Made by a program: the position numbers and the translations under genes
Origin: Zygnema circumcarinatum SAG 698-1b
Lineage: Eukaryota > Plantae > Zygnematophyceae
Direction of reading: 5' to 3'
Assembly: GCA_037447605.1 (NCBI GenBank)
Contig: CM074805.1
Location: forward strand, 2,823,361 to 2,887,360
DNA length: 64,000 nucleotides
Shown here: positions 1 to 64,000 of the stretch, in pieces
Layout: each line of letters starts with the position of its first letter
Position numbering within the stretch: position 1 is the stretch's first letter
The notes under the pieces: generated by a model
What the model was told of the DNA's origin: nothing
The model's input: the letters and a program-made list of their open reading frames with translations, nothing else
Databases searched by the model: none

Positions 1-797
1 GGGTGACACGTGGCAACCAGGTTGTTGAAGGAGGCCACGGGTGCTCATCGCGCTGTATGAAGGTGCAGACGAAGACTGATATGGGTGGAGGGGAGCATCT
101 TTGTTGCACCGTGTTGGGTGGGGTACTGGCAATTAGTGCTACTCAGTGTTGCTTGGGTGTGGAGGCCCTCTTTTGGAACAAGGAAATGTAGTGCCGGGGA
201 ATGTGAGAAAAAATATAATCTGCAAGGGAATGGAGCTTTTGCGGGTTGGAGGGGGGTTGTGAATGTCTTCATCATCAACTTGCTTTGTCTTATTTTGCAG
301 TAGGAGCAGGAAGCTGTGACTCGTATGTGCGCAATTTTTAATGAAGAATACACGCGTTCTCGCTAAATATGCATCGCAGTTTATCTGTTTAGAAGAAAGT
401 ACAGCTGCATTTCGTCAGAATACTGGCTAATTGATTGTATTTGTAGGTACTACTAGACGGAGTTGGCATTCTTGTTATTGTTTTAGACATTCGTTGGCTA
501 TAGACGAGTGATCTTGGCTGGTTGGAATACAGGTTATTATAGTTCGTTTCTCTCGAAATTATTTGATATGAACGTATCTGTGTATAGCGCCATGTAAAAT
601 GAAATATTCGCTGACTTGAACCTTCTAAACTCTTTGCAGGCACTTGGAGTTCATTCGGTGCAACGAGTAAAACTGTGTCAAGTTTACCTCTTCAACATAT
701 CCGCTAGGTGGGATCATGTCAAGCACCTTTCAGCAGCTTTGCGAAGAGGTGGCGCTGTTAAAGGTGCTCGGCATGTAGATGCGTAATTTTCTTTCAG

Positions 798-3700
798 GGT
801 AGGCAGTGTAGTAACTTACCATTGGAGCTCGTCCCGATGAAACCGCCAACTTCTACGCCAGGCGAATTCGCAGAGATTAATCCCCTTTCCCGTAGGCTTC
901 CTGCCGACTACAGAATGGGCTTCCCTTCTCAGGGTTTGCAGAATGGTAGCCAGGACATGATCGATTTTCAGGATTATTTGGAGGGCAATAATCTGGACTC
1001 TTCAGCAGTACTGGCTCCAGCACCAAGCATGCCTGGGGGTACTGTAGCCGTAGACATTCCCGTGAGGAGCAGGTTTGGTAATAGAGGACGTCCATACGGC
1101 CAGGACAGATTGCAGGGAGGAGCCTTGTCAGAATCTGAAGAAAGTAGACAGTCCCAGGGTGAATGCGTAGGCCCCGGGATAGGGTTTGATTTGCGGGCGT
1201 CTGTGACAGAAGGTACTGTGAGGGGGGGTGTTGCTGATCCCCCTTCACGGGGAATTGTAGAGGAACAAGGGAGCCCTACGAGCTTGCTGCAAAGGGCCCC
1301 AAATGTGAGATTGTGGGAGAATGCAGCTTGGAGCAGAGCCGCTGTAGGTTCCTGGCCCTCAAGTCATGTCCAGATGACCAATTCAACCCGTGATTTGCAA
1401 GGTAAGGAGGTGTCATTATTAACCCTCCCGGGTGCCTCTCGTGAAACAGCCCACGTAGAGGTAAATTGGGCTCTTGTTGAGCTGATGTTTCGAATGGAGA
1501 CTTAAACAGAAAACATGCATCGTTCGTGTCAGGTCTGCCTAGATTCGGTAAGTTCATGGAGAGAGCTTTAAGTTGTAGTTGCGTGAGGAGTTTTTCTGGA
1601 ATTGGATAGGTCAGGACTCTGAGTATACAGGACGTTAGGACTGTGATTGGGCATTTGGAGGAGAGGAAATGATCAGTTTGCCGAGCTTAAAGAATACCGG
1701 TTACATAAAAAAGCCTGCATAGCCGATTCGGGTATGGTTGTAGGCGGGAATATCGGATATCTGAGTCAAACCTATGCGAGGGGAGTTTTGCATCAAACTG
1801 AATCAGGCATGCTATATGCCACCATTTATGTCACATTGTCACCAACCATGATTCTACTTGTTGGAGTGAATTTGCCGCAGGATCTGTAAAGAGACACAAG
1901 GTGACTTTGAATGATGACGAGGAGCCTTCTGGACAGGTGCCAGTTCTCCACGCTGCTGGAGGCTTGGAATCGAACAGTCGTGAAGAGAACTTTGGTGCTT
2001 CACATCCCAACACTGGCTCAGAACTTCCCCAGCACCACCTTGAGAGAGGAAGTCAAAAACCTTCCTGGTCGAATCACTCGAGGGTGATCCCAACCATGGC
2101 CTTTGTTCCGAGAGGTTTATCAAGGGGTGGCTTTGGTGGACGGGACTTGGCACTTGAGGGTACGTCGATCAACGAGGTTGCTGACGTTTGGGGATTAGGA
2201 GGATGCTTCAGTAGTGGACAGGAGGACAATACGCACAGGCATCAGAACGTTTCAGGGGAAGTCGGTGGATTTCTATCACCAATGGTGAGGGGGAATACCT
2301 CTGGTAACACTTCTGCAAGGCTTGACGGTGTGCCTGAAGTCTCTGTAAGTGATGAGGCTGGGAATGACGATGCTGCCGTTCCCAAGCGAGTCGACATTTG
2401 TAGTAATAGCAGTTGCCTTGATCCTTCTGGTAGCGCCCGCCTTAGCAGTTTTGCCATCGGAGCGAGTGGCAGCACAGGCATTGGTGGATGCAGTGGAAGT
2501 GGAATGGGGAGTTCAGGCATCTCTGAAGTGGAGGGAAGTAACGTTGGTGTCACAGCTTTGGGCGTTGCCAAGGGTGTTCCTTGGGAAGGTTTGAAGCTGA
2601 GTCCTAGCGGAGCAGCGGGGTGGGGCTCGAATCCCGCTAGTGGACTCTTAAGGGGAATTAGTCCTAGACGTGGGACTGGCGGAGTTTGTGACCTGACAGC
2701 AGGAGGGCCTGAAGGAAGTCAGGCTAAAGGACTTAATTACTCTGGAGTGCCTGCCGCAACTTTGTTCGGAATAAAAGCCTTATCAATGTCAAGATTAGGT
2801 TGTGGAAGTGGGGGCAGGGCTAAGGATAGTCCATCTCAAGCAATGGCTGGAAGTTGGGTCTACTCCAACTCTGGAAGAAAGCTGCAAAAAGGCTTGCTGC
2901 ACTCTACACCAGGGGCAGTTGGCCACGAAGACACCCTTTGGCTGGAAAGGAACGATGAAACAAAAGCGGGAGAGGTGTCAGTGAAACCATCAGAGCCTAC
3001 CTTAGAGCCACGAGGATTACCTGTGTACCGTGTCGGGCAGTTGGCGGGCTCAAAGAGACCCACCCCGTCCGGAGCGGATGGTTTGGTGACCGAGCCTTCA
3101 CCAGAGGGTCTTACTTTTGCAGAAGTCTCTAGTCAGGAACTTGAGGAGGCTCAGAAGGCTCTTGTTGAAGGTGCACTTGGGAGGAGTTTGAGGGATGGCC
3201 GGTGGAGTGGTAGTTCAGGGGAAGTAAGTGAAAAAGGGAAACGAGTCCCTGCATTACGAAGCCCTTTGCTGGAGAAAAGTACGGCCGTCCAGAAGAACTT
3301 GGCTGAAAGTAGTTTACAATTAATTGGTGAACACGGAAGTGCACACGTAAACGCGGCAGAAAGGAAAGACACAGAGGAAGTGTCACACGTGAATTTTTTG
3401 GTCGCTAATGTTCCTAACGTAACAGCTGGACCTATGGAACAGCAAAGTTTAAGGCACGGAGCGGCCGTTGAGAACCTTCAGCATGGGGACAAGAGCGACA
3501 CGGAATATCGGCACTCACAAACATCTGATGCTGTAGTCAAGAATCCTTTCCTTCAGACACATAGGCCGGGTAGAGTTTCTCCAGAGAGAGACACAGGTAC
3601 ACGGGAAGAAACTAATGATAACTATGTGGACGGAGAGGCACGGAGATGTGAGCAGTTGGAGGGTGCAAGTGATGGAAATGAAGGTATGCCTGAAAAGAAG

Positions 3701-6700
3701 GACGAGACTCTGTTGACCGCCTCCATTGGACGGGTACCCGATGAAGCGGGCCTGAGCCTTCCTGACAGAGCTGAAGAAGAGGCGAATGCAGCGGCCAACG
3801 TGTCGGCCAAAGAGAAGACTTCTTGTGACGAAGGTGCAGGATCTACAGGGTTGGAGAGGACCTCCACCGATCATCTGAAAATGGTGGATGGCCAGAAAGG
3901 ACTCCTTGGGAGAGGCAAGAAGCGCAAGTCTGGGAGCCTTAGTAGGGAAGAAGATACTGAGTTAAAGCGAAGGCACAGAGAAAGGAGAAGAGAAGAGCGG
4001 AGGCGCGATGATAAGAAGAGAGAAGAGAGACAGCTTGCTGAAGCTGCAAAAGAGAAGGGGCAGAGCTCAAGCCGAGGGAGAGAAACTGAGAAGGATGGAA
4101 AACGGGATCAGTGGAGTGGCAGCAGAGACAAGAAGTCAAGAAAGAATCGCAGTGATGGAACGAGCAAAGGCTTTTCGGGAATCAAGCATTTTGCGAGTGC
4201 TCTTTCCCCCCGGAAAAGTATAGAAACAGAGGCCCAAAAGAAAGCAACAGGCAGAGCGCACCTACTGCAGGCTGATGCTGATGCTGCACGAGTGGAAACC
4301 CACGAGAAGGAGACGTTGCCTGGGTTTGGCTCGTTCCGTGGTTGGGTGAAAGCGGTTCAGAAAGGAAAGGCCTGCAGGCCCATCGCCTCTGCAACTGGAG
4401 GATTTGGCCCTGAGAGTAATCGCAATAAGGGTGTCGGAGGAGATGCTGGAGGCAAACCACCAGGAAGAGAAGCTGAAGTCCCCTTGTCTCGTGGCCCGGC
4501 AGGTGCTGCTGACGTGGCACCAGTGCAATCCGTGTCTGGCGATAACCCTGACAATGCAGTTGGGGAAATTGCTTCAACGCTGGTGTCTTTAACAGAGGTT
4601 GTGCCTGCGTTGAGTTCACTGCAAGGACAACCAGAGAATCGTGTTGTTTCCGAAAGGATAGCGGGTGATGGACCAGATGTTGCCGCTGACGTAGGCGAGA
4701 GAGGGAGGAGAACCGAGGAGATTGAGGCCGACTTGGACGGAAATACATTGGAAAGAGAAGTGGAGCATTCTGGACCAGATGCACCTTTCCCTGCTTCTGC
4801 TGCTCCTCCACGTCGTGCGCCTCGTGTGCATTCAGAAGATGTGGTTGTTCCGGGAGTACAGAGTGGAAGCGGCGGCACTGACGAGCAGGCTTTGGGCGGC
4901 GGCGACTCGGAGGAGCATAGTGGGCATAGGGTCAACCATGAAGTTCAGGTCGTCCCGTCGACTTCCCGGCTTTGGTCAGAACAGGGCGAACAAATACGCC
5001 CCTCGGAAACAGAAGGGCAGTCTGGTGGTGGGGTTCGAACGGAACGCATGGATCGCGAGCTGGAGGTGCTTGCAGGGGCGATGGGAAGGCAGCAACAGCA
5101 GAGGGTCGTTTCACATTCACGACAAGCATGTAATGCAATCCATGACCGACAATCAAGCGGCGGTTGGGCTGCAGCAGCCGCCAACGGTTGGCAGGGCAGA
5201 AAGCAGGGCCTCCATCCTCAGTCTCCAGCCCTGGAGGAAGGTCCGAGTGGAACCACTGGGACCGGCACTATGGGCACAGCAACGGGTTCAAGAGTTCCCT
5301 CAGGTTCAGTGCCCGGCATTCCTGCAGCAAGCGGTGGTGGACCTACCGGGGGGGCTGCCTCTGGGAGCACCTCTGATGGCAGACTTCGGGATCGTTGGAT
5401 TGGTCGCTTCATTGGGTCTTCTGGGAAGGCCTTCAGAGGTGGCGGTTTGGAGCCTTTGGAAGGCATTGGACAGATTGGTGATAAGCAACATTTCTCGGGG
5501 AGCAATGGGCAAGGGCAGTCAATACTCGGGCAAGGGCCATTAACAGGCAGTGATAAGCTTCCTGAGGAATATGCAGCTCGAGGGAGGGGAAGCCCCGTGT
5601 ACAATTCTTACTTGCGTTACAAGCCTGATGTACAGAATATGTCAGACATGGAGAAGTTGGATTCGGCTCGTGCTGTTCGAATGGCTCAAGGCCTTGTTCA
5701 AGGTCCATTCTTGCGTGGTCCCTTGGGAAGGCCTTGTACAGAAGGCCTGATTGCTCACTTGCCAGGGCCAGTAGGTGGCTCCGGCAATCTTATTGGAACT
5801 ATGGGAAGTGTGGCATTTGCACAGAGGGAAACTGCAGATGATGGATCAGGAGAGGAATGCCTTATGGGACTCGGAGCTGCAGAGTATGCAGCAAGTATGG
5901 CAGCTTTGAGGGCTTGGCGGTTAGAGGGTTCTCGCAGTCGGGAAGAGATTCTCAAAGAGTACGATGTGGGGGGGAACACAATGGGGCAAATGTCGCTGGC
6001 AGGGTCGGCATACCTCGCTTTAAACACGCGGACCCCAGGACTGCCTTTGTCATTTGGACAAGGGCAGCAGTTGGTTTGTCCGTTTTGTAACTTACCCGGA
6101 CATCCCTTAGTTCTGTGCTCTGAGACGAGAGACTGTGAGTTGCCTGGTTTGGTGAAGCGAGCAGGTTCATTGAATGTGAATTCCCGGTTGAAATCCCTCA
6201 TCGGCTTGTCGTCAAGCCTGAGTACGGAAAGCCCTTCTCAACTTCCCTTACAAATGCTTCAAGAGGGCTCAAGGCGGGCACTTGAGAGGACTGAAATTGG
6301 ACAGGATTCTGCAAGCAGAGGGGAGGAGCTGCAAGAAGCTGCAAGAAAAGATACCGCTGCCAGTCAACCACTCTGCTTGCGTTGTTTGGAAGCGGGCCAT
6401 TGGGGTGTTGAATGTAGTCTCACGTGTTCTGAAGCAGCAGCTAAGGCACAAGACAAAGAACGTCTAATGGTACGGTTAAGGAGCACAAACCCTAGCGCTC
6501 GTGAAAAGAGTTTGCTAGGCAGCAATAACTTGTCTGTGGCTTCGGAGCAGAGAGGTAATAGTACAGCCAGTCGGGCTCTGTCGGCTGTATGTGAAAGCTG
6601 TAGTCTCCATGGTCTAGAAGAGGGGAGTTGTGTACATATGAAGGGGAGAGCAAGATACTCGGAGGTGGAAGGCTGGGCCGAAAAGAGCCCTTCGAAGAGC

Positions 6701-8085
6701 TCATCACCTGCAGAGCTCGTTGCAGGAGCTCAAGACAGGGGGTATCAAAAGAGCGTCAAACCAGGGTGTGAAAATGACTGGAGACAAGACGAAGAAGCCT
6801 CCAGGCAGAGTCGTGATGGACGATCCTTTGCTTGGGAGAGGAGGAGATTGAAGGACGATGTCCTGGAAGCGGATGGTAGCGCTGGCAAAAGTGTGGCACG
6901 AGAAAGGGAGGGGCAGCCCGCAGTGAAGCAGGAACAGGCGGCAAAGGTGGGAGGTAGCTTAGGAACGACTTGCGATGGAGCAGAACTGCCAAAGGGTGTA
7001 ACAGGAGAACCTGCTGATTTGTTGGAGGGTATTGAATCGATTCGCTTGCCAAGAAGAGACCTTCTCAAGTGAGTGGCATTCTAACCCACAATGTCGAGTG
7101 CGTGCTTACGTTTATTGTGCACATTTTCTGGCCGGCATGTGGATTCATCCATTTAAATCTGTGGTATTCATCCAAAGGCATGATGGATCAATGTGGATCC
7201 CTCGGTTCGTGGCAGCAGTGTTATGTTATGCCGGGCTGCCAGACCGTGATCAATGTTGCTGCCACATAAATGAGCTTGTCGAATCATCAAAAAATTGTGG
7301 GTGAAAATTTTGTGGGTGTGGGAGAATGTATATCTCTAAACCTATGAAGGACTGGCAATTGATTCGGGCATGTGCTGACTCCACTCTTATTGGTGGCGAA
7401 TGAATTTGCAGGTGGGCAGATTCACCTGAATTTGCTGAAAAAGTGAAGGGATTTTTTCTCCGCTTGCGGTTTGGAAAAAAGCAGGAGGTTCAGGGTGGCA
7501 CCGGCTATCGCATGGCTCGCTTAACAGGCAAGCGCCTTTGCTATCTCAGCACGCTTTTTCTGCATTTACTATGGGGGACTGGCGGTATCCCTGCTCTATT
7601 TTCTACCACGCATGATGTGAGATCGTAGAGGATGCCGAGCTCCTTCCAGTAGCATTCCCTAAAGTAGCCTTCGGTTCAATTTCAATGTTGATGCAGGCGC
7701 CTCCCGGAAGCAATCGGGAGGAGAGACAGTGCTCGCACTTGCAGTCGACTTTGGTGATGGGGAGTACACGGTCGATGGGCAGTATGTGTCCAATAAGCAG
7801 TTTACGGAGGTGGGATATCCATGTTCCCGAGTTTCAGTGGCGGAATGTGCTTTATTTTGCCGGTTTTCTTTGTGTAGCCAATGTCTTGGAAGTGAATGCA
7901 ATCAAGGATGGCAATGAGGGATTTCCCACGTTTCCGATCGCATGTTTCTTTCTAACTTGCGCGTGTTCCTTTGCCAGGTGGAGCTTTTGGAGTGGTGGAA
8001 AGGAGCATCCAGCAGGAAGCGGCTCATGATCACTCGGGACGAGATTGACGCCAAGTTCCAGGAGCGCCAAAGCTGGTTCCCATAA
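798..8085 (+). CDS. TZP: Tandem zinc-knuckle / Plus3-domain protein (TZP-like), multi-exon, 5' end not resolved
   Basis: Inferred exons 798-1401, 1881-7068, 7412-7527, 7697-7809, 7978-8085 join in phase. There are two CX2CX4HX4C knuckles (CPFCNLPGHPLVLC ~6077-6118; CLRCLEAGHWGVEC ~6374-6415). The spliced C-terminus IRLPRRDLLK|WADSPEFAEKVKGFFLRLRFGKKQEVQGGTGYRMARLT...QYVSNKQFTE|VELLEWWK...AKFQERQSWFP* resembles the Plus3 domain of plant TZP as I recall it. No start ATG was identified. Confidence 0.82.
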
Positions 8086-9723
8086 TTCTTTCATTTTTAA
8101 TCCTTTAATATACTAAAAGTATTGCCTCCTATATTTTTCTCACTTTTTTTTTTTTTTTCCTGTTGAGGGTTTTCTTAGAAGAGTGCGGTTGTAGGATTTG
8201 GGACTCGCTCAATACTGAAGATTTCTTCAGTGAAATCTTTTACTTGAGCGTTGAATGTCACTGTGAAAGTAATGACTGCAGAGGCTAGTTGTAAAGCAGT
8301 TTTCTTCTGGAAGCGGTACTCCCTTTGTTGTAGGTGAAGCCCAGCGCTTCGCTTTTTGTTTTTCAAAGAGAGGCCGATGGTGTTTTTCCATTTTCCCTAA
8401 GGGCGGAAAAAGGGCCATTGTGGGGCCAAACCTCCCATGTTTCAGAGTTTTTAGTGTTCAACCTGAAGGGCTGAAGGGTCTTAGGTTTCGTGCACGGCCG
8501 TGAGGCTATACTTCTCGGGGCTCTCGGGTATGCAAAATGAACATTCAAGCGACCGGCAGTATTTTTTGGCATCAAACACGTACGAAAGACCATTAATAGC
8601 ACATGAAATACGTTTTCTGTCGCGGAAAATGGGCTCGCAACGCTGTGCTTTATCCCTCGACTAAACGGTCGTTCAAAAGTTGACACACATCTGAAAAACA
8701 AGACAATAGCCTGCTCCGCAGCTTGCTTGCTTGCTCTGCTCGACGAGCTACGGTAACCAGAAAGGTTCTGGGGGCACCGCAGAATGTCGAATCGTCTGCG
8801 GGTTGATGCAGAAGATTTTCACGCGGAAAATTTTGCCCTCCTTTTAGCAGGAATGTTGCGCATGGCGGATACGTTCGTTCTGCGACTTTGCGCTTTTATA
8901 TCGATTGTGAGTCGAAGGTCAGAGCATTCACAGCCGTGGATCGACAAGTGGTATGCTGGGTTCCCATCTAAGCGCGGGGATTGAGCAAGCAGTCCGGGGG
9001 AAAGAGGGAGAGGTTTCTACGCCTGTTGACTGGAAAGTCGCCATATGAATGGGACATCTCTCCCATCCCTCCACCTCTGTCTGCCACTCCAGACCCTTCC
9101 ATACTCCGTCCCGGTCCTTCATACTGGACTTGGCCGCCATCTGCATCCGCCGCACGGTTTCAATGCAACGTGCGCAATGGAGAGAATGTGCTCTGCATTC
9201 CGCAGTTTGCACTTTTGCATGAAGAATTCCTAGTTCAAAAGTATTGCATGAGGAATTCACAATTCAAATGGCAAGGCTGTTCTCTGCCTTCTGACATTTC
9301 GCATTTAATTTTTCACTTTTTTCTTTTGAAAGCAAACTGTAATCTGCAGAGTGCACAATGCAGGGTGTAGGGAGTGCACTCTGTATCCTGTACTTTACAT
9401 TGTGGATACATACAGAATACAAGCATGCAAGCACCGGTGAACAGCAAAATCCGTCGCTTCCACGCCCATGCTGTGACCACTCAGAATGCGCCACGCGCTC
9501 CTTTAGACAGACCCTAGAGTAGCCTGCCATCTAGACTCTTAAACAAGAACATGCTCCCATGAACTATGAACATGCTCCCATGAACTATGTACCACTAACT
9601 ATTGTGCACTAACATGATGAACCATGGTCCTTAGGTGATTTGGTCACTCGCGGTCTGAACAGAACGCTGGCATTGTCGCCCTTGTACTCTACGTAGTGGG
9701 GAACAACGGGAGTCGGCACTGGC

Positions 9724-10015
9724 CACGTGGGTCACAGGTAAGGCACCATACAGACCATACACATTCCGCCACGTGTCCCTTACCACGTGGTACTACAACG
9801 AGCTCCGTAGGCTTGTTCGTCCCTCCCCCCTCGGGCCGTTCGCCAGTCCAGCACGTGCTGACGTGGCACGCTCATTCAGGCACCACGTGGCAGCGCGCCT
9901 CGCCACGCGCCCCCCCGGCCCGGCCCCCGCTCCGCCTCAAGCGGGCGCCCCTGGGCGCACCGCTTCCATGCTGGACCACTGGGGCCTTGCCACGTCCACT
10001 CCTATGGAAACGTGG
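9724..10015. promoter_or_regulatory. Dense G-box/ABRE cluster
   Basis: CACGTG at 9724, 9770, 9784, 9852 and 9884 (five in 166 bp), plus TGACGTGGC at 9859 and ACGTGGC-type cores at ~9989 and ~10009. Confidence 0.6.
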
Positions 10016-10075
10016 CAGACGGCGATTGGCTCCCACGGTCCCTCCTTCCACGGAGACGGCCTGTGCCCGCTCGGC

Positions 10076-11280
10076 TCAGACTTGAATGCCGCGGAGCAGC
10101 AAAGTCGGTCTCGGGAAGGTAAGGCGCTCCCGCGGCTGCAAGCGCAAGGGGCGGAGAAGGTCGCCTGCCTGCCAGCGCAGAAGCCATGGAGAGGCTGCAC
10201 CAGCCCCTGCACGACCCGCATCAGGTCGGCCCCGCGCCGCACGCACCCGGGGGGGCCGCAGGGGGGGGGGCACATCCTGGGCCCCGACCGCAGCCGCATC
10301 CTGGAACTCAACACTGATGTGGAGGATTTTCCCTCGGCGGTAGGGGCGTTGTGCCGAAGGATTCTGACCTTCTGATTCTTTCTTTTGATCGATACGTATG
10401 CAATGGGGAGGAATAAGATAGGTCAAACTTTTCCGATAAGCACACGGTTTCTTGGCCCTTTCTATTTTTTTTAATATTGGCCAGAGGTAAAGATTTCGGT
10501 GGAGACTCTGGAAGGCATCGATAAGTCCATGATGCGAATAGAAAACTGAATGTACATGTACGTGTGCGGAAAAAGGCTGTTGAAGAACGAGAGATGTCGA
10601 GAAAGGGACGGAAACATTGCTGTATTTTATTTTTCAAAAATTCCGGAGCATGTTGTTCCTTGATGCGGTTTGACAGTTTTCAGTGCGACGCTGTTCATCC
10701 AGAATGTATGGATTCTCATTTCGAATATCATCTGCCTCGTCGTAAACTGCCATGAGGCCGGAGGTTGGGACTACAGGTCATAAGCGATGACACTACTCCT
10801 CTGCACGGAGACAGCATATGGACAGGGTCTGTGGGAGATGGGAGAGCAGCCAATGGGGTAGCTCCTGCGGGAGATAGTCAGGGGAATCCTGGGCAAGCCA
10901 ATGGCAGGTCTCACAGATCAGGAGGAGAGCGTCATTCAGGAGAATTTCTAGTCAACTTTTTTTGACCAGTCCTTGTATATCGGATTGGCTGGCAGCACAT
11001 GGAAGTGTGCGAAGGGGGTGGAGAGAAAACATTCCAGCCAGAATGGAAGAGAGACTGGTTCTGCACGGAGTGAAGAGTCGAGCAATCCTAATGTGTAGGG
11101 ATGAGGGAATGCAGGAGGCAGCTAGAATAGCTGGATTTGGTGCCATGTTGGTAAAGCTATTGCGACAAAGTGCATTGGCTGCTTGTTTGGATCCATTGCC
11201 GTACGGATGTACGAATCTGTACGAGGATGTAACCACGGCTGCGGCCGAGTGATGTCGGCACTCCGCGTAAGTAAAGGATT
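10076..11280. other. Unresolved coding-like locus (unknown gene or decayed ORF)
   Basis: One minus-strand frame has only 4 stops over ~400 codons. The plus strand has a strong donor (AAG|GTAAGG at ~10119) and a GCCATGG context at ~10184. I recognised no family motif. Confidence 0.3.
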
Positions 11281-12726
11281 AGGGTTGCCACCGCTGAATG
11301 CTTCCCCGCCATGGCCGCTGACCTCTCCAAAATGCCGGCATAGCGTTACAGGACGAGAGTTTTTTTCAGTTATGGGCTTGCCCATGGCTTCAAGCTCTCC
11401 GGCCATGGCGGATTCCTCTGCCTGCGAGAGCCTCGTGGCGGCGCCAGATGGTTTGGAACCGCCCTGGCCTGCGCCTCTGCATTTGCGGGGGATGGGCGTC
11501 GCCGCCATGGGGAGGCTTCGCAGTGCGGCGCATCGCCTTGATCATGCTACAACCCGAAAGCTATCCAATGGTCTTACGCTAGAACTTCAGAAGGCCTCTG
11601 AGGTGAGCGAGTGAGAGAGGGGAAGAGAGGGGGAGAGGGAGAAGGAGAGAGAGAGAGAGGAAGGAGGAGAAGAGAGGCCCTCCCCTCTCCCCCCCCTTCC
11701 GTCCGCCAGTCGAGGAGGCCGCGTGTCGTGCCGCCCGCTACAATACAAAACCGTTAAACGACTCGCATTGACCACGACAAATTGCCTCTGGCAGTGCCGC
11801 CCCGCGTCGCGAATCGCACGTGCGGAGAATCTCGTCAGTGTGCCACCCGCAGCGGCCGCTGCCACGTCGGCGCAAAATCAGGTCGAGTCGCGCCACCGGA
11901 GGGCGACGGCCCGCGAGGATATTTTTTTGGCGAATCTCGCCCAGCACAATCTAAGTTCACCAATGGAGAGTCGCCGCGTGCTCCTTCGTCTTATCAGCCG
12001 AAAAATCGCTTGGGCTTTCTTCTCCCCGCAGTGGGCGGGTGTAAACCTCAGCGCTTGACCTCCCAAATCTTTCGCCACGCGGCAGCGACCCATTGGGGCT
12101 GTCAGTGTCGCAACTGTCCGTGGAGGCGCCACGTAGGACCATTCGAGGTCAACTGCCGGGCTCGAATCTGCCGGATCGCGTTCGTGTTGAACCTCGCCTA
12201 GCCGCCACGTCAGCCTGCCAGGCGGCGGCCTGCTTATCACCGCATGTGCGGCTTCCGCCCACCATTGGCTGACGCCACGCGCTGTCTTATCTGCTTGCAA
12301 GTTTGTCCGCCCGCCCGCGCCCCCGCGAGACCCGCTAGCCGCGCGTGACTGGCCTGTCGGCAGCCAATGGCGCTCGTCACTCGTCAAGATCCTTCAAAAG
12401 AAGTACATGTCACTTTGACGGTTCAAGCCAATTTCAAGGGCGCTTCGGGTACTAGCTTCGATCAATGGATTTTTGTGGGATAACTCCAAAAAAAAGTAAC
12501 AAGCCCGTATACGACAAAATTCCCGTATGGGATGGACTTGAGCAAATGTGGGCGGCGGGCCATCCGCCGTCGAATGGCGGATCGGACGGCGGGCGGGGCA
12601 GCGCCGCCGATATTTCTGGTAACGACTGGGAAAACAATCAGATGCGGCACAAGTACGCGAGCGTCACGTGTCGGTCCCCTGCGGCCCCGCCGACAGTCCC
12701 CCTAAAAGCCGCCCGCGGTCCCGCCA

Positions 12727-12780
12727 CTGCTCGCCCGCTCGCCCGCTCGCCCGCTCGCCCGCTCGCCCGCGCGCTCGCCC
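12727..12780 (+). repeat. (GCCCGCTC)n GC-rich tandem repeat just upstream of the oxidase ATG
   Basis: gctcgcccgctcgcccgctcgcccgctcgcccgctcgcccgcgcgctcgccc, read directly. Confidence 0.85.
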
Positions 12781-12817
12781 TGCCGCTTCGCCTGCCTCCG
12801 GTCGACCGCAGGCAGCC

Positions 12818-15800
12818 ATGGCGGCTGCGCGGGCCACCGCTCCCCTTGCCCTGCTGGTCAGCTGCCTTCTTCTGGGAGCAGCGCATGGCGCTTTTGTCCA
12901 GTATACTTTCAACGGTGAGGAACTCTGTCTAAAACACTGGTTTGTCTGCTGCGCGGCTCTGGTGCTGACGCCATGGTTGGTGATGTGTCTTCTGGACATG
13001 TGATTCTGAATTCTCTGATTTATTTTTTATGATGCAGTGTCGCACGGATTCTGGTCCCCCGACTGCGCAAAGAAGATGATGTACCTGGTGAACGGAGGGT
13101 ACCCGGGCCCTGTTGTGAACATCACCACCGGCGACACCGTCAGCATCACCGTGAACAACATGCTCTACATGGAGGGCACCACGGTAGTCCCGCTGCCCCC
13201 CCCCCACCCTAGTGCTGCTCGCCTTCAGATGAAGCCGTTGCCTACTCGCGTCTCCTTGCAGAGGTTGTGCTCTAACACGCACCGATCCATGTGCGTGCGC
13301 AGATCCACTGGCACGGTATCAAACAGAAGGGAACCCCATTCTATGACGGGGTGAATATGGAATCTCAGTGGTATGGTTCGACCTTTTCAACGCTTGGTCG
13401 CCAAGAGAGTGAAGTAAATGCCTAAGAATTTTTTTTTTTTTTCTATTAGTTCTTGCTAATAAATAAAAGATCTTTGCCAGGACGCAAAGCTTGTCTTTGA
13501 CATGTGTGCGAGGTCGGTCCTGCTGTGCATGCGCAGCCCCATCATGCCCGGCGAGAGCTTCACGTACACGTTCACAGTGGACCAGGTCGGCACCTTCTGG
13601 TGGCACAGCCACGACAGCATCCAGAAGGCCAACGGCCTGTACGGCCTCCTCGTCGTCCTGCCCAAGCCCACCATGAACGAGGCCGAGCACCTCGGATACG
13701 ACGAGGAGCTCGAGCACATGCTGCTCAACGACTGGTGGGGTGGATCTCTACTTATAACTGTACTCCGTTGTTCTTTTCGACGTTGCTGCTTTCCCCTTTC
13801 AACCTGGGAGATGGTGATTCAAAGATTTGCAAGCTCTGCTGTTGTAAACTGTCCTGACGGAGTTATGTGGGTTCGACAGGTGGCATGCAAACAACGTCCA
13901 GCAGACGCTTGGACTGAAGCAGAGGCTGCCGGATCCGTTCATCTGGGTAAACGATCCGCAGTCCATGCTCATCAACGGGCGGGGAATCTTCAACTGCAGC
14001 GACACCGCAGGTCTCCAGTGCCTCACCTGCAACACGAGCAATCCTCAGTGTGGCTACCCTGTCTTCGAGGTGGAGCATGGCAAGAGGTGGGCATTCCAGC
14101 GAGGCTTGCCCAAGGTCGCTTTGTTGAAGCTGATAATGCTAATGAAAATTCTGTATCGTTTAAAAAATGGCGTCGGGAGAGAGGGAAGGTAGCTTGAGAA
14201 TACAATGAAGAGAGGAAAGGAGAAGAAAGCTGCTAGGCAGCAAGTGGAACACAGGCATAACGATGTCGGTTGGGAGACGGCTGTAATCTGCAGGTATCGA
14301 ATTCGAGTCGTGAATGTGGGCTCCTTGGAGTATATGAACCTCGCCATTGAAGGGCATAACGTTACGGGTAAGCCTCCGTCACAGTATCCCTCTCTCAACT
14401 GCTTCTATCCAGAGAACAACTCGAATTATAAATCCTGTGATGAACCCAATCTTTTCGTTAACTTCCATCAACCCCATTTTTAGTTCCTCTACACTGAATC
14501 CGTGAATGGGCTATCCCGCGGCTCCCCGTGGTTTGCAGTGGTCCAGGCCGACGGCGACTACACGCAGCCCGTGGTGCTCCCGAACTTGGACATCAACGTC
14601 GGCCAGAGCTACGACATCGTCATCACCGCCAACCAGCCCGTCGGCAACTACTGGATCACCACGCACGTGCGACACAGGGCCACCGGTGCGCCACGTCACC
14701 CTCAAATCTCGTACCAGCCCGTCCAAGGGCGCCACGTGGCTTTTTGCGTGAGCTGCGGCTGACACGTGTCCGCCGTCCTCGCAGGCCCGACCGGCGCCGC
14801 CATCCTGCGGTACGTGGGCGCGGCGGCGGCGTACCCCCCGCGGAGCATTCCGAGCGCGTTCCCTGCGTGGAACGACACGGCGTACAGTTTGGCGCAGGCG
14901 CGGCAGATCGTCACGCGGACGGGCCACACGGAGAGGGTCCCGCCCGCGGACCGCGAGATCATTCTCGTGGGGACGCAAGGTGAGGAGCTCTTTTTTTAAG
15001 TCAAGGGCTTGCAGCGTCGGCTGAACGACGGCGCTTGCGTGCAGTGCCGAGAATAAGAGAGAGCGTTCATAAAAAATAATGGGAAATGGGGGGTGATTTG
15101 GATTCCTTCAGTGAGTCACGTCCTGGTTTGGGGCCGAGTGCTGATCTGCGGTCGTGGACTTGTTTGTTTGTCTTCTTGCAGGTTACGCGGACGGCTATCT
15201 CCTGTGAGCATTTGGGGCAGGCGGGGAGGGGCGGGCAGGGGCGGGCAGGGTTAGGCGTAGGGTTAGGGTAAGAGCGGAGGGATTATAGTGCGTTTTTGCG
15301 GTGGGGTGTTGAGTGAGGGGGGCGTGGATATTTGGCAGATGGGCTGTGAACAACCAGTCGTTTGCTGGCTCCAACACACCTCTGCTGCTGGAGAAGTACT
15401 ACGGATTGAAGAATTTCACAGATAATGGATCGAACGACAATCCGCCTAAGACATGGAACTACACGCAGCCGATTTATACGGAAGGCATTTCCAACCAAGT
15501 CGAGTCAGCAGGCATAGTTTACTCTGTTCCGGTAGGCTTTCACGTCTGACATTCGTTTTGGTTCAGTGCATGACTTAATAACTGAAAAACTGGTGCGAGC
15601 AAGCAACTCGGAGCCAGTTTTTGACTGCGGTAGGGAACTATTTTGCGTTCTTTTTTGCAGCTCAACCATACAGTTCAGGTTATCTTGCAGAACGCTTTGG
15701 CGCTGAATAATGTCAGGTGATCTTCAATTTTCCTTCTGCTGTGTTCGGCATTAGGATTCAATCTTCGGTCACCCTGGCAGGCGCTGATTGTATGTCCAAT

Positions 15801-16679
15801 TTTGCACTGTTTTTGAGTTTAAGGCAGGTCTTTGAAAGGGGTGTTGGCTTAAGTGCTTCTAGCAGCCTGCTGACATGCGGTGCTGTGAGTGGACTGCAGT
15901 GAGCAGCATCCGTGGCATCTTCATGGCCACGACTTCTGGGTATTAGGATGGGGTGATGGCGTTTACGATCCGGTCAAATCTCCATCGTCTTTCAACCTTG
16001 TCAACCCTATCAAGCGGAACACGGCCACCATTTATCCGAAGGGCTGGCTCGCTATTCGCTTCCTCGCCGACAATCCTGGTAAGATTTTGTCCCGGTCCTT
16101 TGAGGAGCACTCGTGACGGGGGAATACCCATTCGAGTGGTGCATTACGATGCAATGGTAAATGTTAAGGGGGAAGGCGCCACGTTTGCTAGATTTGGAAA
16201 CGAGAAGGATTCCGGAAACCAGAAAAGAAGGAAGAGAGAAGCTGTTTCGTGTTGATTTGCTTTCAATGCAGGCAACTAAAGCTGGCAGTTTGGGTGTTTT
16301 TTGTTTACAGGCATTTGGCCGCTTCACTGCGTAAGTTCTCCATGCCTTTCTGTATTCTTTTCATTTATCATGTCTACCTTGCCATTAGAGCTGTCTGTGG
16401 CTTCCTTCCTCAGTGCTAATACCGGTCACCCCTTCCCTTGCGTTTTTGCAGCACATTGTCTTCCACCTGGCGATGGGCATGCAAGTCTCCTTCGCGGTAG
16501 GACAGGATCATCTGCCAAAACTTCCAAACAACTTCCCAACTTGTGGAGCCATCACAACGGATGTCATAAGGGGATTGCGCCGCCGTACTGGTCGCCACCC
16601 TCCCGGCAAAGGAAAGCATCCCCCCGGCAAAGGACGACATCCTCCCGGCGTCGGCGGCCGCATGAGGGGGTCGCCATAG
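12818..16679 (+). CDS. AO: Secreted multicopper oxidase, L-ascorbate oxidase type
   Basis: Signal peptide [24 protein letters not shown]. All four Cu motifs are present after splicing: IHWHG (~13302), WWHSH (~13597), HPWHLHGH (~15907) and HC|[10 protein letters not shown] (16325-16480, axial Met). AO-like segments DWWHANN...[30 protein letters not shown] and GNYWIT. About 13 exons, including a 22-nt exon at 15182-15203. Stop TAG ends at 16679. Confidence 0.95.
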
Positions 16680-16846
16680 GCGGCAGCGCATGAACGGGGG
16701 GGCAATAATGTGCATGTGGCGGGAGAATGGTCCACGGATAGTAGTACCTTTGACAGCTCGTCAAAGTGTTGATTTTGCAAGGGGCTTTGTCATAACGCAG
16801 TTTCTCACTGCATGTGGGAGGGAGGGTAGCGCTGGGATTTGGGGGA

Positions 16847-16884
16847 AGGGGGGGGGGGGGGGGGGGGGGGGGGGNNNNNNNNNN
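16847..16884. other. Poly-G tract ending in a 10-N assembly gap
   Basis: G homopolymer followed by nnnnnnnnnn. Confidence 0.95.
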
Positions 16885-17530
16885 TGGTGGGGGGGTTTCT
16901 CTTGTTTATTTATTTTGCTTTCTCATGATCGACAAAATTTCTTATTTTGTTACCTGAGCTTTTATTTTTGTCCAATGCCTTCATACTTGTTGCCTTGTGA
17001 TTTTCCATGAATACACATATGAAGCTTCGAAAGGGAAGCGGAAAGCGCGATGGAGCAATTCTTTATACTATCTATTTGTTGTTCAAGTTAAACAATAATT
17101 TTTCCTAAACTACAATGTCCTCGAGCCTGTCTTCTACATTTGGAATGCATTTTCTAAAACCGCAGACACGAGCTGCATGTGGTACATCACTAGGAGCAGT
17201 ATTTGGGCGAGAACATGCGCCGTCTCTGCCGAAGCCCAGCCAAAAGCAGTCTCCAGCAATTCATCCCATGTGCGATGCACAACTATGGCAGGGATGCTGA
17301 TCAATGTGTTTTCAATTTTCTCGAGCCTAATTCATCCAATTGAATAACTACTGTAGTTTTACACCCAATCGCTGTCCCCCGTGTGTAGTCCTCGCAAGCG
17401 CTAACGAGTGAGTGCCTAGAAAGCCGCCACTCGCTCTCAAGAGCTCCACATCGCCCCCAGCGCTGCTCACCGCCCTCGCGTTCTTCTCCATGGCAGCCTT
17501 CCTCGCCCCGTGCCCATCCCTGACCGCACC

Positions 17531-17593
17531 CCATGCCATGCCCATGCCATGCCATGCGTCATACCCATGCCCATGCCATGCCACGACTCATGC
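17531..17593 (+). repeat. CATGC/CCATG short tandem array upstream of the sulfate transporter
   Basis: Nine CATGC units in ~63 bp (ccatgccatgcccatgccatgccatgc...). Confidence 0.8.
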
Positions 17594-17754
17594 CGCATTG
17601 CTGACCCCCTGCCGCGGCCGGACCACGACCAGGTTCAGGCCCTCCGCCTCGCCAGGGTGGCGGCGGTGCACTGTCTCGGGACACGGACGGCGCCGACAGG
17701 GAGAGGGAGGGAGAAAAGGAACCGCTCCCCCGCGCACCGCAGCGCGAGCTGGCC

Positions 17755-19540
17755 ATGGCGGGCGCTCGTCCGCGGAGCCCCCCGGGGGAGCTTTTGACCC
17801 CCGACTCGCCTACGGCGCCCCTCCTTGCAGATGGAGCTCCTCGCCGGATACCCTCCAGGTGAGGACCTTGCAGAAGGCGGAGCCATGGATTGGATGGGGA
17901 GGAAAGGAGGGATTCCACTATGCGTTTATTGTTGGTGCATGAGATAGTGGGTGGAAAAGCAGTAGGATAATAAAAAAAGACTGTTAATGCGGCGAAGGCT
18001 CATCCTGCAATGACCTCAGTGGTTAGTGTTTGGTAGCCTATTTAACATGTCAGCCGGTGTAGAAGTCTATCGCCAGTGACTTCTGGAGTTCTGAAAGACT
18101 CTATTTGGAACGTGAGGATTAGATTTTCCATTTTTTTGAATTTTCCAATTAAATATGAGTTGATTGAGTTGGGTCTGGTAAAGTTTCATCGAAGGTTCTG
18201 CTGCCTGAGAAGATGAGGAGCCTGGATTTCACTGACTATTCATTCACGAATGCTACAAAATCTGGAATCCAGATGTCGCACACTGTGTCCATTGCACATA
18301 GAAGTTTCCCAACGAAAACAAGGATTCTGAGGTTAAGACGAACACGCACTTAGGAAAACTTATGTCTTTCCTTGTTGAAAACACAGCTGCTTTTGTTGTC
18401 ATGTTGAGCAGCTAGTTGGAAGTCAACACAAGTCATGAACGTTTCTGGAAGCCCTGGTGTTTCCTTTTTGACTTACAATCTTTGCGTAGCGATTAGAGGC
18501 ATTCTTTAATGCTGTTCTTCTGGGGCGTGATGCAGAGCTGTAAAAATTCTACACATAAAGCATCCGCAACGGGGGGAGGCTTCTTTGGAGACAGAATCAA
18601 CTAGTCGACTATCTCGATTTCTTCAACGGGTGTCTTGGAAAGCAGCAGCAGAGGCCCTTTTTCCATGCATGCAATGGATCTCTGCATACAACTTTAAACG
18701 AGATTTTCAGGCAGACCTTCTTGCTGGCCTCACGGTCGGCGTCATGCTAGTTCCGCAGGTTAAGCAGCCCCATTCCCTGTTCCTTCAATTTAGTTCTATT
18801 CTTCTTTTTGGTTACTTTTGAACTAGAGTCTGACTACGGTTTTGTTATATCAAACGTTTCATTTTTTGTTGAGGCTTCTTGTCTTTTATCCAATCATATC
18901 TGATTGTTGCCCCCTCCTGGAAACTGTGTGAGCAGGCAATGTCTTATGCGAAACTCGCAGGAATGCCTCCAATATCTGGGCTTTGTAAGTCAAACCAAAT
19001 CCTGTCGAACTTTTACGAAATCTTGAATCGCTCAGATGTGTCCCTTCAACCTCCTCTCTTACATTCGTTCTATGCACAAACTCGGTTTATCAGTCGACGG
19101 TGTCAGCGCCCTTGGTGACCAAAATCGTACATAGTTGCAGCCTGGGTCTATGGACGTGTATGGCCGAACATCAGAAGTAAAACTCCTGGGTTTGATCGGC
19201 TGTAGAAAACCAGTGCTTCTCTTGCCATGGATCAAGACTGGAAAGCAGTCGCCCCTTGTCCTGCCTGTGCTTGAACCCGTCCCCGCCCCCTCCCCCCCCG
19301 CCTTGGCAGATCAGACTCCGCCTTCGTCCCCGTGGTGGGGTACGTCGTGTTCGGGACCTCCCGGCAGCTGGCAGTGGGCCCCGTGGCCCTCGTCTCCCTC
19401 CTCATGCGCGAGGGCATTGCGAGCGCGGCCCCGCAGGCGACGGACCCGGCGGACTATCAGAGCTTGGCACTCACTCTGTCGCTCCTTGTGGGCCTGCTGG
19501 AGGCCGCGATGGGGACTGCAAGGCACGCATCTCATTTCTC

Positions 19541-19574
<34 letters not shown>

Positions 19575-22500
19575 NNNNNNNNNNCCCCCCCCCCCCCCCC
19601 CCTCCCCTCCCCCTCTCCCTTTATGTGTCTGTGTGCACGCTCTTGCTTCCTTACATGTCTCTGTCCAGCTGAACCCTTCCTCCTTTGCGTCGGCCCCATT
19701 TGCTGTCCTCTGCAGGCTTGGCTTCCTGGTCCGCTTCCTGAGCCATTCCGTGGTATCCGGGTTCACCTCGGGCGCGGCCCTCCTGATTGGCCTGTCCGTG
19801 GTGCCGGAGTTCCTGGGCGTGCGGGCGGAGGGCAGCGCGCGGTTCTTCCCCCTCCTGTGGCGCCTTCTGCGCGCGGCGCAGGGCGGGGCCGTACGGACGG
19901 AGCCGCTGCTGCTGGGGGGGGCGGCGCTGGGCCTGCTGCTCGGGATGAAGGAGGGGGGCAGACGCTGCCCAAGGCTGCATTGGGTGCGAGCTGCCGGGCC
20001 TGTCACAGCGGTCGCATTGGGAACCATCATTGTCACGCTTTTCCAACCAAAAAATGTGAAGACGGTAAGCAGAGTGTTTCAAAGCCGGACGTCTTGGTCT
20101 TGCTCTTGCTCTTGCCTCCCTGTGGCCACTTGCCACCGTTCATCTCTTCGGTCTCTTGCCGCATCTTCTGTAAGGTTCTGGGGCTTTTGGATCGTCAGCC
20201 TGGCAGGTAGTCTCAAGTGCAGGTTAAGACGCAGTACTTACTGTCCACGTTCTGGAAGAGAGACACATGTAGACTGCACAATCCCTGTGAACGCCTGACT
20301 TGGAAACCAAAACCACGAATGCCATAAGTTCACCTGTCAAAACGTTGACCCAATCGTTTGCCACCTTGCCCCTTTGCAAACGCTCCTTAAGTCATCAGAT
20401 TTGGCTCCCTTGTGAGCCTTGCAGATAGGTGTCATTCCCCAGGGCCTCCCTCCCCTCAGTCTGCACTACCGCTGGGACGCTATTGCGTCTCTGCTTAAGC
20501 CCGCCGCTGTGATCATGGCGGTGGGCGTGTTGGAGTCCATGGGCATTGCGAGGGCGCTGGCGGCCCGCAACGGCTATGAGATTGACAGCAATCGTGAGCT
20601 TTTGGGGCTCGGACTCGCCAACATTCTCGGCTCCGCCTTTTCCGCCTTCCCCACTGCAGGTGAAGACTTTCTTTCGCCTTGGCCTTCATGGCGGTGTTGG
20701 CACGATGGCAACCCTTATATGCACAGGCTGGTGGTAGACCTCCACATAGCTGCTCTGTTGATGTTTGGAGGGGAGTGCGGGCACTTGCAGGTTCATTCTC
20801 TCGTTCCGCTGTGAGCAACGAGGCCGGCGCTCGCACAGGATTGGCTGGACTCGTCGCCGGAGGGGTCACTTTGGCCACTCTCCTCTTCCTCACGCCTCTG
20901 TTCATCCATGTTCCGCAGGTTGGTGTGAATATGTCCTCCTCAGCGTTTGCAAAAGCAGCTGCGGTACGCTGTCTGTGACGTATGCTGCAAGGAATGTGAG
21001 TTGAAGGTGGGAAGAAGCTGAGGGTGGCATAGTGGGTGCAGTGTGTTCTTGCAGCCATAGTCATCTCAGCAGTGATGGGACTTTTGGACTTTGAGGAGGC
21101 TGCATTCCTCTGGAGGGTAGAGCGGAAAGATTTCTGCCTTTGGTGTGCAGCCTTCTTGGGGACGCTCCTGTTCGGCATCGAAGTGGGCGTCCTCATTGCG
21201 GTGAGTGAGCTCCCTTGACGAGCGCAGCTATAATAAGCACATGGTCTCTGGGGGGAAGATGGAGCGCAAACAGCCGTGGCTGTTTGTTCCTTTCGTTCGA
21301 AACTGTGACATTGCATGTGCTGCTGGGCACAGGTGAGCCTCTCGCTTGTGTTTGTCATCCACGAGTCCGCCAATCCGCATATGGGTGAGCGGCGGGCTTC
21401 CTCTGTTAGACATGTTCTTTGGAGTGCATCTGTGCACTAAGAGAGAGCTATTGCGTTTCAAGCATCATACACACTAACTATACCTACTTTCTCCCTTTCT
21501 TGAAAGCAAGAAGGCCGGGCAGAATTTGCCCTTGTGCTTTGTTCCTTTGCTATGAGCCGCTGCTTGTCAACCCTTCTGAGTGCAAAGCATGGCGGGGATG
21601 TTCAGCGGTGCTAGGACGGCTTCCTGGGACCACTGTGTATCGCAATGTGGAGCAATATCAAGAGGCGCATACATATCCTGGCATGGTCGCTGTTCGTATT
21701 GATGCTCCCATGTATTTCGCGAACATAAACTTCATTAAAGAGAGGTATGAGAATTTAGATATTTAACTTGTTTGGAAACTTTGCTTGCCTGTTATTTTCG
21801 TGACTCTTTTGCCAATCATGGTGGAATCTCTCTCACCCAAGTCGAAGCTGGGGACCCTTGTTGCTTGGTTTTGCTGGCGAGTAAAAATGCTTGTTCCGTC
21901 TAGTTCACATATTTAGAGACCTTACATTTCCTTGTTTTTGCAAACGAGCTTGCCGTTCTGATATCTCTTGATCATTGATACGGCCGGCGGTTGACCGCCA
22001 GACTCCGAAAACAGGAGCTGATTTCCAACGGGACACAGACAGAGGCCGTTGCTGCAGAGCGGGTCCGCTTTGTCATTCTTGATATGACTCGTAAGTGGGC
22101 CATCATTCCTTACACATCCCCATCGTTTATCAAAAAACTTGACAAAAAAGTCATGGCATCGTTGAGCAACCTCTGCCTGATTCCTGTTTTGAGCACCCTC
22201 TTGCGTGACAGCTGTCATGTACGTCGACTCCACCGCCATCCACGCTTTGAAGGAGTTGCATGCAGAGTACACCGCTCGAGGGATACAGATGGCGCTCTCT
22301 AACCCTAATCTTCAGGTCATGAGAACGTTCGCACGTGCGGGGATTCCGGAACTCATTGGCCACAATTGGTACTTCGTGCGCGTGCACGATGCAGTGCAGG
22401 TGAGGATGCAGAGATTGGCCCTTAATCTAGGGGTCGACTCGTGCTCACCTCATAAACCTGTCTAATATTGTTTTTTAGTTTGGTGTGTGTGTGTGATACT

Positions 22501-22813
22501 TTGTCTTCTGGATTGTAGCACCTAGTTGTCAAACAAATGATATGTAAGCAATAGTCAAAACCATCATAGTTTCTATTTGTGTGTTGATGTGTACTGATCA
22601 CTGATTACGTCGTGTGCTTTAAGGGCAGGCTTCTCCTGACTGGTGGCGCATCCCCCTTTTTCCCTGCCTCCACAGGTGTGCTTGTCTCATCTCCAAGGGG
22701 ATGGGAGGCTTGACACGGTACTCCCATCTTTACATAATGGCGACCACGAATCGAGACCCATAGAACACGGGCGGCTGGCAGCCATGGCGCCCTCCGGTGA
22801 GAACGGCGTCTGA
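17755..22813 (+). CDS. SULTR4: SLC26/SulP sulfate transporter with STAS domain, SULTR4 type
   Basis: ATG at 17755 (MAGARPRS...RIPSR|AVKILHIKHP). Signature ADLLAGLTVGVMLVPQ|AMSYAKLAGMPP, then FGTSRQLAVGPVAL, RLGFLVRFLSHSVVSGFTSGAA, GSFSRSAV..EAGART, and STAS motifs RIDAPMYFAN and YVDSTA, ending VRVHDAVQ|VCL. Twelve exons; stop TGA at 22811-22813. Confidence 0.95.
19542..19603. other. Poly-C tract with a 10-N assembly gap inside a SULTR4 intron
   Basis: C homopolymer flanks nnnnnnnnnn; the reading frame is consistent across the intron. Confidence 0.95.
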
Positions 22814-23129
22814 GCCTCCAAATTCCGCGCGAGAGAATTCCGTTGCGTGCCTCCAACGAGACGCGAGCAGCGGCTGACTGACTGACTGACTAACTGCAGC
22901 TGTTGGCCGCCTCTGTCGGAAAGTAGTCTTTGTGCTACCAGTAATCGTTTGCAGATTTTTTTTCTGAGTTCTCTCTCGCCCTCTCTCTCTCTCTCCTTGC
23001 ACAAACCTGGAAATATTCTTTCTTGTTCCATTTTGGTAATCCCAATAAAATGTGTTTTTCAGCGTAGGCAGCACATAGTTCTGCATAACAAGATGTCCAT
23101 GGCCATTATGGCGCTGCATTTATTGAGGA

Positions 23130-24183
23130 TTAAGTTTTTATGTCTGCACAGTCTTGAAGGTGACGCAAAGTCGTCTTCTCCGTCTGCGGCGGAGCAGGCG
23201 CGGAGAGAAGTGCGCTCAAATGGCTGAACAGCTTTGCACGGAGGTTTGAGGTGAAAAGATGCGTTAGCAGAAAGTGCACGAGTTGGCGAAGGCGTTCTAC
23301 TTTGTGGGACTCCGCGAGACGAACCTGACGCAACAAACCACAATGCGATAAAACAATGAGAAATTACGTCAAGTCGAAAGGTTTAGACGATGCTGCTTTG
23401 CCACAAGCCCACGCGTGCACACGTTATCTCCAAGCCAGTCTTGGGGGACCATCGCATGCTTGCAACGATGGCTGCGGCGAGGGAAGTGCCTCGAACACAA
23501 ACGCGGTTGAGAATGCGCACAGCGTAGGGACTTTTGGTTATGTCACCAGATCGCGTCTCATATGATATGCCCATGAAAAGGAAAGCTGGCCAAACACTGA
23601 AAAAACACCAGGATGGGTTCGTGACAGCACGCCTTCCTGCCGCCCAGCACAACCGACCGCATACGCGATCGAGGAAATCGCCGCAGGGCTCGGACTGGCC
23701 ACCGTCAGGCAGCCTTCCTCCCAGCCACCTTCCTGCGCCATCAAGCCGCAGCGCTGGCCAGCCGGCCGTGAGCGGAAAAAAAAAATAGAAGAAAAAAAAA
23801 GAAATAGAAAGCCGCGTAGAGGGAAGGCTTGTGCAGGCCGCGTCGCACAGGGCGAGGGAAGGGGGGAGGGAGAAAGGGAGGGAGGGAGGGAGGGCGCTGG
23901 AGGACCTCTGCCCATGCGTGGCGGCGCTTGGGCGCAATGTCAGATTCAGACAGAACGAAAGCCATTCCTCAGAAGGGATCTAGCGTGTGGATTAGGGCTC
24001 GGCGGGGACAAGGTCAGGGCCGGGTCAGCGCGGTCCGTGCGACAGCGGCAGCGCAGCGTTAGTGGATTCATGGGTCGCTCAGAGTAGCGATTCCAAACAA
24101 AGAGGCACAGCTTTGGGGGCAGGACGCGCTCGGAAAGCCCTCAGCTCCCGCGCCGTCCCGCCAGCAGCCAGCCCGTCCGCCAT
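23130..24183 (-). CDS. Small spliced gene of unknown function (3' exons supported, 5' structure uncertain)
   Basis: Exons ending at 23423, 23324-23280 and 23183-23130 join in phase 0 via GT..AG introns (the last with a CTAAC branch-like motif), giving HAMVPQDWLGDN|VRLAESHKVERLRQL|TEKTTLRHLQDCADIKT*. A candidate ATG at 24183 could not be linked unambiguously. Confidence 0.45.
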
Positions 24184-24782
24184 GGCCGGACCTTCCACGG
24201 CCATGGGCGGCCGCACATGCTGATGCACCGTGCTTCCCATGGATTATCTGGAGTGCTGTCGTCACGCTGACGTTGAACGCCGTACCGACAAATAACCCGC
24301 TTATAAGGTGACAAGAATATGTATGGTCTAAAAAGTCCTTCCGTTTCGAAGAGCATGGCGAAAAACGACAAACGAGGGATACGGCCATCCGCGGCTGTGC
24401 CAATCGCCGTCCGCCGTTGAGACCTGGCCATTTGGCGTCACTGCCGACCACTAATGACGTCATCACGGTTGGGAGGGAGGAGGGTGTTTGAGTGGGTGGA
24501 GGATCGGCCGAAAGGTTCACACGGCGAAATTTCATGTGGTGGACTTTCCGAATTTCATACCAATAACATCCAGATTTCAGACGTCCTGGGTGGCGTCTCT
24601 CTCTCTCCTTTAGGCTGCGTTGTTGTGCCTAGGCGTAGTTTTCCGCTCTTAGCTTCGTTTATTGTGTTTCGGTCCTTTGCGACCATATTCCACAATTCAG
24701 TGTAACTTTCATTTGACTCCCCCCTACAACCTCAACAGCAATCAATAACTACGAAGTCAAACTCCACAATCCGAGAATTTCG

Positions 24783-25080
24783 TAGGGGGAGTCAGACCCT
24801 GATCATCTCCAAATCAATTTCATAAGCCTGTCGGGCGAATTAAGCATTGGCTAGGTACGCATTTCGGTACGGCTGGGCTCGGCGGAGCCGCGGATCCCGA
24901 CCCGGAATTCGTACACGAAAGAAGTGACTTTTAGTGTAAGGAATTCGGGAATTTCGTAAGCGATGGTCAAGGTCTGACTCCCCCTAAAAACCGTACCGAA
25001 ATGCGTACCTAGCCAATGCTTAATTTGCCCTACAGGCTTACGAAATTGATTTGGCGATGGTCAAGGACTGACTTCCCCTA
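24783..25080. mobile_element. Foldback/MITE-like element with 90-bp terminal inverted repeats and TA ends
   Basis: Arms 24783-24872 and 24991-25080 are reverse complements with 8 mismatches in 90 bp; the inner 35 bp are perfect. Ends are TA-GGGGGAGTCAG ... CTGACTTCCCC-TA. No coding capacity. Confidence 0.75.
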
Positions 25081-25904
25081 ATAGGGCCAAAATCCAGAAC
25101 CTGGGTGGTTCAAAATCGGTATTGTTGCCGTCAAAATTCGTAAGCCCTACGGTCAAAATCCGTAAACCCACGGAAACAGAGCATTTCAACCATGAAAAAA
25201 GCCTTTTGAAAGTATTCTAATTCCATAAAAAATATTTTGTCACGACGTGCGCATATATTGACATCTTGGAATTTGATCACGATTTCAAATTCCGGAATCT
25301 CCAAGCTCCAAAATTTGGGGCCTCAAAAACCAGATTTAAAAAAAAGTTGGTCAAAATTTATAACCTGACGGATTTGCGGTCAAAACTCTACAGCGTCAGA
25401 TGTCAAATTCCATAATAAGGAAGGAAAATTCTCATACAGAGAGATTTACTAACAAAAATGAAGAGGGCTTATTGGTGGCATTGATAATGGGTCAAACTTT
25501 ATTGGGTTCTTTATTTCGCATATTCAACAAATGCTGTGAAAGTGTACAATGTGATGTGGCTCTACCCCCTCCCCTCTCCCCCCCCACCCCACCTACTCTT
25601 CTTATTGGATCAACAAAATCAGAATGACGAGATTGAGCGCCAAGCCCCCCCTTGCTCTTCACATTTGATGGCAGACAAAGGAACAAGAGCTCCTTCCTGC
25701 AAACTGGAGGGCTGTCGGCCGCTCAGAATCCCTGGAAAGGAGCTGCTTTTACAAGATGGACCGCCTTCCCGGCGCGCCGGAAATCACTCCGCCAACCAGG
25801 GCTGCTGGAAGGGGGACGTGACCGCTGTCACCTAACGCCTGCTCCCCACAATGCAACATATACATAGAGCACCCAGTTCTTAATTGTTGCTTGTTCAACT
25901 GCCA

Positions 25905-28900
25905 TCACCGATGCAGAGGAGGGCATAAGATGGAACTCACTCTTGACGACAGCTGGGCATAGGATGTCTGCAGACATCGCAAGAGGTCCCGGTAGGACAC
26001 GATGAGCATGGAGCGCTGATCTCGGCTGATGAGGACAACCTTCTCCGGCACTCCAGCATCCAACTGCAGAAGCAGATTCCCTTCCCAACCGTAACTCAGA
26101 AGGTCGTCTATACTTATGAGCAACACAGAATCTCATGCAGGTCCAATCCAAACTGCTCTATAACCAGATTGAAAATACATGAAAGCGTCAACCGAAGGTG
26201 AAGGTGAACTGAAGGTGCCAACCGTATCCTCCTGGCAAAAAGCTTGTTTCCATGATATATGGTGGCAACAATCTAATCAAACATGACCTCTGAATTCGAG
26301 CTCCACACATGCTATGGAGACGTATCACCTTGTTCAGTGATTCTATGATATGTCCCCAATCCACTATCGGTCGCCCATCCTCGGTTGACTGCATCATAAA
26401 AGTTATCCAAAACCCATCAATCTTAGAAAAAAAAACCCATCAATCTCGTCAGACGACGTTACGAGTAGATGTGGATCTTTTCCCTACAGCAAGCTGCTCC
26501 AACGCACCCGCTGCATTCCATAGCTTCCCTTACCTGATGGAAGACAAAGTCTCGGAAAAGCTTCAGCAGATAGCGATCCCCCGTTTCTGACCACCCTGGT
26601 TCCAAGTCGTCATCAGGGCGCTCGTTGACCGTTGCCAACTTCACCATGAGCCGGAAAAGCCGGCCATTGTCGCACTCTTTCGATAGCTCATCCAAAAGGT
26701 TGTCGTTCCGCATATGGACTTGCTCTATCTGCAACGCCATTCACTTCACTCCTTGCAGCGATCAGCCACAATGCAATCTCCACATACCAATCTCCTAAAA
26801 AAGGCCTGGTCTGACAGTCACTTCAGTGGCTCACAATGGCCACCCGGATTGCAGTAAGGTTTAGAATATAAGTCAATTATTTAACGAGCGTGGGTCTGAT
26901 AGGTCAAAGAATAGATCTCCTGATTTCACCTACTGAACCCCCATATCTCTAGTTTCACACTTGCATTCCCCACGACATTGGATGGCCACCGTAACGAGAC
27001 AATTGCAGATGGCTTACACTTCCATTTAGAACCTCTATCCCAAGTCCCAGCACAAAAGCATACACCCATTGGATGCATCCCTGCTTTGCCAAGCAGCAAA
27101 TGAACAGCTGGTCACTTGCCTCCCCAAACATGCGCTCTGCGAGCACCGCATAGAGCTGCCGTATGCTATTGAGCCCTCCCCCCTCCGCATTGTCCGGAGA
27201 GGAGGCGAGCAGCGCTTGCGTGATGCGCACAAGGTCGGGGGAGAAATGGGCAGCCATGAAGTCAAGGGAAGAGTTCAGCACGGAGCCGCAGGCGAGGTTG
27301 AGCAGCAGGCGGCCACATCCAGCTAAATCCTCCCTCTGGAGATACACACACATGCATCCTCCGGTGTTTCATGTGAGTCACACGTATCTATGGAAAAACG
27401 TCGCCTATGCTGCGGGATCATTTGCCGGGTCAGACGGTAGCATCAGCATGCAGCGGGCCTACCTTCCATTAAGTTTTTTAGGGGGTCAGCAACGTGAAGG
27501 CAGAGTGAGGAAAGTGTCTAGAGTGTCCATCGGGCAGACGCGAAATGAGGAGGATACATGAAACCGGCATGTAGGATCAAAACCTTGTTTTCATGAGCGA
27601 CTGCGCATATTGCACTCGGGAGGAAAGCGCGAGGCCCATCCACAATGGAGATGCATTGGCCAAGATGAGTTGACCCTCACCATCTCACCTGCAGCAGGCG
27701 CGGGTCGTCTGCTTCATCTCCATTCAGCACATCAAGGACCCCCACTCCGCCTATCCGTAGTCTGCCTCTGCTTGTGAGCAGCACCTTGGAGGGGTCCAAC
27801 CCTCCCATTCGACAGTGCAGGCCGGCCCCATGGATGGCCCGCAGAGCAGCAGCGAGCTGGACAAGGTAACTCCACAGCTGTTCCTCGCTTACCTGCAGCA
27901 TTACCACGCTAGCATTCCCGAAGCAATCATTGGAAACTCTTCCACTTTCATCAGGGGTCGAGAGGCGAATATGGTCAAGGGTGGTTTTGCTGTTATGTCA
28001 TATCATCATGCACGTTCGGAAGAAGCGCTGGTGGCCTAGCTAACGCGTCTAAACGCTTCCCAAAAATTGGTCAACCAAGACCACAAATACAGTCAATCTT
28101 GCTCTCAGCTTTCTGCTTCCAAAGTCGTCTCATCACCACCGTCCAACATTCTCCGCCTCCAGTTCCATTCTCTGATTTCCATAGAACTTCAAAAATACCT
28201 TCAAGAGAAGCAACTCAGAAGGACGAAGTAGAAATAAACACTGACGCATTGTCTGAGAGTGCTTTACCATTATTCTCTCACTAGAACTCGTCCGCGGAAC
28301 ATACCGTGAGATGTACAACTCCACTGGTTGTGTTTTGGCTCAAATGCGCCACTTCCAGTGTTACTGCTGCCGGATAGTAGTCATGCACAAAAAAGAGAGC
28401 GGGCGAATCCTCTATCTCGCGGCTCACAAACGCCTCCCTTAGCGTCGTGACATGCGGATGCCCCGTCAGCGCCGCCCATCTCTCCACGGCCTCCGCTGCG
28501 GCAGCCGCCAGCTCCGCTGTGGGGATAACCTGCCGGGAGGAAACGAAACAAACAAACAAACAAACATTCCAAACATTTGGAGCCCTCCTTATAGTACTTC
28601 GAGCAAAGAACCAACTTACGGGAAAAACACTGAAAGGTGGTGGAGAATTCGTGCCTTGCACCATGAGATGGAAGTGCACTAGACAACATAAGCAGCATAG
28701 CTCTCCGTGTTCAGTCCCTAAGGGTTTCAGTCGTTTAGAAGCTCAATGAGCCATCTATATACTACTCAGAATTGTAAAAGGACAAACACGAACTTCATGC
28801 ATTGGCTCTACGGCAACATCTCCATTCAACGCTTTCCTGCTCCTTTCACTGGGTGAAGCCAAGAACACACACATGCGCACCAGTCTTCAAAAAAGAAAAT

Positions 28901-31900
28901 GACTATCAGGTGACCTTGCACCTTACCGCAGCAGGACTGCATGTGTACATGGATTAAATAACATCATCGACAGCTTATATTCCACTCTTTGGTCGCCTGT
29001 CCAGCATAGTCAAACTGGCAGGACAACGAAAGAGTACTTGGCAGATAGCGAGTCTAGGTTTGGGGTTCTGGGGAACTGAACTTCTCTCCTTGTCTTTCCT
29101 TTCGCTTGTCTCCGTTTACCTACCGTTCGCTTCCTTTCAGGAAACCTGACGCTCCATTGGACAGTCGACGAGGATTATCCAAAGGACTCGACAACCCAAC
29201 CTCACATCATCACAACCTCAGGGATGAACAACAACCATTTTGCAAAATCCTCTCCTATCATTCCCTTCAAACTTTTGTAACCTCAATAAAGAACCACGAC
29301 AAGGGTAAGGGGGCAGGGGTTGCAACTCTGTAACGCAAGTCCTGTTGCCATTGTTTGTGGAGAATCTCAAAAGGTCAGATTCCCAAACCATGCTCCACAC
29401 CCGTTGAGTTCGCTCCTACCTGGCGATGATCGATTCTGCGAATGGCGTAAGCACGCCCATCGCTAGAGCTGATCCCTTTGAAGACGATCGATCGCACTCC
29501 AAACGCGCTTCTGCTCACCTCGTCCTGCGCGCTGAAATCCTCCAACGGGTACAGCATGTGGTAGTGCTGCACTGTGTCTGGAAGGTCGACCATATCCTGC
29601 TCAGGGTCAAGCTGCAAGTTCCCATCTCCTCCCCTTCCTCCCTGTCATCTGTTGACCACTCATTGGGAAAGCGTTTCTGGGCCTGACAACCAAAGTGGCA
29701 AACAAGCCTGAGATGCATTGCTTATGCCTGTGTGCTCAACCATGAGGTGGGTGATGGGCGAAACGGGATTCGACGAAAAACCTCCTTGGACCGTCAATTC
29801 AACACCTGGTCATAATCTTCACATTACTTGCAAAGCCCCATGATACCAATGCGCAAGGTTTGGGGCAGCAAGAAAGCAAATTGGCTTGGAATGGAAGGCT
29901 GGAGTTTCGCTGAGTGTACAAAACTTGAAGATGCAGCTACCTCTAACCTGAAACTGCAAATTTCACAACTTTGATTGAAACTTCAGACGTTTTTCCGAAA
30001 ATCAACATTAAGACTGCTGAAGTTTTCTCCAACAGTACAGCCTCTACCACCCTCATCCCTACATTCCACGTGTTCACACCTGTGCTTGGATGAGAGCGCT
30101 GCGTTGCAAAAGCTCCTTCCGCAAGTCCTCTGAGATAAATTTTGATGCCAACGGCATCCGACCAGGAGTACCTACAACATTCCCAGTCCTACCAATTGCA
30201 TCCCTTCTCACACCCCCTCCCCCTCCCCCATAATTTCCTACTGCGCCCATCATCTGTTGAACGCTTGCAGCACCCAGTCCTTGTCTGGGCCCAAAAAAAT
30301 AGGTTGCACCGCCGTGTGTTGCAGCGGCAACAACCGGCGTGGTAGCCAATGAAGGCCCCGGAGAGGTAGGCCTGTACAAGTTGTGGGGGTTCCCAGAGGA
30401 AAGCCTCTGCGAGTGACTCGACTGCAACTGTGTGCTGCTTTGCTGCAACGGGGGTGTGCCCTGCCGCTGTGGCATTTGCATCCGTTGATATGAATTCTGT
30501 TGGGCCTGTACCGGGCCCATGGGTGCTGAGTGGTGGGGGAGTTGATAGAAAGCCTGTGCCTGGATGTGCTTTTGATGGGCCAACTGCGTTTGCGCTAACG
30601 AAGATTGCATCATGTGAGCGTGTCTTGCTTGCTTTTGCCTCGGCGATTTGTCCCCTAGATCTTTTCCGGATGCATCGAATACGGCATCACTAACGCCCCC
30701 ACTAAAACCCTTCACATCTGTTGGCACAAACAACCCATCCTTCCCTACAATCGGTCCTGTGCCTTGCGGCTGCCCTGCCTCCGAACCCATCTGACTTTTC
30801 TGCAGCCCCGGTCTCTGTGGCTGGTTTGAACCCGCCACCTGACCACCAGAAATTCCTGGAGAGGTCCCGGGCCGAGAACTCATAATTCCCCCGGAAACCA
30901 CGAACCCATTCCCCACACGCAAACTTGAGCCAAACCTCCCTCGGGCATATCTCACAGCTGAGCCAGGAGGACCCCCCCCCCCCCTTCCAGCTCGCTCTCC
31001 CACACTACCCATGGCAGAGACCCCATCCGGAGGACGGAGGATGGGAAGCATCTGCCCTGACACCCCCACAGCAGAACCTGCTTGTGATTCAAGGGAATTT
31101 GTTCCTGCCTGAGGAGGAGACATAGATGTCATCCCTAACGATGGATCATCACCATCTGGCAATGCAAAAGACTGTGCTGACACCCCGCCATCAAGCTCCT
31201 TATAGGATGAAGAGAGCCCGCTTCCTGAGCTTCGCGATAGCCCCCCTCCTGCTGTCACTCTTGATCCTACTGCTGCTCCAACTCCCCCCTTTGGCCCTGA
31301 TCCCGGTGTCGGCACCAAAGCAGGTGTAGTGGGCCGAATTCCAGGAGCCAATCCACTGCCCACAACAGCTCGTCCTGGCAAAGACTGCGCTTGAGGTTGT
31401 TGCATAGTGACTTGCTGTCGATTACTAAAGGAGCTATATGTAACAGTGGGTCGTGGAGTGGTATGGAGGGAAGGGCCGGCAGAACTAGGAATAGCGGCAG
31501 CGGCTGAGGAAGGGGGTAGGGAGGGAGATGGCGCTCGGCCCGTCGCTGCCAACTGTTTGGACTTTGGCACGAAAGGGGGAGCATTGGCAGCAGCTGCTAC
31601 ACCGGGTGAGATTCCAGAAGGGGGCAATCCTGCATCAAGCATGCCATGTAACAAAGGAATTGGACAGCTAATGAGGGGAATCAGACAACACTCAATATAG
31701 CCAGTACGTTTTAGTTACTGTCGGTCCAAATCACAGGATCACCTTGACGAGAAACAATTGTTAAAAAAAAAAGGAAAAATGATCACTGGAAGTCTTTGAT
31801 TCGACACGATCTCAAAGTTGGTCTATACCACAGAACAGTCGTAGTTTGTTAGCCTATAGAGGTCCAAAAATGTTTGATGAGTCATTCGAATTGTGAGCAA

Positions 31901-34900
31901 AATTGACGATCTTTGAACAATCATAAGTAAGCTCCATAAGTTACGGTGCTGTTACAACAATGCGTTTCAGTCCTAGACTAAAATTGCAAGCATTTGGTAT
32001 AACGGGTTATTTTATGAGACAAGGGAAGAGGGAGTAAAACAAGACGAGTTCTGCTCAGAACTGATGTTAACCATTCATGTTCTATGTTCTTCTCAGCTAC
32101 ATAATTACCTCAACCCCTAATCGGCTCCTCACCATTATAACGACCCAACGGGCAAGATATCCCTAATTTCAACAGCAACTTTCTTTTTGACATGCACCAA
32201 CCATATTTAATGTAATACTAATAATCGAATAAGGGCATCACTTAGACAAGACATTTGAAACAACTGCAGATGGTTGGACAACCGCCAAAAGAAAACCAAA
32301 AAGTAATGGGGAAAGGAGAAGATAGTAAGAAACAGGATCTGGAAATAGAAAGAAAAAAAGAAGAAAGACAACATAAACAGGATATCTGAGAGGGACATCG
32401 ACGACTCGCATTGACTTCCAATGACTTCATTGCCGCCCTGACATTATGAGAAACGTCACAAGACCAAGACATGTAACAAATCTGGTCAAAGTCTGAGCAC
32501 CAGTTACCTGCTGTTCCCGGGCTGCCTCCTCCCCACGCAGTGAGGGCGACCCTCTGGGCGGCAGCCACGGCTGCGGGCACAAAGGCCGGAGCGGAGATGG
32601 GCAAAGTCTTCGATTTACTTTGAGTCTGCGAGGGCTGCGATGGGGCCGGAGTCGCAGAATCTGAGGGATCGGCTGCTTTCGCCATCCTCATCCATACATA
32701 GCAAACCCACAAGTTTTGTCAGTGTGGGGAGGGAAGCAAAAAATTAGCAGTCCTTTAATAGAGTTTATGCCGCCAGTGAAAATTGCAACAAAATAATGGC
32801 GGGGAATAGAAGGGCTTCGGCTATAACTTGATGTCAAACGTGCGTGGTTGAGGCAAAGGATATTAATGAATATTCTGACAATGCAAGTTTCAAACACGAA
32901 AGTGGGTGGGAGTCAGAATTCTTCTATCGATCGAACCGTGGTGGGTGGGTGAGTGGACGGAAGGGGGAGGGAAACAAAAAAATGGAAAATAGAGGTCACC
33001 TCCCTCAGTTGATGCAGAAGTGACTTCAAGACTTGCGCTCGACTCCTCTTTAGAATCCTTCGAGGGCCCAATTTCCGTTCCTATGCTGCTTTCCATAGGT
33101 TGTTTTTCAACAATAGACAGCCCGGAGGCTAAAGCAAAGGCAGCATCGCTAGCAACTGCCTGCGTTTCAGAGGAGGCAGCATAGCCCGAGGGTGTCCCTT
33201 CCGTGCTTGAGTCAGCCTCCACAGTTTCACGAAGACCACTTTGAAGGTCTGAGTCTGTAACATGGTGCGCTCCCAGGGGTGAGGTCTCGGCGCCACGAGA
33301 ATCCCCTGCTGCGACAGGCACAGGATTTCCTTCGTCCTTATCTGATACTCCAACAATTTCGGCAATTCCTGTCAACACAGTCGTTAGGAATTTTTCCAAC
33401 CATCATGATAGTGGTGGGATAGAGGACAAATCTGTTCCAGATTTACGGCTCTGTGTGTGAAGCTGCAGTTACATGGGAAGGGACAGATAGCAAGCTAGTG
33501 CAGACCCACCTAAGCTCCGTGAGGACTGTAGAACTGCAGCCGTCTGAAGGGCGGCAGAGCTGCCAGCTGTCGGAGGCGGGGCAGTAGGCCTGCAATCCGA
33601 GCTGTCAGACATCAGCATCAAATTTTTTCCAAGGATGTTGGCTGGAAAATCTGTACGAGCTCTTGAGGCATCCAAATAAGCAAGAAACTAAATACTTCCT
33701 CCTTCTCTGAACAACGCATCCAGGAAAAAAAAGAAAGGGATCATTTCTTAAAGAAAGACTGGCATATCACTGACATAAGTTACATGTTCTGAACAAAGTA
33801 TACATATCTTGACCTTGACATAGCTAACCCATACTAACACCACTTGGCCCTTAGGCATATGGTCATGTGGTTTTGCAGTTGGAAACCAACTTAAAACTTC
33901 TCTTTAACGCAATGAAGTTTTGTCAATTTCTCAAGTTAGAAAGGCTCACATGTATGAATGGCTATGAATCCACTAATGGACCTTACCCGGTTTGCGTCAC
34001 CCCTGGAATGTCGTGGTTGTATTCACATCCATTCTTCTCATTCTGTTCCACCGAACAAGGGCGACAATGCTTCATCGCAGGTAAAGCAAAAAACACGTGT
34101 AGAAGAGTAGAATCTAAAGACCTGGATGCTGTACAATTGCCTTTATTGATGTCCAATATCTCTCTAATGCTCCGATCAAGGACTCGTATTCGGCTGCATG
34201 ATGGGAAACCCCCCCCGTCTCTGTGGCTATGTCACAGCTTCTTCAACCCCTAAACCTTCAGGCATAGAGCCACATGAAGGGGATGAAACATTCGCAACTG
34301 GCTTGGTGATCAAACAGGGAGAATAACACAAGTACACGCATTTAGACAAAACCTTCTACCTGAGCGCATTTCACTAACAGTACACAACCGCGTGCAAGTC
34401 TGTTATGGCCAGCCATCCACCTTCCGAGCGTTGACTCGCCTCTGACTTTCCAGAACCAAACGTGTCTGCAAAAAACCCTTTGAACGCATACAAGCAAAGG
34501 GTTCCGTCTCACCTTGCAGAAGCCATAGAGAAGGAGCTCGCGACAGGCCCGCTCTCTCTTTGGAACCGCTGCTTCCCGCCATTCCCAAATGCCACGAACT
34601 CAAAATTGGCAGGCAGTAGCCAGAGTGAGTGCTCGGAAACCGTAGGCAGCACTTCTCTATAACCCTAGAAGGTATGGACTTGCATGACCAACAGACAGAC
34701 ATCATCGCTGGCATGGAGCAATGCTGGATGACTTCGCTTGTAGTTAAGAGTCATGGATGTAAGGGGAATTGGTTTGCGTTGCATTGCGAAAATTTGGGAG
34801 ACCGAATGTCAATGTTAGGATTTTGGATCGCCTTAGCCAACATGACAAGATTTAGCTGTCTTTCAGAGCTTTGCACTTGCACATCAGAGATCTCAGGTTC

Positions 34901-37129
34901 GACATAGGGAATAGCTAATGACGTATTTTGATGAACAATTTTATGAGGGGATGATCATTTAGAACCCATGCATAAGGATGGGCTTGGCGATACTTAAACA
35001 AACTTTAAGTCCTTCACCAGCAAAAACAAAAGTTTTCCTTTTTTCGAACAATTTGTTCTCTCGTGTAAAGAAGGCACCTACCATTTATGGGCACTCAAAT
35101 CTGTTTTTCAGCTAAAAGACTTGTCCAAACATCAACCTTGAAGGTTTCAATGATATGATAAGCCTGTTGTGCAACAATAGTGATATAATAGTAGTTAAGC
35201 ACTGGCAGTTCTGTCGATACGTCCAGAAAGGAATGTGTAGGGTTTTGATCCTGGAACTCTTAGTTTGGACGGCAATGAAAAGCATGCACCGGCAAAAAAC
35301 GAAAGAGAAACAAGCATGCACACTCCACAGAGATTTGTGGCTTGTGTTGAAATTACACTTGACTTTGGATTCAACAGTTGCGGGGGGAGGGGGATAGAGA
35401 CAGAGAGAGGGAGAGAGAGAGAGAGAGAAGGAGAAGCACCTACTGCCTGCCAAGCTTGCGAACCCCTATACTGCGGGATGCAATCTGTCCAATGGCACTC
35501 AGCTAGACTAATGGTGGTCGGAATGCATAGGATTATCACCTTAGAGCTATAAGCAGCAGCTGAGATTGAGAGCCACTTCAGTAATCACGCTTTGGGGTGT
35601 GAGAATAATGAGGAAGGAAAGAAGCTGATTTAAGCAATTCCCCCAAAAGTGCATGCAAGTGGAATAGCCCATGGACAAAAGTATAGAATCCAAGAGCCAG
35701 ACACTACCAGAAAAGTGCAGGTTTTGGCTCGTTTATTTCCCTGCGCTTTGCTCTCACCCATTCCTCTTTTCTTCCCCATTTCAAAAACAGTTGCAAAGGA
35801 TCTAGGTTCGACAATCCCTCAGTGCGCCTCTCCCTGGAAAGCAAAATCCAGTCAAAGTAAAAGCATGCATCCTGGAAAAGCACAGACAAGCACATCCGAC
35901 AAAAGTTTCAGGCTTCAAAGCAACCTACCGCTTCGTCCTGCGGAGCCTTTATCGGCCAAGTTATGGGCAAAATTGCACTGATCGCCAAAGAAGCACGTCC
36001 CCGATGCAGCCCAGTAACGACATGGCACAGCACTGTGCCAACCCACCGAATTCAACAATTCCTCGAACAACTCAGCATATGAGTAGCATGTTCACAAGGC
36101 CCCTTCGCATCCCTCGACAAAAGATATGCTATATTAATTTAATTGCATAACATATGAAGTTGCAAAAAGAGCATACTCTCAACTATCACCAAACTGGAGG
36201 AAAGATTATTTTGTTACTGCTTGAGTGTGCCATTCAAGGGGGTAATATGGCTAAGATAAGATGACATATGAAAAAACATGCAACTCGTAAAATCTCACAT
36301 TGGCACCTGCGATTGGCTTTATGGGGCTCAGGTATTGTATAGTCTATGTTAAGTGAGAACCAGAACGCACGACTCACTTGGACACTATGCTCCAAATGCA
36401 CGCTTTAGAGCATATAACAGGAATAGACCAGTTAATTCGTTAGAGCAGAATTTGGAACATGGATAGGTAAAACTTCAAGCTACAAAGTCTATTATGTCTC
36501 CTTTTCAAAAAAGAGTAGACATTCAGGAAAGAACTTCATCTCGGTAGCATTGGAGTTATTGTATGTACTTATAGGTGTAAGCTGTTCTTACTGCATTGGT
36601 AAATACTTGCATCAGCATTAAGCAAAACGTGTCGGAAATTTGCATGCGCTGGACCTTGCCAAGAACAGTGACTTCAGCAATGCTGGTAGAAAGCGGGTAA
36701 CTGTGAAGGATGATGCGGAAGCTGGGCCAGCTGCATTTCGAAAGAAGCTGAGTGCGCAGGAACTCAAGCAATCCTAATAATCAAAGGCTTGACAATCAGG
36801 AAATCGGAAATAACTGACGAGGAAAAGCTATTTTCGTTTTTATTTGCTGCAGGACGAGAATTTCGCGGGTCTTTCGTCAACTGCAGGAAATTGAAGGCAT
36901 GTGTGAAGTTCCTACGCGGTCAAATCCGCAGCATGGACGCAAAATAGGGCTAACCAACGCCTCAGCGTGTGACTAAGGAGGCAAACTTAGCCGTTCCACA
37001 CGCGATACCTGTTCCTCTCTCATCCCAAAATGGATCATAAACGGCAATGCAGGCGGCTTGAAGCCATGGACAATCCGGGAAGCAGGAGAACCCCAACCTG
37101 GTCGAGACCCGAGTGCTCGGACCGCTCAT
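25905..37129 (-). CDS. PAN3: PAN2-PAN3 deadenylase regulatory subunit PAN3
   Basis: C-terminal knob: [18 protein letters not shown]...[20 protein letters not shown]...[11 protein letters not shown]|[15 protein letters not shown]...LIVSY. Pseudokinase exons: [42 protein letters not shown]...[10 protein letters not shown]-terminal CCCH finger [20 protein letters not shown] (36022-35963), connected by a phase-consistent exon chain. Stop at 25905. The start at 37129 is tentative; the core 25905-31630 is firm. Confidence 0.92.
35393..35433. repeat. (GA)n microsatellite in a PAN3 intron
   Basis: gatagagacagagagagggagagagagagagagaaggagaa. Confidence 0.85.
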
Positions 37130-37818
37130 TTTTGGACGCCACGTGGCAGCCCACTAGAGGCTGCCAGGCGCTATACCCCTCCCTTTCTTGCGCGCAACGA
37201 CCCCCTTCCCTGCCCGCAGGCCGGCCCCCATGGCTACGCTCGCCCCGCAGGCCGCCACGTGGCAGCGGCCATGGCTGGCGCACTTTCCGCCGATAAGACG
37301 AAGCCAGTCCAAATTTCGCGGCTCGTTCCGCCCCTTCGTCCGTACGGTACTCTTCCACTTCGTGCCGTACAGATTCTATTCAAGAAAACAGACTACAGGA
37401 TGGGGTCCTCATTATTTCCACCCTAATTCAGTGCGTTCCCAAGAAATTCGCCCTGATTTTGCCGAAACCACTCTTTTGTACGGTAAGTCTGTGTTAGCCG
37501 TACCATTCGTACCATTCGTACTAACCGTACTAGCCGTACTTGCTGTACTAGCCGTTACGGGCTTAAGCAAAACTCACCGAATCTTCCCGCACGGGCCGCC
37601 GTAAGAGGCGCTTGCTAATTTAATTTTCGCCATGGTTTCGGCAAATATTTTGGGCGAAAATATTGGGTAGCGAAAATATTGGGGAGGGGGTACTTGTAGC
37701 GGGGCCCGTACCGCCCCCGGCCCGCCTGTACGTGACCGGACGGGAGCAGGCCAGCAGGGAGGGAGGGATGCGGTGTCGGCGGGGGGGCCGGGCTCCCTCG
37801 CATGCATGCGCTTCCAGA
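37130..37818. promoter_or_regulatory. Divergent promoter region between PAN3 and the WWE-PARP gene
   Basis: The genes are head-to-head about 690 bp apart. The region holds two identical GCCACGTGGCAGC (37138, 37254), a 9-bp-period GTAC array (37500-37548) and three AAATATT units (~37640-37680). Confidence 0.65.
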
Positions 37819-40800
37819 ATGGCCTTCAATCACATCTCCACCGAGGATTTGGAGAAGCTGCAGAGCCCTCGTTACAGATTCTTTTACTACGACGAAGGCG
37901 GCTGGCATGCGTTCGAAGAACCTCTGAATCGCAAGCTGGCCGAGAAGTTCGCTTTGGGGGAACCGAATGTGACGTACATCTGGGAAGGGTGTTCGTACAT
38001 GGTGATGTTTAGCGAGTTTCGGCAAAAGAATACGAGTACAGCATACACTCGTTCCGTGGGATGGCGAGATGAAATGACGAAGACAGAGTGAGTAATTGTG
38101 GGAACCTTGTCTTTTAAAGGTGCAGTTCTGTGGCTGATTGCCTTCAGGATGTAGGTGGACCGGCTTCGTGATTGTTTCTCTTCCATACTATACGTATGTC
38201 ATCTAGGGATACTGCACTTATGTTATTTATAGGTACTAGCGTCCGAAAGTTGTTTGAGAGGCCTTTTATGCCCAGAGTTAGACTCGACTGCATGAAGGTT
38301 TTTTGCTCTGGAGTTCTTATTGCCGTTATTGGCTTGGAATGTCCTCCACTCTACCCCACTTCAAACTCTGAGCTTACGATCCATTCCAGCTTACGCACTT
38401 TTCCTGGGGGTTTTTTTTTTTTTTTCTGCAATTGGTTCTTTGATAATGACGGACAGTTTTCGTCCTCCCACACCATTTCACGGAGTGGACCCTGCGCTTC
38501 TACCTGCTATGAAAGCAGAAAGAATGTCTAGGGTTGCTGATATTATTGTTCCACTCAGCCCAGATAGCGCTGACGCAGTGGAAGTCACCAAGAGGTTAGA
38601 AAAAGTGCCCTTTTTAGACTGAAGGCCTTCTTTGACAGTATTTCTGGACGTTTCATCGGCACGTGTCATGTGTGAAAAGGTGATGGGAGATGTTCGTTTA
38701 CAGACGTCAATTTATCGCTGTTACGTTATTAGATAATGGGACTTTATTTAACAATAAGCCAACTGGCTGCATAATGTACGTGACCATGGTAGGATAATCT
38801 ACAAAAGCTAGGCAGGTCATATTTATGCTGCGGACGTTGAAGGGCACATTTCGAAATGGTGGTAGATATTTTGTCTGGTCTCCAGGAGAGACGAGGTCTG
38901 GTTGTTTCCTAAGCAATCGGGCGACTTCATGAATGAAGGATGCGAAGTATGAATATAAACCATCTAAAGAAGCCCAGCCTCAGAGCTTGTTGCAGCTGGG
39001 ATTTGTGGAGTACCGAGTCAAGGAAGGAATTCAAGTCTTCCCTTAATACTAGAATGAGCATAGGCTTCTCAAGGGAATATGCGATATTTCCAGTTTCATT
39101 ACCTTTTCTGTTCATAACAAAAATATACTTCTTGGGGGATGTTCAGAGAGACACGTTGACCAGCAACATGGAAAAGATGCTGCTTATGCTGCTTCAATCG
39201 CATGGAGACTTTGTTTAAAGTTTGCAAATTGGCTAACTTTTTCCTTGCTCTTGGTTTACTTTGCGTCTTATTCAGGTTTAAAGCTGGATTGGGTTCCTTT
39301 GCTGATCGTTTCCACGTTGTTGAAGTGCAAAAGGTGGTCAACTCAAATCGCCGTATCTCTCACTTCAGGTATTTCAGGCATAGCTTGAGTTTTTTTATCC
39401 CTTTGAATCATGCTGGATTATGACTAGTTGTTATTAGTTGAGTAGTTGTACCCTTCTTGAGTGTTGGCTGATTCACGACTCTTCATTAGCAAGGCAGTCA
39501 TTTCCAAGATTTATGTCTACTTGAAATAAGAAGCCTTCGCATGGCTATTAACTCAGACGCAGTACCTAAGGCCACATGCAGGGTTTGAGTTGTTTCTCGA
39601 AACCTATGCAAAGGCTGATGGATTCATCTTGCGGTTTCGTACAGTTTAGCTTATGGAACCAATTTCAGTGTTTGCATGGCATGATATGGCATGTCGCACT
39701 GCGAGTGGCACCACTGGATTCAAAACTTCAATGGAATCTGTTTCTCTCTCATAATGTGTGTTTAAGCCTCTGTAGTTCGGGCTGCAATACTGGCTTACAC
39801 TAATGTCAAGGGTATCATTTTCGAGTTTTTTTCAAGTGATTTCTTTAAAAAATCAGCCATGTGGCAGATAGTGAGTCATTTTGACTGAAATATTTGTTTT
39901 TTTTTTGCTTCGATGATCATTCTAATTGCGTGGTTGGGCCATTCATCCGTACGGAGTCATGTTACATTTTTTAACTATGTGGATACTCAAGAATCGACCT
40001 CTTGTTTTTTTTTTTTTCTGCGTATTTGGGACTTTAGATGCCGTTAAATACGATTTTTTTGAACCTTCGGATCTTCTGAAGCTCATTGTGTATGCGTGCA
40101 TCATGGCCATCATAGATGATGATGCTTCCCGATGCAAATGTGGAGGAGGGTAGCATGCACGTGATGTCACTGACATTCTGCCTTACTGTTCTTGGTTGCC
40201 ATCGCTATGCGGTTTCCCAGTTGCATTCTTGTCTTGACAGCTCGTTTGTGGCAGCTTGTTGAGGAAGAAAGGTATTGATCGTGTTGGTGGGCATTGCTGA
40301 AGTCTCTCTTATGGATAGTGATGATGCCCTTCGTGCTGTTCTGCCTCCAATTGTGCAGAGTTATAAGAGAGTCTTGCCCCAAGAAACACGCATGCACTGT
40401 CAACTCCATCTCATGCATAGGGAACCCTGCAGGGAAACAGCGAGTGAAGTCGCAGCAAAACGGGGAGGTAATGCAAATGCGCGCATGGCGTGGCATGGAA
40501 CTACAGCCAAAGCTGTCGAGTCGATAGTAGTTTATGGCTTTGGCCAATCGTCCAAGCCGAAGAATGGCAATGCTTGGGGCTCAGGGATTTATTTTGCACC
40601 GGAGAACAAGACAACTGTGAGTAATCTCGTCTTTCCCTGACGTCATGATCAGTGTCCTTTCTTGGACGTTTGGCCATTGGAAACTCCTTTTAAATATTAC
40701 TGCAGATCATCATGGCTCCTTGCCAGCTGACTCAGAGCAGTACCAACATGCTGTCATCATAACTTGAATGTAACAAGCTGACGCAAGTTTTTAAATCGTA

Positions 40801-42182
40801 AAAGGTCAGAGGCTAGTGAACTTTGCGTGGTAGGAACGATGCTGAAGTGCAAGGATTTTCTTTGGTTATGCCAGGAAAGCAGGGTTTACAACCCTTCAAA
40901 GGCGCCTAATTAATATCCCTTAAAGAGTCATTATCCAATCCGCCCTTCCCATCTTAAACATAACTTGTATGCCGTGAACTGACGTGGCATTCTCGTTTCT
41001 TTAATTTAGTAAGCATTGTGAACGCGAGTAGAGTGTGGTGAAGTTAACTATCTGGCTTCAAAGGTGGAAAAGATAGGCGTTTCTATTGCTTTGACGACAC
41101 CGTTTTTATGTGTACTTACTAGGAATGCGTGAAAGTAGAACATAAAAGTTCTGACGAGTGGCCGGTGCTAGACAGTGGAGATGGTCAGCAGCAGAGGCAT
41201 TTTTCCCCATTTAAACACATTTGACAGCAAGGGCTTTTTTGTTAGTTTAAAGAGCTCATCATTGTTATCCAGAGGCTGTGGCTGAACAACTTTCTTTACT
41301 TTTGCGTTCCTGCAACTATGGGAACTGTGGTAGTGATAGATGTGTCCCAAAATCTCACGACAGCTGGTCGTAGTGACATGGTGCTGCCTATAGGTATGAT
41401 GAGTTCAGCCGATTCACTATCACAGAGTTTGCATGTAATCTAGAGACTTTCTTGTTATCAGTTTACATAGATGTATGATACTTTGTGAATGTATCTGGTT
41501 CATCTATCGAACCCGATTTTTGCACTTGGAGGATGTTTGAAAACCAGTGCGCAGTCGTTACATTCGCTGACGAAAGAGTTGGGGTTTGGTGCAGGTAAGT
41601 CTACCCTACGCAGTTCCCGACCAAGAAGACTTATGCCGGATTCTAATGTGCCAAGTTATTCTGGGACAGCAAGAAAAATTGACTTATGAGAATTCTATGC
41701 TTACTCCGAGCAGTCCTGCTTATGATACCGGTGCGTTTTCAATTTGAAATGCAGAATTGTAAGGACATATATAAGAATGGTTCAGGGTGATACTAGGAGT
41801 ACATCCTGGCCAGAAATGGCTCTGTTGGGAAGAATGACGGGGTGGGGCGCATACTGCTGCGGCCCTTCCTCTCGACTGATCTAGTCAGCAAGATTTTAAA
41901 CTGAAATACAGAGCTTTGTGACAATTTGTGGTATCACCGCATGAAAGTGGGCTGGCACGACCGCAGTTTGGAGATACATGTGCATTTATGGGGCAGCTGA
42001 AAAGCTCTCTCGTCCTGTGTGTCCGTAGACATCCATCAGTTACGCCGTTGGTTTAACTAGACGGTCACTTGTTTGTTGCAGGGGTGGATGATTTGGTGGA
42101 CCCACGCCTGTACGTTGTGTGGAGCCCCTTTAGCAACTCCCACACCCTCGTGGAATTTGTGGTCGTTTTCAAGAAGCTATGA
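37819..42182 (+). CDS. SRO: WWE + PARP-catalytic-domain protein, SRO/RCD1-like, lacking RST
   Basis: Exon 37819-38087 encodes a WWE-like domain (RFFYYDEGGWHAF...YMVMFSEFRQKNTSTAYTRSVGWRD). Later exons give FKAGLG..., KRGGNANARMAWHGTT...GFG...GSGIYFAP (40432-40616) and GVDDLVDPRLYVVWSPFSNSHTLVEFVVVFKKL* (42082-42182), matching SRO-family PARP-domain segments. One or two internal exons (40.7-42.0 kb) are unresolved. Confidence 0.83.
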
Positions 42183-43212
42183 GTGAGCAGACCGGCAAAA
42201 TCGTCGGGTGTACGAGTACCTGCGCCGCGCTTAAAAGCGGTCCAAGGCTGTATGTTATGGAGGCAGCAGGCTGGTCAGCCATCGACTCAACCCAATGTTC
42301 ATATGATGAGGAGTGGTGAAGCTCATTCGGTCGCCTTAACGGAGGTCACAGCAATAAGCAGCTCTGCCGCAGGTTGATTGACGTGATGATGTTGTACAGT
42401 GATGCGAGCGCTGCGGGCGATGAGGCCAGTGGGGGCTTCTCGGGGGGAGTCAACGATTGGTACAAGTGGCAGTTTTTTATTTTTTACTGGAGGGAAAGCA
42501 TTTTTGTTGTAAATTGTGGGTCGTTATTTCCAAAATGGGATCCTGCAGGCTAGGCATGTTATTTTCAACTTGTTGTTTGTGGCAATGAATTGTTGCTTTT
42601 CAAATGGATCGTCGTCATTGGAGATTCCTTCTTGTTGAATGTTGTTCTGGGCATCACAATTTGTTCTTTTAAATTGCTTTGATACGTTACTGGCATGGAT
42701 GTTAAGGGTCAGAATGCAATAACAGGAAAATTTAAGATTTCATGTAAACCAAGTGAACGAACACAAAAACGGACTCGAGTTCGAGACATAGACCGCCTTT
42801 TGCGATCTGCTGCTGCGAGTTCTGCATGGCACTACTGTGTACGGACGGGGCCAGCCAGGTTCACAGAGCGCGCGGCCGCAAGGCCAACAGTTGCACGACA
42901 AAACTGGGACTGGGACTGAGACTGAGACTGCGCCACCAAGCCGACAGCATAGAACCGTATCCGGCGACGCGCATGCGTGCATCGCGTACGGACCGGACCG
43001 CCGGACAGCCGGTCGCCGCGCGCGTGTGCGCCCGCGTGCAAAAGCGACAACGTTGCACCGACCGGCGCGTCAATAATCACCGTCACCGGCAGCGGACGGC
43101 TGAGATTAGCCCCGATTTCCGGTACGCGATCGACGGTCGAGGACGCGCGCAGTGATTGCAGTCGGCGTGGGAAAACAGCGCTTTCACGCGGGCGGACGGA
43201 TGCGCACGCGCC

Positions 43213-43863
43213 CACGTGGCGCCATCGGGACCGCCCGCCTCCCGCCTGCCCACCCGAGGTGGTCCGGGCGGGCGATCTGCGCCTTGAATCGCCCGCCCGC
43301 CCGCGGCCCTCCAAAACAGCTGGCCGCCCGCCGCCACCGCTGACGTGGCCCCCGTGCGCGGCCCACGCTGTCCGCATCGCGCGTGCTTTTCCGCCGACGC
43401 GGCGGACCAATGGCGGCCGCGCGCGGATCCCAGCGGACGGCGCACAGCGCAAGCGCACGTGCCGCCGGGACGCGCTCCGCGGCCGCCCGCCCGCCAGGTC
43501 GGTCGGTCGGCCAAGGAGGGCGCCGCTCGTGCAAAAAGTTGACCGGCCCGATGCATGCTGCAACGCCCCGCCGATCGTGCCACGTGTGAGAGAACTCCAC
43601 TATTGGTCTGCCTCTCCGGGCAACTTCCGAAAAATACCTCCAAGCTGCCCGTAACCGAAAGGGCCTCGACCCCGCCCGCGGACTCGTCGGTGCCGCCTGC
43701 CCGCGCAGGGAAAGTTTTGGGCCTCAACAGCCAGCCCGCGCACGCGCGGTCCCGCGCGTCCGTGTCCCTGTCCCCCCCCGTCCGCGTCCCCGTCCGCGGG
43801 CGCGTCCGCGGGAGCACACGGAGCCGCCGTTGCGCGCACGTGGGCCGCCTCGCTCCGCACGTG
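43213..43863. promoter_or_regulatory. GC-rich upstream region of the TPR gene with repeated G-boxes
   Basis: CACGTG at 43213, 43456, 43581, 43837 and 43858, plus TGACGTGG at 43341. Confidence 0.5.
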
Positions 43864-44135
43864 CGAGTGGCGGCCCCGTTCCCACCGCAACGACGGGCGG
43901 ACGGGTCCCTCCCTCCCTCCCTCTCTCCCCGGCGGGCGGCTCCCAGAAGGTGGGACCCGGCGGCCGGGGGCCGTTCGCGCTGAATCTCGCCGCGTGGCGC
44001 GGAGATATTACGAGGGGGGGATCAGGGGTGGGGGCAGAAGCAGCAGGAAGCAGCAAGAGCAGGGCTAGGGTTGGGAGGAGGTGGAGGAGGGGCTGGAGGC
44101 AGGGGCAGGAGAGGCATGCGCGCACGCCAGTGAGG

Positions 44136-47100
44136 ATGTTGACCAAGAGTTCATCCATGTCGGCCCTTTCCTCGCTCGTGTCTTCCTCCGGAGAGGTGCG
44201 AGATTGGAGAATCAGCGATTTCTGCATAGAAGGACGGCAGGCTGCGCGGAGCAAACCAGCGAGGGCTTCCCTGGGCTCGCCCTTCTCTTCGCAATCGTCC
44301 ACGAAACCCGCTTTGGCGGAGTCGGCTTCCTCCCCTAAATGCAGGGATGGCGACTGCAGTGTCCACGGAGGCCTGGCGAGCCCGAGCCCTAGCGGCAGTA
44401 GCGGCAGCCATGGAGGGCTACGTTCTCGTGAGAGAGCGCTTTGGGATTTTGAAAACGATTTGGTCCCATGGCCCTACATCCGGCGCGCACAGTCAGAGAC
44501 AGATCTGCAGAATTTGGCCAAAAATGGGGGAATTGCAGCCAGGCTGATGTCCGATACTCTTGGCTGCATGGGGGGATGCCAGCAAGCCGCCGGGAGCACC
44601 GATTGCAGCTTAAAGGGATGGAGTTTGCCGTCCCCTACCAATTGTGATGTTGAGACTGGGAGGCACCATCGGCGTCGATGGGCTAGAAGGAAGTCTTTCT
44701 CGTCTTTTTCGAAGCGACTGCCTGAAGGGGATGTTGCAGAAGTGGAGGAAGATCAGACAACTCAGCAGAACTCGACTGGAAGACTTCTGAAATTGGCTTT
44801 ACCATGTGAAGTGAATGCAACTGGTTCAGCTGGACCGTCTTCTGTGCATGTAGGGGTGGCCCAAGAAGGTTGTTTTTCGTCTCGTTCTCATACCCGCTCG
44901 TTAACTCCTGAAGAACAGGAGGGGCTTTTTAGTCGGTTAGGTGTCAAGACAGGCATATCCTTTGCTAACTCCGCATTTGTCCAATCTCTACCTTCTCCAT
45001 CCTCTCTTCCCTTTTCAAGAGCAAATAGCAACCCTGTAGTTATTCATCCTGAAGCTGTGGAACGGCTCATCAGATCGTCAGAGATGCAGGATTTGGAGGT
45101 AGTTGCCTGTAAGTGCAGTCAGCAAGACTCGCGATCTTCCCACAATGTTTCCGGGTGCGCTTGTAGCTCAAGTACAGTCTATTGTTTCGTGAATGATAGT
45201 CAACAGGTCATGCGCTCTGTTAGCCAAAGCCCTTTAAACTGTGGCACCCAGACGAATGTAGTCGGCCATTCTGAAGATTTCTTCGGGTCACAACAGCTTT
45301 CTGGAGATGGTTTTGGGCCGGGGGGCTTTGGCGGAGGAGGGATGACTGGAGGGAAGGGAGGGAGGCGATGTGGAGGTGCCCCTCGTGATTGGGAAGAAAG
45401 CAGCCACGGCAACGCTAACTCCAGCTCCACAGATGCGTATTATCAGCAGGCGTTGGAGAAGGATCCGGGGCATCCGTTGCTCCTACGAAACTACGCTCGT
45501 TTCCTTTCTGAGGTGAGTGGCACTGTGAGGGACGTGTTTGCCATTGTGGATGCGGAATCTTCACGACTGCCAATGCTCGAGAGCAATGTAGGCAGCTTGA
45601 AGGAGATGAGATGTTCTAATGCCGGCAAACGTTGGTGTATGGTCTCATGTTTGATGGATTGTAAGTAGCTCTGAGTCTGCAGAGTGTCGCCTCGTTAGCA
45701 TTTTGCCTGTGTGTGAAGGATCGGGATTTTAATACACGTAGTATGTCTAGAATGTTGAACGCTGCATGGCCTTGAACTTGGTTTTGACCTTGTCAAGCAG
45801 ATCATCCTTGTGTATCTTTTCTCCTGGTAGGGAGCCTGCTTACAATTTCTTGATCAAAACCAAGAACTGCAAGTAGAACCTTGGCTTGCATGTTGGTAGT
45901 TCAATGGAGTGTGGGTTCGTTCCCGGTGAAAGATGATTGAACTTCTGAAGGTTCTTATGAGTTGTATGATTCAGAATCATGCTTGGATTGATCGATTACG
46001 GGCGCTGCCTGCTGTCCCTTGCGTTGTCGTTCTGCGTGTGCGGAACTACTTGTTCATTTTGAGCCTGCACCAGATTGGCTGCCGAAAATAGGAGTATTAA
46101 TGACCTGATCTGGTATTTCCTGGGAAGCGGTGAATAGTTTCTTGTGTGCTTTTCTTCCAAGGTGTCTGTTGACGACCTTTGTTGTAATTGCAGCTTTTAT
46201 GGTTCCATCGATGGCATTTTGGTTGGACAAAAGTAGCCTTCTCCTGTCTGCTATGTCTAGGAGTTTAGCAGCCTTGTCAGAGTCGATCCATGATGATAAT
46301 AGTATCAGCAATAGCAATCTTGCCTCAAGAGGGTAACATATATGAGAGAGCCTCGTCTTGGATGTGTTTCCGTTTCCATCCTGCATGTGTCCTCGTGAGG
46401 TCCTGTTCGACGGGTGTTTTTGCCTTTGGTGAATGCAATTGCTTCTGCTTGTGTCTGCATGAGTTGCAGAAAAAATGATCGATTGATTGAGTGAATGCAT
46501 AATGAACATATGGATGATGCATGAATGAGACAGCGCACTGGTCTCCATTGGTTGAGTGACACGATCGTTTTTTGCGATCTTTTGTGTTTCTTTCATAGAA
46601 TAATTTTCTTTAGTTCATGGACCTGATTCCTGGATCCTATTGAAGGCTATCCAGAATGTATCTAGGCTTGCTATGGCCTCGCAGACAGATTCGATTATTT
46701 AGACCCTTTCTATGCACTACGCAGTAGAACCGTTCATGACACCTCGTGACACCTCATGACACCCTCATGAAGTGTCGTGAGGTGTACTTTTCTACGCATG
46801 TGAACCTGAAGGCAGGGAGGAGTGGAAGAAGGGTGTTGGATGCTTTCAAATATGTGAAATGGTTCTACAAACAAAACTGTTGCCCTTTGCTGTTTGGTCA
46901 TTTAATGGCCTTATCTTGTCCAGGAAATAAGCTTGGTCTATCTGTTGGCTTTTGCATTGCAGGTGCAGCATGACCTAGTCAAGGCAGAGGAGTTTTACGA
47001 GCGTGCTATTTTGGCCAATCCGGGCGATGGAGAGGTTTTGGCGCAGTATGCGAAGCTCATATGGGAGGCGCACAATGACCATGAGAGAGCCAGCAGCTAC

Positions 47101-47415
47101 TTCGAACAGGCTATTCAAGCGGCACCCGCAGACTGGTCAGTGCATTGGCTTGCTTCAAGTTAGTGAGAATAGTTACATCATTTTTTTTTGTCTGGTAGCA
47201 CTGCATAGGTAGGACCATGCCAAGATGTCAAGAACGAGCTTTTCGTTTACTTCTTTTCTCCGCCACTGATTGACAACTCAAGTCTGACACTGCCACTGCC
47301 ACTTTCCTGCAGCTATGTGCTGGCAGCGTATGCATCGTTTCTGTGGAGTGTCGACAACTCCAGTACGGAGCTTGGATTGAAAACCTTACAAGGAGAACAT
47401 CGTTGTCCTTCTTGA
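44136..47415 (+). CDS. Plant TPR-like superfamily protein (long Ser-rich N-terminus, C-terminal TPR helices)
   Basis: Exons 44136-45512, 46963-47135, 47313-47415. N-terminus MLTKSSSMSAL resembles the MLLRSSSTP start of this family. C-terminus STDAYYQQALEKDPGHPLLLRNYARFLSE|VQHDLVKAEEFYERAILANPGDGEVLAQYAKLIWE...ASSYFEQAIQAAPAD|CYVLAAYASFLW. Confidence 0.9.
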
Positions 47416-49459
47416 CGATGCCTTTCCATGTTCGGTTGTGAAGTCCTAACCTGGACAACCTTTTGGAGCGTTTGAAGTACAACCACGTCTGCTTTACCTA
47501 CTTATTTTCCCCATCACAATGCGGAATTAGACAGTATGCTGGGACTCCACGACATGAAATAAGGCCTGGATAATTCACGATGCCAGCAATGGAGGCTTGA
47601 CCTTCATTATAAGATGAGTTTTTCATATCATCGGATGGAAAAAGGCGTCGAGCTTGTGTGTACGAACATTCGAGTTGTTGCTTGCTGGTGGCTGAGGAAG
47701 TAAGCACAGGAGCGAGAATGATCGAGAAGCACTTTGGCTGACGACTGGCAATGATGGGGCGCCACTTAACCGAGTGGATCCTTCTTGGGGCCGTACAAGA
47801 GAGGGCATGGGACAAATGCAGCAGCGGTCGTCATTCGAGTTCTCTGCGCGGCTTGGTGGAGTGGACTTTCATCGAGAACGTTCATTCAGTGATGACTTTC
47901 GTACTTCTGTACAGTGTGATGAGTCGCCCGAGGAAGGGAAATTCATTGCAAATGAAGTTCATGTGGCAGCTAGGTTTTAATTGGTGCAGAAGTCGCCATA
48001 AGCCGCAAAATCTGTAGCGATTGGCCATCATGCTGTTTTAGCTTGGTGCATCTTCCGACGCGCCAACCTTTCGTAGCTCGTCTAAGCTGGTAGAGGGATG
48101 ACAGCAGGCCGCAGGTTCAGCCATGGATACAGTTGGTGGAGGCGACATATCAGCGAAGAGAGGAAGTTGTCCTTTGTACCATAGTAACGAGCTTGCAGTA
48201 GTTGCGGTGTGGCAGATGCACGCTGCAGGATAGATGGACAACCTTGAGCAGGATAGGCCCACAACGCTGAGCGGAGTGTCGCCAGCCACTGAATAATGTA
48301 TTGCAGAGTTGAGAGACTCGCCAAAACTAAAAGAAAAGATTTCGGAGCAGTGGTGTGTGATGGGTGCCGGAGTGTGTGGGACAGGCTGGCTTCCGTCATG
48401 GGGGCATGGGAGCATGAGAGTTAGTGGCGCATGAGGGGAAGGTGGCATGGGAGGGGCTCTTCATGGATTCCTGATGCCAAACGACACACTAAACAAAATT
48501 CGAAGGGCTTACACAAACTTTTTCGTCTGAAAAAGCCACAAGAAAGATACTCTGGGTCCTAACGAGCGAAAGCGGGGTAATGTGGAAGTTAAAGAACGCA
48601 CAAAGATCCCAACATTCGGTAATTTTTTGGCCAAAAGTTATCGCACACCATTGACTAACAGATTCTCCCCAGACTCGCCAGCCAACTCCGACAGAAGACG
48701 TGGCGAGTAGGAAGGGTTAACACACATCGGAAGAGTCACAAGTCAACAAAAGGCTCCACTTTTTGGCACTCCAAAAGGTGTCAGATTTACTGTTACAAAT
48801 TTGCCCCTGTCCACCTCCTGCAAGCTCCAACTTGCCCTACTTATGTCTGAGAACATGCAGACAATAAGTCCTTCTAGACATCTTGGTAGCAAACAAGAGT
48901 CCGCCAAAATAACTTGCGTGGATTGAAGCCACTGTCATGGAAACAACTCTTTCAGTTCTACAGCTGACCCAAACTACAGCGCAAGGAATGTAGATATTGG
49001 AGATACGCTCCCATCCAGTAACGACTTCCAGGAATTACCAACTGATTGATGCACATTATTAGCGAAATAAAAATAAAAATCAAATTGGGACGAGGAGATT
49101 GGCTTCTTCACAGAGCTTGTGCAGGTCAGCGGAGAATGGGCATGGTACGGAAATAGTCGATCTTAACCGCCATCCCTTTCTTTTACTTACAACGGAACGG
49201 GTATGCATCTCAAGACCATTGGATGGCTGACAGAAAAATTTAAAGACATTGGTGGAATGCGTCCAGGGATATATGTGCGGCGGTAGAAGTTAAACACTTA
49301 AGTGGGGCAGATGGCGGCGATAACCCCCCGGCCAAAGCAGCGAGGGAATCAGGGCACACCATAGTGTTGAAAGGAACTTATTGCCGTCCCTCTCTTGTCA
49401 CCGGACAAGGTCGAAGCGATACGGCCAACATGGGCCTAGTGGGAAGTAAGCATCTTGGA

Positions 49460-52400
49460 CTATGCTGGAATCGCTGAATTTAAAAAGTCGTCTGAAGTTT
49501 TCTGCATCATCGCCATGAACTCCTCAAAATCGATTTCGCCATTCTGCAGGCCACCGACCAGGAAAATGAAACATATATAAGATAAATAACCGGACAAGAC
49601 TTCAGCCATAGAGGGCTCGATCGCAGAAAACTTAAGGCTCGATCGCAGAAAACTAAGTCACGGAAAAGAGACGACCGCCTTACAAAAGTTATCTGCAATA
49701 GCCAATCCGTGCCGGTATGATTCACAAAAGACCTAACTGATGAGGTCGATCAAAGCAACTTGCCCCGATGTACTACGACAAGGTGCACCATCAAGAAGTG
49801 AGCACCCCCAGCATATGGGCTGGAAAGTGGTCAGACTACTCAGGTGAGGCCTATGTATGCAGCTTTTTCTTCATTGGAGCCCACCCATGGAGTTGAATTT
49901 ACGAACAAGCTTTGAAAACCACAACCATAACAGTATTCATGACCTCTGGACGAACTTCTGCCATCTCAAGGAGGTCCCGAGTTCGAGAAACTCTGACCGC
50001 ACATGAATGTGGTAAGTGTCTCTCTCCAAAGGATTATAACATTATGGACAATCAAAAAACTGTCTGCGAAAGTGTCACCCCTCACCCCGTCCACGTCTGC
50101 CATCCTGATCATTTGTTCAACTTCTCCTGACTCCAACTCATACTCGTCCTCCAATGCTTCTCGCAATTCTTGCAGAGTGATGTACCTGCACAAAGTCAAC
50201 AAAGAGATCTCATGATCACAATGATCAACAACGATATTCACTCTGCATACGCACCTCCCACAGACACAAACATGGACATGCATATTCCATGCCTTTTCAC
50301 TCCTTCCCTTACTCTAACAAATACGAACAGAGACTCTTAAGGAGAATTACATAAGCAACGCCATATCCATCTCTCGTCCGTAGCGCCAATAACTAAGCTC
50401 AAGATTACGCCTTCATCAGATATTTAGGATCAGGAGGTTATCCATGCTCCTCATGTACATGAAGGAATGCAAAAGCTGGGCATCCTATTCACATTCTGCA
50501 TAGAACGAGCTGTACCCATTGTCATCCGCATCGAAGTGATGGAAAGCCCGCGCCATATCTGTCACATTGTACGTTCTTTCAACGCTCAACATGCCAGCCA
50601 AGAACTCGTTATAATCGATGGAACCACCCTTATCCAAATCAAGCTGCGAGGGACATCACGAAACAGAAACTGCTATGTTGCAGTTAAAATGATGTATCTT
50701 CTCTTGACCATACTCCAGTGTTATGGATCCAAGGTCCAAGTAAAGTTTGACAGATTGTCATGTGCTGTTTATGATCCAAGTATGCTCAGCGTGCTTGATT
50801 TAGCATGCATTATCTGTTATGAGTTTAACTTAAGCATTTGAAGACTCTGTTCAGGCTGCACTGCAATCAGGTCCAAACTTGCTTTATTCCAGAGTGAAAA
50901 GGCCAATGCAGAATGTAATGAAGCAAACAAGGAGTGCTTACCACTTCTAGGAGCGTTTCGAGTTCAGTTTCAATCGTGGTCAACCCCACTTTCTCAAAGC
51001 CATCCCTGAGCTCGTGGTAGCTTAGGCTGCCGTCCTTATTTTTATCTAAGGCCTCAAACACGTCTTGAAGCTTTTTCATGTCTTTTTTCGGAAGCCGTTT
51101 TGCTATCACCTGCAACCTCAAACACGCGAAAGGTTAGTCTAGAGACCCAACAAGTACTCCTATCAGGGAAGACAATGCAAAAGGCTGAAACTCCTGAACT
51201 CCTTCTGCGTTAGAATACACAGAGATAGTGTTACTTGCCTGCTTAAAACAATACACTCTCTAAACTTTTGACTCCATACACCATCTCTTAGGCATAGACG
51301 TGAGTTGATTGTGACAAACACAACTCATTGCTGCCATTGTAAATCAGTTTGAGAGCACTGTTCTTACTAGAGAAAGATCACTTCACATGAGCAAGAAAAA
51401 CGAGTCTGTGCATGCATTAGGAAAAAAAATAGCCCTTTCGTGACGGAGACCTAAAAGTACAGGCCGCTACACTGACCGGGCGATTCCATGCCAAATGCTG
51501 ATATAGCATTGCAAAATTACTCTCACTTCTATCACCTGCTATTCAGAGTCGTATTCCATGAAACTAAAGCTCCACTATGCCGAAGTTGTAAAACATAATC
51601 TCACATATAATTGCACCTGAAGCCTGCGATTTGTAATATATGGCCATTGGAGATCATAGCAATGGAGAGAATACCGGTTATCGTAAGTGGTCAAAGCCAA
51701 CTCGTGGTTAGCCATTTCCAGAAATGTGGTGTCCACAACAAATGCAGTTAATTTTTCGTCGTGCATGGACACAAAATCTAGATAATGGGTTCCTGCAAAT
51801 GCCTGTCCCTTTAATAGCTGGACAAAGGAAATGCACCTGGCAGGCCACTCGCTTCATTTTATTCACCGACAAAATCTTTTGCAGCCCTTGGAAAGTTTCT
51901 GGGTCGAGTGGTGTTTCCACCGCTATTGCAGCTTCCTTCAGCCACTCGTGCTCTGCGCAAATGGTGTCAGGCCTAGGCCTAGAAGTGAGCACAACGCAAG
52001 TGGCTAGACACACTTGGAAAGCCCAAGCAAGTAACAATGGAAGTGCTATGCCTCCCATCAGTTGCTACAACAAGTTGCAAGAGAAGGAACTCTGCTGCAA
52101 GGCCACCTTTTAATTACATCCAAATAAACGATAAATTAGGTGTGTTAAAGAAACTAAGAGTCAATGCTCATTCTGATGACTCCGAAGCTGTCGTTCTTCA
52201 ATAAGAGTGGCAGAACCATTTTTTTCTGAAAGTCATGTCTCTGTACACACTAGATACAACATTCCCAAAACTTGAATCCACCATCAGCAGCAGTGGCTTG
52301 TCTATACCATGGCGCAAAAAAGGCTTTAAGATAATTTCTTCTAAGCAAAAAAATAAGCTGTTCAAGAGAAGGTCGTTAGCTCCTCACCCAGTGCTTGCTT

Positions 52401-55400
52401 GGCTGTAATCCGCTTTTGCGGATTTCGACTAAGCAAACTTCTTGTCAGATTTTTTCCTTCTTCTGATACCTTTGACCATGCATTCGAATTAAAGTTGATT
52501 GAGCCTTCGAGGATATGCTGGAAAATATCACAGTCACTATCTGCAGACGGCCCTTAAACGGCCAATTACACCCCAGTGGGCCAGTCAGTGGGTTGAGAAA
52601 TAAGAAGGCTCGAAGGCACCTTTTCTTGCTTGTCCCAAACCTGTGTGCAATGGCCAAACTTGTGTCACAATGCCAAAATCAATTAATGCAAGAGCATTAC
52701 CTCTTGTTCAAATTGGTGGCTAATGGAAGCACGGTACATGCTGACAAAAAACTGTAATGCACTATTACGGTGATTTCTCCCTGACTATCAACCCTTTAAA
52801 AAAGCCTTTCTGACTTTGTAAATACTCGTAAACCGATGCTTACAATGAGATGGATTATTGTATATCTCCCATTCTGCAGCCAAAACCAACTAAACGTCCC
52901 TTTTTCCAGTTTCCTCTAAAACGAAACCCACTAGTCCCCATACACCATGGCCTTCCCACCCCACTTCTCCATTCCCCTCGCCTCTCTCCCACCCACATTC
53001 AATATTCTACAATGCACTCTCTTGCGTATCCTACCCACGTGGACCCCACATTTTTCCTTGTTTCATGTTTTCTCTCTCTCATCAGTTACTACTCAAGAGA
53101 AGAGAACAGAAGAGGCCAATGACACATATGCATCTTATTGCTTGATTTCAATGAAAAAGAGGGGGGTTCAAAGCTTGCCTGCTGCAAAGGGGGGTTCTCC
53201 GGAAAGTAGAATGTGAAGAAAAACGCCACAGCTCCAATTGTCAGCTTCTGAGCTGTACTTTCGATACAAGACCTGCAACACGTGAACAGGGCATTCATGA
53301 GTTGAGCCATAACGATGACATGAGTGCACCTGCAGAGCCAAAACATCATCATCCGGGCCTCACCGCATGCAGACAACGCTTCTCAACTCATCCAAAGTTA
53401 GTCCGGAAAAACCTTTCTTAACAACTTTGAACATGTCAAGAACACTGACCTCTGGTGCCATGTACGTGAGAGAACCAACAAAGTCTTTGAATGTCTCACC
53501 TGCGAACCACAAGTCAAGAACGACGTTAGCACCATAAGGATATAATATGCCTTCAGAATGCCCAAAGCAGCATGCAAAGTACAGAAAAAGACAGACATTT
53601 TCTTCAGCGTTGAAATGTGCATGCACTTTACGCGGGAGGAAACAAGAAAAAATGCCAGCAAACAACTGGGTAGCACATGTGAGGGTATGCTTTATCTACG
53701 CTTTGAAAAAAACGTTTGAGCACAGTCTTCTTAAGAAAAAAAAAAATAATCATCGAACTGAGAAAGCTAATCTACTGGTGCTGCTAATGTAGTCGGCCCG
53801 TACGGCCTGTCAGTGGTCATAAAACCTTGGATATAGAAATTCGTCATTTCATATTTGAAGCCATTTGTATGTATGAATAATATTTCTATGAATCGTTGAA
53901 ACCCCTTAAAAAGGTGAAAAGGCAAAAGATATTTACAGTTCGAAAAAAAAATGCTTGAAAATCAGAACCGATTTTTTAAGAAGAAAATGTGAACTACTCC
54001 ACTCTAATATCTGAGCACTTTCCCAGCGTGCAGACAGAAAGGAAAACTGTTTTAATCCAGCCAAATGCTCGCTATAAATTTTTTTATACCAGAATTCAAA
54101 AGTCAAGTGCGCTGACTCGAGTGCACAACAAAACCGTTGGCGTAAACACCAACCGGAAGGAATGGTAGCATGTTCTAAAAATGTTTCTACAGTACACCTT
54201 TTGCCCATTCAATGAGTTTCTTGCTTTCAGTAATTATGCCTTCACCTCCTACACAACGAATTTTGAGGCTGCTGACAATCATAACGAAGTCAGAATGTAC
54301 TGGTAATTAATGTAGCAGGGCCGCCAATGGTTGCAGCTTTAAACAAGCAATCAGCTCCTCCAGTTTCTGTGCTATCTTTCCGCATAGAACTTGGACAATA
54401 TTCCGGACGAAGCCCTGTGAATTCCTCTTTAAATTGGGCTAGTTTCTAGTTCCTCCACGGTCAAGACTCCTATGGGAGGCAGCAGTTGGGACACGGCCCA
54501 ATCACAGCTAATACTACACCTTTAAAGGACAACAGAACGATTCTTCTTTTGCTTCCTGTCTCTTTCACCTCTTCTCCTCACTTCACTCCTATGCTCCTCG
54601 CCAGACCAACACATTCCCCCCCCACCACCCCCATCTGTCCTTTTTCCGCCCTCTCGTACCTACAACCTCTCCATCCCTTTTTGCCTCACTTTCGAAATCT
54701 CACATCCCCTCCTCCCATTCACCCTCACTCTTCTCACGCACCTCACTATTTTTAATTCCTCACCTTCGACTCCCTCGCAAACGAAACAGGCTCGGTTCCA
54801 GTCGGGTTTGAAATACTTGATCTGTCTACATGTCAAAATAAGCACTATTGGCAAACAGGCAATTGAGGATATACAAAGGCTGAGCTGATCACTCACCGGG
54901 TTTGAAAAACACGGCTTCACTAAAATCGACAAACTTTAAGACAGCATCATGTTTTTTGCTGCTGTACCGAAAGTTCTCCAACTTAATATTCCTGCAAATT
55001 GTCCCATTCCACAAGAGGGTGAGCCTCCTTTGAGCTTGAGACAGCTCCAAGAACTGCCGTCCAGCCTGAACAACTATGTTGCAAAAAAGCTTCCTGTGTC
55101 GTTACAATAATATAGAAACTATGATTTCAAATTATTTTCTTTTCTGTCGCAAATCATAATTTCTTCCAAGGACGAGATGGCGTGCCCATTTTCCCAAGAC
55201 AAGTTGTATCAATGGCTGGAAAGCCCAGCTACAAGTATCTGCCAAACGGGTAAAAAGGACTTTCAGCAGTCACACAACTTAAGCAATGATGCATGACACG
55301 CAGAGGGGCATCGATACTTTTCCAAATTCGAGAATCTCCTTAGCATTCACTTGCCTGAGCATTATTCCGAGAAAGTGACAGGTCTTCACAACTTCCATGA

Positions 55401-56395
55401 TAGACCGAAATATAGAGGCAGCTTGTCTTTCTGTATATGTCCCCCTGCCTACAATCAAGTCCAGAAGCTCATCTCCGGAACACCATTCCAGAATGAGATG
55501 CACGTGATTGCTGTCTTCATACGTTGCTAGGAGGTGCACACAGTTTGCTTGCCCTGCACAGCAAGCAATCTCCGCAGTGATTGAAATGGTTGCATTCCTC
55601 TTCAGCACCCCAATTACCACTTCCAGTATTCAGTTCTGCAGTAGAGTTGAATTGCAAGCATCATTCGCCCCGCATTACAGGACCGCTCCTGCAGGACTGA
55701 AATGCCGCCAGCTAAAGACTCAGAAACTCAGCGAAAAAACAGACTAGAACATGACGGAAATCTATGTAGAAACAAAGACAACGCAGAATAAAGCAAGCCG
55801 AAGGATGCTGCCTGAATCAATAAGTTGGATGATAGCGCAAAACCCAAAAGGCGGAAAAAGAACAAATCATTTCCAAAAGGAAGAATTACAAACACGTGCG
55901 CTGTTTGAAAAAGGGAGAAAGCGACGGCGGACTGTCCAGCTCCTCACCTGTTAAGCAATGCATTATGGCAATTTCTGTTTTCAGCGCGTCCACGTCCTTC
56001 GCCACAAGCAGCTCCTTCTTTGATACGCTCTTGCAGAGCACTCGTTCCGAAGTCCTTCTGTCCATCGCGCTGTGCACAGATCCAAACTTGCATTTTCCAA
56101 ACTTGCGGCCGACCAGATAGTCCTCATGCACGTCCCTGTGGCCCTGCCCTAAAATGTCGGCGATCATAGTCCGTCTGTCCACCTTCTTCCTCTCCTTCCG
56201 AGGCTCTGGAGCTCCTAAGCGACTCATACTCTCCTCCTGCCTTGGCAGGGACTCCGAAAACGACACCGACCTCTTATTGGACGCCTCTTTCGATGTCGCC
56301 AATGCCTTCTTTTCTTGGAAGTAGGAGTCCAGTACTGGCAGCTGCCATCCTGTGAGGAAGGCGAACATGGAGCTTCCTGCCGCCTGCGTAGCCAT
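49460..56395 (-). CDS. CDPK-architecture protein (kinase fold + junction + 4 EF-hands) with degenerate catalytic motifs; predicted pseudokinase
   Basis: Eleven exons from ATG 56395 to TAG 49460. Kinase subdomains CKSVSK, TEIAIM, HLILEWCSGDEL, GSLTYMAPE, EADNWSCGV, RITAKQALEHEWL; junction LDPETFQGLQKILSVNKMKRVACQVIA; EF loops DKNKDGSLSYHE, DLDKGGSIDYNE, DADDNGYITLQE, DVDGNGEIDFEE. The catalytic loop reads LRNIKLEN and DFG reads DFS. Confidence 0.92.
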
Positions 56396-56410
56396 GGCTT
56401 CCCCGCCACC

Positions 56411-56575
56411 TCCTCTCCCTCTCCCTCTCCCTCTCCCTCTCCTCTCCCTCTCCCTCTCCCTCTCCCTCCCTCCTCTCCCTCTCCCTCTCCCTCTCCCTCT
56501 CCCTCTCCCTTCTCCCTCTCCCTTCTCCCTCTCCCTCTCCCTTCTCCCTCTCCCTCGTCTCTCTCCCTCTCTCTC
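56411..56575. repeat. (CTCTCC)n / (GGAGAG)n microsatellite directly upstream of the CDPK-like ATG
   Basis: About 165 bp of ctctcc units with minor variants, ~15 bp from the ATG at 56395. Confidence 0.9.
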
Positions 56576-57442
56576 CGCCTCCGCCGTCCAAAGCCCTTCC
56601 AGCGTCCGTACCCAACGGAGTTTAAGAGGATGTACGGCTTTGTCCGGCGTCCCCTGTCCGTACGTCCGCGATGGAAAGGCCACCGCGCGATCGCCTCGTC
56701 GTCCCGCGAGGAATCGCCGTTGATCTCCAGAAGAGCCAGGTTTAACCAGGCGGCCGCGGCTGGATCCACCACGCGGCTGATTGCCAAATCGATTTGGGAG
56801 CCTCTGATTGGCGGGGTTTACAGGTCCACCTAGTGGACCCGTGACTCAGGCCGCCGGCCGGAGACAACTTTTTGGTCGCTAAGATTCCGCCTGCCAGCTG
56901 GCGTGCCAGATGACCAATCGCCACTGAGTTGGCCCACCAGGTACTCTCCAATCCAGAAGTCGTACCTCCATATCCGGCGGCCCCCCATCCACGAGGTACC
57001 GAGTCAGTGCTGAAGTCCGCGCCCCTGGCCCCGGAGCGCGGTGGAAGATCCGCGACGGCCAGCGACTGACAGCCCCGACAAGTGCTGGAGCGTACGGTCA
57101 AAACAACGTTACGCTGTTCTATTGCAGTTCTGCGTCTTAATCGAAATCTGTCGCGGCACGGAGCGCCGTTTGTCGTTCCAGGCCGGATCCACTCCTAGGC
57201 CTATCGTAGGGGGTACGGACGATACGGCTTTGGCCCTGAACCGCCCAGCGCCGTCAGTCCGATTGATTCGTACGGTACCCTTTGTCGACTCGGGGGCCGA
57301 TTGTCAACGGCCGATTGGATTGACCAAAAATCAACGTTTATGATTGGCAATTGAAGCGCGTACCGTACGGCCTCGCGGCATTGACCACCATTCTTGGATT
57401 TTTGTAATTTGAAGGAAAATTGTTTTGATCGACGGGGACTCC

Positions 57443-57692
57443 CGCCCTCCCTCCTTCCCACTCCCGCCCTCCCTCCCTCCCCTCCCGCCCTCCCTCCCTG
57501 CCTCTCCCACCCTCCCTCCCTCCCTCTCCGATCTCCCTCCCTCCCTCTCCGCCCTCCCTCCCTCCCTCTCCCACCCTCTCTACCTCCCTCCCTCTCTGCC
57601 CTCCCTCCCTGCCTCTCCTGCCCTCCCTCCCTCCCNNNNNNNNNNCCCGCCCTCCCTCCCTCCCTCTCCCGCCCTCCCTCCCTCCCTCTCCC
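57443..57692. repeat. (CCCT)n-rich low-complexity tract containing a 10-N assembly gap
   Basis: Degenerate ccct/ctcc repeats with nnnnnnnnnn near 57636-57645. Confidence 0.9.
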
Positions 57693-58563
57693 GCCAAACG
57701 ACGTAGACTCCAACGGCGGGGGAGAGCCGGGCGAAACCTTGCACTGACGATGTGGTACAGTACCCGATCGGACTGCGAGCACCGCTGGTTCGGTCGAGCC
57801 GTTAGGGATCGCAACCACGCGCGCTGGAAGCCACTCAGCATTCTGTTGTCGGACACAGACCCCACGGCCCACAGCACCTTATGCCCAAATGGAGGTCCAA
57901 GGGCGCGGTTCAGTAAGGTTATTCTCCGTTGCAGAGCGAGTCGGTCGAGTCGAGTTCAACATTATTTTAACTCGAACCGTTGCATTCTCAGTGGCTCTCC
58001 ATTCACAATTTGAGTTATCTAATGAAAAGATGCAAACACGTATATTCCACCACGCGCTGCCATTGGACCGGAGATCAGATCTGGTCCTATGACTCCTGTC
58101 GTCACTCTTCCAATTTTTTTGCCCTGCGGCAATCACCTATTGGTCCTACTCCAAGAGTGTAAGGAAAGCAGGCCGATTGATTGAACCCCACTCCCTGATT
58201 TTCTCGAGCTTATGACCAGTCAGGTTCAATGGAGACCTCACAAACGCCAGACCGAGTTGAACTCAACTCGACTCGCCGCAATGAAGAGTGGCCCGTCCTA
58301 AGGCGAAGGTCTATGCTGACATGTCACGTGCCACGTAGGTCACCTGACACGTGCGGCCAAGTCGGCTCCCTGTGAGTGTCAGCGCAGTACAGTCTCTGGC
58401 ATAGTGCTCGGCCACCCACACGCATGTCCACAAGGCCACACGGGCGCAAGTTTGCGTACAAGCCCACATTGCAAGCCCAACCGAGCAAGTCCCGTCTCAA
58501 AAGGCCCACCACATAATAGCCAACCAGGGCGGTGCATGCTGCAGGCTACAAAACTTCCAGTGT

Positions 58564-61500
58564 TCACTTTTTGGGGTCTTCGAAGAACAGCGGTGGCCGG
58601 CGCCGCTCCTCCTCCTCCGACAGCTCCGCAAAGTCGTGCCATTTTGCGCCCAACTCCCCCACCGGCATCGGCCTGCGAGTGAACGTCTCCACGCCCCGCG
58701 GCGCGTGCACGCACAGCCGCAACCGCCTGCTTTCCGCCGCTAAGGGCTCAGCAGACTCGCCCGCCCTGGCAGGCCGCCTGCCAGCTGGCGCCATCCCCGA
58801 CACTTGGACCCATCCAAGGCCGGATATCGCCACGTCGGCTGTAGGCCTGTCAGGGATTGGCTCGCGGGCAAAGGCAGCTTCAGAAAACGTTGGCAGCAAA
58901 GCAAGACTTGGATTCAAGGCAGTCAAGTCCTGACTGCACGAATTGAGCTCTCCAACAAGCGTTCCCTATCTCAGCTCCTATGTGGGCAAAGCAAGGGTTC
59001 ATCTCCAGTCTCACCTCATCCCCAGGTCGGCCTCCAGCTCCACTATTCGGCGATTGGGCAGACCTTCCCAGATGGCCGCCTCTCCGCCATGGCCAGTAGG
59101 AGGGACGAGGGCCTTCCCAACCTCGTTCTGCAGACATATACGCCCCTCAGCCCTGTTGAGAATCACCAGCAACATATACTTTGATGGCATTTTCTTGTTT
59201 CTCAACTGAAGAATCATGTGCTCCATATCACTGTAAGATTCCTGGAACTTCTGATAATTTAGCGGGATGGCAGCAGTACAAGGTAAGGAACAGAGAGCCC
59301 TGCAAAGACCTTATAGAAAGCGTCCGCCTCGTCTGTCGGCACCGTGAGGATGCGCACAGAGGTCGCCCCAAAGAAGGTGAAGAGCACGGAGGGCGGAGCC
59401 TGGCCCAAAATCTCCCCCCGTACAGCGAGTGTTAGCCAGCAGATTCTCGCAACCAACACTAGCTGAGATCATTCCAAACGATTGCTTCTCTCCCCTCGCC
59501 TGCATTTCCCTAAAGGCAGAGTGCAGACCTGCTTACCAGGGTGCCCCTGATTTCACGCATGCCTATCTTGATATAGAACGCGAACACGCTGCAAATGAGG
59601 CCCTGGACTCACCTCTAGAACATCGATGCGCAGCAGACCACCCCAGAAAATGCTTCGGCCGGCCATTCCCCTTCCACTGCTCGTTGTGTCCGTCTCCTCC
59701 TCTCCGACATCAACCACCCGAGAATCCTGTCTTCCCAAGGACCCTTCCTCAACATCTGCATCTTCTGTGTCCAACAGATTTCTGCTGCCTTTTCCATCAG
59801 TCTTTCCTTCCCTGTGAGGAATCCCCACAATGTCAAAAGGAGACGCAATGTAGCCCCTCAGCCTCCGTCGCGGAGCTAGCAGTGGTAGATCTGGGGGGTC
59901 AACGACAGCTGGCATGCGATGGTGAAGATGAACGCCCGCCGTGTCGAACAAATCCTGAACGGCCGGAAAGAAGCACACAGAGCGTCAGTTACACTCACCC
60001 TTCAACAAATACACAACATATTAAAAAACGGAATAGAATATGAAGACCCTCCCCTGCTCTTGCGCGCAAATCTTTTGAATACAATGCATGTGACAGTACC
60101 GCCGAGCCTGCAAAGGCGGGGATGGCGATGGGCGCGAGGGTGGTCCCCGGCATGGCCGACGCGATGGGCCGCCTCCGCCGCGCTGCTGCGGCTGCAAAGT
60201 CGCGCTGGGCCATGTCCTCTGCGGGACCCCTCAGGCAGAGAGAGGGTCAGAGGGAGGGAGCCTCCAACATGGGGCTTTTCAGAATGCTTCAAACAAGCAG
60301 AGATGGGTTCAGCCATAATGAGGACAACCGCTACTGCTCTGGCGATGCGTTTCCTAGCTCTTTTCTCGCTTGACTAGAGAGTACAACGGGCTATACCACA
60401 GGCATAAGAGTATCCTACACATGGCCGTGAACATCCAGATCCTGATCTTGATGTGAACAGCGACTCGCCTTGTAGCGCTTTCACTTGAACAGTGCTTTAC
60501 CCCTACGCAAAAAGCCCTCGTCTTAACTATATCAGTCATGAACACTACATTGAATAGCTTTGCCATACAATATCAGGTTATCTGAGCTGCTCTCCACGTC
60601 CCGGTGGATGAAACATGAGCACAGCAACCCCGGATTCCTGCTTATGCTTCCACTGGTGGACCCCAGCCATGAAATTCCACTATAGATCCTAATTTTTCTG
60701 ATTCCATACATGGCAACACTCCAATACAGGCTTCTGAAACGACATAACAAACGCTCAAGAAAAGGAGAAAGGCAGTCACTGACTCACCAAGCAGTGCAGA
60801 AATGAATGCCGACTTTCCCACATTTGCCGCGCCCTGCATGCTCCATCCTATCACCCGAGTAAGCAGTGCCAAAGAAACGGTCCATGATCAGAGCATAGCA
60901 CGTTGGAGTGAGCTCACATAGTATTGCTTAAGAAGAAAAAAAAAATTGTGAGGGCCATACTCTCTAAGGGCTGAAAGGTAAAAAAAAAAAAAGGTGAGAA
61001 GGTGAAAAAAAGGTGAAAGAAGCAGCAGACTAACGGATTGCTCACCATAACATAAACATCACGTCCCTTCATTAGCGGAACAGTCCCGATTCCCCGCAGT
61101 CCACCCCAAAAAAGAAAGGAAGGAATGTCAGGGAACGCAAGGCCTGTGTTCTAGTGATCGATAGCTGATGCAAGCAGTCAGCTGAGATGACAAATATCGC
61201 ATAAATTAACAATCACAATAGATTTGGCCCTAGACTTTAGAACCCTTGCGTAAATCCATGAATTTTGCGGACCAGAACCCGCTCACACATTCTACCAATA
61301 CGTGAGAAATGCATCAGACATTCATGCCAGAGCTGCCAGTGTGGATCGAGAGTACGTCCATCAGAAAATGCATCCTTAAATGGGAAACAGTAAAATGCAT
61401 CGCTAGCTCACAAGCGTTCGTAAAAGGATCATAGCACACTCGAGAGTTCAAACCAGATCAATTTCTGCCTTTCTACCTGTCTTTCTCTCATAATGGCGGC

Positions 61501-63898
61501 CGCCACACTGGCAATGCCGAGTGCAGCTTTCGAGCTTGTCAGATGCATGCTGATGACGCTGCAATGGAAGAGACGAGAGTGCTTCAGATTTCCTTACAAC
61601 ATGAAAGATGCTGGAATCTAAAAGTAAGTTCGAACCTTCCTCCGACGACCGGTAATGCCATGAATTATGTCAACAGACGAAAGTTACAAGCCTATGAATT
61701 TCGTGTAAGATTCACAATTATGATTGTCAAAACGTCCTCTTGCAACGGGAAAAACTCGTCGTCGTCTAGCGTTGAAAAATCCCAGGACGACCACATTCAT
61801 TGAACACGGAGGCTGAAGACGACAAAAAAGCAGCAGCGCATTCCCCTTTCTGAAACAGTCCAACTGTTTTTTGTTGAGCCCCCCCTGACTCACTTGAGCC
61901 TCTTATTGGCCACCGCCTCTGCCAGCCAGTCCCCCACAGCGCGCAGACACGTGCCCTCAGGCAGAAGGTCCACCTGAAGGCATCCGGGAAGGCACAGGTT
62001 ACAGAACGACTTTCAGACAGAAAATCGCAACTAAAGGTTTTACAGAAACATGGTCCTCCGAATGGCCCCCTTGAATGAGCTTCAGACAAGCAAGCATGCA
62101 AACATGTCGAACGACCACCTCCTTCTCCTATCTCCGCTTCCCTCCCTCCTCCCATTGCTCGCTCCTTCCCCTGCCTCGGCCACTCGCCACACTTCCAATT
62201 CCCCTCTCACCCATCTGCCCACCCCGCAGCCCTCCACTCCCCACTCTCCTCCTTCCCCTCCCACTCTGTCTCGCGGTCTTTCCACGCAGCAAAAGGGGCC
62301 ATTAATTAGTTGAACCGCACCTTAGTGACAACGAGGACTATTGGATTGGCTCCTATTAGGTCCCGCACACGCGTAAGGAAGCTTCCGTTGAAATCCACGA
62401 TGTCGATCTTAATGATTGAAACAAACAATCATCGGAGACAAGGAACCCAAGACACAAGGAGTAATCTCCAGGCTGTTACACAAGAGAAACTTCACTTGCC
62501 CTTACAATAGAGCCACAGTTTGCAAGTTGCCAGGTCCCATATTTCTATATGCAGAGGATAAAGTGGTTTACGTGCCGTCGATTGAACTATTCATCAAAAT
62601 GAGCAGGCAAGTGTCTCAAAGTTGTGTTTTTATCCAGAGAGTTCAAACAAGGCAGCATTTTCAATTCCTTAGACTACCAACAACACCCGATAGCAAGCAT
62701 CCGTAGCCTCATTTACGTGCTATATGGTCATAGCACACGCAGTATATCTCTGAACACATTATCCCTGTAAAATCAGGATACGATCTCCCAGTGGCATACT
62801 CAGAAGCACATTTGCAACGTTTTATGTTTCTGTGCCCGTTCGGTATGTTGCACTGAAGCTATGAGGTCTCTAACACAAAAATTGCCCAGTATAACTTCCA
62901 TCGTCTGTCCTAATTCTCTTCCTTCATACAACTGTCCTGCAACCTACTGCAGACAAGATGATCACTGAAAATAATTGAGGGCGAGCTGCGCACGAGAGTG
63001 AGATAGCCGAACTCACCAGTTTCACAACCAGCGCCTTCTGGTGGCGTAAGAACGCGAGCTGTTCCCTCAGCTCCTCGGCAGACACAAACCCTCGACCCTT
63101 TCCATACCCGCCATTTCCCCCCACAGCCGGTACCATGGCTCCCTGTGCCAGCTGGCGGCAGCGCCCACAGAGCAGCGTTTTCAACTGCCGATGCGCCTTT
63201 TTCTGCACGCACCTACAGGTGCCGATAAATCAAAAAGGCAACATGCTTCTCAATTTGGTGTATCTGTTAATGAACTTGTGCTATACACCACCTAAGAAAC
63301 CCACACGAGGTGCTCCTCCCCAGCTAAAGGAAGTTCCAAATGTGATGGAAATACTTCAAACACACAATAGATGCTAACCTCAACAGACTTGCCGAAACTC
63401 TTACCACTTCGTAAATGTCTGGTGCGACATAACCGGGTGATACACTATCCTCCGTCTGAAGGAGAGCACCACATCCATAGCACCCGGCACCTGTCCGCAT
63501 TACAGCCTTCAGCTTTGCGCCTTCGCGTTCTTTAACAACACCAGCATCTCTCCTTCCTTTTCTTGACTTTGCGAAGTCTGGAGAACTCCCCGCTCCCCTC
63601 ATTCCATCCACTGGAAACGCTCTGCTGTCCTGAACAGCTCTCTCCCCCCGCCTCCATGTTGCAGAAAAATTTCTGCTCTGTCCTTGGCTACTTTGGGAAT
63701 AATGTTCGGACCCGTCCTCGCTATTCCTTTGAGATAACCGTGGATATGCGTCGCGGGCAGCGTCCGCAGCAGCAGACTCTCCGGAATATTCGTGCCAGCC
63801 GTCCCTTCCAGAAGAGCGGGAGTCGTCGCCCAAGTCCTTGGAAGTAGGAAGTGCTCCGTGTGCAGTCCGCCTTACGTGAGTTGCATCATTTCTATCAC
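58564..63898 (-). CDS. NOA1: NOA1/RIF1 YqeH-type circularly permuted GTPase, 5' exon(s) outside the window
   Basis: Zinc motif CYGCGALLQT..PGYV / LCGRCRQL; GGNGGY..FVSAEELREQL..LRHQKALVVKL|IDIVDFNGSFL; G4 TK|VDLL; G1 GAANVGKSAF; G2 PGTT; G3 DTAG VHLHHR; FWGGLLRID; DVAISGLGW; stop at 58564. Includes a 21-nt exon GRDVYVM (61066-61046). Confidence 0.95.
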
Positions 63899-64000
63899 CT
63901 GCAGGAGCTTCAGCCACGCTTTTCCATAAGCAACCTGTGTGCAGCTCGCATGCACTATGACGCTCCACTCGTCTATCTTATTAAATTCCGTGGAAGGGTC

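Follow-up and report, generated by a model that had tools for sequence, protein, structure and literature searches.

Two questions are raised by the WWE-PARP gene on the + strand of this 64,000-nucleotide stretch of Zygnema circumcarinatum DNA (the window): whether its product is an enzyme, and what it says about the origin of the SRO/RCD1 family. Plant stress biology has yet to explain why the PARP domain of the RCD1/SRO hubs, though dead in most of them, is so strictly conserved (Vogt et al.), and an algal member that lacks the RST domain and has a complete mono-ART-type cassette provides a concrete test protein for an enzymatic origin of the family: at issue is whether an ADP-ribose reader and writer came first, with RST capture and loss of catalysis following later. 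We conclude, with a probability of roughly 0.55, that this is an expressed nuclear gene for a 306-residue, two-domain protein that most likely acts as a WWE-guided mono-ART in the manner of human PARP11, PARP7 and PARP12.

Gene structure, transcripts and the absence of an RST domain

Spliced RNA contigs complete the model of the predicted WWE-PARP gene as six exons spanning 37819–42182 (Table 1), with a coding sequence of 918 nt plus the stop codon. Every intron is bounded by GT..AG, and seven such joints are seen in the contigs. Translation is taken to begin at the ATG at 37819, although another ATG, at 37768, could serve instead. The start originally proposed for exon 4 was too early: the productive acceptor lies at 40433, and the residues of the same open reading frame upstream of it are intronic in the productive mRNA. 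Use of the alternative acceptor at 40359 adds 74 nt and shifts the frame, leading to a stop at 40525–27, whereas the skipping of exon 2 seen in one contig (joint 38087>39276) is in frame and removes 46 residues. Both the 40359-acceptor form and retention of intron 4 are well represented among the contigs, so that much of the RNA from this gene may be non-productive. The transcript evidence comes from one informative RNA-like run, and rare forms drop out of contigs; runs X8–X10, which carry the same species label, contain none of the stretch and hence contribute no evidence. Further + strand exons upstream, encoding ankyrin repeats for example, were sought and none was seen, the upstream genes being on the - strand. 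The loose end of an X1 contig at 37679 was absent from the window when searched for, and was treated as a repeat or an unrelated contig.

Table 1. Features of the WWE-PARP gene, in window coordinates
Feature	Coordinates	Strand	Content	Evidence
Exon 1	37819..38087	+	Start codon and whole WWE domain (residues ~19-88)	Pfam WWE; joint 38087>38457; model pLDDT 89.9; PDB WWE matches
Exon 2	38457..38594	+	Linker and predicted first strand/helix start of PARP fold	Joints 38087>38457 and 38594>39276; colinear in alignment A1; frames checked
Exon 3	39276..39368	+	N-terminal helix and strand of PARP fold	RNA joints; alignment A1; domain alignment
Alternative 5' extension of exon 4	40359..40432	+		Acceptor 40359; RNA-contig joint 39368>40359; translation
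Exon 4	40433..40616	+	NAD+-binding cassette: His188-Gly189 (40494-40499), Tyr220 (40590-40592)	Joints 39368>40433 and 40616>41595; Pfam PARP; PARP10 match
Exon 5	41595..41730	+	Second nicotinamide-pocket Tyr (Tyr233); central strands	RNA joints; seed HMM match, E 1.1e-7; domain alignment
Exon 6	42082..42182	+	Leu283 (42108-42110); last strands; stop TGA 42180-82	Joint 41730>42082; PDB matches RCD1 and SRO1
3' UTR	42183..42620 (end approximate)	+		RNA contig unbroken to 42548; depth

The abundance of frame-shifted and intron-retaining forms, together with the failure to find close orthologs (a search of exon 4 against 1.84 billion representatives yielded no identical or near-identical protein, the best match having 62% identity), would be compatible with an expanded WWE-PARP family in the alga, of which this gene would be a lineage-specific paralogue that is decaying or has no function. 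We consider this distinctly unlikely, given that the 306-codon frame is intact over six exons with canonical splice sites, that contig depths across the gene are high (~65–130), that the key catalytic and WWE residues are conserved, and that tblastn with the exon peptides revealed no paralogue or second copy within the window. A missing annotation, a different gene model or a proteome that lies outside the library would each account for the lack of an identical protein. Word-index protein searches (with A1, P0003 and the PARP region of P0023) gave two to four matches each, and the protein encoded here was not among them; this means little because the 0.55–1.75 length rule makes exon pieces unusable.

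As first noted, the open reading frame ends directly after the PARP domain, the stop codon following the motif FKKL beyond the last strand, and the message is unspliced into its 3' UTR: one contig that begins in exon 5 covers exon 6 and the stop codon and reaches position 42548 with no further splicing, and the RNA depth falls from 80 in the bin 42426–42624 to ~0.5 past 42624. Pfam finds no RST domain (PF12174) on the translated pieces, and an RST profile derived from 46 domain sequences, when run against all six frames of the 64-kb window, returned nothing, its best hit (E 0.14) falling within a different gene and on the opposite strand; the same profile and Pfam do recover RST in the land-plant matches. 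A hidden RST is rejected on this search, and the absence of the domain, also part of the original prediction, thus stands. An RST-coding exon might still be joined in some further isoform, since a single informative run was available and contigs lose rare forms; it would, however, have to escape the six-frame search and to be reached past a stop located within the final exon, ahead of every potential donor, and with depth near zero beyond ~42625 and the next + strand gene a separate, TPR-like one, we regard this as extremely improbable. Without an RST domain, an RCD1-type role as a transcription-factor hub is impossible for this protein.

The WWE domain and the NAD+ cassette

The assignment of a WWE domain ahead of a PARP fold is borne out by Pfam (PF02825: E 3.8e-8, 34.0 bits against a cut-off of 21.1; PF23467: E 2.6e-8), by the AlphaFold model of exon 1, and by a fold search of the PDB, in which this model superposes on the WWE domains of TRIP12, HUWE1 and RNF146, of the kind that binds ADPr or iso-ADPr, with an rmsd of ~1 Å. 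It aligns with the WWE domains of SROs, giving the N-terminal WWE that typifies type A members. In RNF146, the AMP sub-pocket is lined by Tyr107, Tyr144, Gln153 and Arg163 (PMC8853533). An ungapped alignment places Tyr23, Tyr60 and Gln69 at the first three of these positions; Arg78 adjoins that of Arg163, being one position off, and its correspondence is suggested by conservation in the family, the AMP sub-pocket residues being kept across SRO WWE domains. In the phosphoribose sub-pocket, the equivalents of RNF146 Arg110 and Trp114 are Glu and His. The domain would probably dock on ADP-ribose or poly(ADP-ribose).

The exon-4 piece alone identifies the protein as a member of the PARP superfamily (PF00644: E 1.1e-8, 35.2 bits, gathering cut-off 26.7). 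Direct inspection of the codons confirms the predicted H-Y-L triad: CAT (40494–96), TAT (40590–92) and CTG (42108–10) encode His188, Tyr220 and Leu283, respectively. The segment bounded by His188 and Tyr220 lies within an ungapped match of 47 residues in exon 4 to human PARP10, an active enzyme, whose His and Tyr stand at the corresponding positions, and Leu283 falls in the third-triad column, which is occupied by Asn in Arabidopsis RCD1 and by Met, Ile, Phe or Val in PARP14/TIPARP-type proteins. His188-Gly189, Tyr220 and Leu283 therefore reproduce the H-Y-(I/L/V/M) triad of clade 3 along with its invariant Gly; the roles of the catalytic His, the Gly and the Tyr have been set out by Vogt et al. 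Overall, the pocket reads HG-Y-T-Y-L here versus HG-Y-S-Y-M/I in the PARP14 type, Thr replacing the nicotinamide-pocket Ser, a position at which TIPARP has Ala. Both the H-Y-L triad and the motif WSPF.NSH recur in the Marchantia protein P0023 and the Logan contig L001, which argues for constraint on the cassette residues.

With His-Gly, both Tyr residues and Leu intact, mono-ART activity is plausible, and the protein would be expected to bind NAD+ and to catalyse transfer. In such a mechanism, the WWE domain would bring the protein to ADP-ribosylated partners, where the PARP domain, relying on substrate-assisted catalysis, would add ADP-ribose one unit at a time to the protein itself or to its neighbours, with the hydrophobic Leu taking the place of the polymerase Glu in an otherwise complete mono-ART NAD+ cassette.

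The same domains could instead make a non-catalytic reader or scaffold for ADP-ribose or poly(ADP-ribose), with a PARP-like domain that is purely structural or protein-binding, as in Arabidopsis RCD1; His, Tyr and Leu would then be plesiomorphic, or would bind NAD+ or ADP-ribose without transfer. The clade is evidently prone to loss of activity, as RCD1 (triad Leu-His-Asn) and wheat SRO1 (Leu-His-His) do not bind NAD+ (Vogt et al.) and are proven to be inactive, a Pro blocking the donor site in both; moreover, many fern and moss SROs keep His-Gly and Tyr with no known activity, and the WWE pocket residues that a reader would need are kept. Nonetheless, the residues at the five pocket positions are all compatible with an active mono-ART, the third triad position is hydrophobic as in the animal enzymes rather than Arg, His, Cys or Trp as in most RST-bearing SROs, and Marchantia and L001 have retained this state as well. 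A reader or scaffold is accordingly a real but less likely alternative, and a WWE-guided mono-ART is the reading that we prefer.

Affinity with the SROs and the question of ancestry

In the tree, the fragments from the individual exons group with the SRO-like proteins and not with the animal WWE-PARP clade (UFBoot 96), the summed HMM bits being 130 for land-plant SROs versus 71 for the animal clade, and placement inside the animal subclades (the TIPARP and PARP14 groups) is penalized by >60 lnL; the proposed SRO/RCD1-type affinity is thereby upheld. This tree omits exons 2 and 3 because MAFFT misplaced the exon 2 fragment when adding it to the domain alignment, and its outgroups are PARP14-like, TIPARP-like and PARP10/14/15-like proteins drawn solely from the same search. 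One alternative is that the protein belongs to the animal-type clade (PARP7/11/12/14 like), anciently retained or horizontally acquired, and is no relative of the SROs: the order of WWE and catalytic domains and the H-Y-hydrophobic triad are common to both, and in the PDB exon 4 alone scores best against PARP10, PARP14 and PARP15. Exon 6, however, matches only RCD1 (5NGO; E 0.003) and SRO1 (7PLQ) in the PDB (exon 5 finding nothing significant there), nearly all of the 130 library matches are plant SROs or streptophyte WWE-PARPs, and motifs and loop lengths specific to SROs are shared. Taken with the likelihood penalty and the failure of the catalytic domain to group with clade 3 in the tree, this makes an animal-type origin very improbable. 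Affinity to tankyrase or PARP1-3 was rejected, their PDB scores with exon 4 being weaker than those of PARP10/14/15.

Within the SRO-like clade, the protein lies outside the crown group of RST-bearing land-plant SROs. Exon 6 groups with Marchantia Mp5g18990 (UFBoot 71) and exon 5 with the algal ankyrin-WWE-PARPs, and the summed lnL of the alternative placements (with the Marchantia protein, with the ankyrin-WWE-PARPs or with the RST-bearing SROs) differs by no more than 5 units. The suggestion that this is a pre-RST ancestor thus holds insofar as it describes an RST-less deep branch; these near-equal placements do not secure ancestor status. It may possibly represent the ancestral state of the family. 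A more specific and rather speculative possibility is that this protein, Mp5g18990 and the L001 gene are a surviving lineage that keeps the original form, namely a small, active, WWE-guided mono-ART, from which the RCD1/SRO hubs would be derived by capture of RST followed by decay of the NAD+ site. An RST module is present in streptophyte TAF4. Having no RST, and keeping NAD+-binding residues that most land-plant SROs have lost, the algal protein may show the hubs as they were while still enzymes.

That the SRO family is specific to land plants, as had been stated at the outset, is indeed the claim of papers from 2010, although those papers explicitly left streptophyte algae open; it is on this point that the lineage is now extended. 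The gain is a moderate one, as uncharacterized relatives from Chara, Closterium and Marchantia are already in public databases, and a subset of SROs that keep His-Gly and Tyr, and are possible mono-ARTs, has been published (Vogt et al. 2022). Literature searches on SRO/RCD1 proteins in streptophyte algae, and with the identifiers of the Marchantia gene, turned up no publication on the subject.

Comparison with known WWE-PARP proteins

The same N-terminal WWE followed by a PARP fold is found in the land-plant SROs (RCD1 and SRO1-5; clade 2 of Citarelli; WWE-PARP-RST), with which the protein also shares GNAN before WHG, GFGQ, KNG, APE, VDD..P..Y.VW and identical loop lengths, exons 1, 4, 5 and 6 being colinear with SROs of ferns, lycophytes, mosses and seed plants. 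It differs from them in having no RST, in its size (306 residues as against about 400–800) and in its intact His-Gly/Tyr/Leu, which is degenerate in RCD1 and wheat SRO1.

Similar in design are the proteins of Marchantia polymorpha (Mp5g18990/MARPO_0073s0044; P0023) and the Logan L001 gene: all have WWE and PARP domains with an H-Y-L triad, an RST being undetectable by Pfam or the local RST profile, and share WSPF.NSH after the Leu and A.A..SIV.YGFGQ after the His. Mp5g18990, however, reaches 603 residues, including an extended linker and an unassigned tail of ~150 residues; identity over the core exons is only about 50–58%, and a sister placement is no better than the alternatives. The ankyrin-WWE-PARPs (Chara braunii GBG73640 and GBG74651, Closterium CAI5516991 and Logan P0043) are likewise RST-less and SRO-like, and all keep His-Gly and Tyr, but are set apart by ankyrin repeats at the N terminus, an extended insert of low complexity, the motifs WHGAP and GFSL, and a third triad residue that is Arg or Ser where Leu is found here.

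Among the clade 3 proteins, human PARP11 is close to it in size and, as in PARP7, PARP12 and PARP14, its WWE domain lies directly upstream of an H-Y-hydrophobic catalytic domain; the cassette is gap-free with respect to PARP10. PARP11 has 338 residues and an H-Y-I triad. This triad is also given in Table 2 of Jaspers. The PARP11 type nevertheless belongs to a different PARP lineage: relative to clade 3, a shorter loop leads into the last strands of the Zygnema protein, and the segment after the third triad residue is two residues longer.

Gene structure, transcripts and flanking sequence

The WWE-PARP gene consists of six stop-free pieces, whose translation gives a WWE domain and a PARP-fold domain. 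Its exon boundaries are drawn from X1, one public run with RNA-like behaviour: seven GT..AG joints occur among its contigs, and contig depth, which does not equate to expression level, is ~65-130 on exons versus ~2-23 on introns. The exon phases are compatible, and 306 codons plus TGA are open through all six exons. The exon 5-exon 6 contig reads on past the stop to 42548, and depth is close to zero beyond ~42625. RNA depth is also low upstream of ~37849; therefore, the 5' end is approximate and the start codon provisional: an in-frame ATG at 37768, upstream of that at 37819, would add 17 residues, and either may be the true start. Two out-of-frame ATGs (37802 and 37806) open a 41-codon ORF that overlaps the start of the gene.

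Coordinates of the gene, its neighbours and a related gene (window positions, except for the Logan contig)
Feature	Position	Strand	Evidence or remarks
Exon 1	37819-38087	+	X1 RNA-contig joints
Exon 2	38457-38594	+	X1 RNA-contig joints
Exon 3	39276-39368	+	X1 RNA-contig joints
Exon 4	40433-40616	+	X1 RNA-contig joints
Exon 5	41595-41730	+	X1 RNA-contig joints
Exon 6	42082-42182	+	X1 RNA-contig joints
Next gene downstream	43590-47400	+	separate TPR-like gene; first ORF 692 codons; TPR-like repeats 46906-47160 near C-terminus
Multi-exon gene	27000-33400	-	long Gln/Pro/Ser-rich ORF 30074-31654; pseudokinase-like piece 28281-28679
L001 WWE-PARP gene	3431-4970		Logan genomic contig SRR33208241; Mp5g18990 type, one short intron ~4583-4664, H-Y-L

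The original prediction set the beginning of the PARP exon too early: the productive mRNA uses the acceptor at 40433 and, therefore, the ORF residues upstream of it are non-coding in that mRNA. An alternative acceptor at 40359 adds 74 nt (40359-40432), shifting the frame to a stop at 40525-27, and its product is a WWE-only protein or an NMD target. One contig lacks exon 2 without a change of frame (minus 46 aa), so that the PARP fold would lose the strand predicted to be its first, and one unspliced contig (depth ~23) spans intron 4 entirely. Alternative splicing at exons 4 and 2 may tune the amount of full-length protein.

Just upstream of the gene, 37500-37680 holds short tandem units of ~9-10 nt (gtaccattc / gtactaacc / gtactagcc) and gaaaatattggg-like repeats; one X1 contig ends at 37679, followed by 120 letters that are absent from the window. 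A GC-rich stretch (62%) lies at 42.8-43.7 kb, between the gene and its TPR-like neighbour. Judged by eye only, the minus-strand gene resembles a PAN3-type subunit of the poly(A) nuclease. The exons of the WWE-PARP gene are each present in the 64-kb window just once.

Domain content and lineage of the PARP domain

Both predicted domains were matched by Pfam on the stop-free pieces: WWE in the first piece (PF02825, E 3.8e-8; PF23467, E 2.6e-8), and the PARP catalytic domain (PF00644, E 1.1e-8; 35.2 bits, cut-off 26.7) on the piece bearing W-H-G and G-I-Y-F. The triad codons also lie exactly where they had been placed (CAT 40494-96, TAT 40590-92 and CTG 42108-10); numbered along the protein, the key residues are His188, Gly189, Tyr220, Thr228, Tyr233 and Leu283.

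A search with exon 4 alone against 1.84 billion representative proteins gave 130 matches, nearly all of them plant WWE-PARP-RST SROs from ferns, a lycophyte, mosses, Araucaria, Victoria and Tasmannia (the last bearing the name 'inactive PARP SRO2'). Further SRO-like matches are streptophyte WWE-PARPs from Marchantia, Chara, Closterium and Logan contigs. Exons 1, 4, 5 and 6 are colinear with SROs. In the PDB, exon 4 is closest to PARP10, PARP14 and PARP15 (E 2e-5 to 4e-4), with SRO1 weaker (1e-3); the exon-4 cassette is precisely where RCD1 and wheat SRO1 have degenerated. For exon 6, RCD1 (E 0.003) and SRO1 are the sole PDB matches. Moreover, in the alignment the PARP domain carries SRO signatures, namely GNAN before WHG, GFGQ, KNG, APE, VDD..P..Y.VW and SRO loop lengths, whereas animal-type domains have GFNR, GKNA and a longer loop.

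For the IQ-TREE phylogeny, exons 4, 5 and 6 were entered as separate rows (exons 2 and 3 are weakly placed), and the outgroup was the tail of the exon-4 matches (PARP14-like, TIPARP-like and PARP10/14/15-like), with PARP1-3, tankyrases and PARP6/8/16 left out. All three exons lie within the SRO-like clade (UFBoot 96), and none joins the clade of RST-bearing land-plant SROs (81): exon 6 lies beside Marchantia (71), exon 5 groups with the algal ankyrin proteins and exon 4 is basal. Summed sub-family HMM bits are 130 for land-plant SROs, 108 for the algal ankyrin type, 90 for Marchantia alone and 71 for the animal type. Placement on a fixed reference tree gave summed likelihoods of -248.2 for a sister position to the algal ankyrin group, -248.7 for the base of the SRO-like clade, -250.2 for a sister position to Marchantia and -253.0 for one to the RST-bearing SROs, against -313 and -312 inside the TIPARP and PARP14 groups, respectively. 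The SRO affinity originally proposed is therefore settled, but not the exact branch.

Absence of RST and RST-less relatives

The proposed lack of an RST domain was borne out: Pfam found none on any piece of the gene, and a profile built from 46 RST domains of land-plant relatives recovered here found none among all stop-free six-frame pieces of the window (best E 0.14, on the opposite strand inside another gene). As a control, a PARP profile recovered exons 4, 5 and 6 from the same window.

The Marchantia polymorpha protein Mp5g18990 (603 aa) has WWE and PARP domains with H-Y-L, and neither Pfam nor the 46-domain profile detects an RST in it. In L001, a genomic contig with a gene of this type, the space before the next gene is too small for an RST; a SWEET (MtN3) gene adjoins the WWE-PARP gene. 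After the Leu at the third triad position, L001 reads WSPFINSH, Zygnema WSPFSNSH and Marchantia TPFINSH. Chara proteins and the Logan protein P0043 are ankyrin-WWE-PARPs, likewise without RST. Thus, RST-less SRO-like members occur in algae and a liverwort, and the 'pre-RST ancestor' of the original prediction stands as an RST-less SRO-like member, but as one among several and not necessarily the ancestor.

Among database entries, a Closterium sp. protein (P0051, 1486 aa) shares this ankyrin-WWE-PARP arrangement but has an entire GRAS domain (residues 1124-1483) fused to it, probably two adjacent genes merged by annotation. Additionally, several land-plant SRO entries (P0001 from Musa, P0019, P0026 and P0006) have either a second PARP-like unit or a second copy of the N-terminal half of the domain, through tandem duplication or mis-joined gene models.

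Active site, WWE pocket and comparison with known systems

Vogt et al. assign binding of the adenine ribose to the His of the PARP triad, retention of the nicotinamide amide to the invariant Gly that follows it, and stacking on the nicotinamide ribose to the Tyr; Glu is required for chain elongation only. That Gly is replaced by Pro in RCD1 and Ta-SRO1, both of which fail to bind NAD+. The same authors single out 33 SRO PARP domains that have His-Gly and Tyr and 'might mono-ADP-ribosylate'. The Zygnema cassette retains His-Gly and both pocket Tyr residues, with Leu at the third triad position, and its 47 residues from before His188 to beyond Tyr220 align gap-free with active PARP10. Its pocket pattern is HG-Y-T-Y-L; the animal outgroup mostly has HG-Y-S-Y-M/I, with Ala replacing the pocket Ser in TIPARP-like proteins. 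Of 52 sampled RST-bearing SROs, 22 have Arg at the third position, 8 His, 7 Cys and 5 Trp, and just 2 have Leu; algal ankyrin-type proteins carry Arg or Ser there. On this residue comparison, therefore, the Zygnema, Marchantia and L001 proteins are the clade members nearest to a working mono-ART; such activity of the Zygnema protein is supported, albeit not proven, by its sequence.

Exon 1, folded using an alignment of 29 relatives' WWE segments, gave a model (pLDDT 89.9) that matches the WWE structures of TRIP12, HUWE1 and RNF146 to ~1 A over ~66 residues, these having been solved with ADP, ATP, ADPr or iso-ADPr. In RNF146, Tyr107, Tyr144, Gln153 and Arg163 hold the AMP half of iso-ADPr (PMC8853533). 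Tyr23, Tyr60 and Gln69 fall on the first three of these in an ungapped phmmer alignment and its extension, and Arg78, conserved in SRO WWE domains, lies one position from the fourth. The equivalents of RNF146 Arg110 and Trp114, which we take to be the phosphoribose-half residues of the iso-ADPr site, are Glu26 and His30; given these replacements, the domain may read ADP-ribose or adenine nucleotides rather than strictly the PAR linkage.

The surveys of 2010 recorded SROs in land plants only, stating that streptophyte algae could not be examined, and our literature search found no paper on SRO-like proteins of these algae or on Mp5g18990; related sequences are already public as uncharacterised entries. 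RST reportedly arose in streptophytes and occurs in TAF4, which is consistent with the domain having been joined to a WWE-PARP protein later. Since the transcription-factor-binding RST is absent, an RCD1-type hub role is impossible; instead, the protein would be a mono-ADP-ribosyltransferase guided by its WWE domain, much like PARP11/7/12, albeit one descended from the SRO lineage.

Follow-up and report, generated by a model that had tools for sequence, protein, structure and literature searches.

A gene on the minus strand of the 64,000-nucleotide stretch of Zygnema circumcarinatum DNA analysed here (the window) raises the question whether a CDPK with a degenerate catalytic centre is a conserved calcium sensor, an atypical enzyme, a decaying duplicate or an artefact of assembly or splicing. 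To our knowledge, two classes of Ca2+ decoder are distinguished in the green lineage, non-enzymatic relays (CaM/CML, CBL) and active kinases (CDPK, CCaMK), and non-catalytic functions of CDPKs have hardly been explored. A first-pass annotation, made from the letters of the DNA, had described the gene as a calcium-sensing CDPK pseudokinase under selection. The reading favoured here, to which we assign a probability of roughly two in three, is that the locus belongs to a clade of CDPK-derived pseudokinases that is both old and conserved, its host being a green alga of the streptophyte type, and that, judged by its motifs, the gene encodes a conserved calcium sensor with little or no catalysis and is not decaying.

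Rebuilt from the raw sequence, the gene comprises 11 exons and 10 introns, and its coding sequence of 1635 nt specifies 544 amino acids followed by TAG, with neither internal stops nor frameshifts (Table 1). Exon 1 starts with the first in-frame ATG downstream of a stop. All exons were recovered by tblastn of the spliced product against the window; the same search revealed no second copy of the gene in the whole window, and no Pfam families were found in the large ORFs elsewhere in it.

Table 1. Positions of the gene, its exons and its diagnostic motifs within the window.
Feature	Position	Strand	Remark
Whole gene, 544-aa product with CDPK architecture	49460..56395	-	ATG 56395-56393, TAG 49462-49460
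Exon 1: N-terminal variable region, G-loop, beta3 Lys, alphaC Glu	55948..56395	-	Pkinase profile positions 2-55
Conserved N-terminal motif F-A-F-L-T-G-W, aa 11-17	56345..56365	-	P0001: F-S-F-L-T-G-W, aa 5-11
Degenerate glycine-rich loop G100-K-C-K-F-G105 (canonical GxGxxG)	56081..56098	-	P0001: S-K-F-K-F-G
Beta3 Lys K122 (V-L-C-K), retained	56030..56032	-	also kept in P0001
AlphaC Glu E141, retained	55973..55975	-	motif columns
Exon 2: kinase subdomains IV-VIa, ending G-I-M-L215-R(AG/)	55355..55553	-	Pkinase E 1e-10
Intron 2, GC-AG, cutting the Arg216 codon	54992..55354	-	donor AG/GCAAGT, acceptor TTGCAG/G
Exon 3: degenerate catalytic loop and Mg-binding loop, N-I-K-L-E-N-F-R-Y-S-S-K-K-H-D-A-V-L-K-F-V-D-F-S-E-A-V	54897..54991	-	splicing
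Asn217 codon AAT, site of the HRD catalytic Asp	54988..54990	-	P0001: AGT (Ser)
D238-F239-S240 (GAT-TTT-AGT), site of DFG	54919..54927	-	P0001: D-L-S
Exon 4: end of activation segment, G-S-L-T-Y-M-A-P-E, APE kept	53450..53499	-	splicing, motif columns
Exon 5, followed by GC-AG intron 53178-52541	53179..53272	-	splicing; junction collinear with P0001
Exon 6: kinase subdomains X-XI	52388..52540	-	splicing, Pfam
Exon 7: end of kinase domain and autoinhibitory junction (N-K-M-K-R-V-A-C-Q)	51837..51952	-	alignment
Exon 8: EF-hand 1, loop D407-L419 at 51046-51008	50942..51109	-	EF-hand_6/5/1/7 above cut-off
Exon 9: EF-hand 2 (loop 50640-50602) and start of EF-hand 3	50516..50643	-	Pfam, loop pattern
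Exon 10: remainder of EF-hand 3 and start of EF-hand 4	50086..50185	-	Pfam, loop pattern
Exon 11: remainder of EF-hand 4, C-terminal tail, TAG	49460..49543	-	Pfam, loop pattern

The catalytic-loop sequence depends on the splicing of intron 2. At this point one has to weigh the possibility that faulty assembly or splice prediction conceals a normal HRD/DFG kinase encoded by the true transcript; two GC-AG introns in a single gene are indeed unusual. Intron 2 splits an Arg codon as AG/G and the following codon is that of Asn217, so that the catalytic loop reads G-I-M-L-R-N-I-K-L-E-N, as had been read originally; the alternative GT donor at 55350 yields GIMLRQEY and then a stop, also in keeping with the earlier description. 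However, both GC donors, the second of which (intron 5) reads CAG/GCAAGC, show the strong AG/GCAAG consensus and are the sole in-frame options, consensus splice sites are present at all ten introns, and no canonical catalytic-loop exon was found hidden in any intron of the gene. The splice model is backed independently by the mRNA-derived relative P0001 described below, the alignment of which spans 10 of 10 splice junctions and runs uninterrupted by gaps from residue ~84 to the end of the protein. Likewise, a partial gene on a genomic contig of another organism (L002) carries an intron at the same position and phase, with AG/G in the HRD Arg codon. Given further that the replacements affect at least 21 canonical residues and not one base, an artefact is nearly excluded.

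With respect to its domain organization, the product corresponds to canonical CDPK/CPK proteins of plants, algae and alveolates (solved full-length structures 9vhu, 3lij, 3ku2/3hx4), the domain order being the same. Pfam Pkinase matches on exons 1, 2 and 6 identify a CAMK-type Ser/Thr kinase domain, which is directly followed by a predicted autoinhibitory junction, and EF-hand matches on exons 8-11 delineate a C-terminal calmodulin-like domain with four EF-hands. Over its kinase and EF-hand regions the protein is 38-43%, or about 40%, identical to CDPKs of plants and algae. The junction (aa ~351-392) aligns gap-free with its canonical counterpart, keeping the N-K-[LM]-K-[KR] core and the flanking hydrophobic residues. 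All four EF loops (407-419, 443-455, 479-491 and 514-526), previously called near-canonical, fit a PROSITE-type EF-hand pattern, with Gly at position 5 of the EF2 loop. Of 119 columns that do not vary among 15 canonical CDPKs, 90 are kept in the window protein, as are all EF ligands.

The situation differs in the catalytic centre. In contrast to the HRD, DFG and GxGxxG motifs of canonical CDPKs, the window protein harbors L215-R216-N217, DFS and GKCKFG, and with these three motifs its active site does not have a catalytically competent composition. The remaining elements listed in the first-pass annotation are retained as well, namely the beta3 Lys, the alphaC Glu, K219 and N222 of the catalytic loop, A262-P-E264 and the autoinhibitory junction. 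A pseudokinase is defined at the sequence level by loss of the VAIK Lys, the HRD Asp or the DFG Asp; in the window protein the HRD Asp is replaced by Asn217, and Lys122 and Asp238 are still present. Judged from its residues, the window protein is a CDPK by descent and architecture, but presumably not by enzymology.

Among 1.84 billion representatives scanned exhaustively with HMMER, P0001 was the sole full-length relative, a protein of 531 aa from the Logan assembly of SRA run SRR8128905. Its transcript contig is intronless, contains 5' and 3' UTRs and shows in-frame stops ahead of the ATG. P0001 shares 42% identity with the window protein with zero gaps over ~450 residues, has a full-length ORF of the same domain order with four intact, pattern-matching EF loops, lacks the C-terminal tail, and is degenerate at the three corresponding catalytic motifs, which read LRS, DLS and SKFKFG. 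Its closest solved sequences and folds are full-length CDPKs, and the kinase core of its AF2 model has pLDDT values >90. The two catalytic centres are nevertheless not identical: Ser occupies the HRD-Asp position in P0001 and Asn in the window protein, the catalytic-loop Asn is lost in P0001 (KLES, N222 replaced by Ser), the middle Gly of the G-loop is Phe versus Cys, and G100 is opposed by Ser. The first-pass annotation had proposed to test orthologs for conservation of LRN/DFS; in P0001 conservation holds for the absence of the Asp and the loss of the DFG Gly, but not for the exact residues, which are LRS/DLS, nor for N222 and G100. The conserved feature is the absence of the catalytic Asp and not Asn itself.

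Searches for further members of the clade gave canonical CDPKs only (word-indexed search with whole P0001), P0001 itself as the sole clade member (the same with its residues 1-270) or generic kinases only (ESM Atlas look-alikes of residues 1-270), and no land-plant member was found by sequence searches. A metagenome scan with the back-translated motif K-L-E-x-F-R-Y-x-S-K-K produced six matches, all of them chance hits lacking a kinase context. The partial gene L002 encodes HRDLSPEN, EFE and a degenerate G-loop and may represent a third, earlier-branching member. With two full members and a doubtful third, only loose limits can be set on how old and how widespread the clade is.

In two trees the window protein forms a clade with P0001 (SH-aLRT 99-100) on a long stem, which appears to lie within the CDPK radiation. 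The pair groups with archaeplastid CDPKs (SH-aLRT 87) outside the land-plant clades of the set, in which no group IV CDPK or CRK was seen among the sequences and the deep branches are poorly supported. Both the stem and the terminal branches of the pair (0.8-1.2 substitutions per site) are long compared with canonical CDPKs, which evolve much more slowly. Of 195 collected CAMK/CDPK proteins, these two are the only ones in which the HRD Asp and the DFG Gly are both missing. Twenty-one of the 119 canonical invariant columns are lost in both proteins, with ~8 expected if the losses were independent, and the replacement is identical at eight of the 21 (A120L, K128E, F180L, H215L, P220L, L224R, G240S and S242A). 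The segment from the catalytic loop to DFG (aa 210-243) is 59% identical between the two, the highest value of all segments. The junction, on the other hand, is only 24% identical, so that autoinhibition could be altered.

At the nucleotide level, different codons are used at 127 of the 219 identical residues, dS is saturated and dN is ~0.45. Saturation renders NG86 and YN00 unusable and codon-model tests impossible, and the LWL85 ratio of ~0.19 is taken only to mean that dN is much smaller than dS. Differing codons at identical residues together with saturated dS nevertheless argue for selection on amino-acid conservation. In combination with the 21 shared losses and the common degenerate motifs, the comparison indicates that the catalytic centre was lost before the window gene and P0001 split and that purifying selection has acted since.

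These data bear on the possibility that the gene is a lineage-specific duplicate becoming a pseudogene, with a neutrally decaying kinase domain and a temporarily intact ORF. The long terminal branches would fit such a history, as would the fact that the window's own protein is absent, in annotated or identical form, from both protein collections, including one of 15 billion proteins. It is difficult to reconcile, however, with the same degenerate state in a transcribed, full-length homolog at 42% identity, with the lack of indels, the ten properly bounded introns and the retained canonical residues and EF ligands, and with the degenerate region being the best-conserved segment. Neutral decay is thus improbable and already disfavoured; a pseudokinase maintained by selection, as the first-pass annotation had supposed, agrees with transcription of P0001 and with the conservation pattern.

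More serious is the objection that the protein might be a low-activity or atypical Ca2+-dependent kinase, still able to bind ATP and to phosphorylate either itself or a dedicated substrate in a non-canonical manner; HER3, with Asn at the HRD position, and CASK, devoid of the DFG Asp, serve as examples. The beta3 Lys K122, the alphaC Glu E141, the catalytic-loop Lys K219 and the DFG Asp D238 are common to both proteins, and the length of the activation segment and the APE motif are intact. Moreover, CASK is a nucleotide-binding, active "pseudokinase" (PMC13727655), and excerpts of PMC9403797 give protein kinase activity as confirmed for the Arabidopsis pseudokinase ILK1. Contrary to what such activity would suggest, the catalytic-base site differs between the members (N versus S), P0001 has Ser for the Mg-ligand Asn222, the G-loops diverge, and both proteins have Leu for the HRD His. 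This lack of conservation at the catalytic sites is the pattern expected without selection on catalytic geometry, and residual or atypical activity appears unlikely, though not negligibly so. The preferred reading thus remains that of a conserved calcium sensor with little or no catalysis.

Several known systems can be compared with this protein. Land-plant CRKs are CDPK-derived, with an active kinase and degenerate EF-hands; they are the mirror image of the window protein, which keeps its EF-hands and has a degenerate kinase half, each having lost one functional half. CaMKv and Tribbles are animal CAMK-group pseudokinases or atypical kinases that have lost canonical catalytic residues and function mainly by binding. 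CASK (PMC13727655), which is among the distant matches of P0001, has a CAMK-type fold, has likewise lost canonical catalytic residues and works mainly by binding, as is proposed for the window protein; its DFG Asp is lost (GFG) and its HRD kept, whereas the losses in the window protein lie at other motifs. CASK, CaMKv and Tribbles sense Ca2+ via a separate calmodulin or not at all, and their origin is unrelated. The existence of such a protein is no fundamental surprise, since kinomes commonly include pseudokinases and since a ciliate is already predicted to possess some of the CDPK family. In Stentor coeruleus, according to excerpts of 10.1101/168187, 42 of 308 CDPKs are predicted pseudokinases in which the VAIK Lys, the HRD Asp or the DFG Asp is substituted, which shows that the CDPK family can give rise to pseudokinases; in the same excerpts they appear as products of a massive family expansion in another eukaryotic supergroup, and these excerpts mention neither a conserved clade nor the state of the EF-hands nor conservation between species. 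Literature searches returned no paper on a CDPK-derived pseudokinase in the green lineage. As far as these searches extend, the earlier claim of a type new to plant calcium signalling stands for the green lineage, but has to be narrowed in that the host is an alga and not a land plant and in view of the Stentor predictions.

A possible mode of action may be outlined on the basis of these motifs. On the preferred reading, the common ancestor with P0001 had already lost the middle Gly of the G-loop, the Gly of DFG and both the His and the Asp of HRD, sites that have drifted further since. The whole CDPK machine, i.e. the kinase fold, the autoinhibitory junction and the calmodulin-like domain with its four predicted-competent EF-hands, is kept. 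Binding of Ca2+ to the EF-hands would then bring about a CDPK-type rearrangement that withdraws the junction from the kinase cleft, and the output would be the Ca2+-dependent exposure of a binding surface instead of phosphotransfer. This surface would be formed by the dead cleft together with its floor, which is rich in R/K, derived and conserved (R-x-x-K-L-E-x-F-R-Y-x-S-K-K), and the protein could serve as a Ca2+-gated adaptor, a substrate trap or an allosteric partner of active kinases, e.g. the genome's own CDPKs. That a new class of Ca2+ decoder exists in streptophyte algae, in which release of the junction exposes a dead, remodelled cleft that captures CDPK substrates or docks to and regulates active kinases or phosphatases, is a tentative proposal. 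If true, a single-chain "sensor-responder" would have been turned into a "sensor-relay". If the protein is non-catalytic, a CDPK with four EF-hands would in any case be a natural experiment in which the Ca2+ switch is separated from phosphotransfer; it would be situated in algae close to the origin of land plants and would provide a direct handle on scaffold roles of CDPKs besides phosphorylation.

A further difference from canonical CDPKs resides at the very N-terminus. The canonical CDPKs in the set begin with the acylation start MG(N)C, and MG is found in 11 of 12 canonical comparators; the MGxC start is common, though not universal. The window protein starts with MATQAAGSSMFAFLTGW and P0001 with MPSVFSFLTGW, and since Gly2 is absent, so is the N-myristoylation signal. 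Instead, both proteins share the motif FxFLTGW in place of the myristoylated Gly, where it is probably a docking motif; the corresponding region of P0001 is predicted to be disordered in the structure model.

The minus strand of 56600-49300 was read and its exons were spliced by script, giving a coding sequence of 1635 nt in 11 exons, without internal stops, for a protein of 544 residues (the window protein, whose numbering is used throughout). Eight of the ten introns are of the GT-AG type; the donors of introns 2 and 5 are GC, in strong AG|GCAAG context, and two such donors are unusually many for a single gene. Intron 2 splits the codon of Arg216 (AG|G); the alternative GT donor at 55350 was rejected, as it reads into a stop. 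The ATG at 56395 is the earliest in-frame ATG downstream of a preceding in-frame stop. Immediately upstream of this start codon lies an imperfect (GGGAGA)n/(TCTCCC)n microsatellite of ~190 nt (56402-56590, both strands), presumably part of the 5' UTR or promoter, in which the frame is open throughout and contains no ATG. The gene is present in one copy within the window as judged by tblastn.

Exons and GC-donor introns of the window gene
Feature	Position	Strand	Basis
Exon 1	56395-55948	-	splicing
Exon 2	55553-55355	-	splicing
Intron 2	55354-54992	-	GC donor AG|GCAAGT
Exon 3	54991-54897	-	splicing
Exon 4	53499-53450	-	splicing
Exon 5	53272-53179	-	splicing
Intron 5	53178-52541	-	GC donor AG|GCAAGC
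Exon 6	52540-52388	-	splicing
Exon 7	51952-51837	-	splicing
Exon 8	51109-50942	-	splicing
Exon 9	50643-50516	-	splicing
Exon 10	50185-50086	-	splicing
Exon 11	49543-49460	-	splicing

By descent and architecture the window protein is a CDPK. Exons 1, 2 and 6 have Pfam Pkinase matches, and EF-hand families are matched by exons 8-11. Its catalytic loop reads G-I-M-L215-R216-N217-I-K-L-E-N, the Asn217 codon being AAT at 54990-54988; the DFG position is occupied by D238-F239-S240 (54927-54919) and the glycine loop by G100-K-C-K-F-G105. Lys122 (V-L-C-K), Glu141, Lys219, Asn222 and the A-P-E motif (262-264) are kept, and all four EF loops match the classical loop pattern, with Gly at position 5 of the EF2 loop. 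The description in the first-pass annotation, from the Asn codon across the GC-AG intron and the stop behind the other donor to the retained residues, four EF loops and undisturbed frame, is thus correct in every particular checked, and with the HRD Asp lost, the protein is, as claimed there, a pseudokinase under the usual sequence definition.

With exon 1 as query, HMMER was run exhaustively against 1.84 billion cluster representatives and returned 151 matches; P0001 (531 residues) is the only one whose match starts at the extreme N-terminus. This relative is encoded by an unbroken ORF on a 2044-nt Logan contig of run SRR8128905. The ORF is flanked by a 140-nt 5' UTR containing in-frame stops and by 300 nt of 3' UTR, so the contig is a transcript. 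The two proteins are 42% identical and align with zero gaps from residue ~84 to the C-terminal end, which validates all ten splice junctions including both GC donors. That the degenerate loop is an artefact is therefore very improbable: every junction is collinear with the P0001 transcript, and searching the introns with canonical CDPK queries found no alternative catalytic-loop exon.

P0001 contains S-K-F-K-F-G, V-L-C-K, L-R-S-L-K-L-E-S, D-L-S and Y-M-A-P-E as well as four canonical EF loops. In the whole collection of 195 CAMK/CDPK sequences, loss of the HRD Asp together with that of the DFG Gly is confined to these two proteins; the two losses are conserved, but not the exact motifs, which are LRN/DFS in the window protein and LRS/DLS in P0001. 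Within ten residues of the start both carry F-[AS]-F-L-T-G-W (window 56345-56365; L001, the P0001 contig, 153-173), and they share a K-V-D-R-[RK]-T basic patch ahead of the kinase domain. The MG(N)C acylation start found in 11 of 12 canonical comparators is absent from both. The solved structures nearest to P0001 by sequence are full-length CDPKs (9vhu, E 2.5e-114; 4mvf, 3lij and TgCDPK1 entries), as are the best 50 Foldseek matches of its AlphaFold2 model (mean pLDDT 80, kinase core >90, residues 1-70 disordered).

Across 15 canonical CDPKs, 119 alignment columns are at least 93% invariant; 90 of these retain the canonical residue in the window protein and 86 do so in P0001. Both have lost 21 of these columns, compared to ~8 expected under independent loss, and at eight of the 21 the replacement is the same (A120L, K128E, F180L, H215L, P220L, L224R, G240S and S242A). 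Maximum-likelihood trees recover the two as sisters (SH-aLRT 100 and 99); their stem (0.6-0.8) and tips are long, and they fall, tentatively, among archaeplastid CDPKs and outside the land-plant clades of the set. It is most parsimonious that their common ancestor already had a dismantled catalytic centre. Residues 210-243, from catalytic loop to DFG, form the best-conserved segment (59% identity; EF3-4 53%, N-terminus 30%, junction 24%), and the codons differ at 127 of the 219 identical positions. LWL85 gives dN ~0.45 and dS ~2.3, the latter saturated, so that NG86 and YN00 are unusable. Most simply, the protein including its remodelled cleft would have been held by purifying selection since that ancestor, in line with the selection proposed in the first-pass annotation. 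Pseudogenisation of the window gene is improbable given its intact 544-residue coding sequence, a degenerate state common to the transcribed P0001, and the conservation of precisely the catalytic-loop-to-DFG stretch. The differences at 217 and 222 (both N/S) and in the glycine loop (G100/S, C102/F) would be expected where catalytic geometry is no longer constrained.

When the calmodulin-like domain of a canonical CDPK binds Ca2+, the junction leaves the kinase cleft, as is established from the TgCDPK1 structures solved in the inactive and in the Ca2+-bound state (3ku2 and 3hx4). Since the window protein has lost the catalytic base but retains its EF-hands and junction core, a Ca2+-gated binding switch is proposed. 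Ca2+ would expose a catalytically dead but conserved cleft, the derived basic residues of which (R224, S-K-K) are common to both proteins; this cleft would bind substrates or partners without turnover, or act allosterically on an active kinase. The FxFLTGW motif, in the predicted disordered N-terminus, may serve for docking in place of membrane anchoring. Retained nucleotide binding or weak atypical activity is a less likely, though appreciable, alternative that the conservation of K122, E141, K219 and D238 would allow. CASK, a nucleotide-binding CAMK-group 'pseudokinase' with atypical activity, provides a precedent (PMC13727655).

The literature searched does not describe a CDPK pseudokinase from any plant or streptophyte alga; a preprint on the kinome of the ciliate Stentor predicts 42 of 308 CDPKs to be pseudokinases (10.1101/168187). 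The 'plant' framing of the initial claim needs narrowing, because the gene belongs to an alga rather than to a land plant. Word-indexed searches with P0001 yielded no further clade member, the ESM Atlas returned generic kinases, and scanning metagenomes for a back-translated motif specific to the clade produced chance matches only. As none of these searches is exhaustive for divergent members, they no more than suggest that land plants lack the clade. A partial CDPK-like gene on a genomic Logan contig of another organism (L002:2341-3729, SRR9302961) is a possible third member. It joins the pair weakly (SH-aLRT 94), a grouping that long-branch attraction could produce, and one of its ~60-nt introns interrupts the HRD Arg codon at the same AG|G position as window intron 2. 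Its degeneration pattern differs, with G-R-E-I-R-K-I-P-L-G as glycine loop, H-R-D-L-S-P-E-N (catalytic-loop Lys to Ser) and E-F-E for DFG. CDPK-like exons 1-2 on two ENA metagenome scaffolds (L003:1622-2536 and L004:192-1106) show G-K-D-Q-F-G (middle Gly to Asp) and V-I-V-K for A-C-K; these contigs stop at G-V-T-H-R, before the catalytic loop.

Elsewhere in the window, an open frame at 1901-7069 (+; 1723 codons, with a mechanically assigned GTG start) and ORFs of 526 residues (30077-31654, -) and 612 residues (43830-45665, +) have no Pfam match at E <= 0.001. The ORF at 19135-20295 (+), for which a search restricted to that part returned no homologs, matches Sulfate_transp (PF00916, E 3.5e-20) and is probably a sulfate permease exon.
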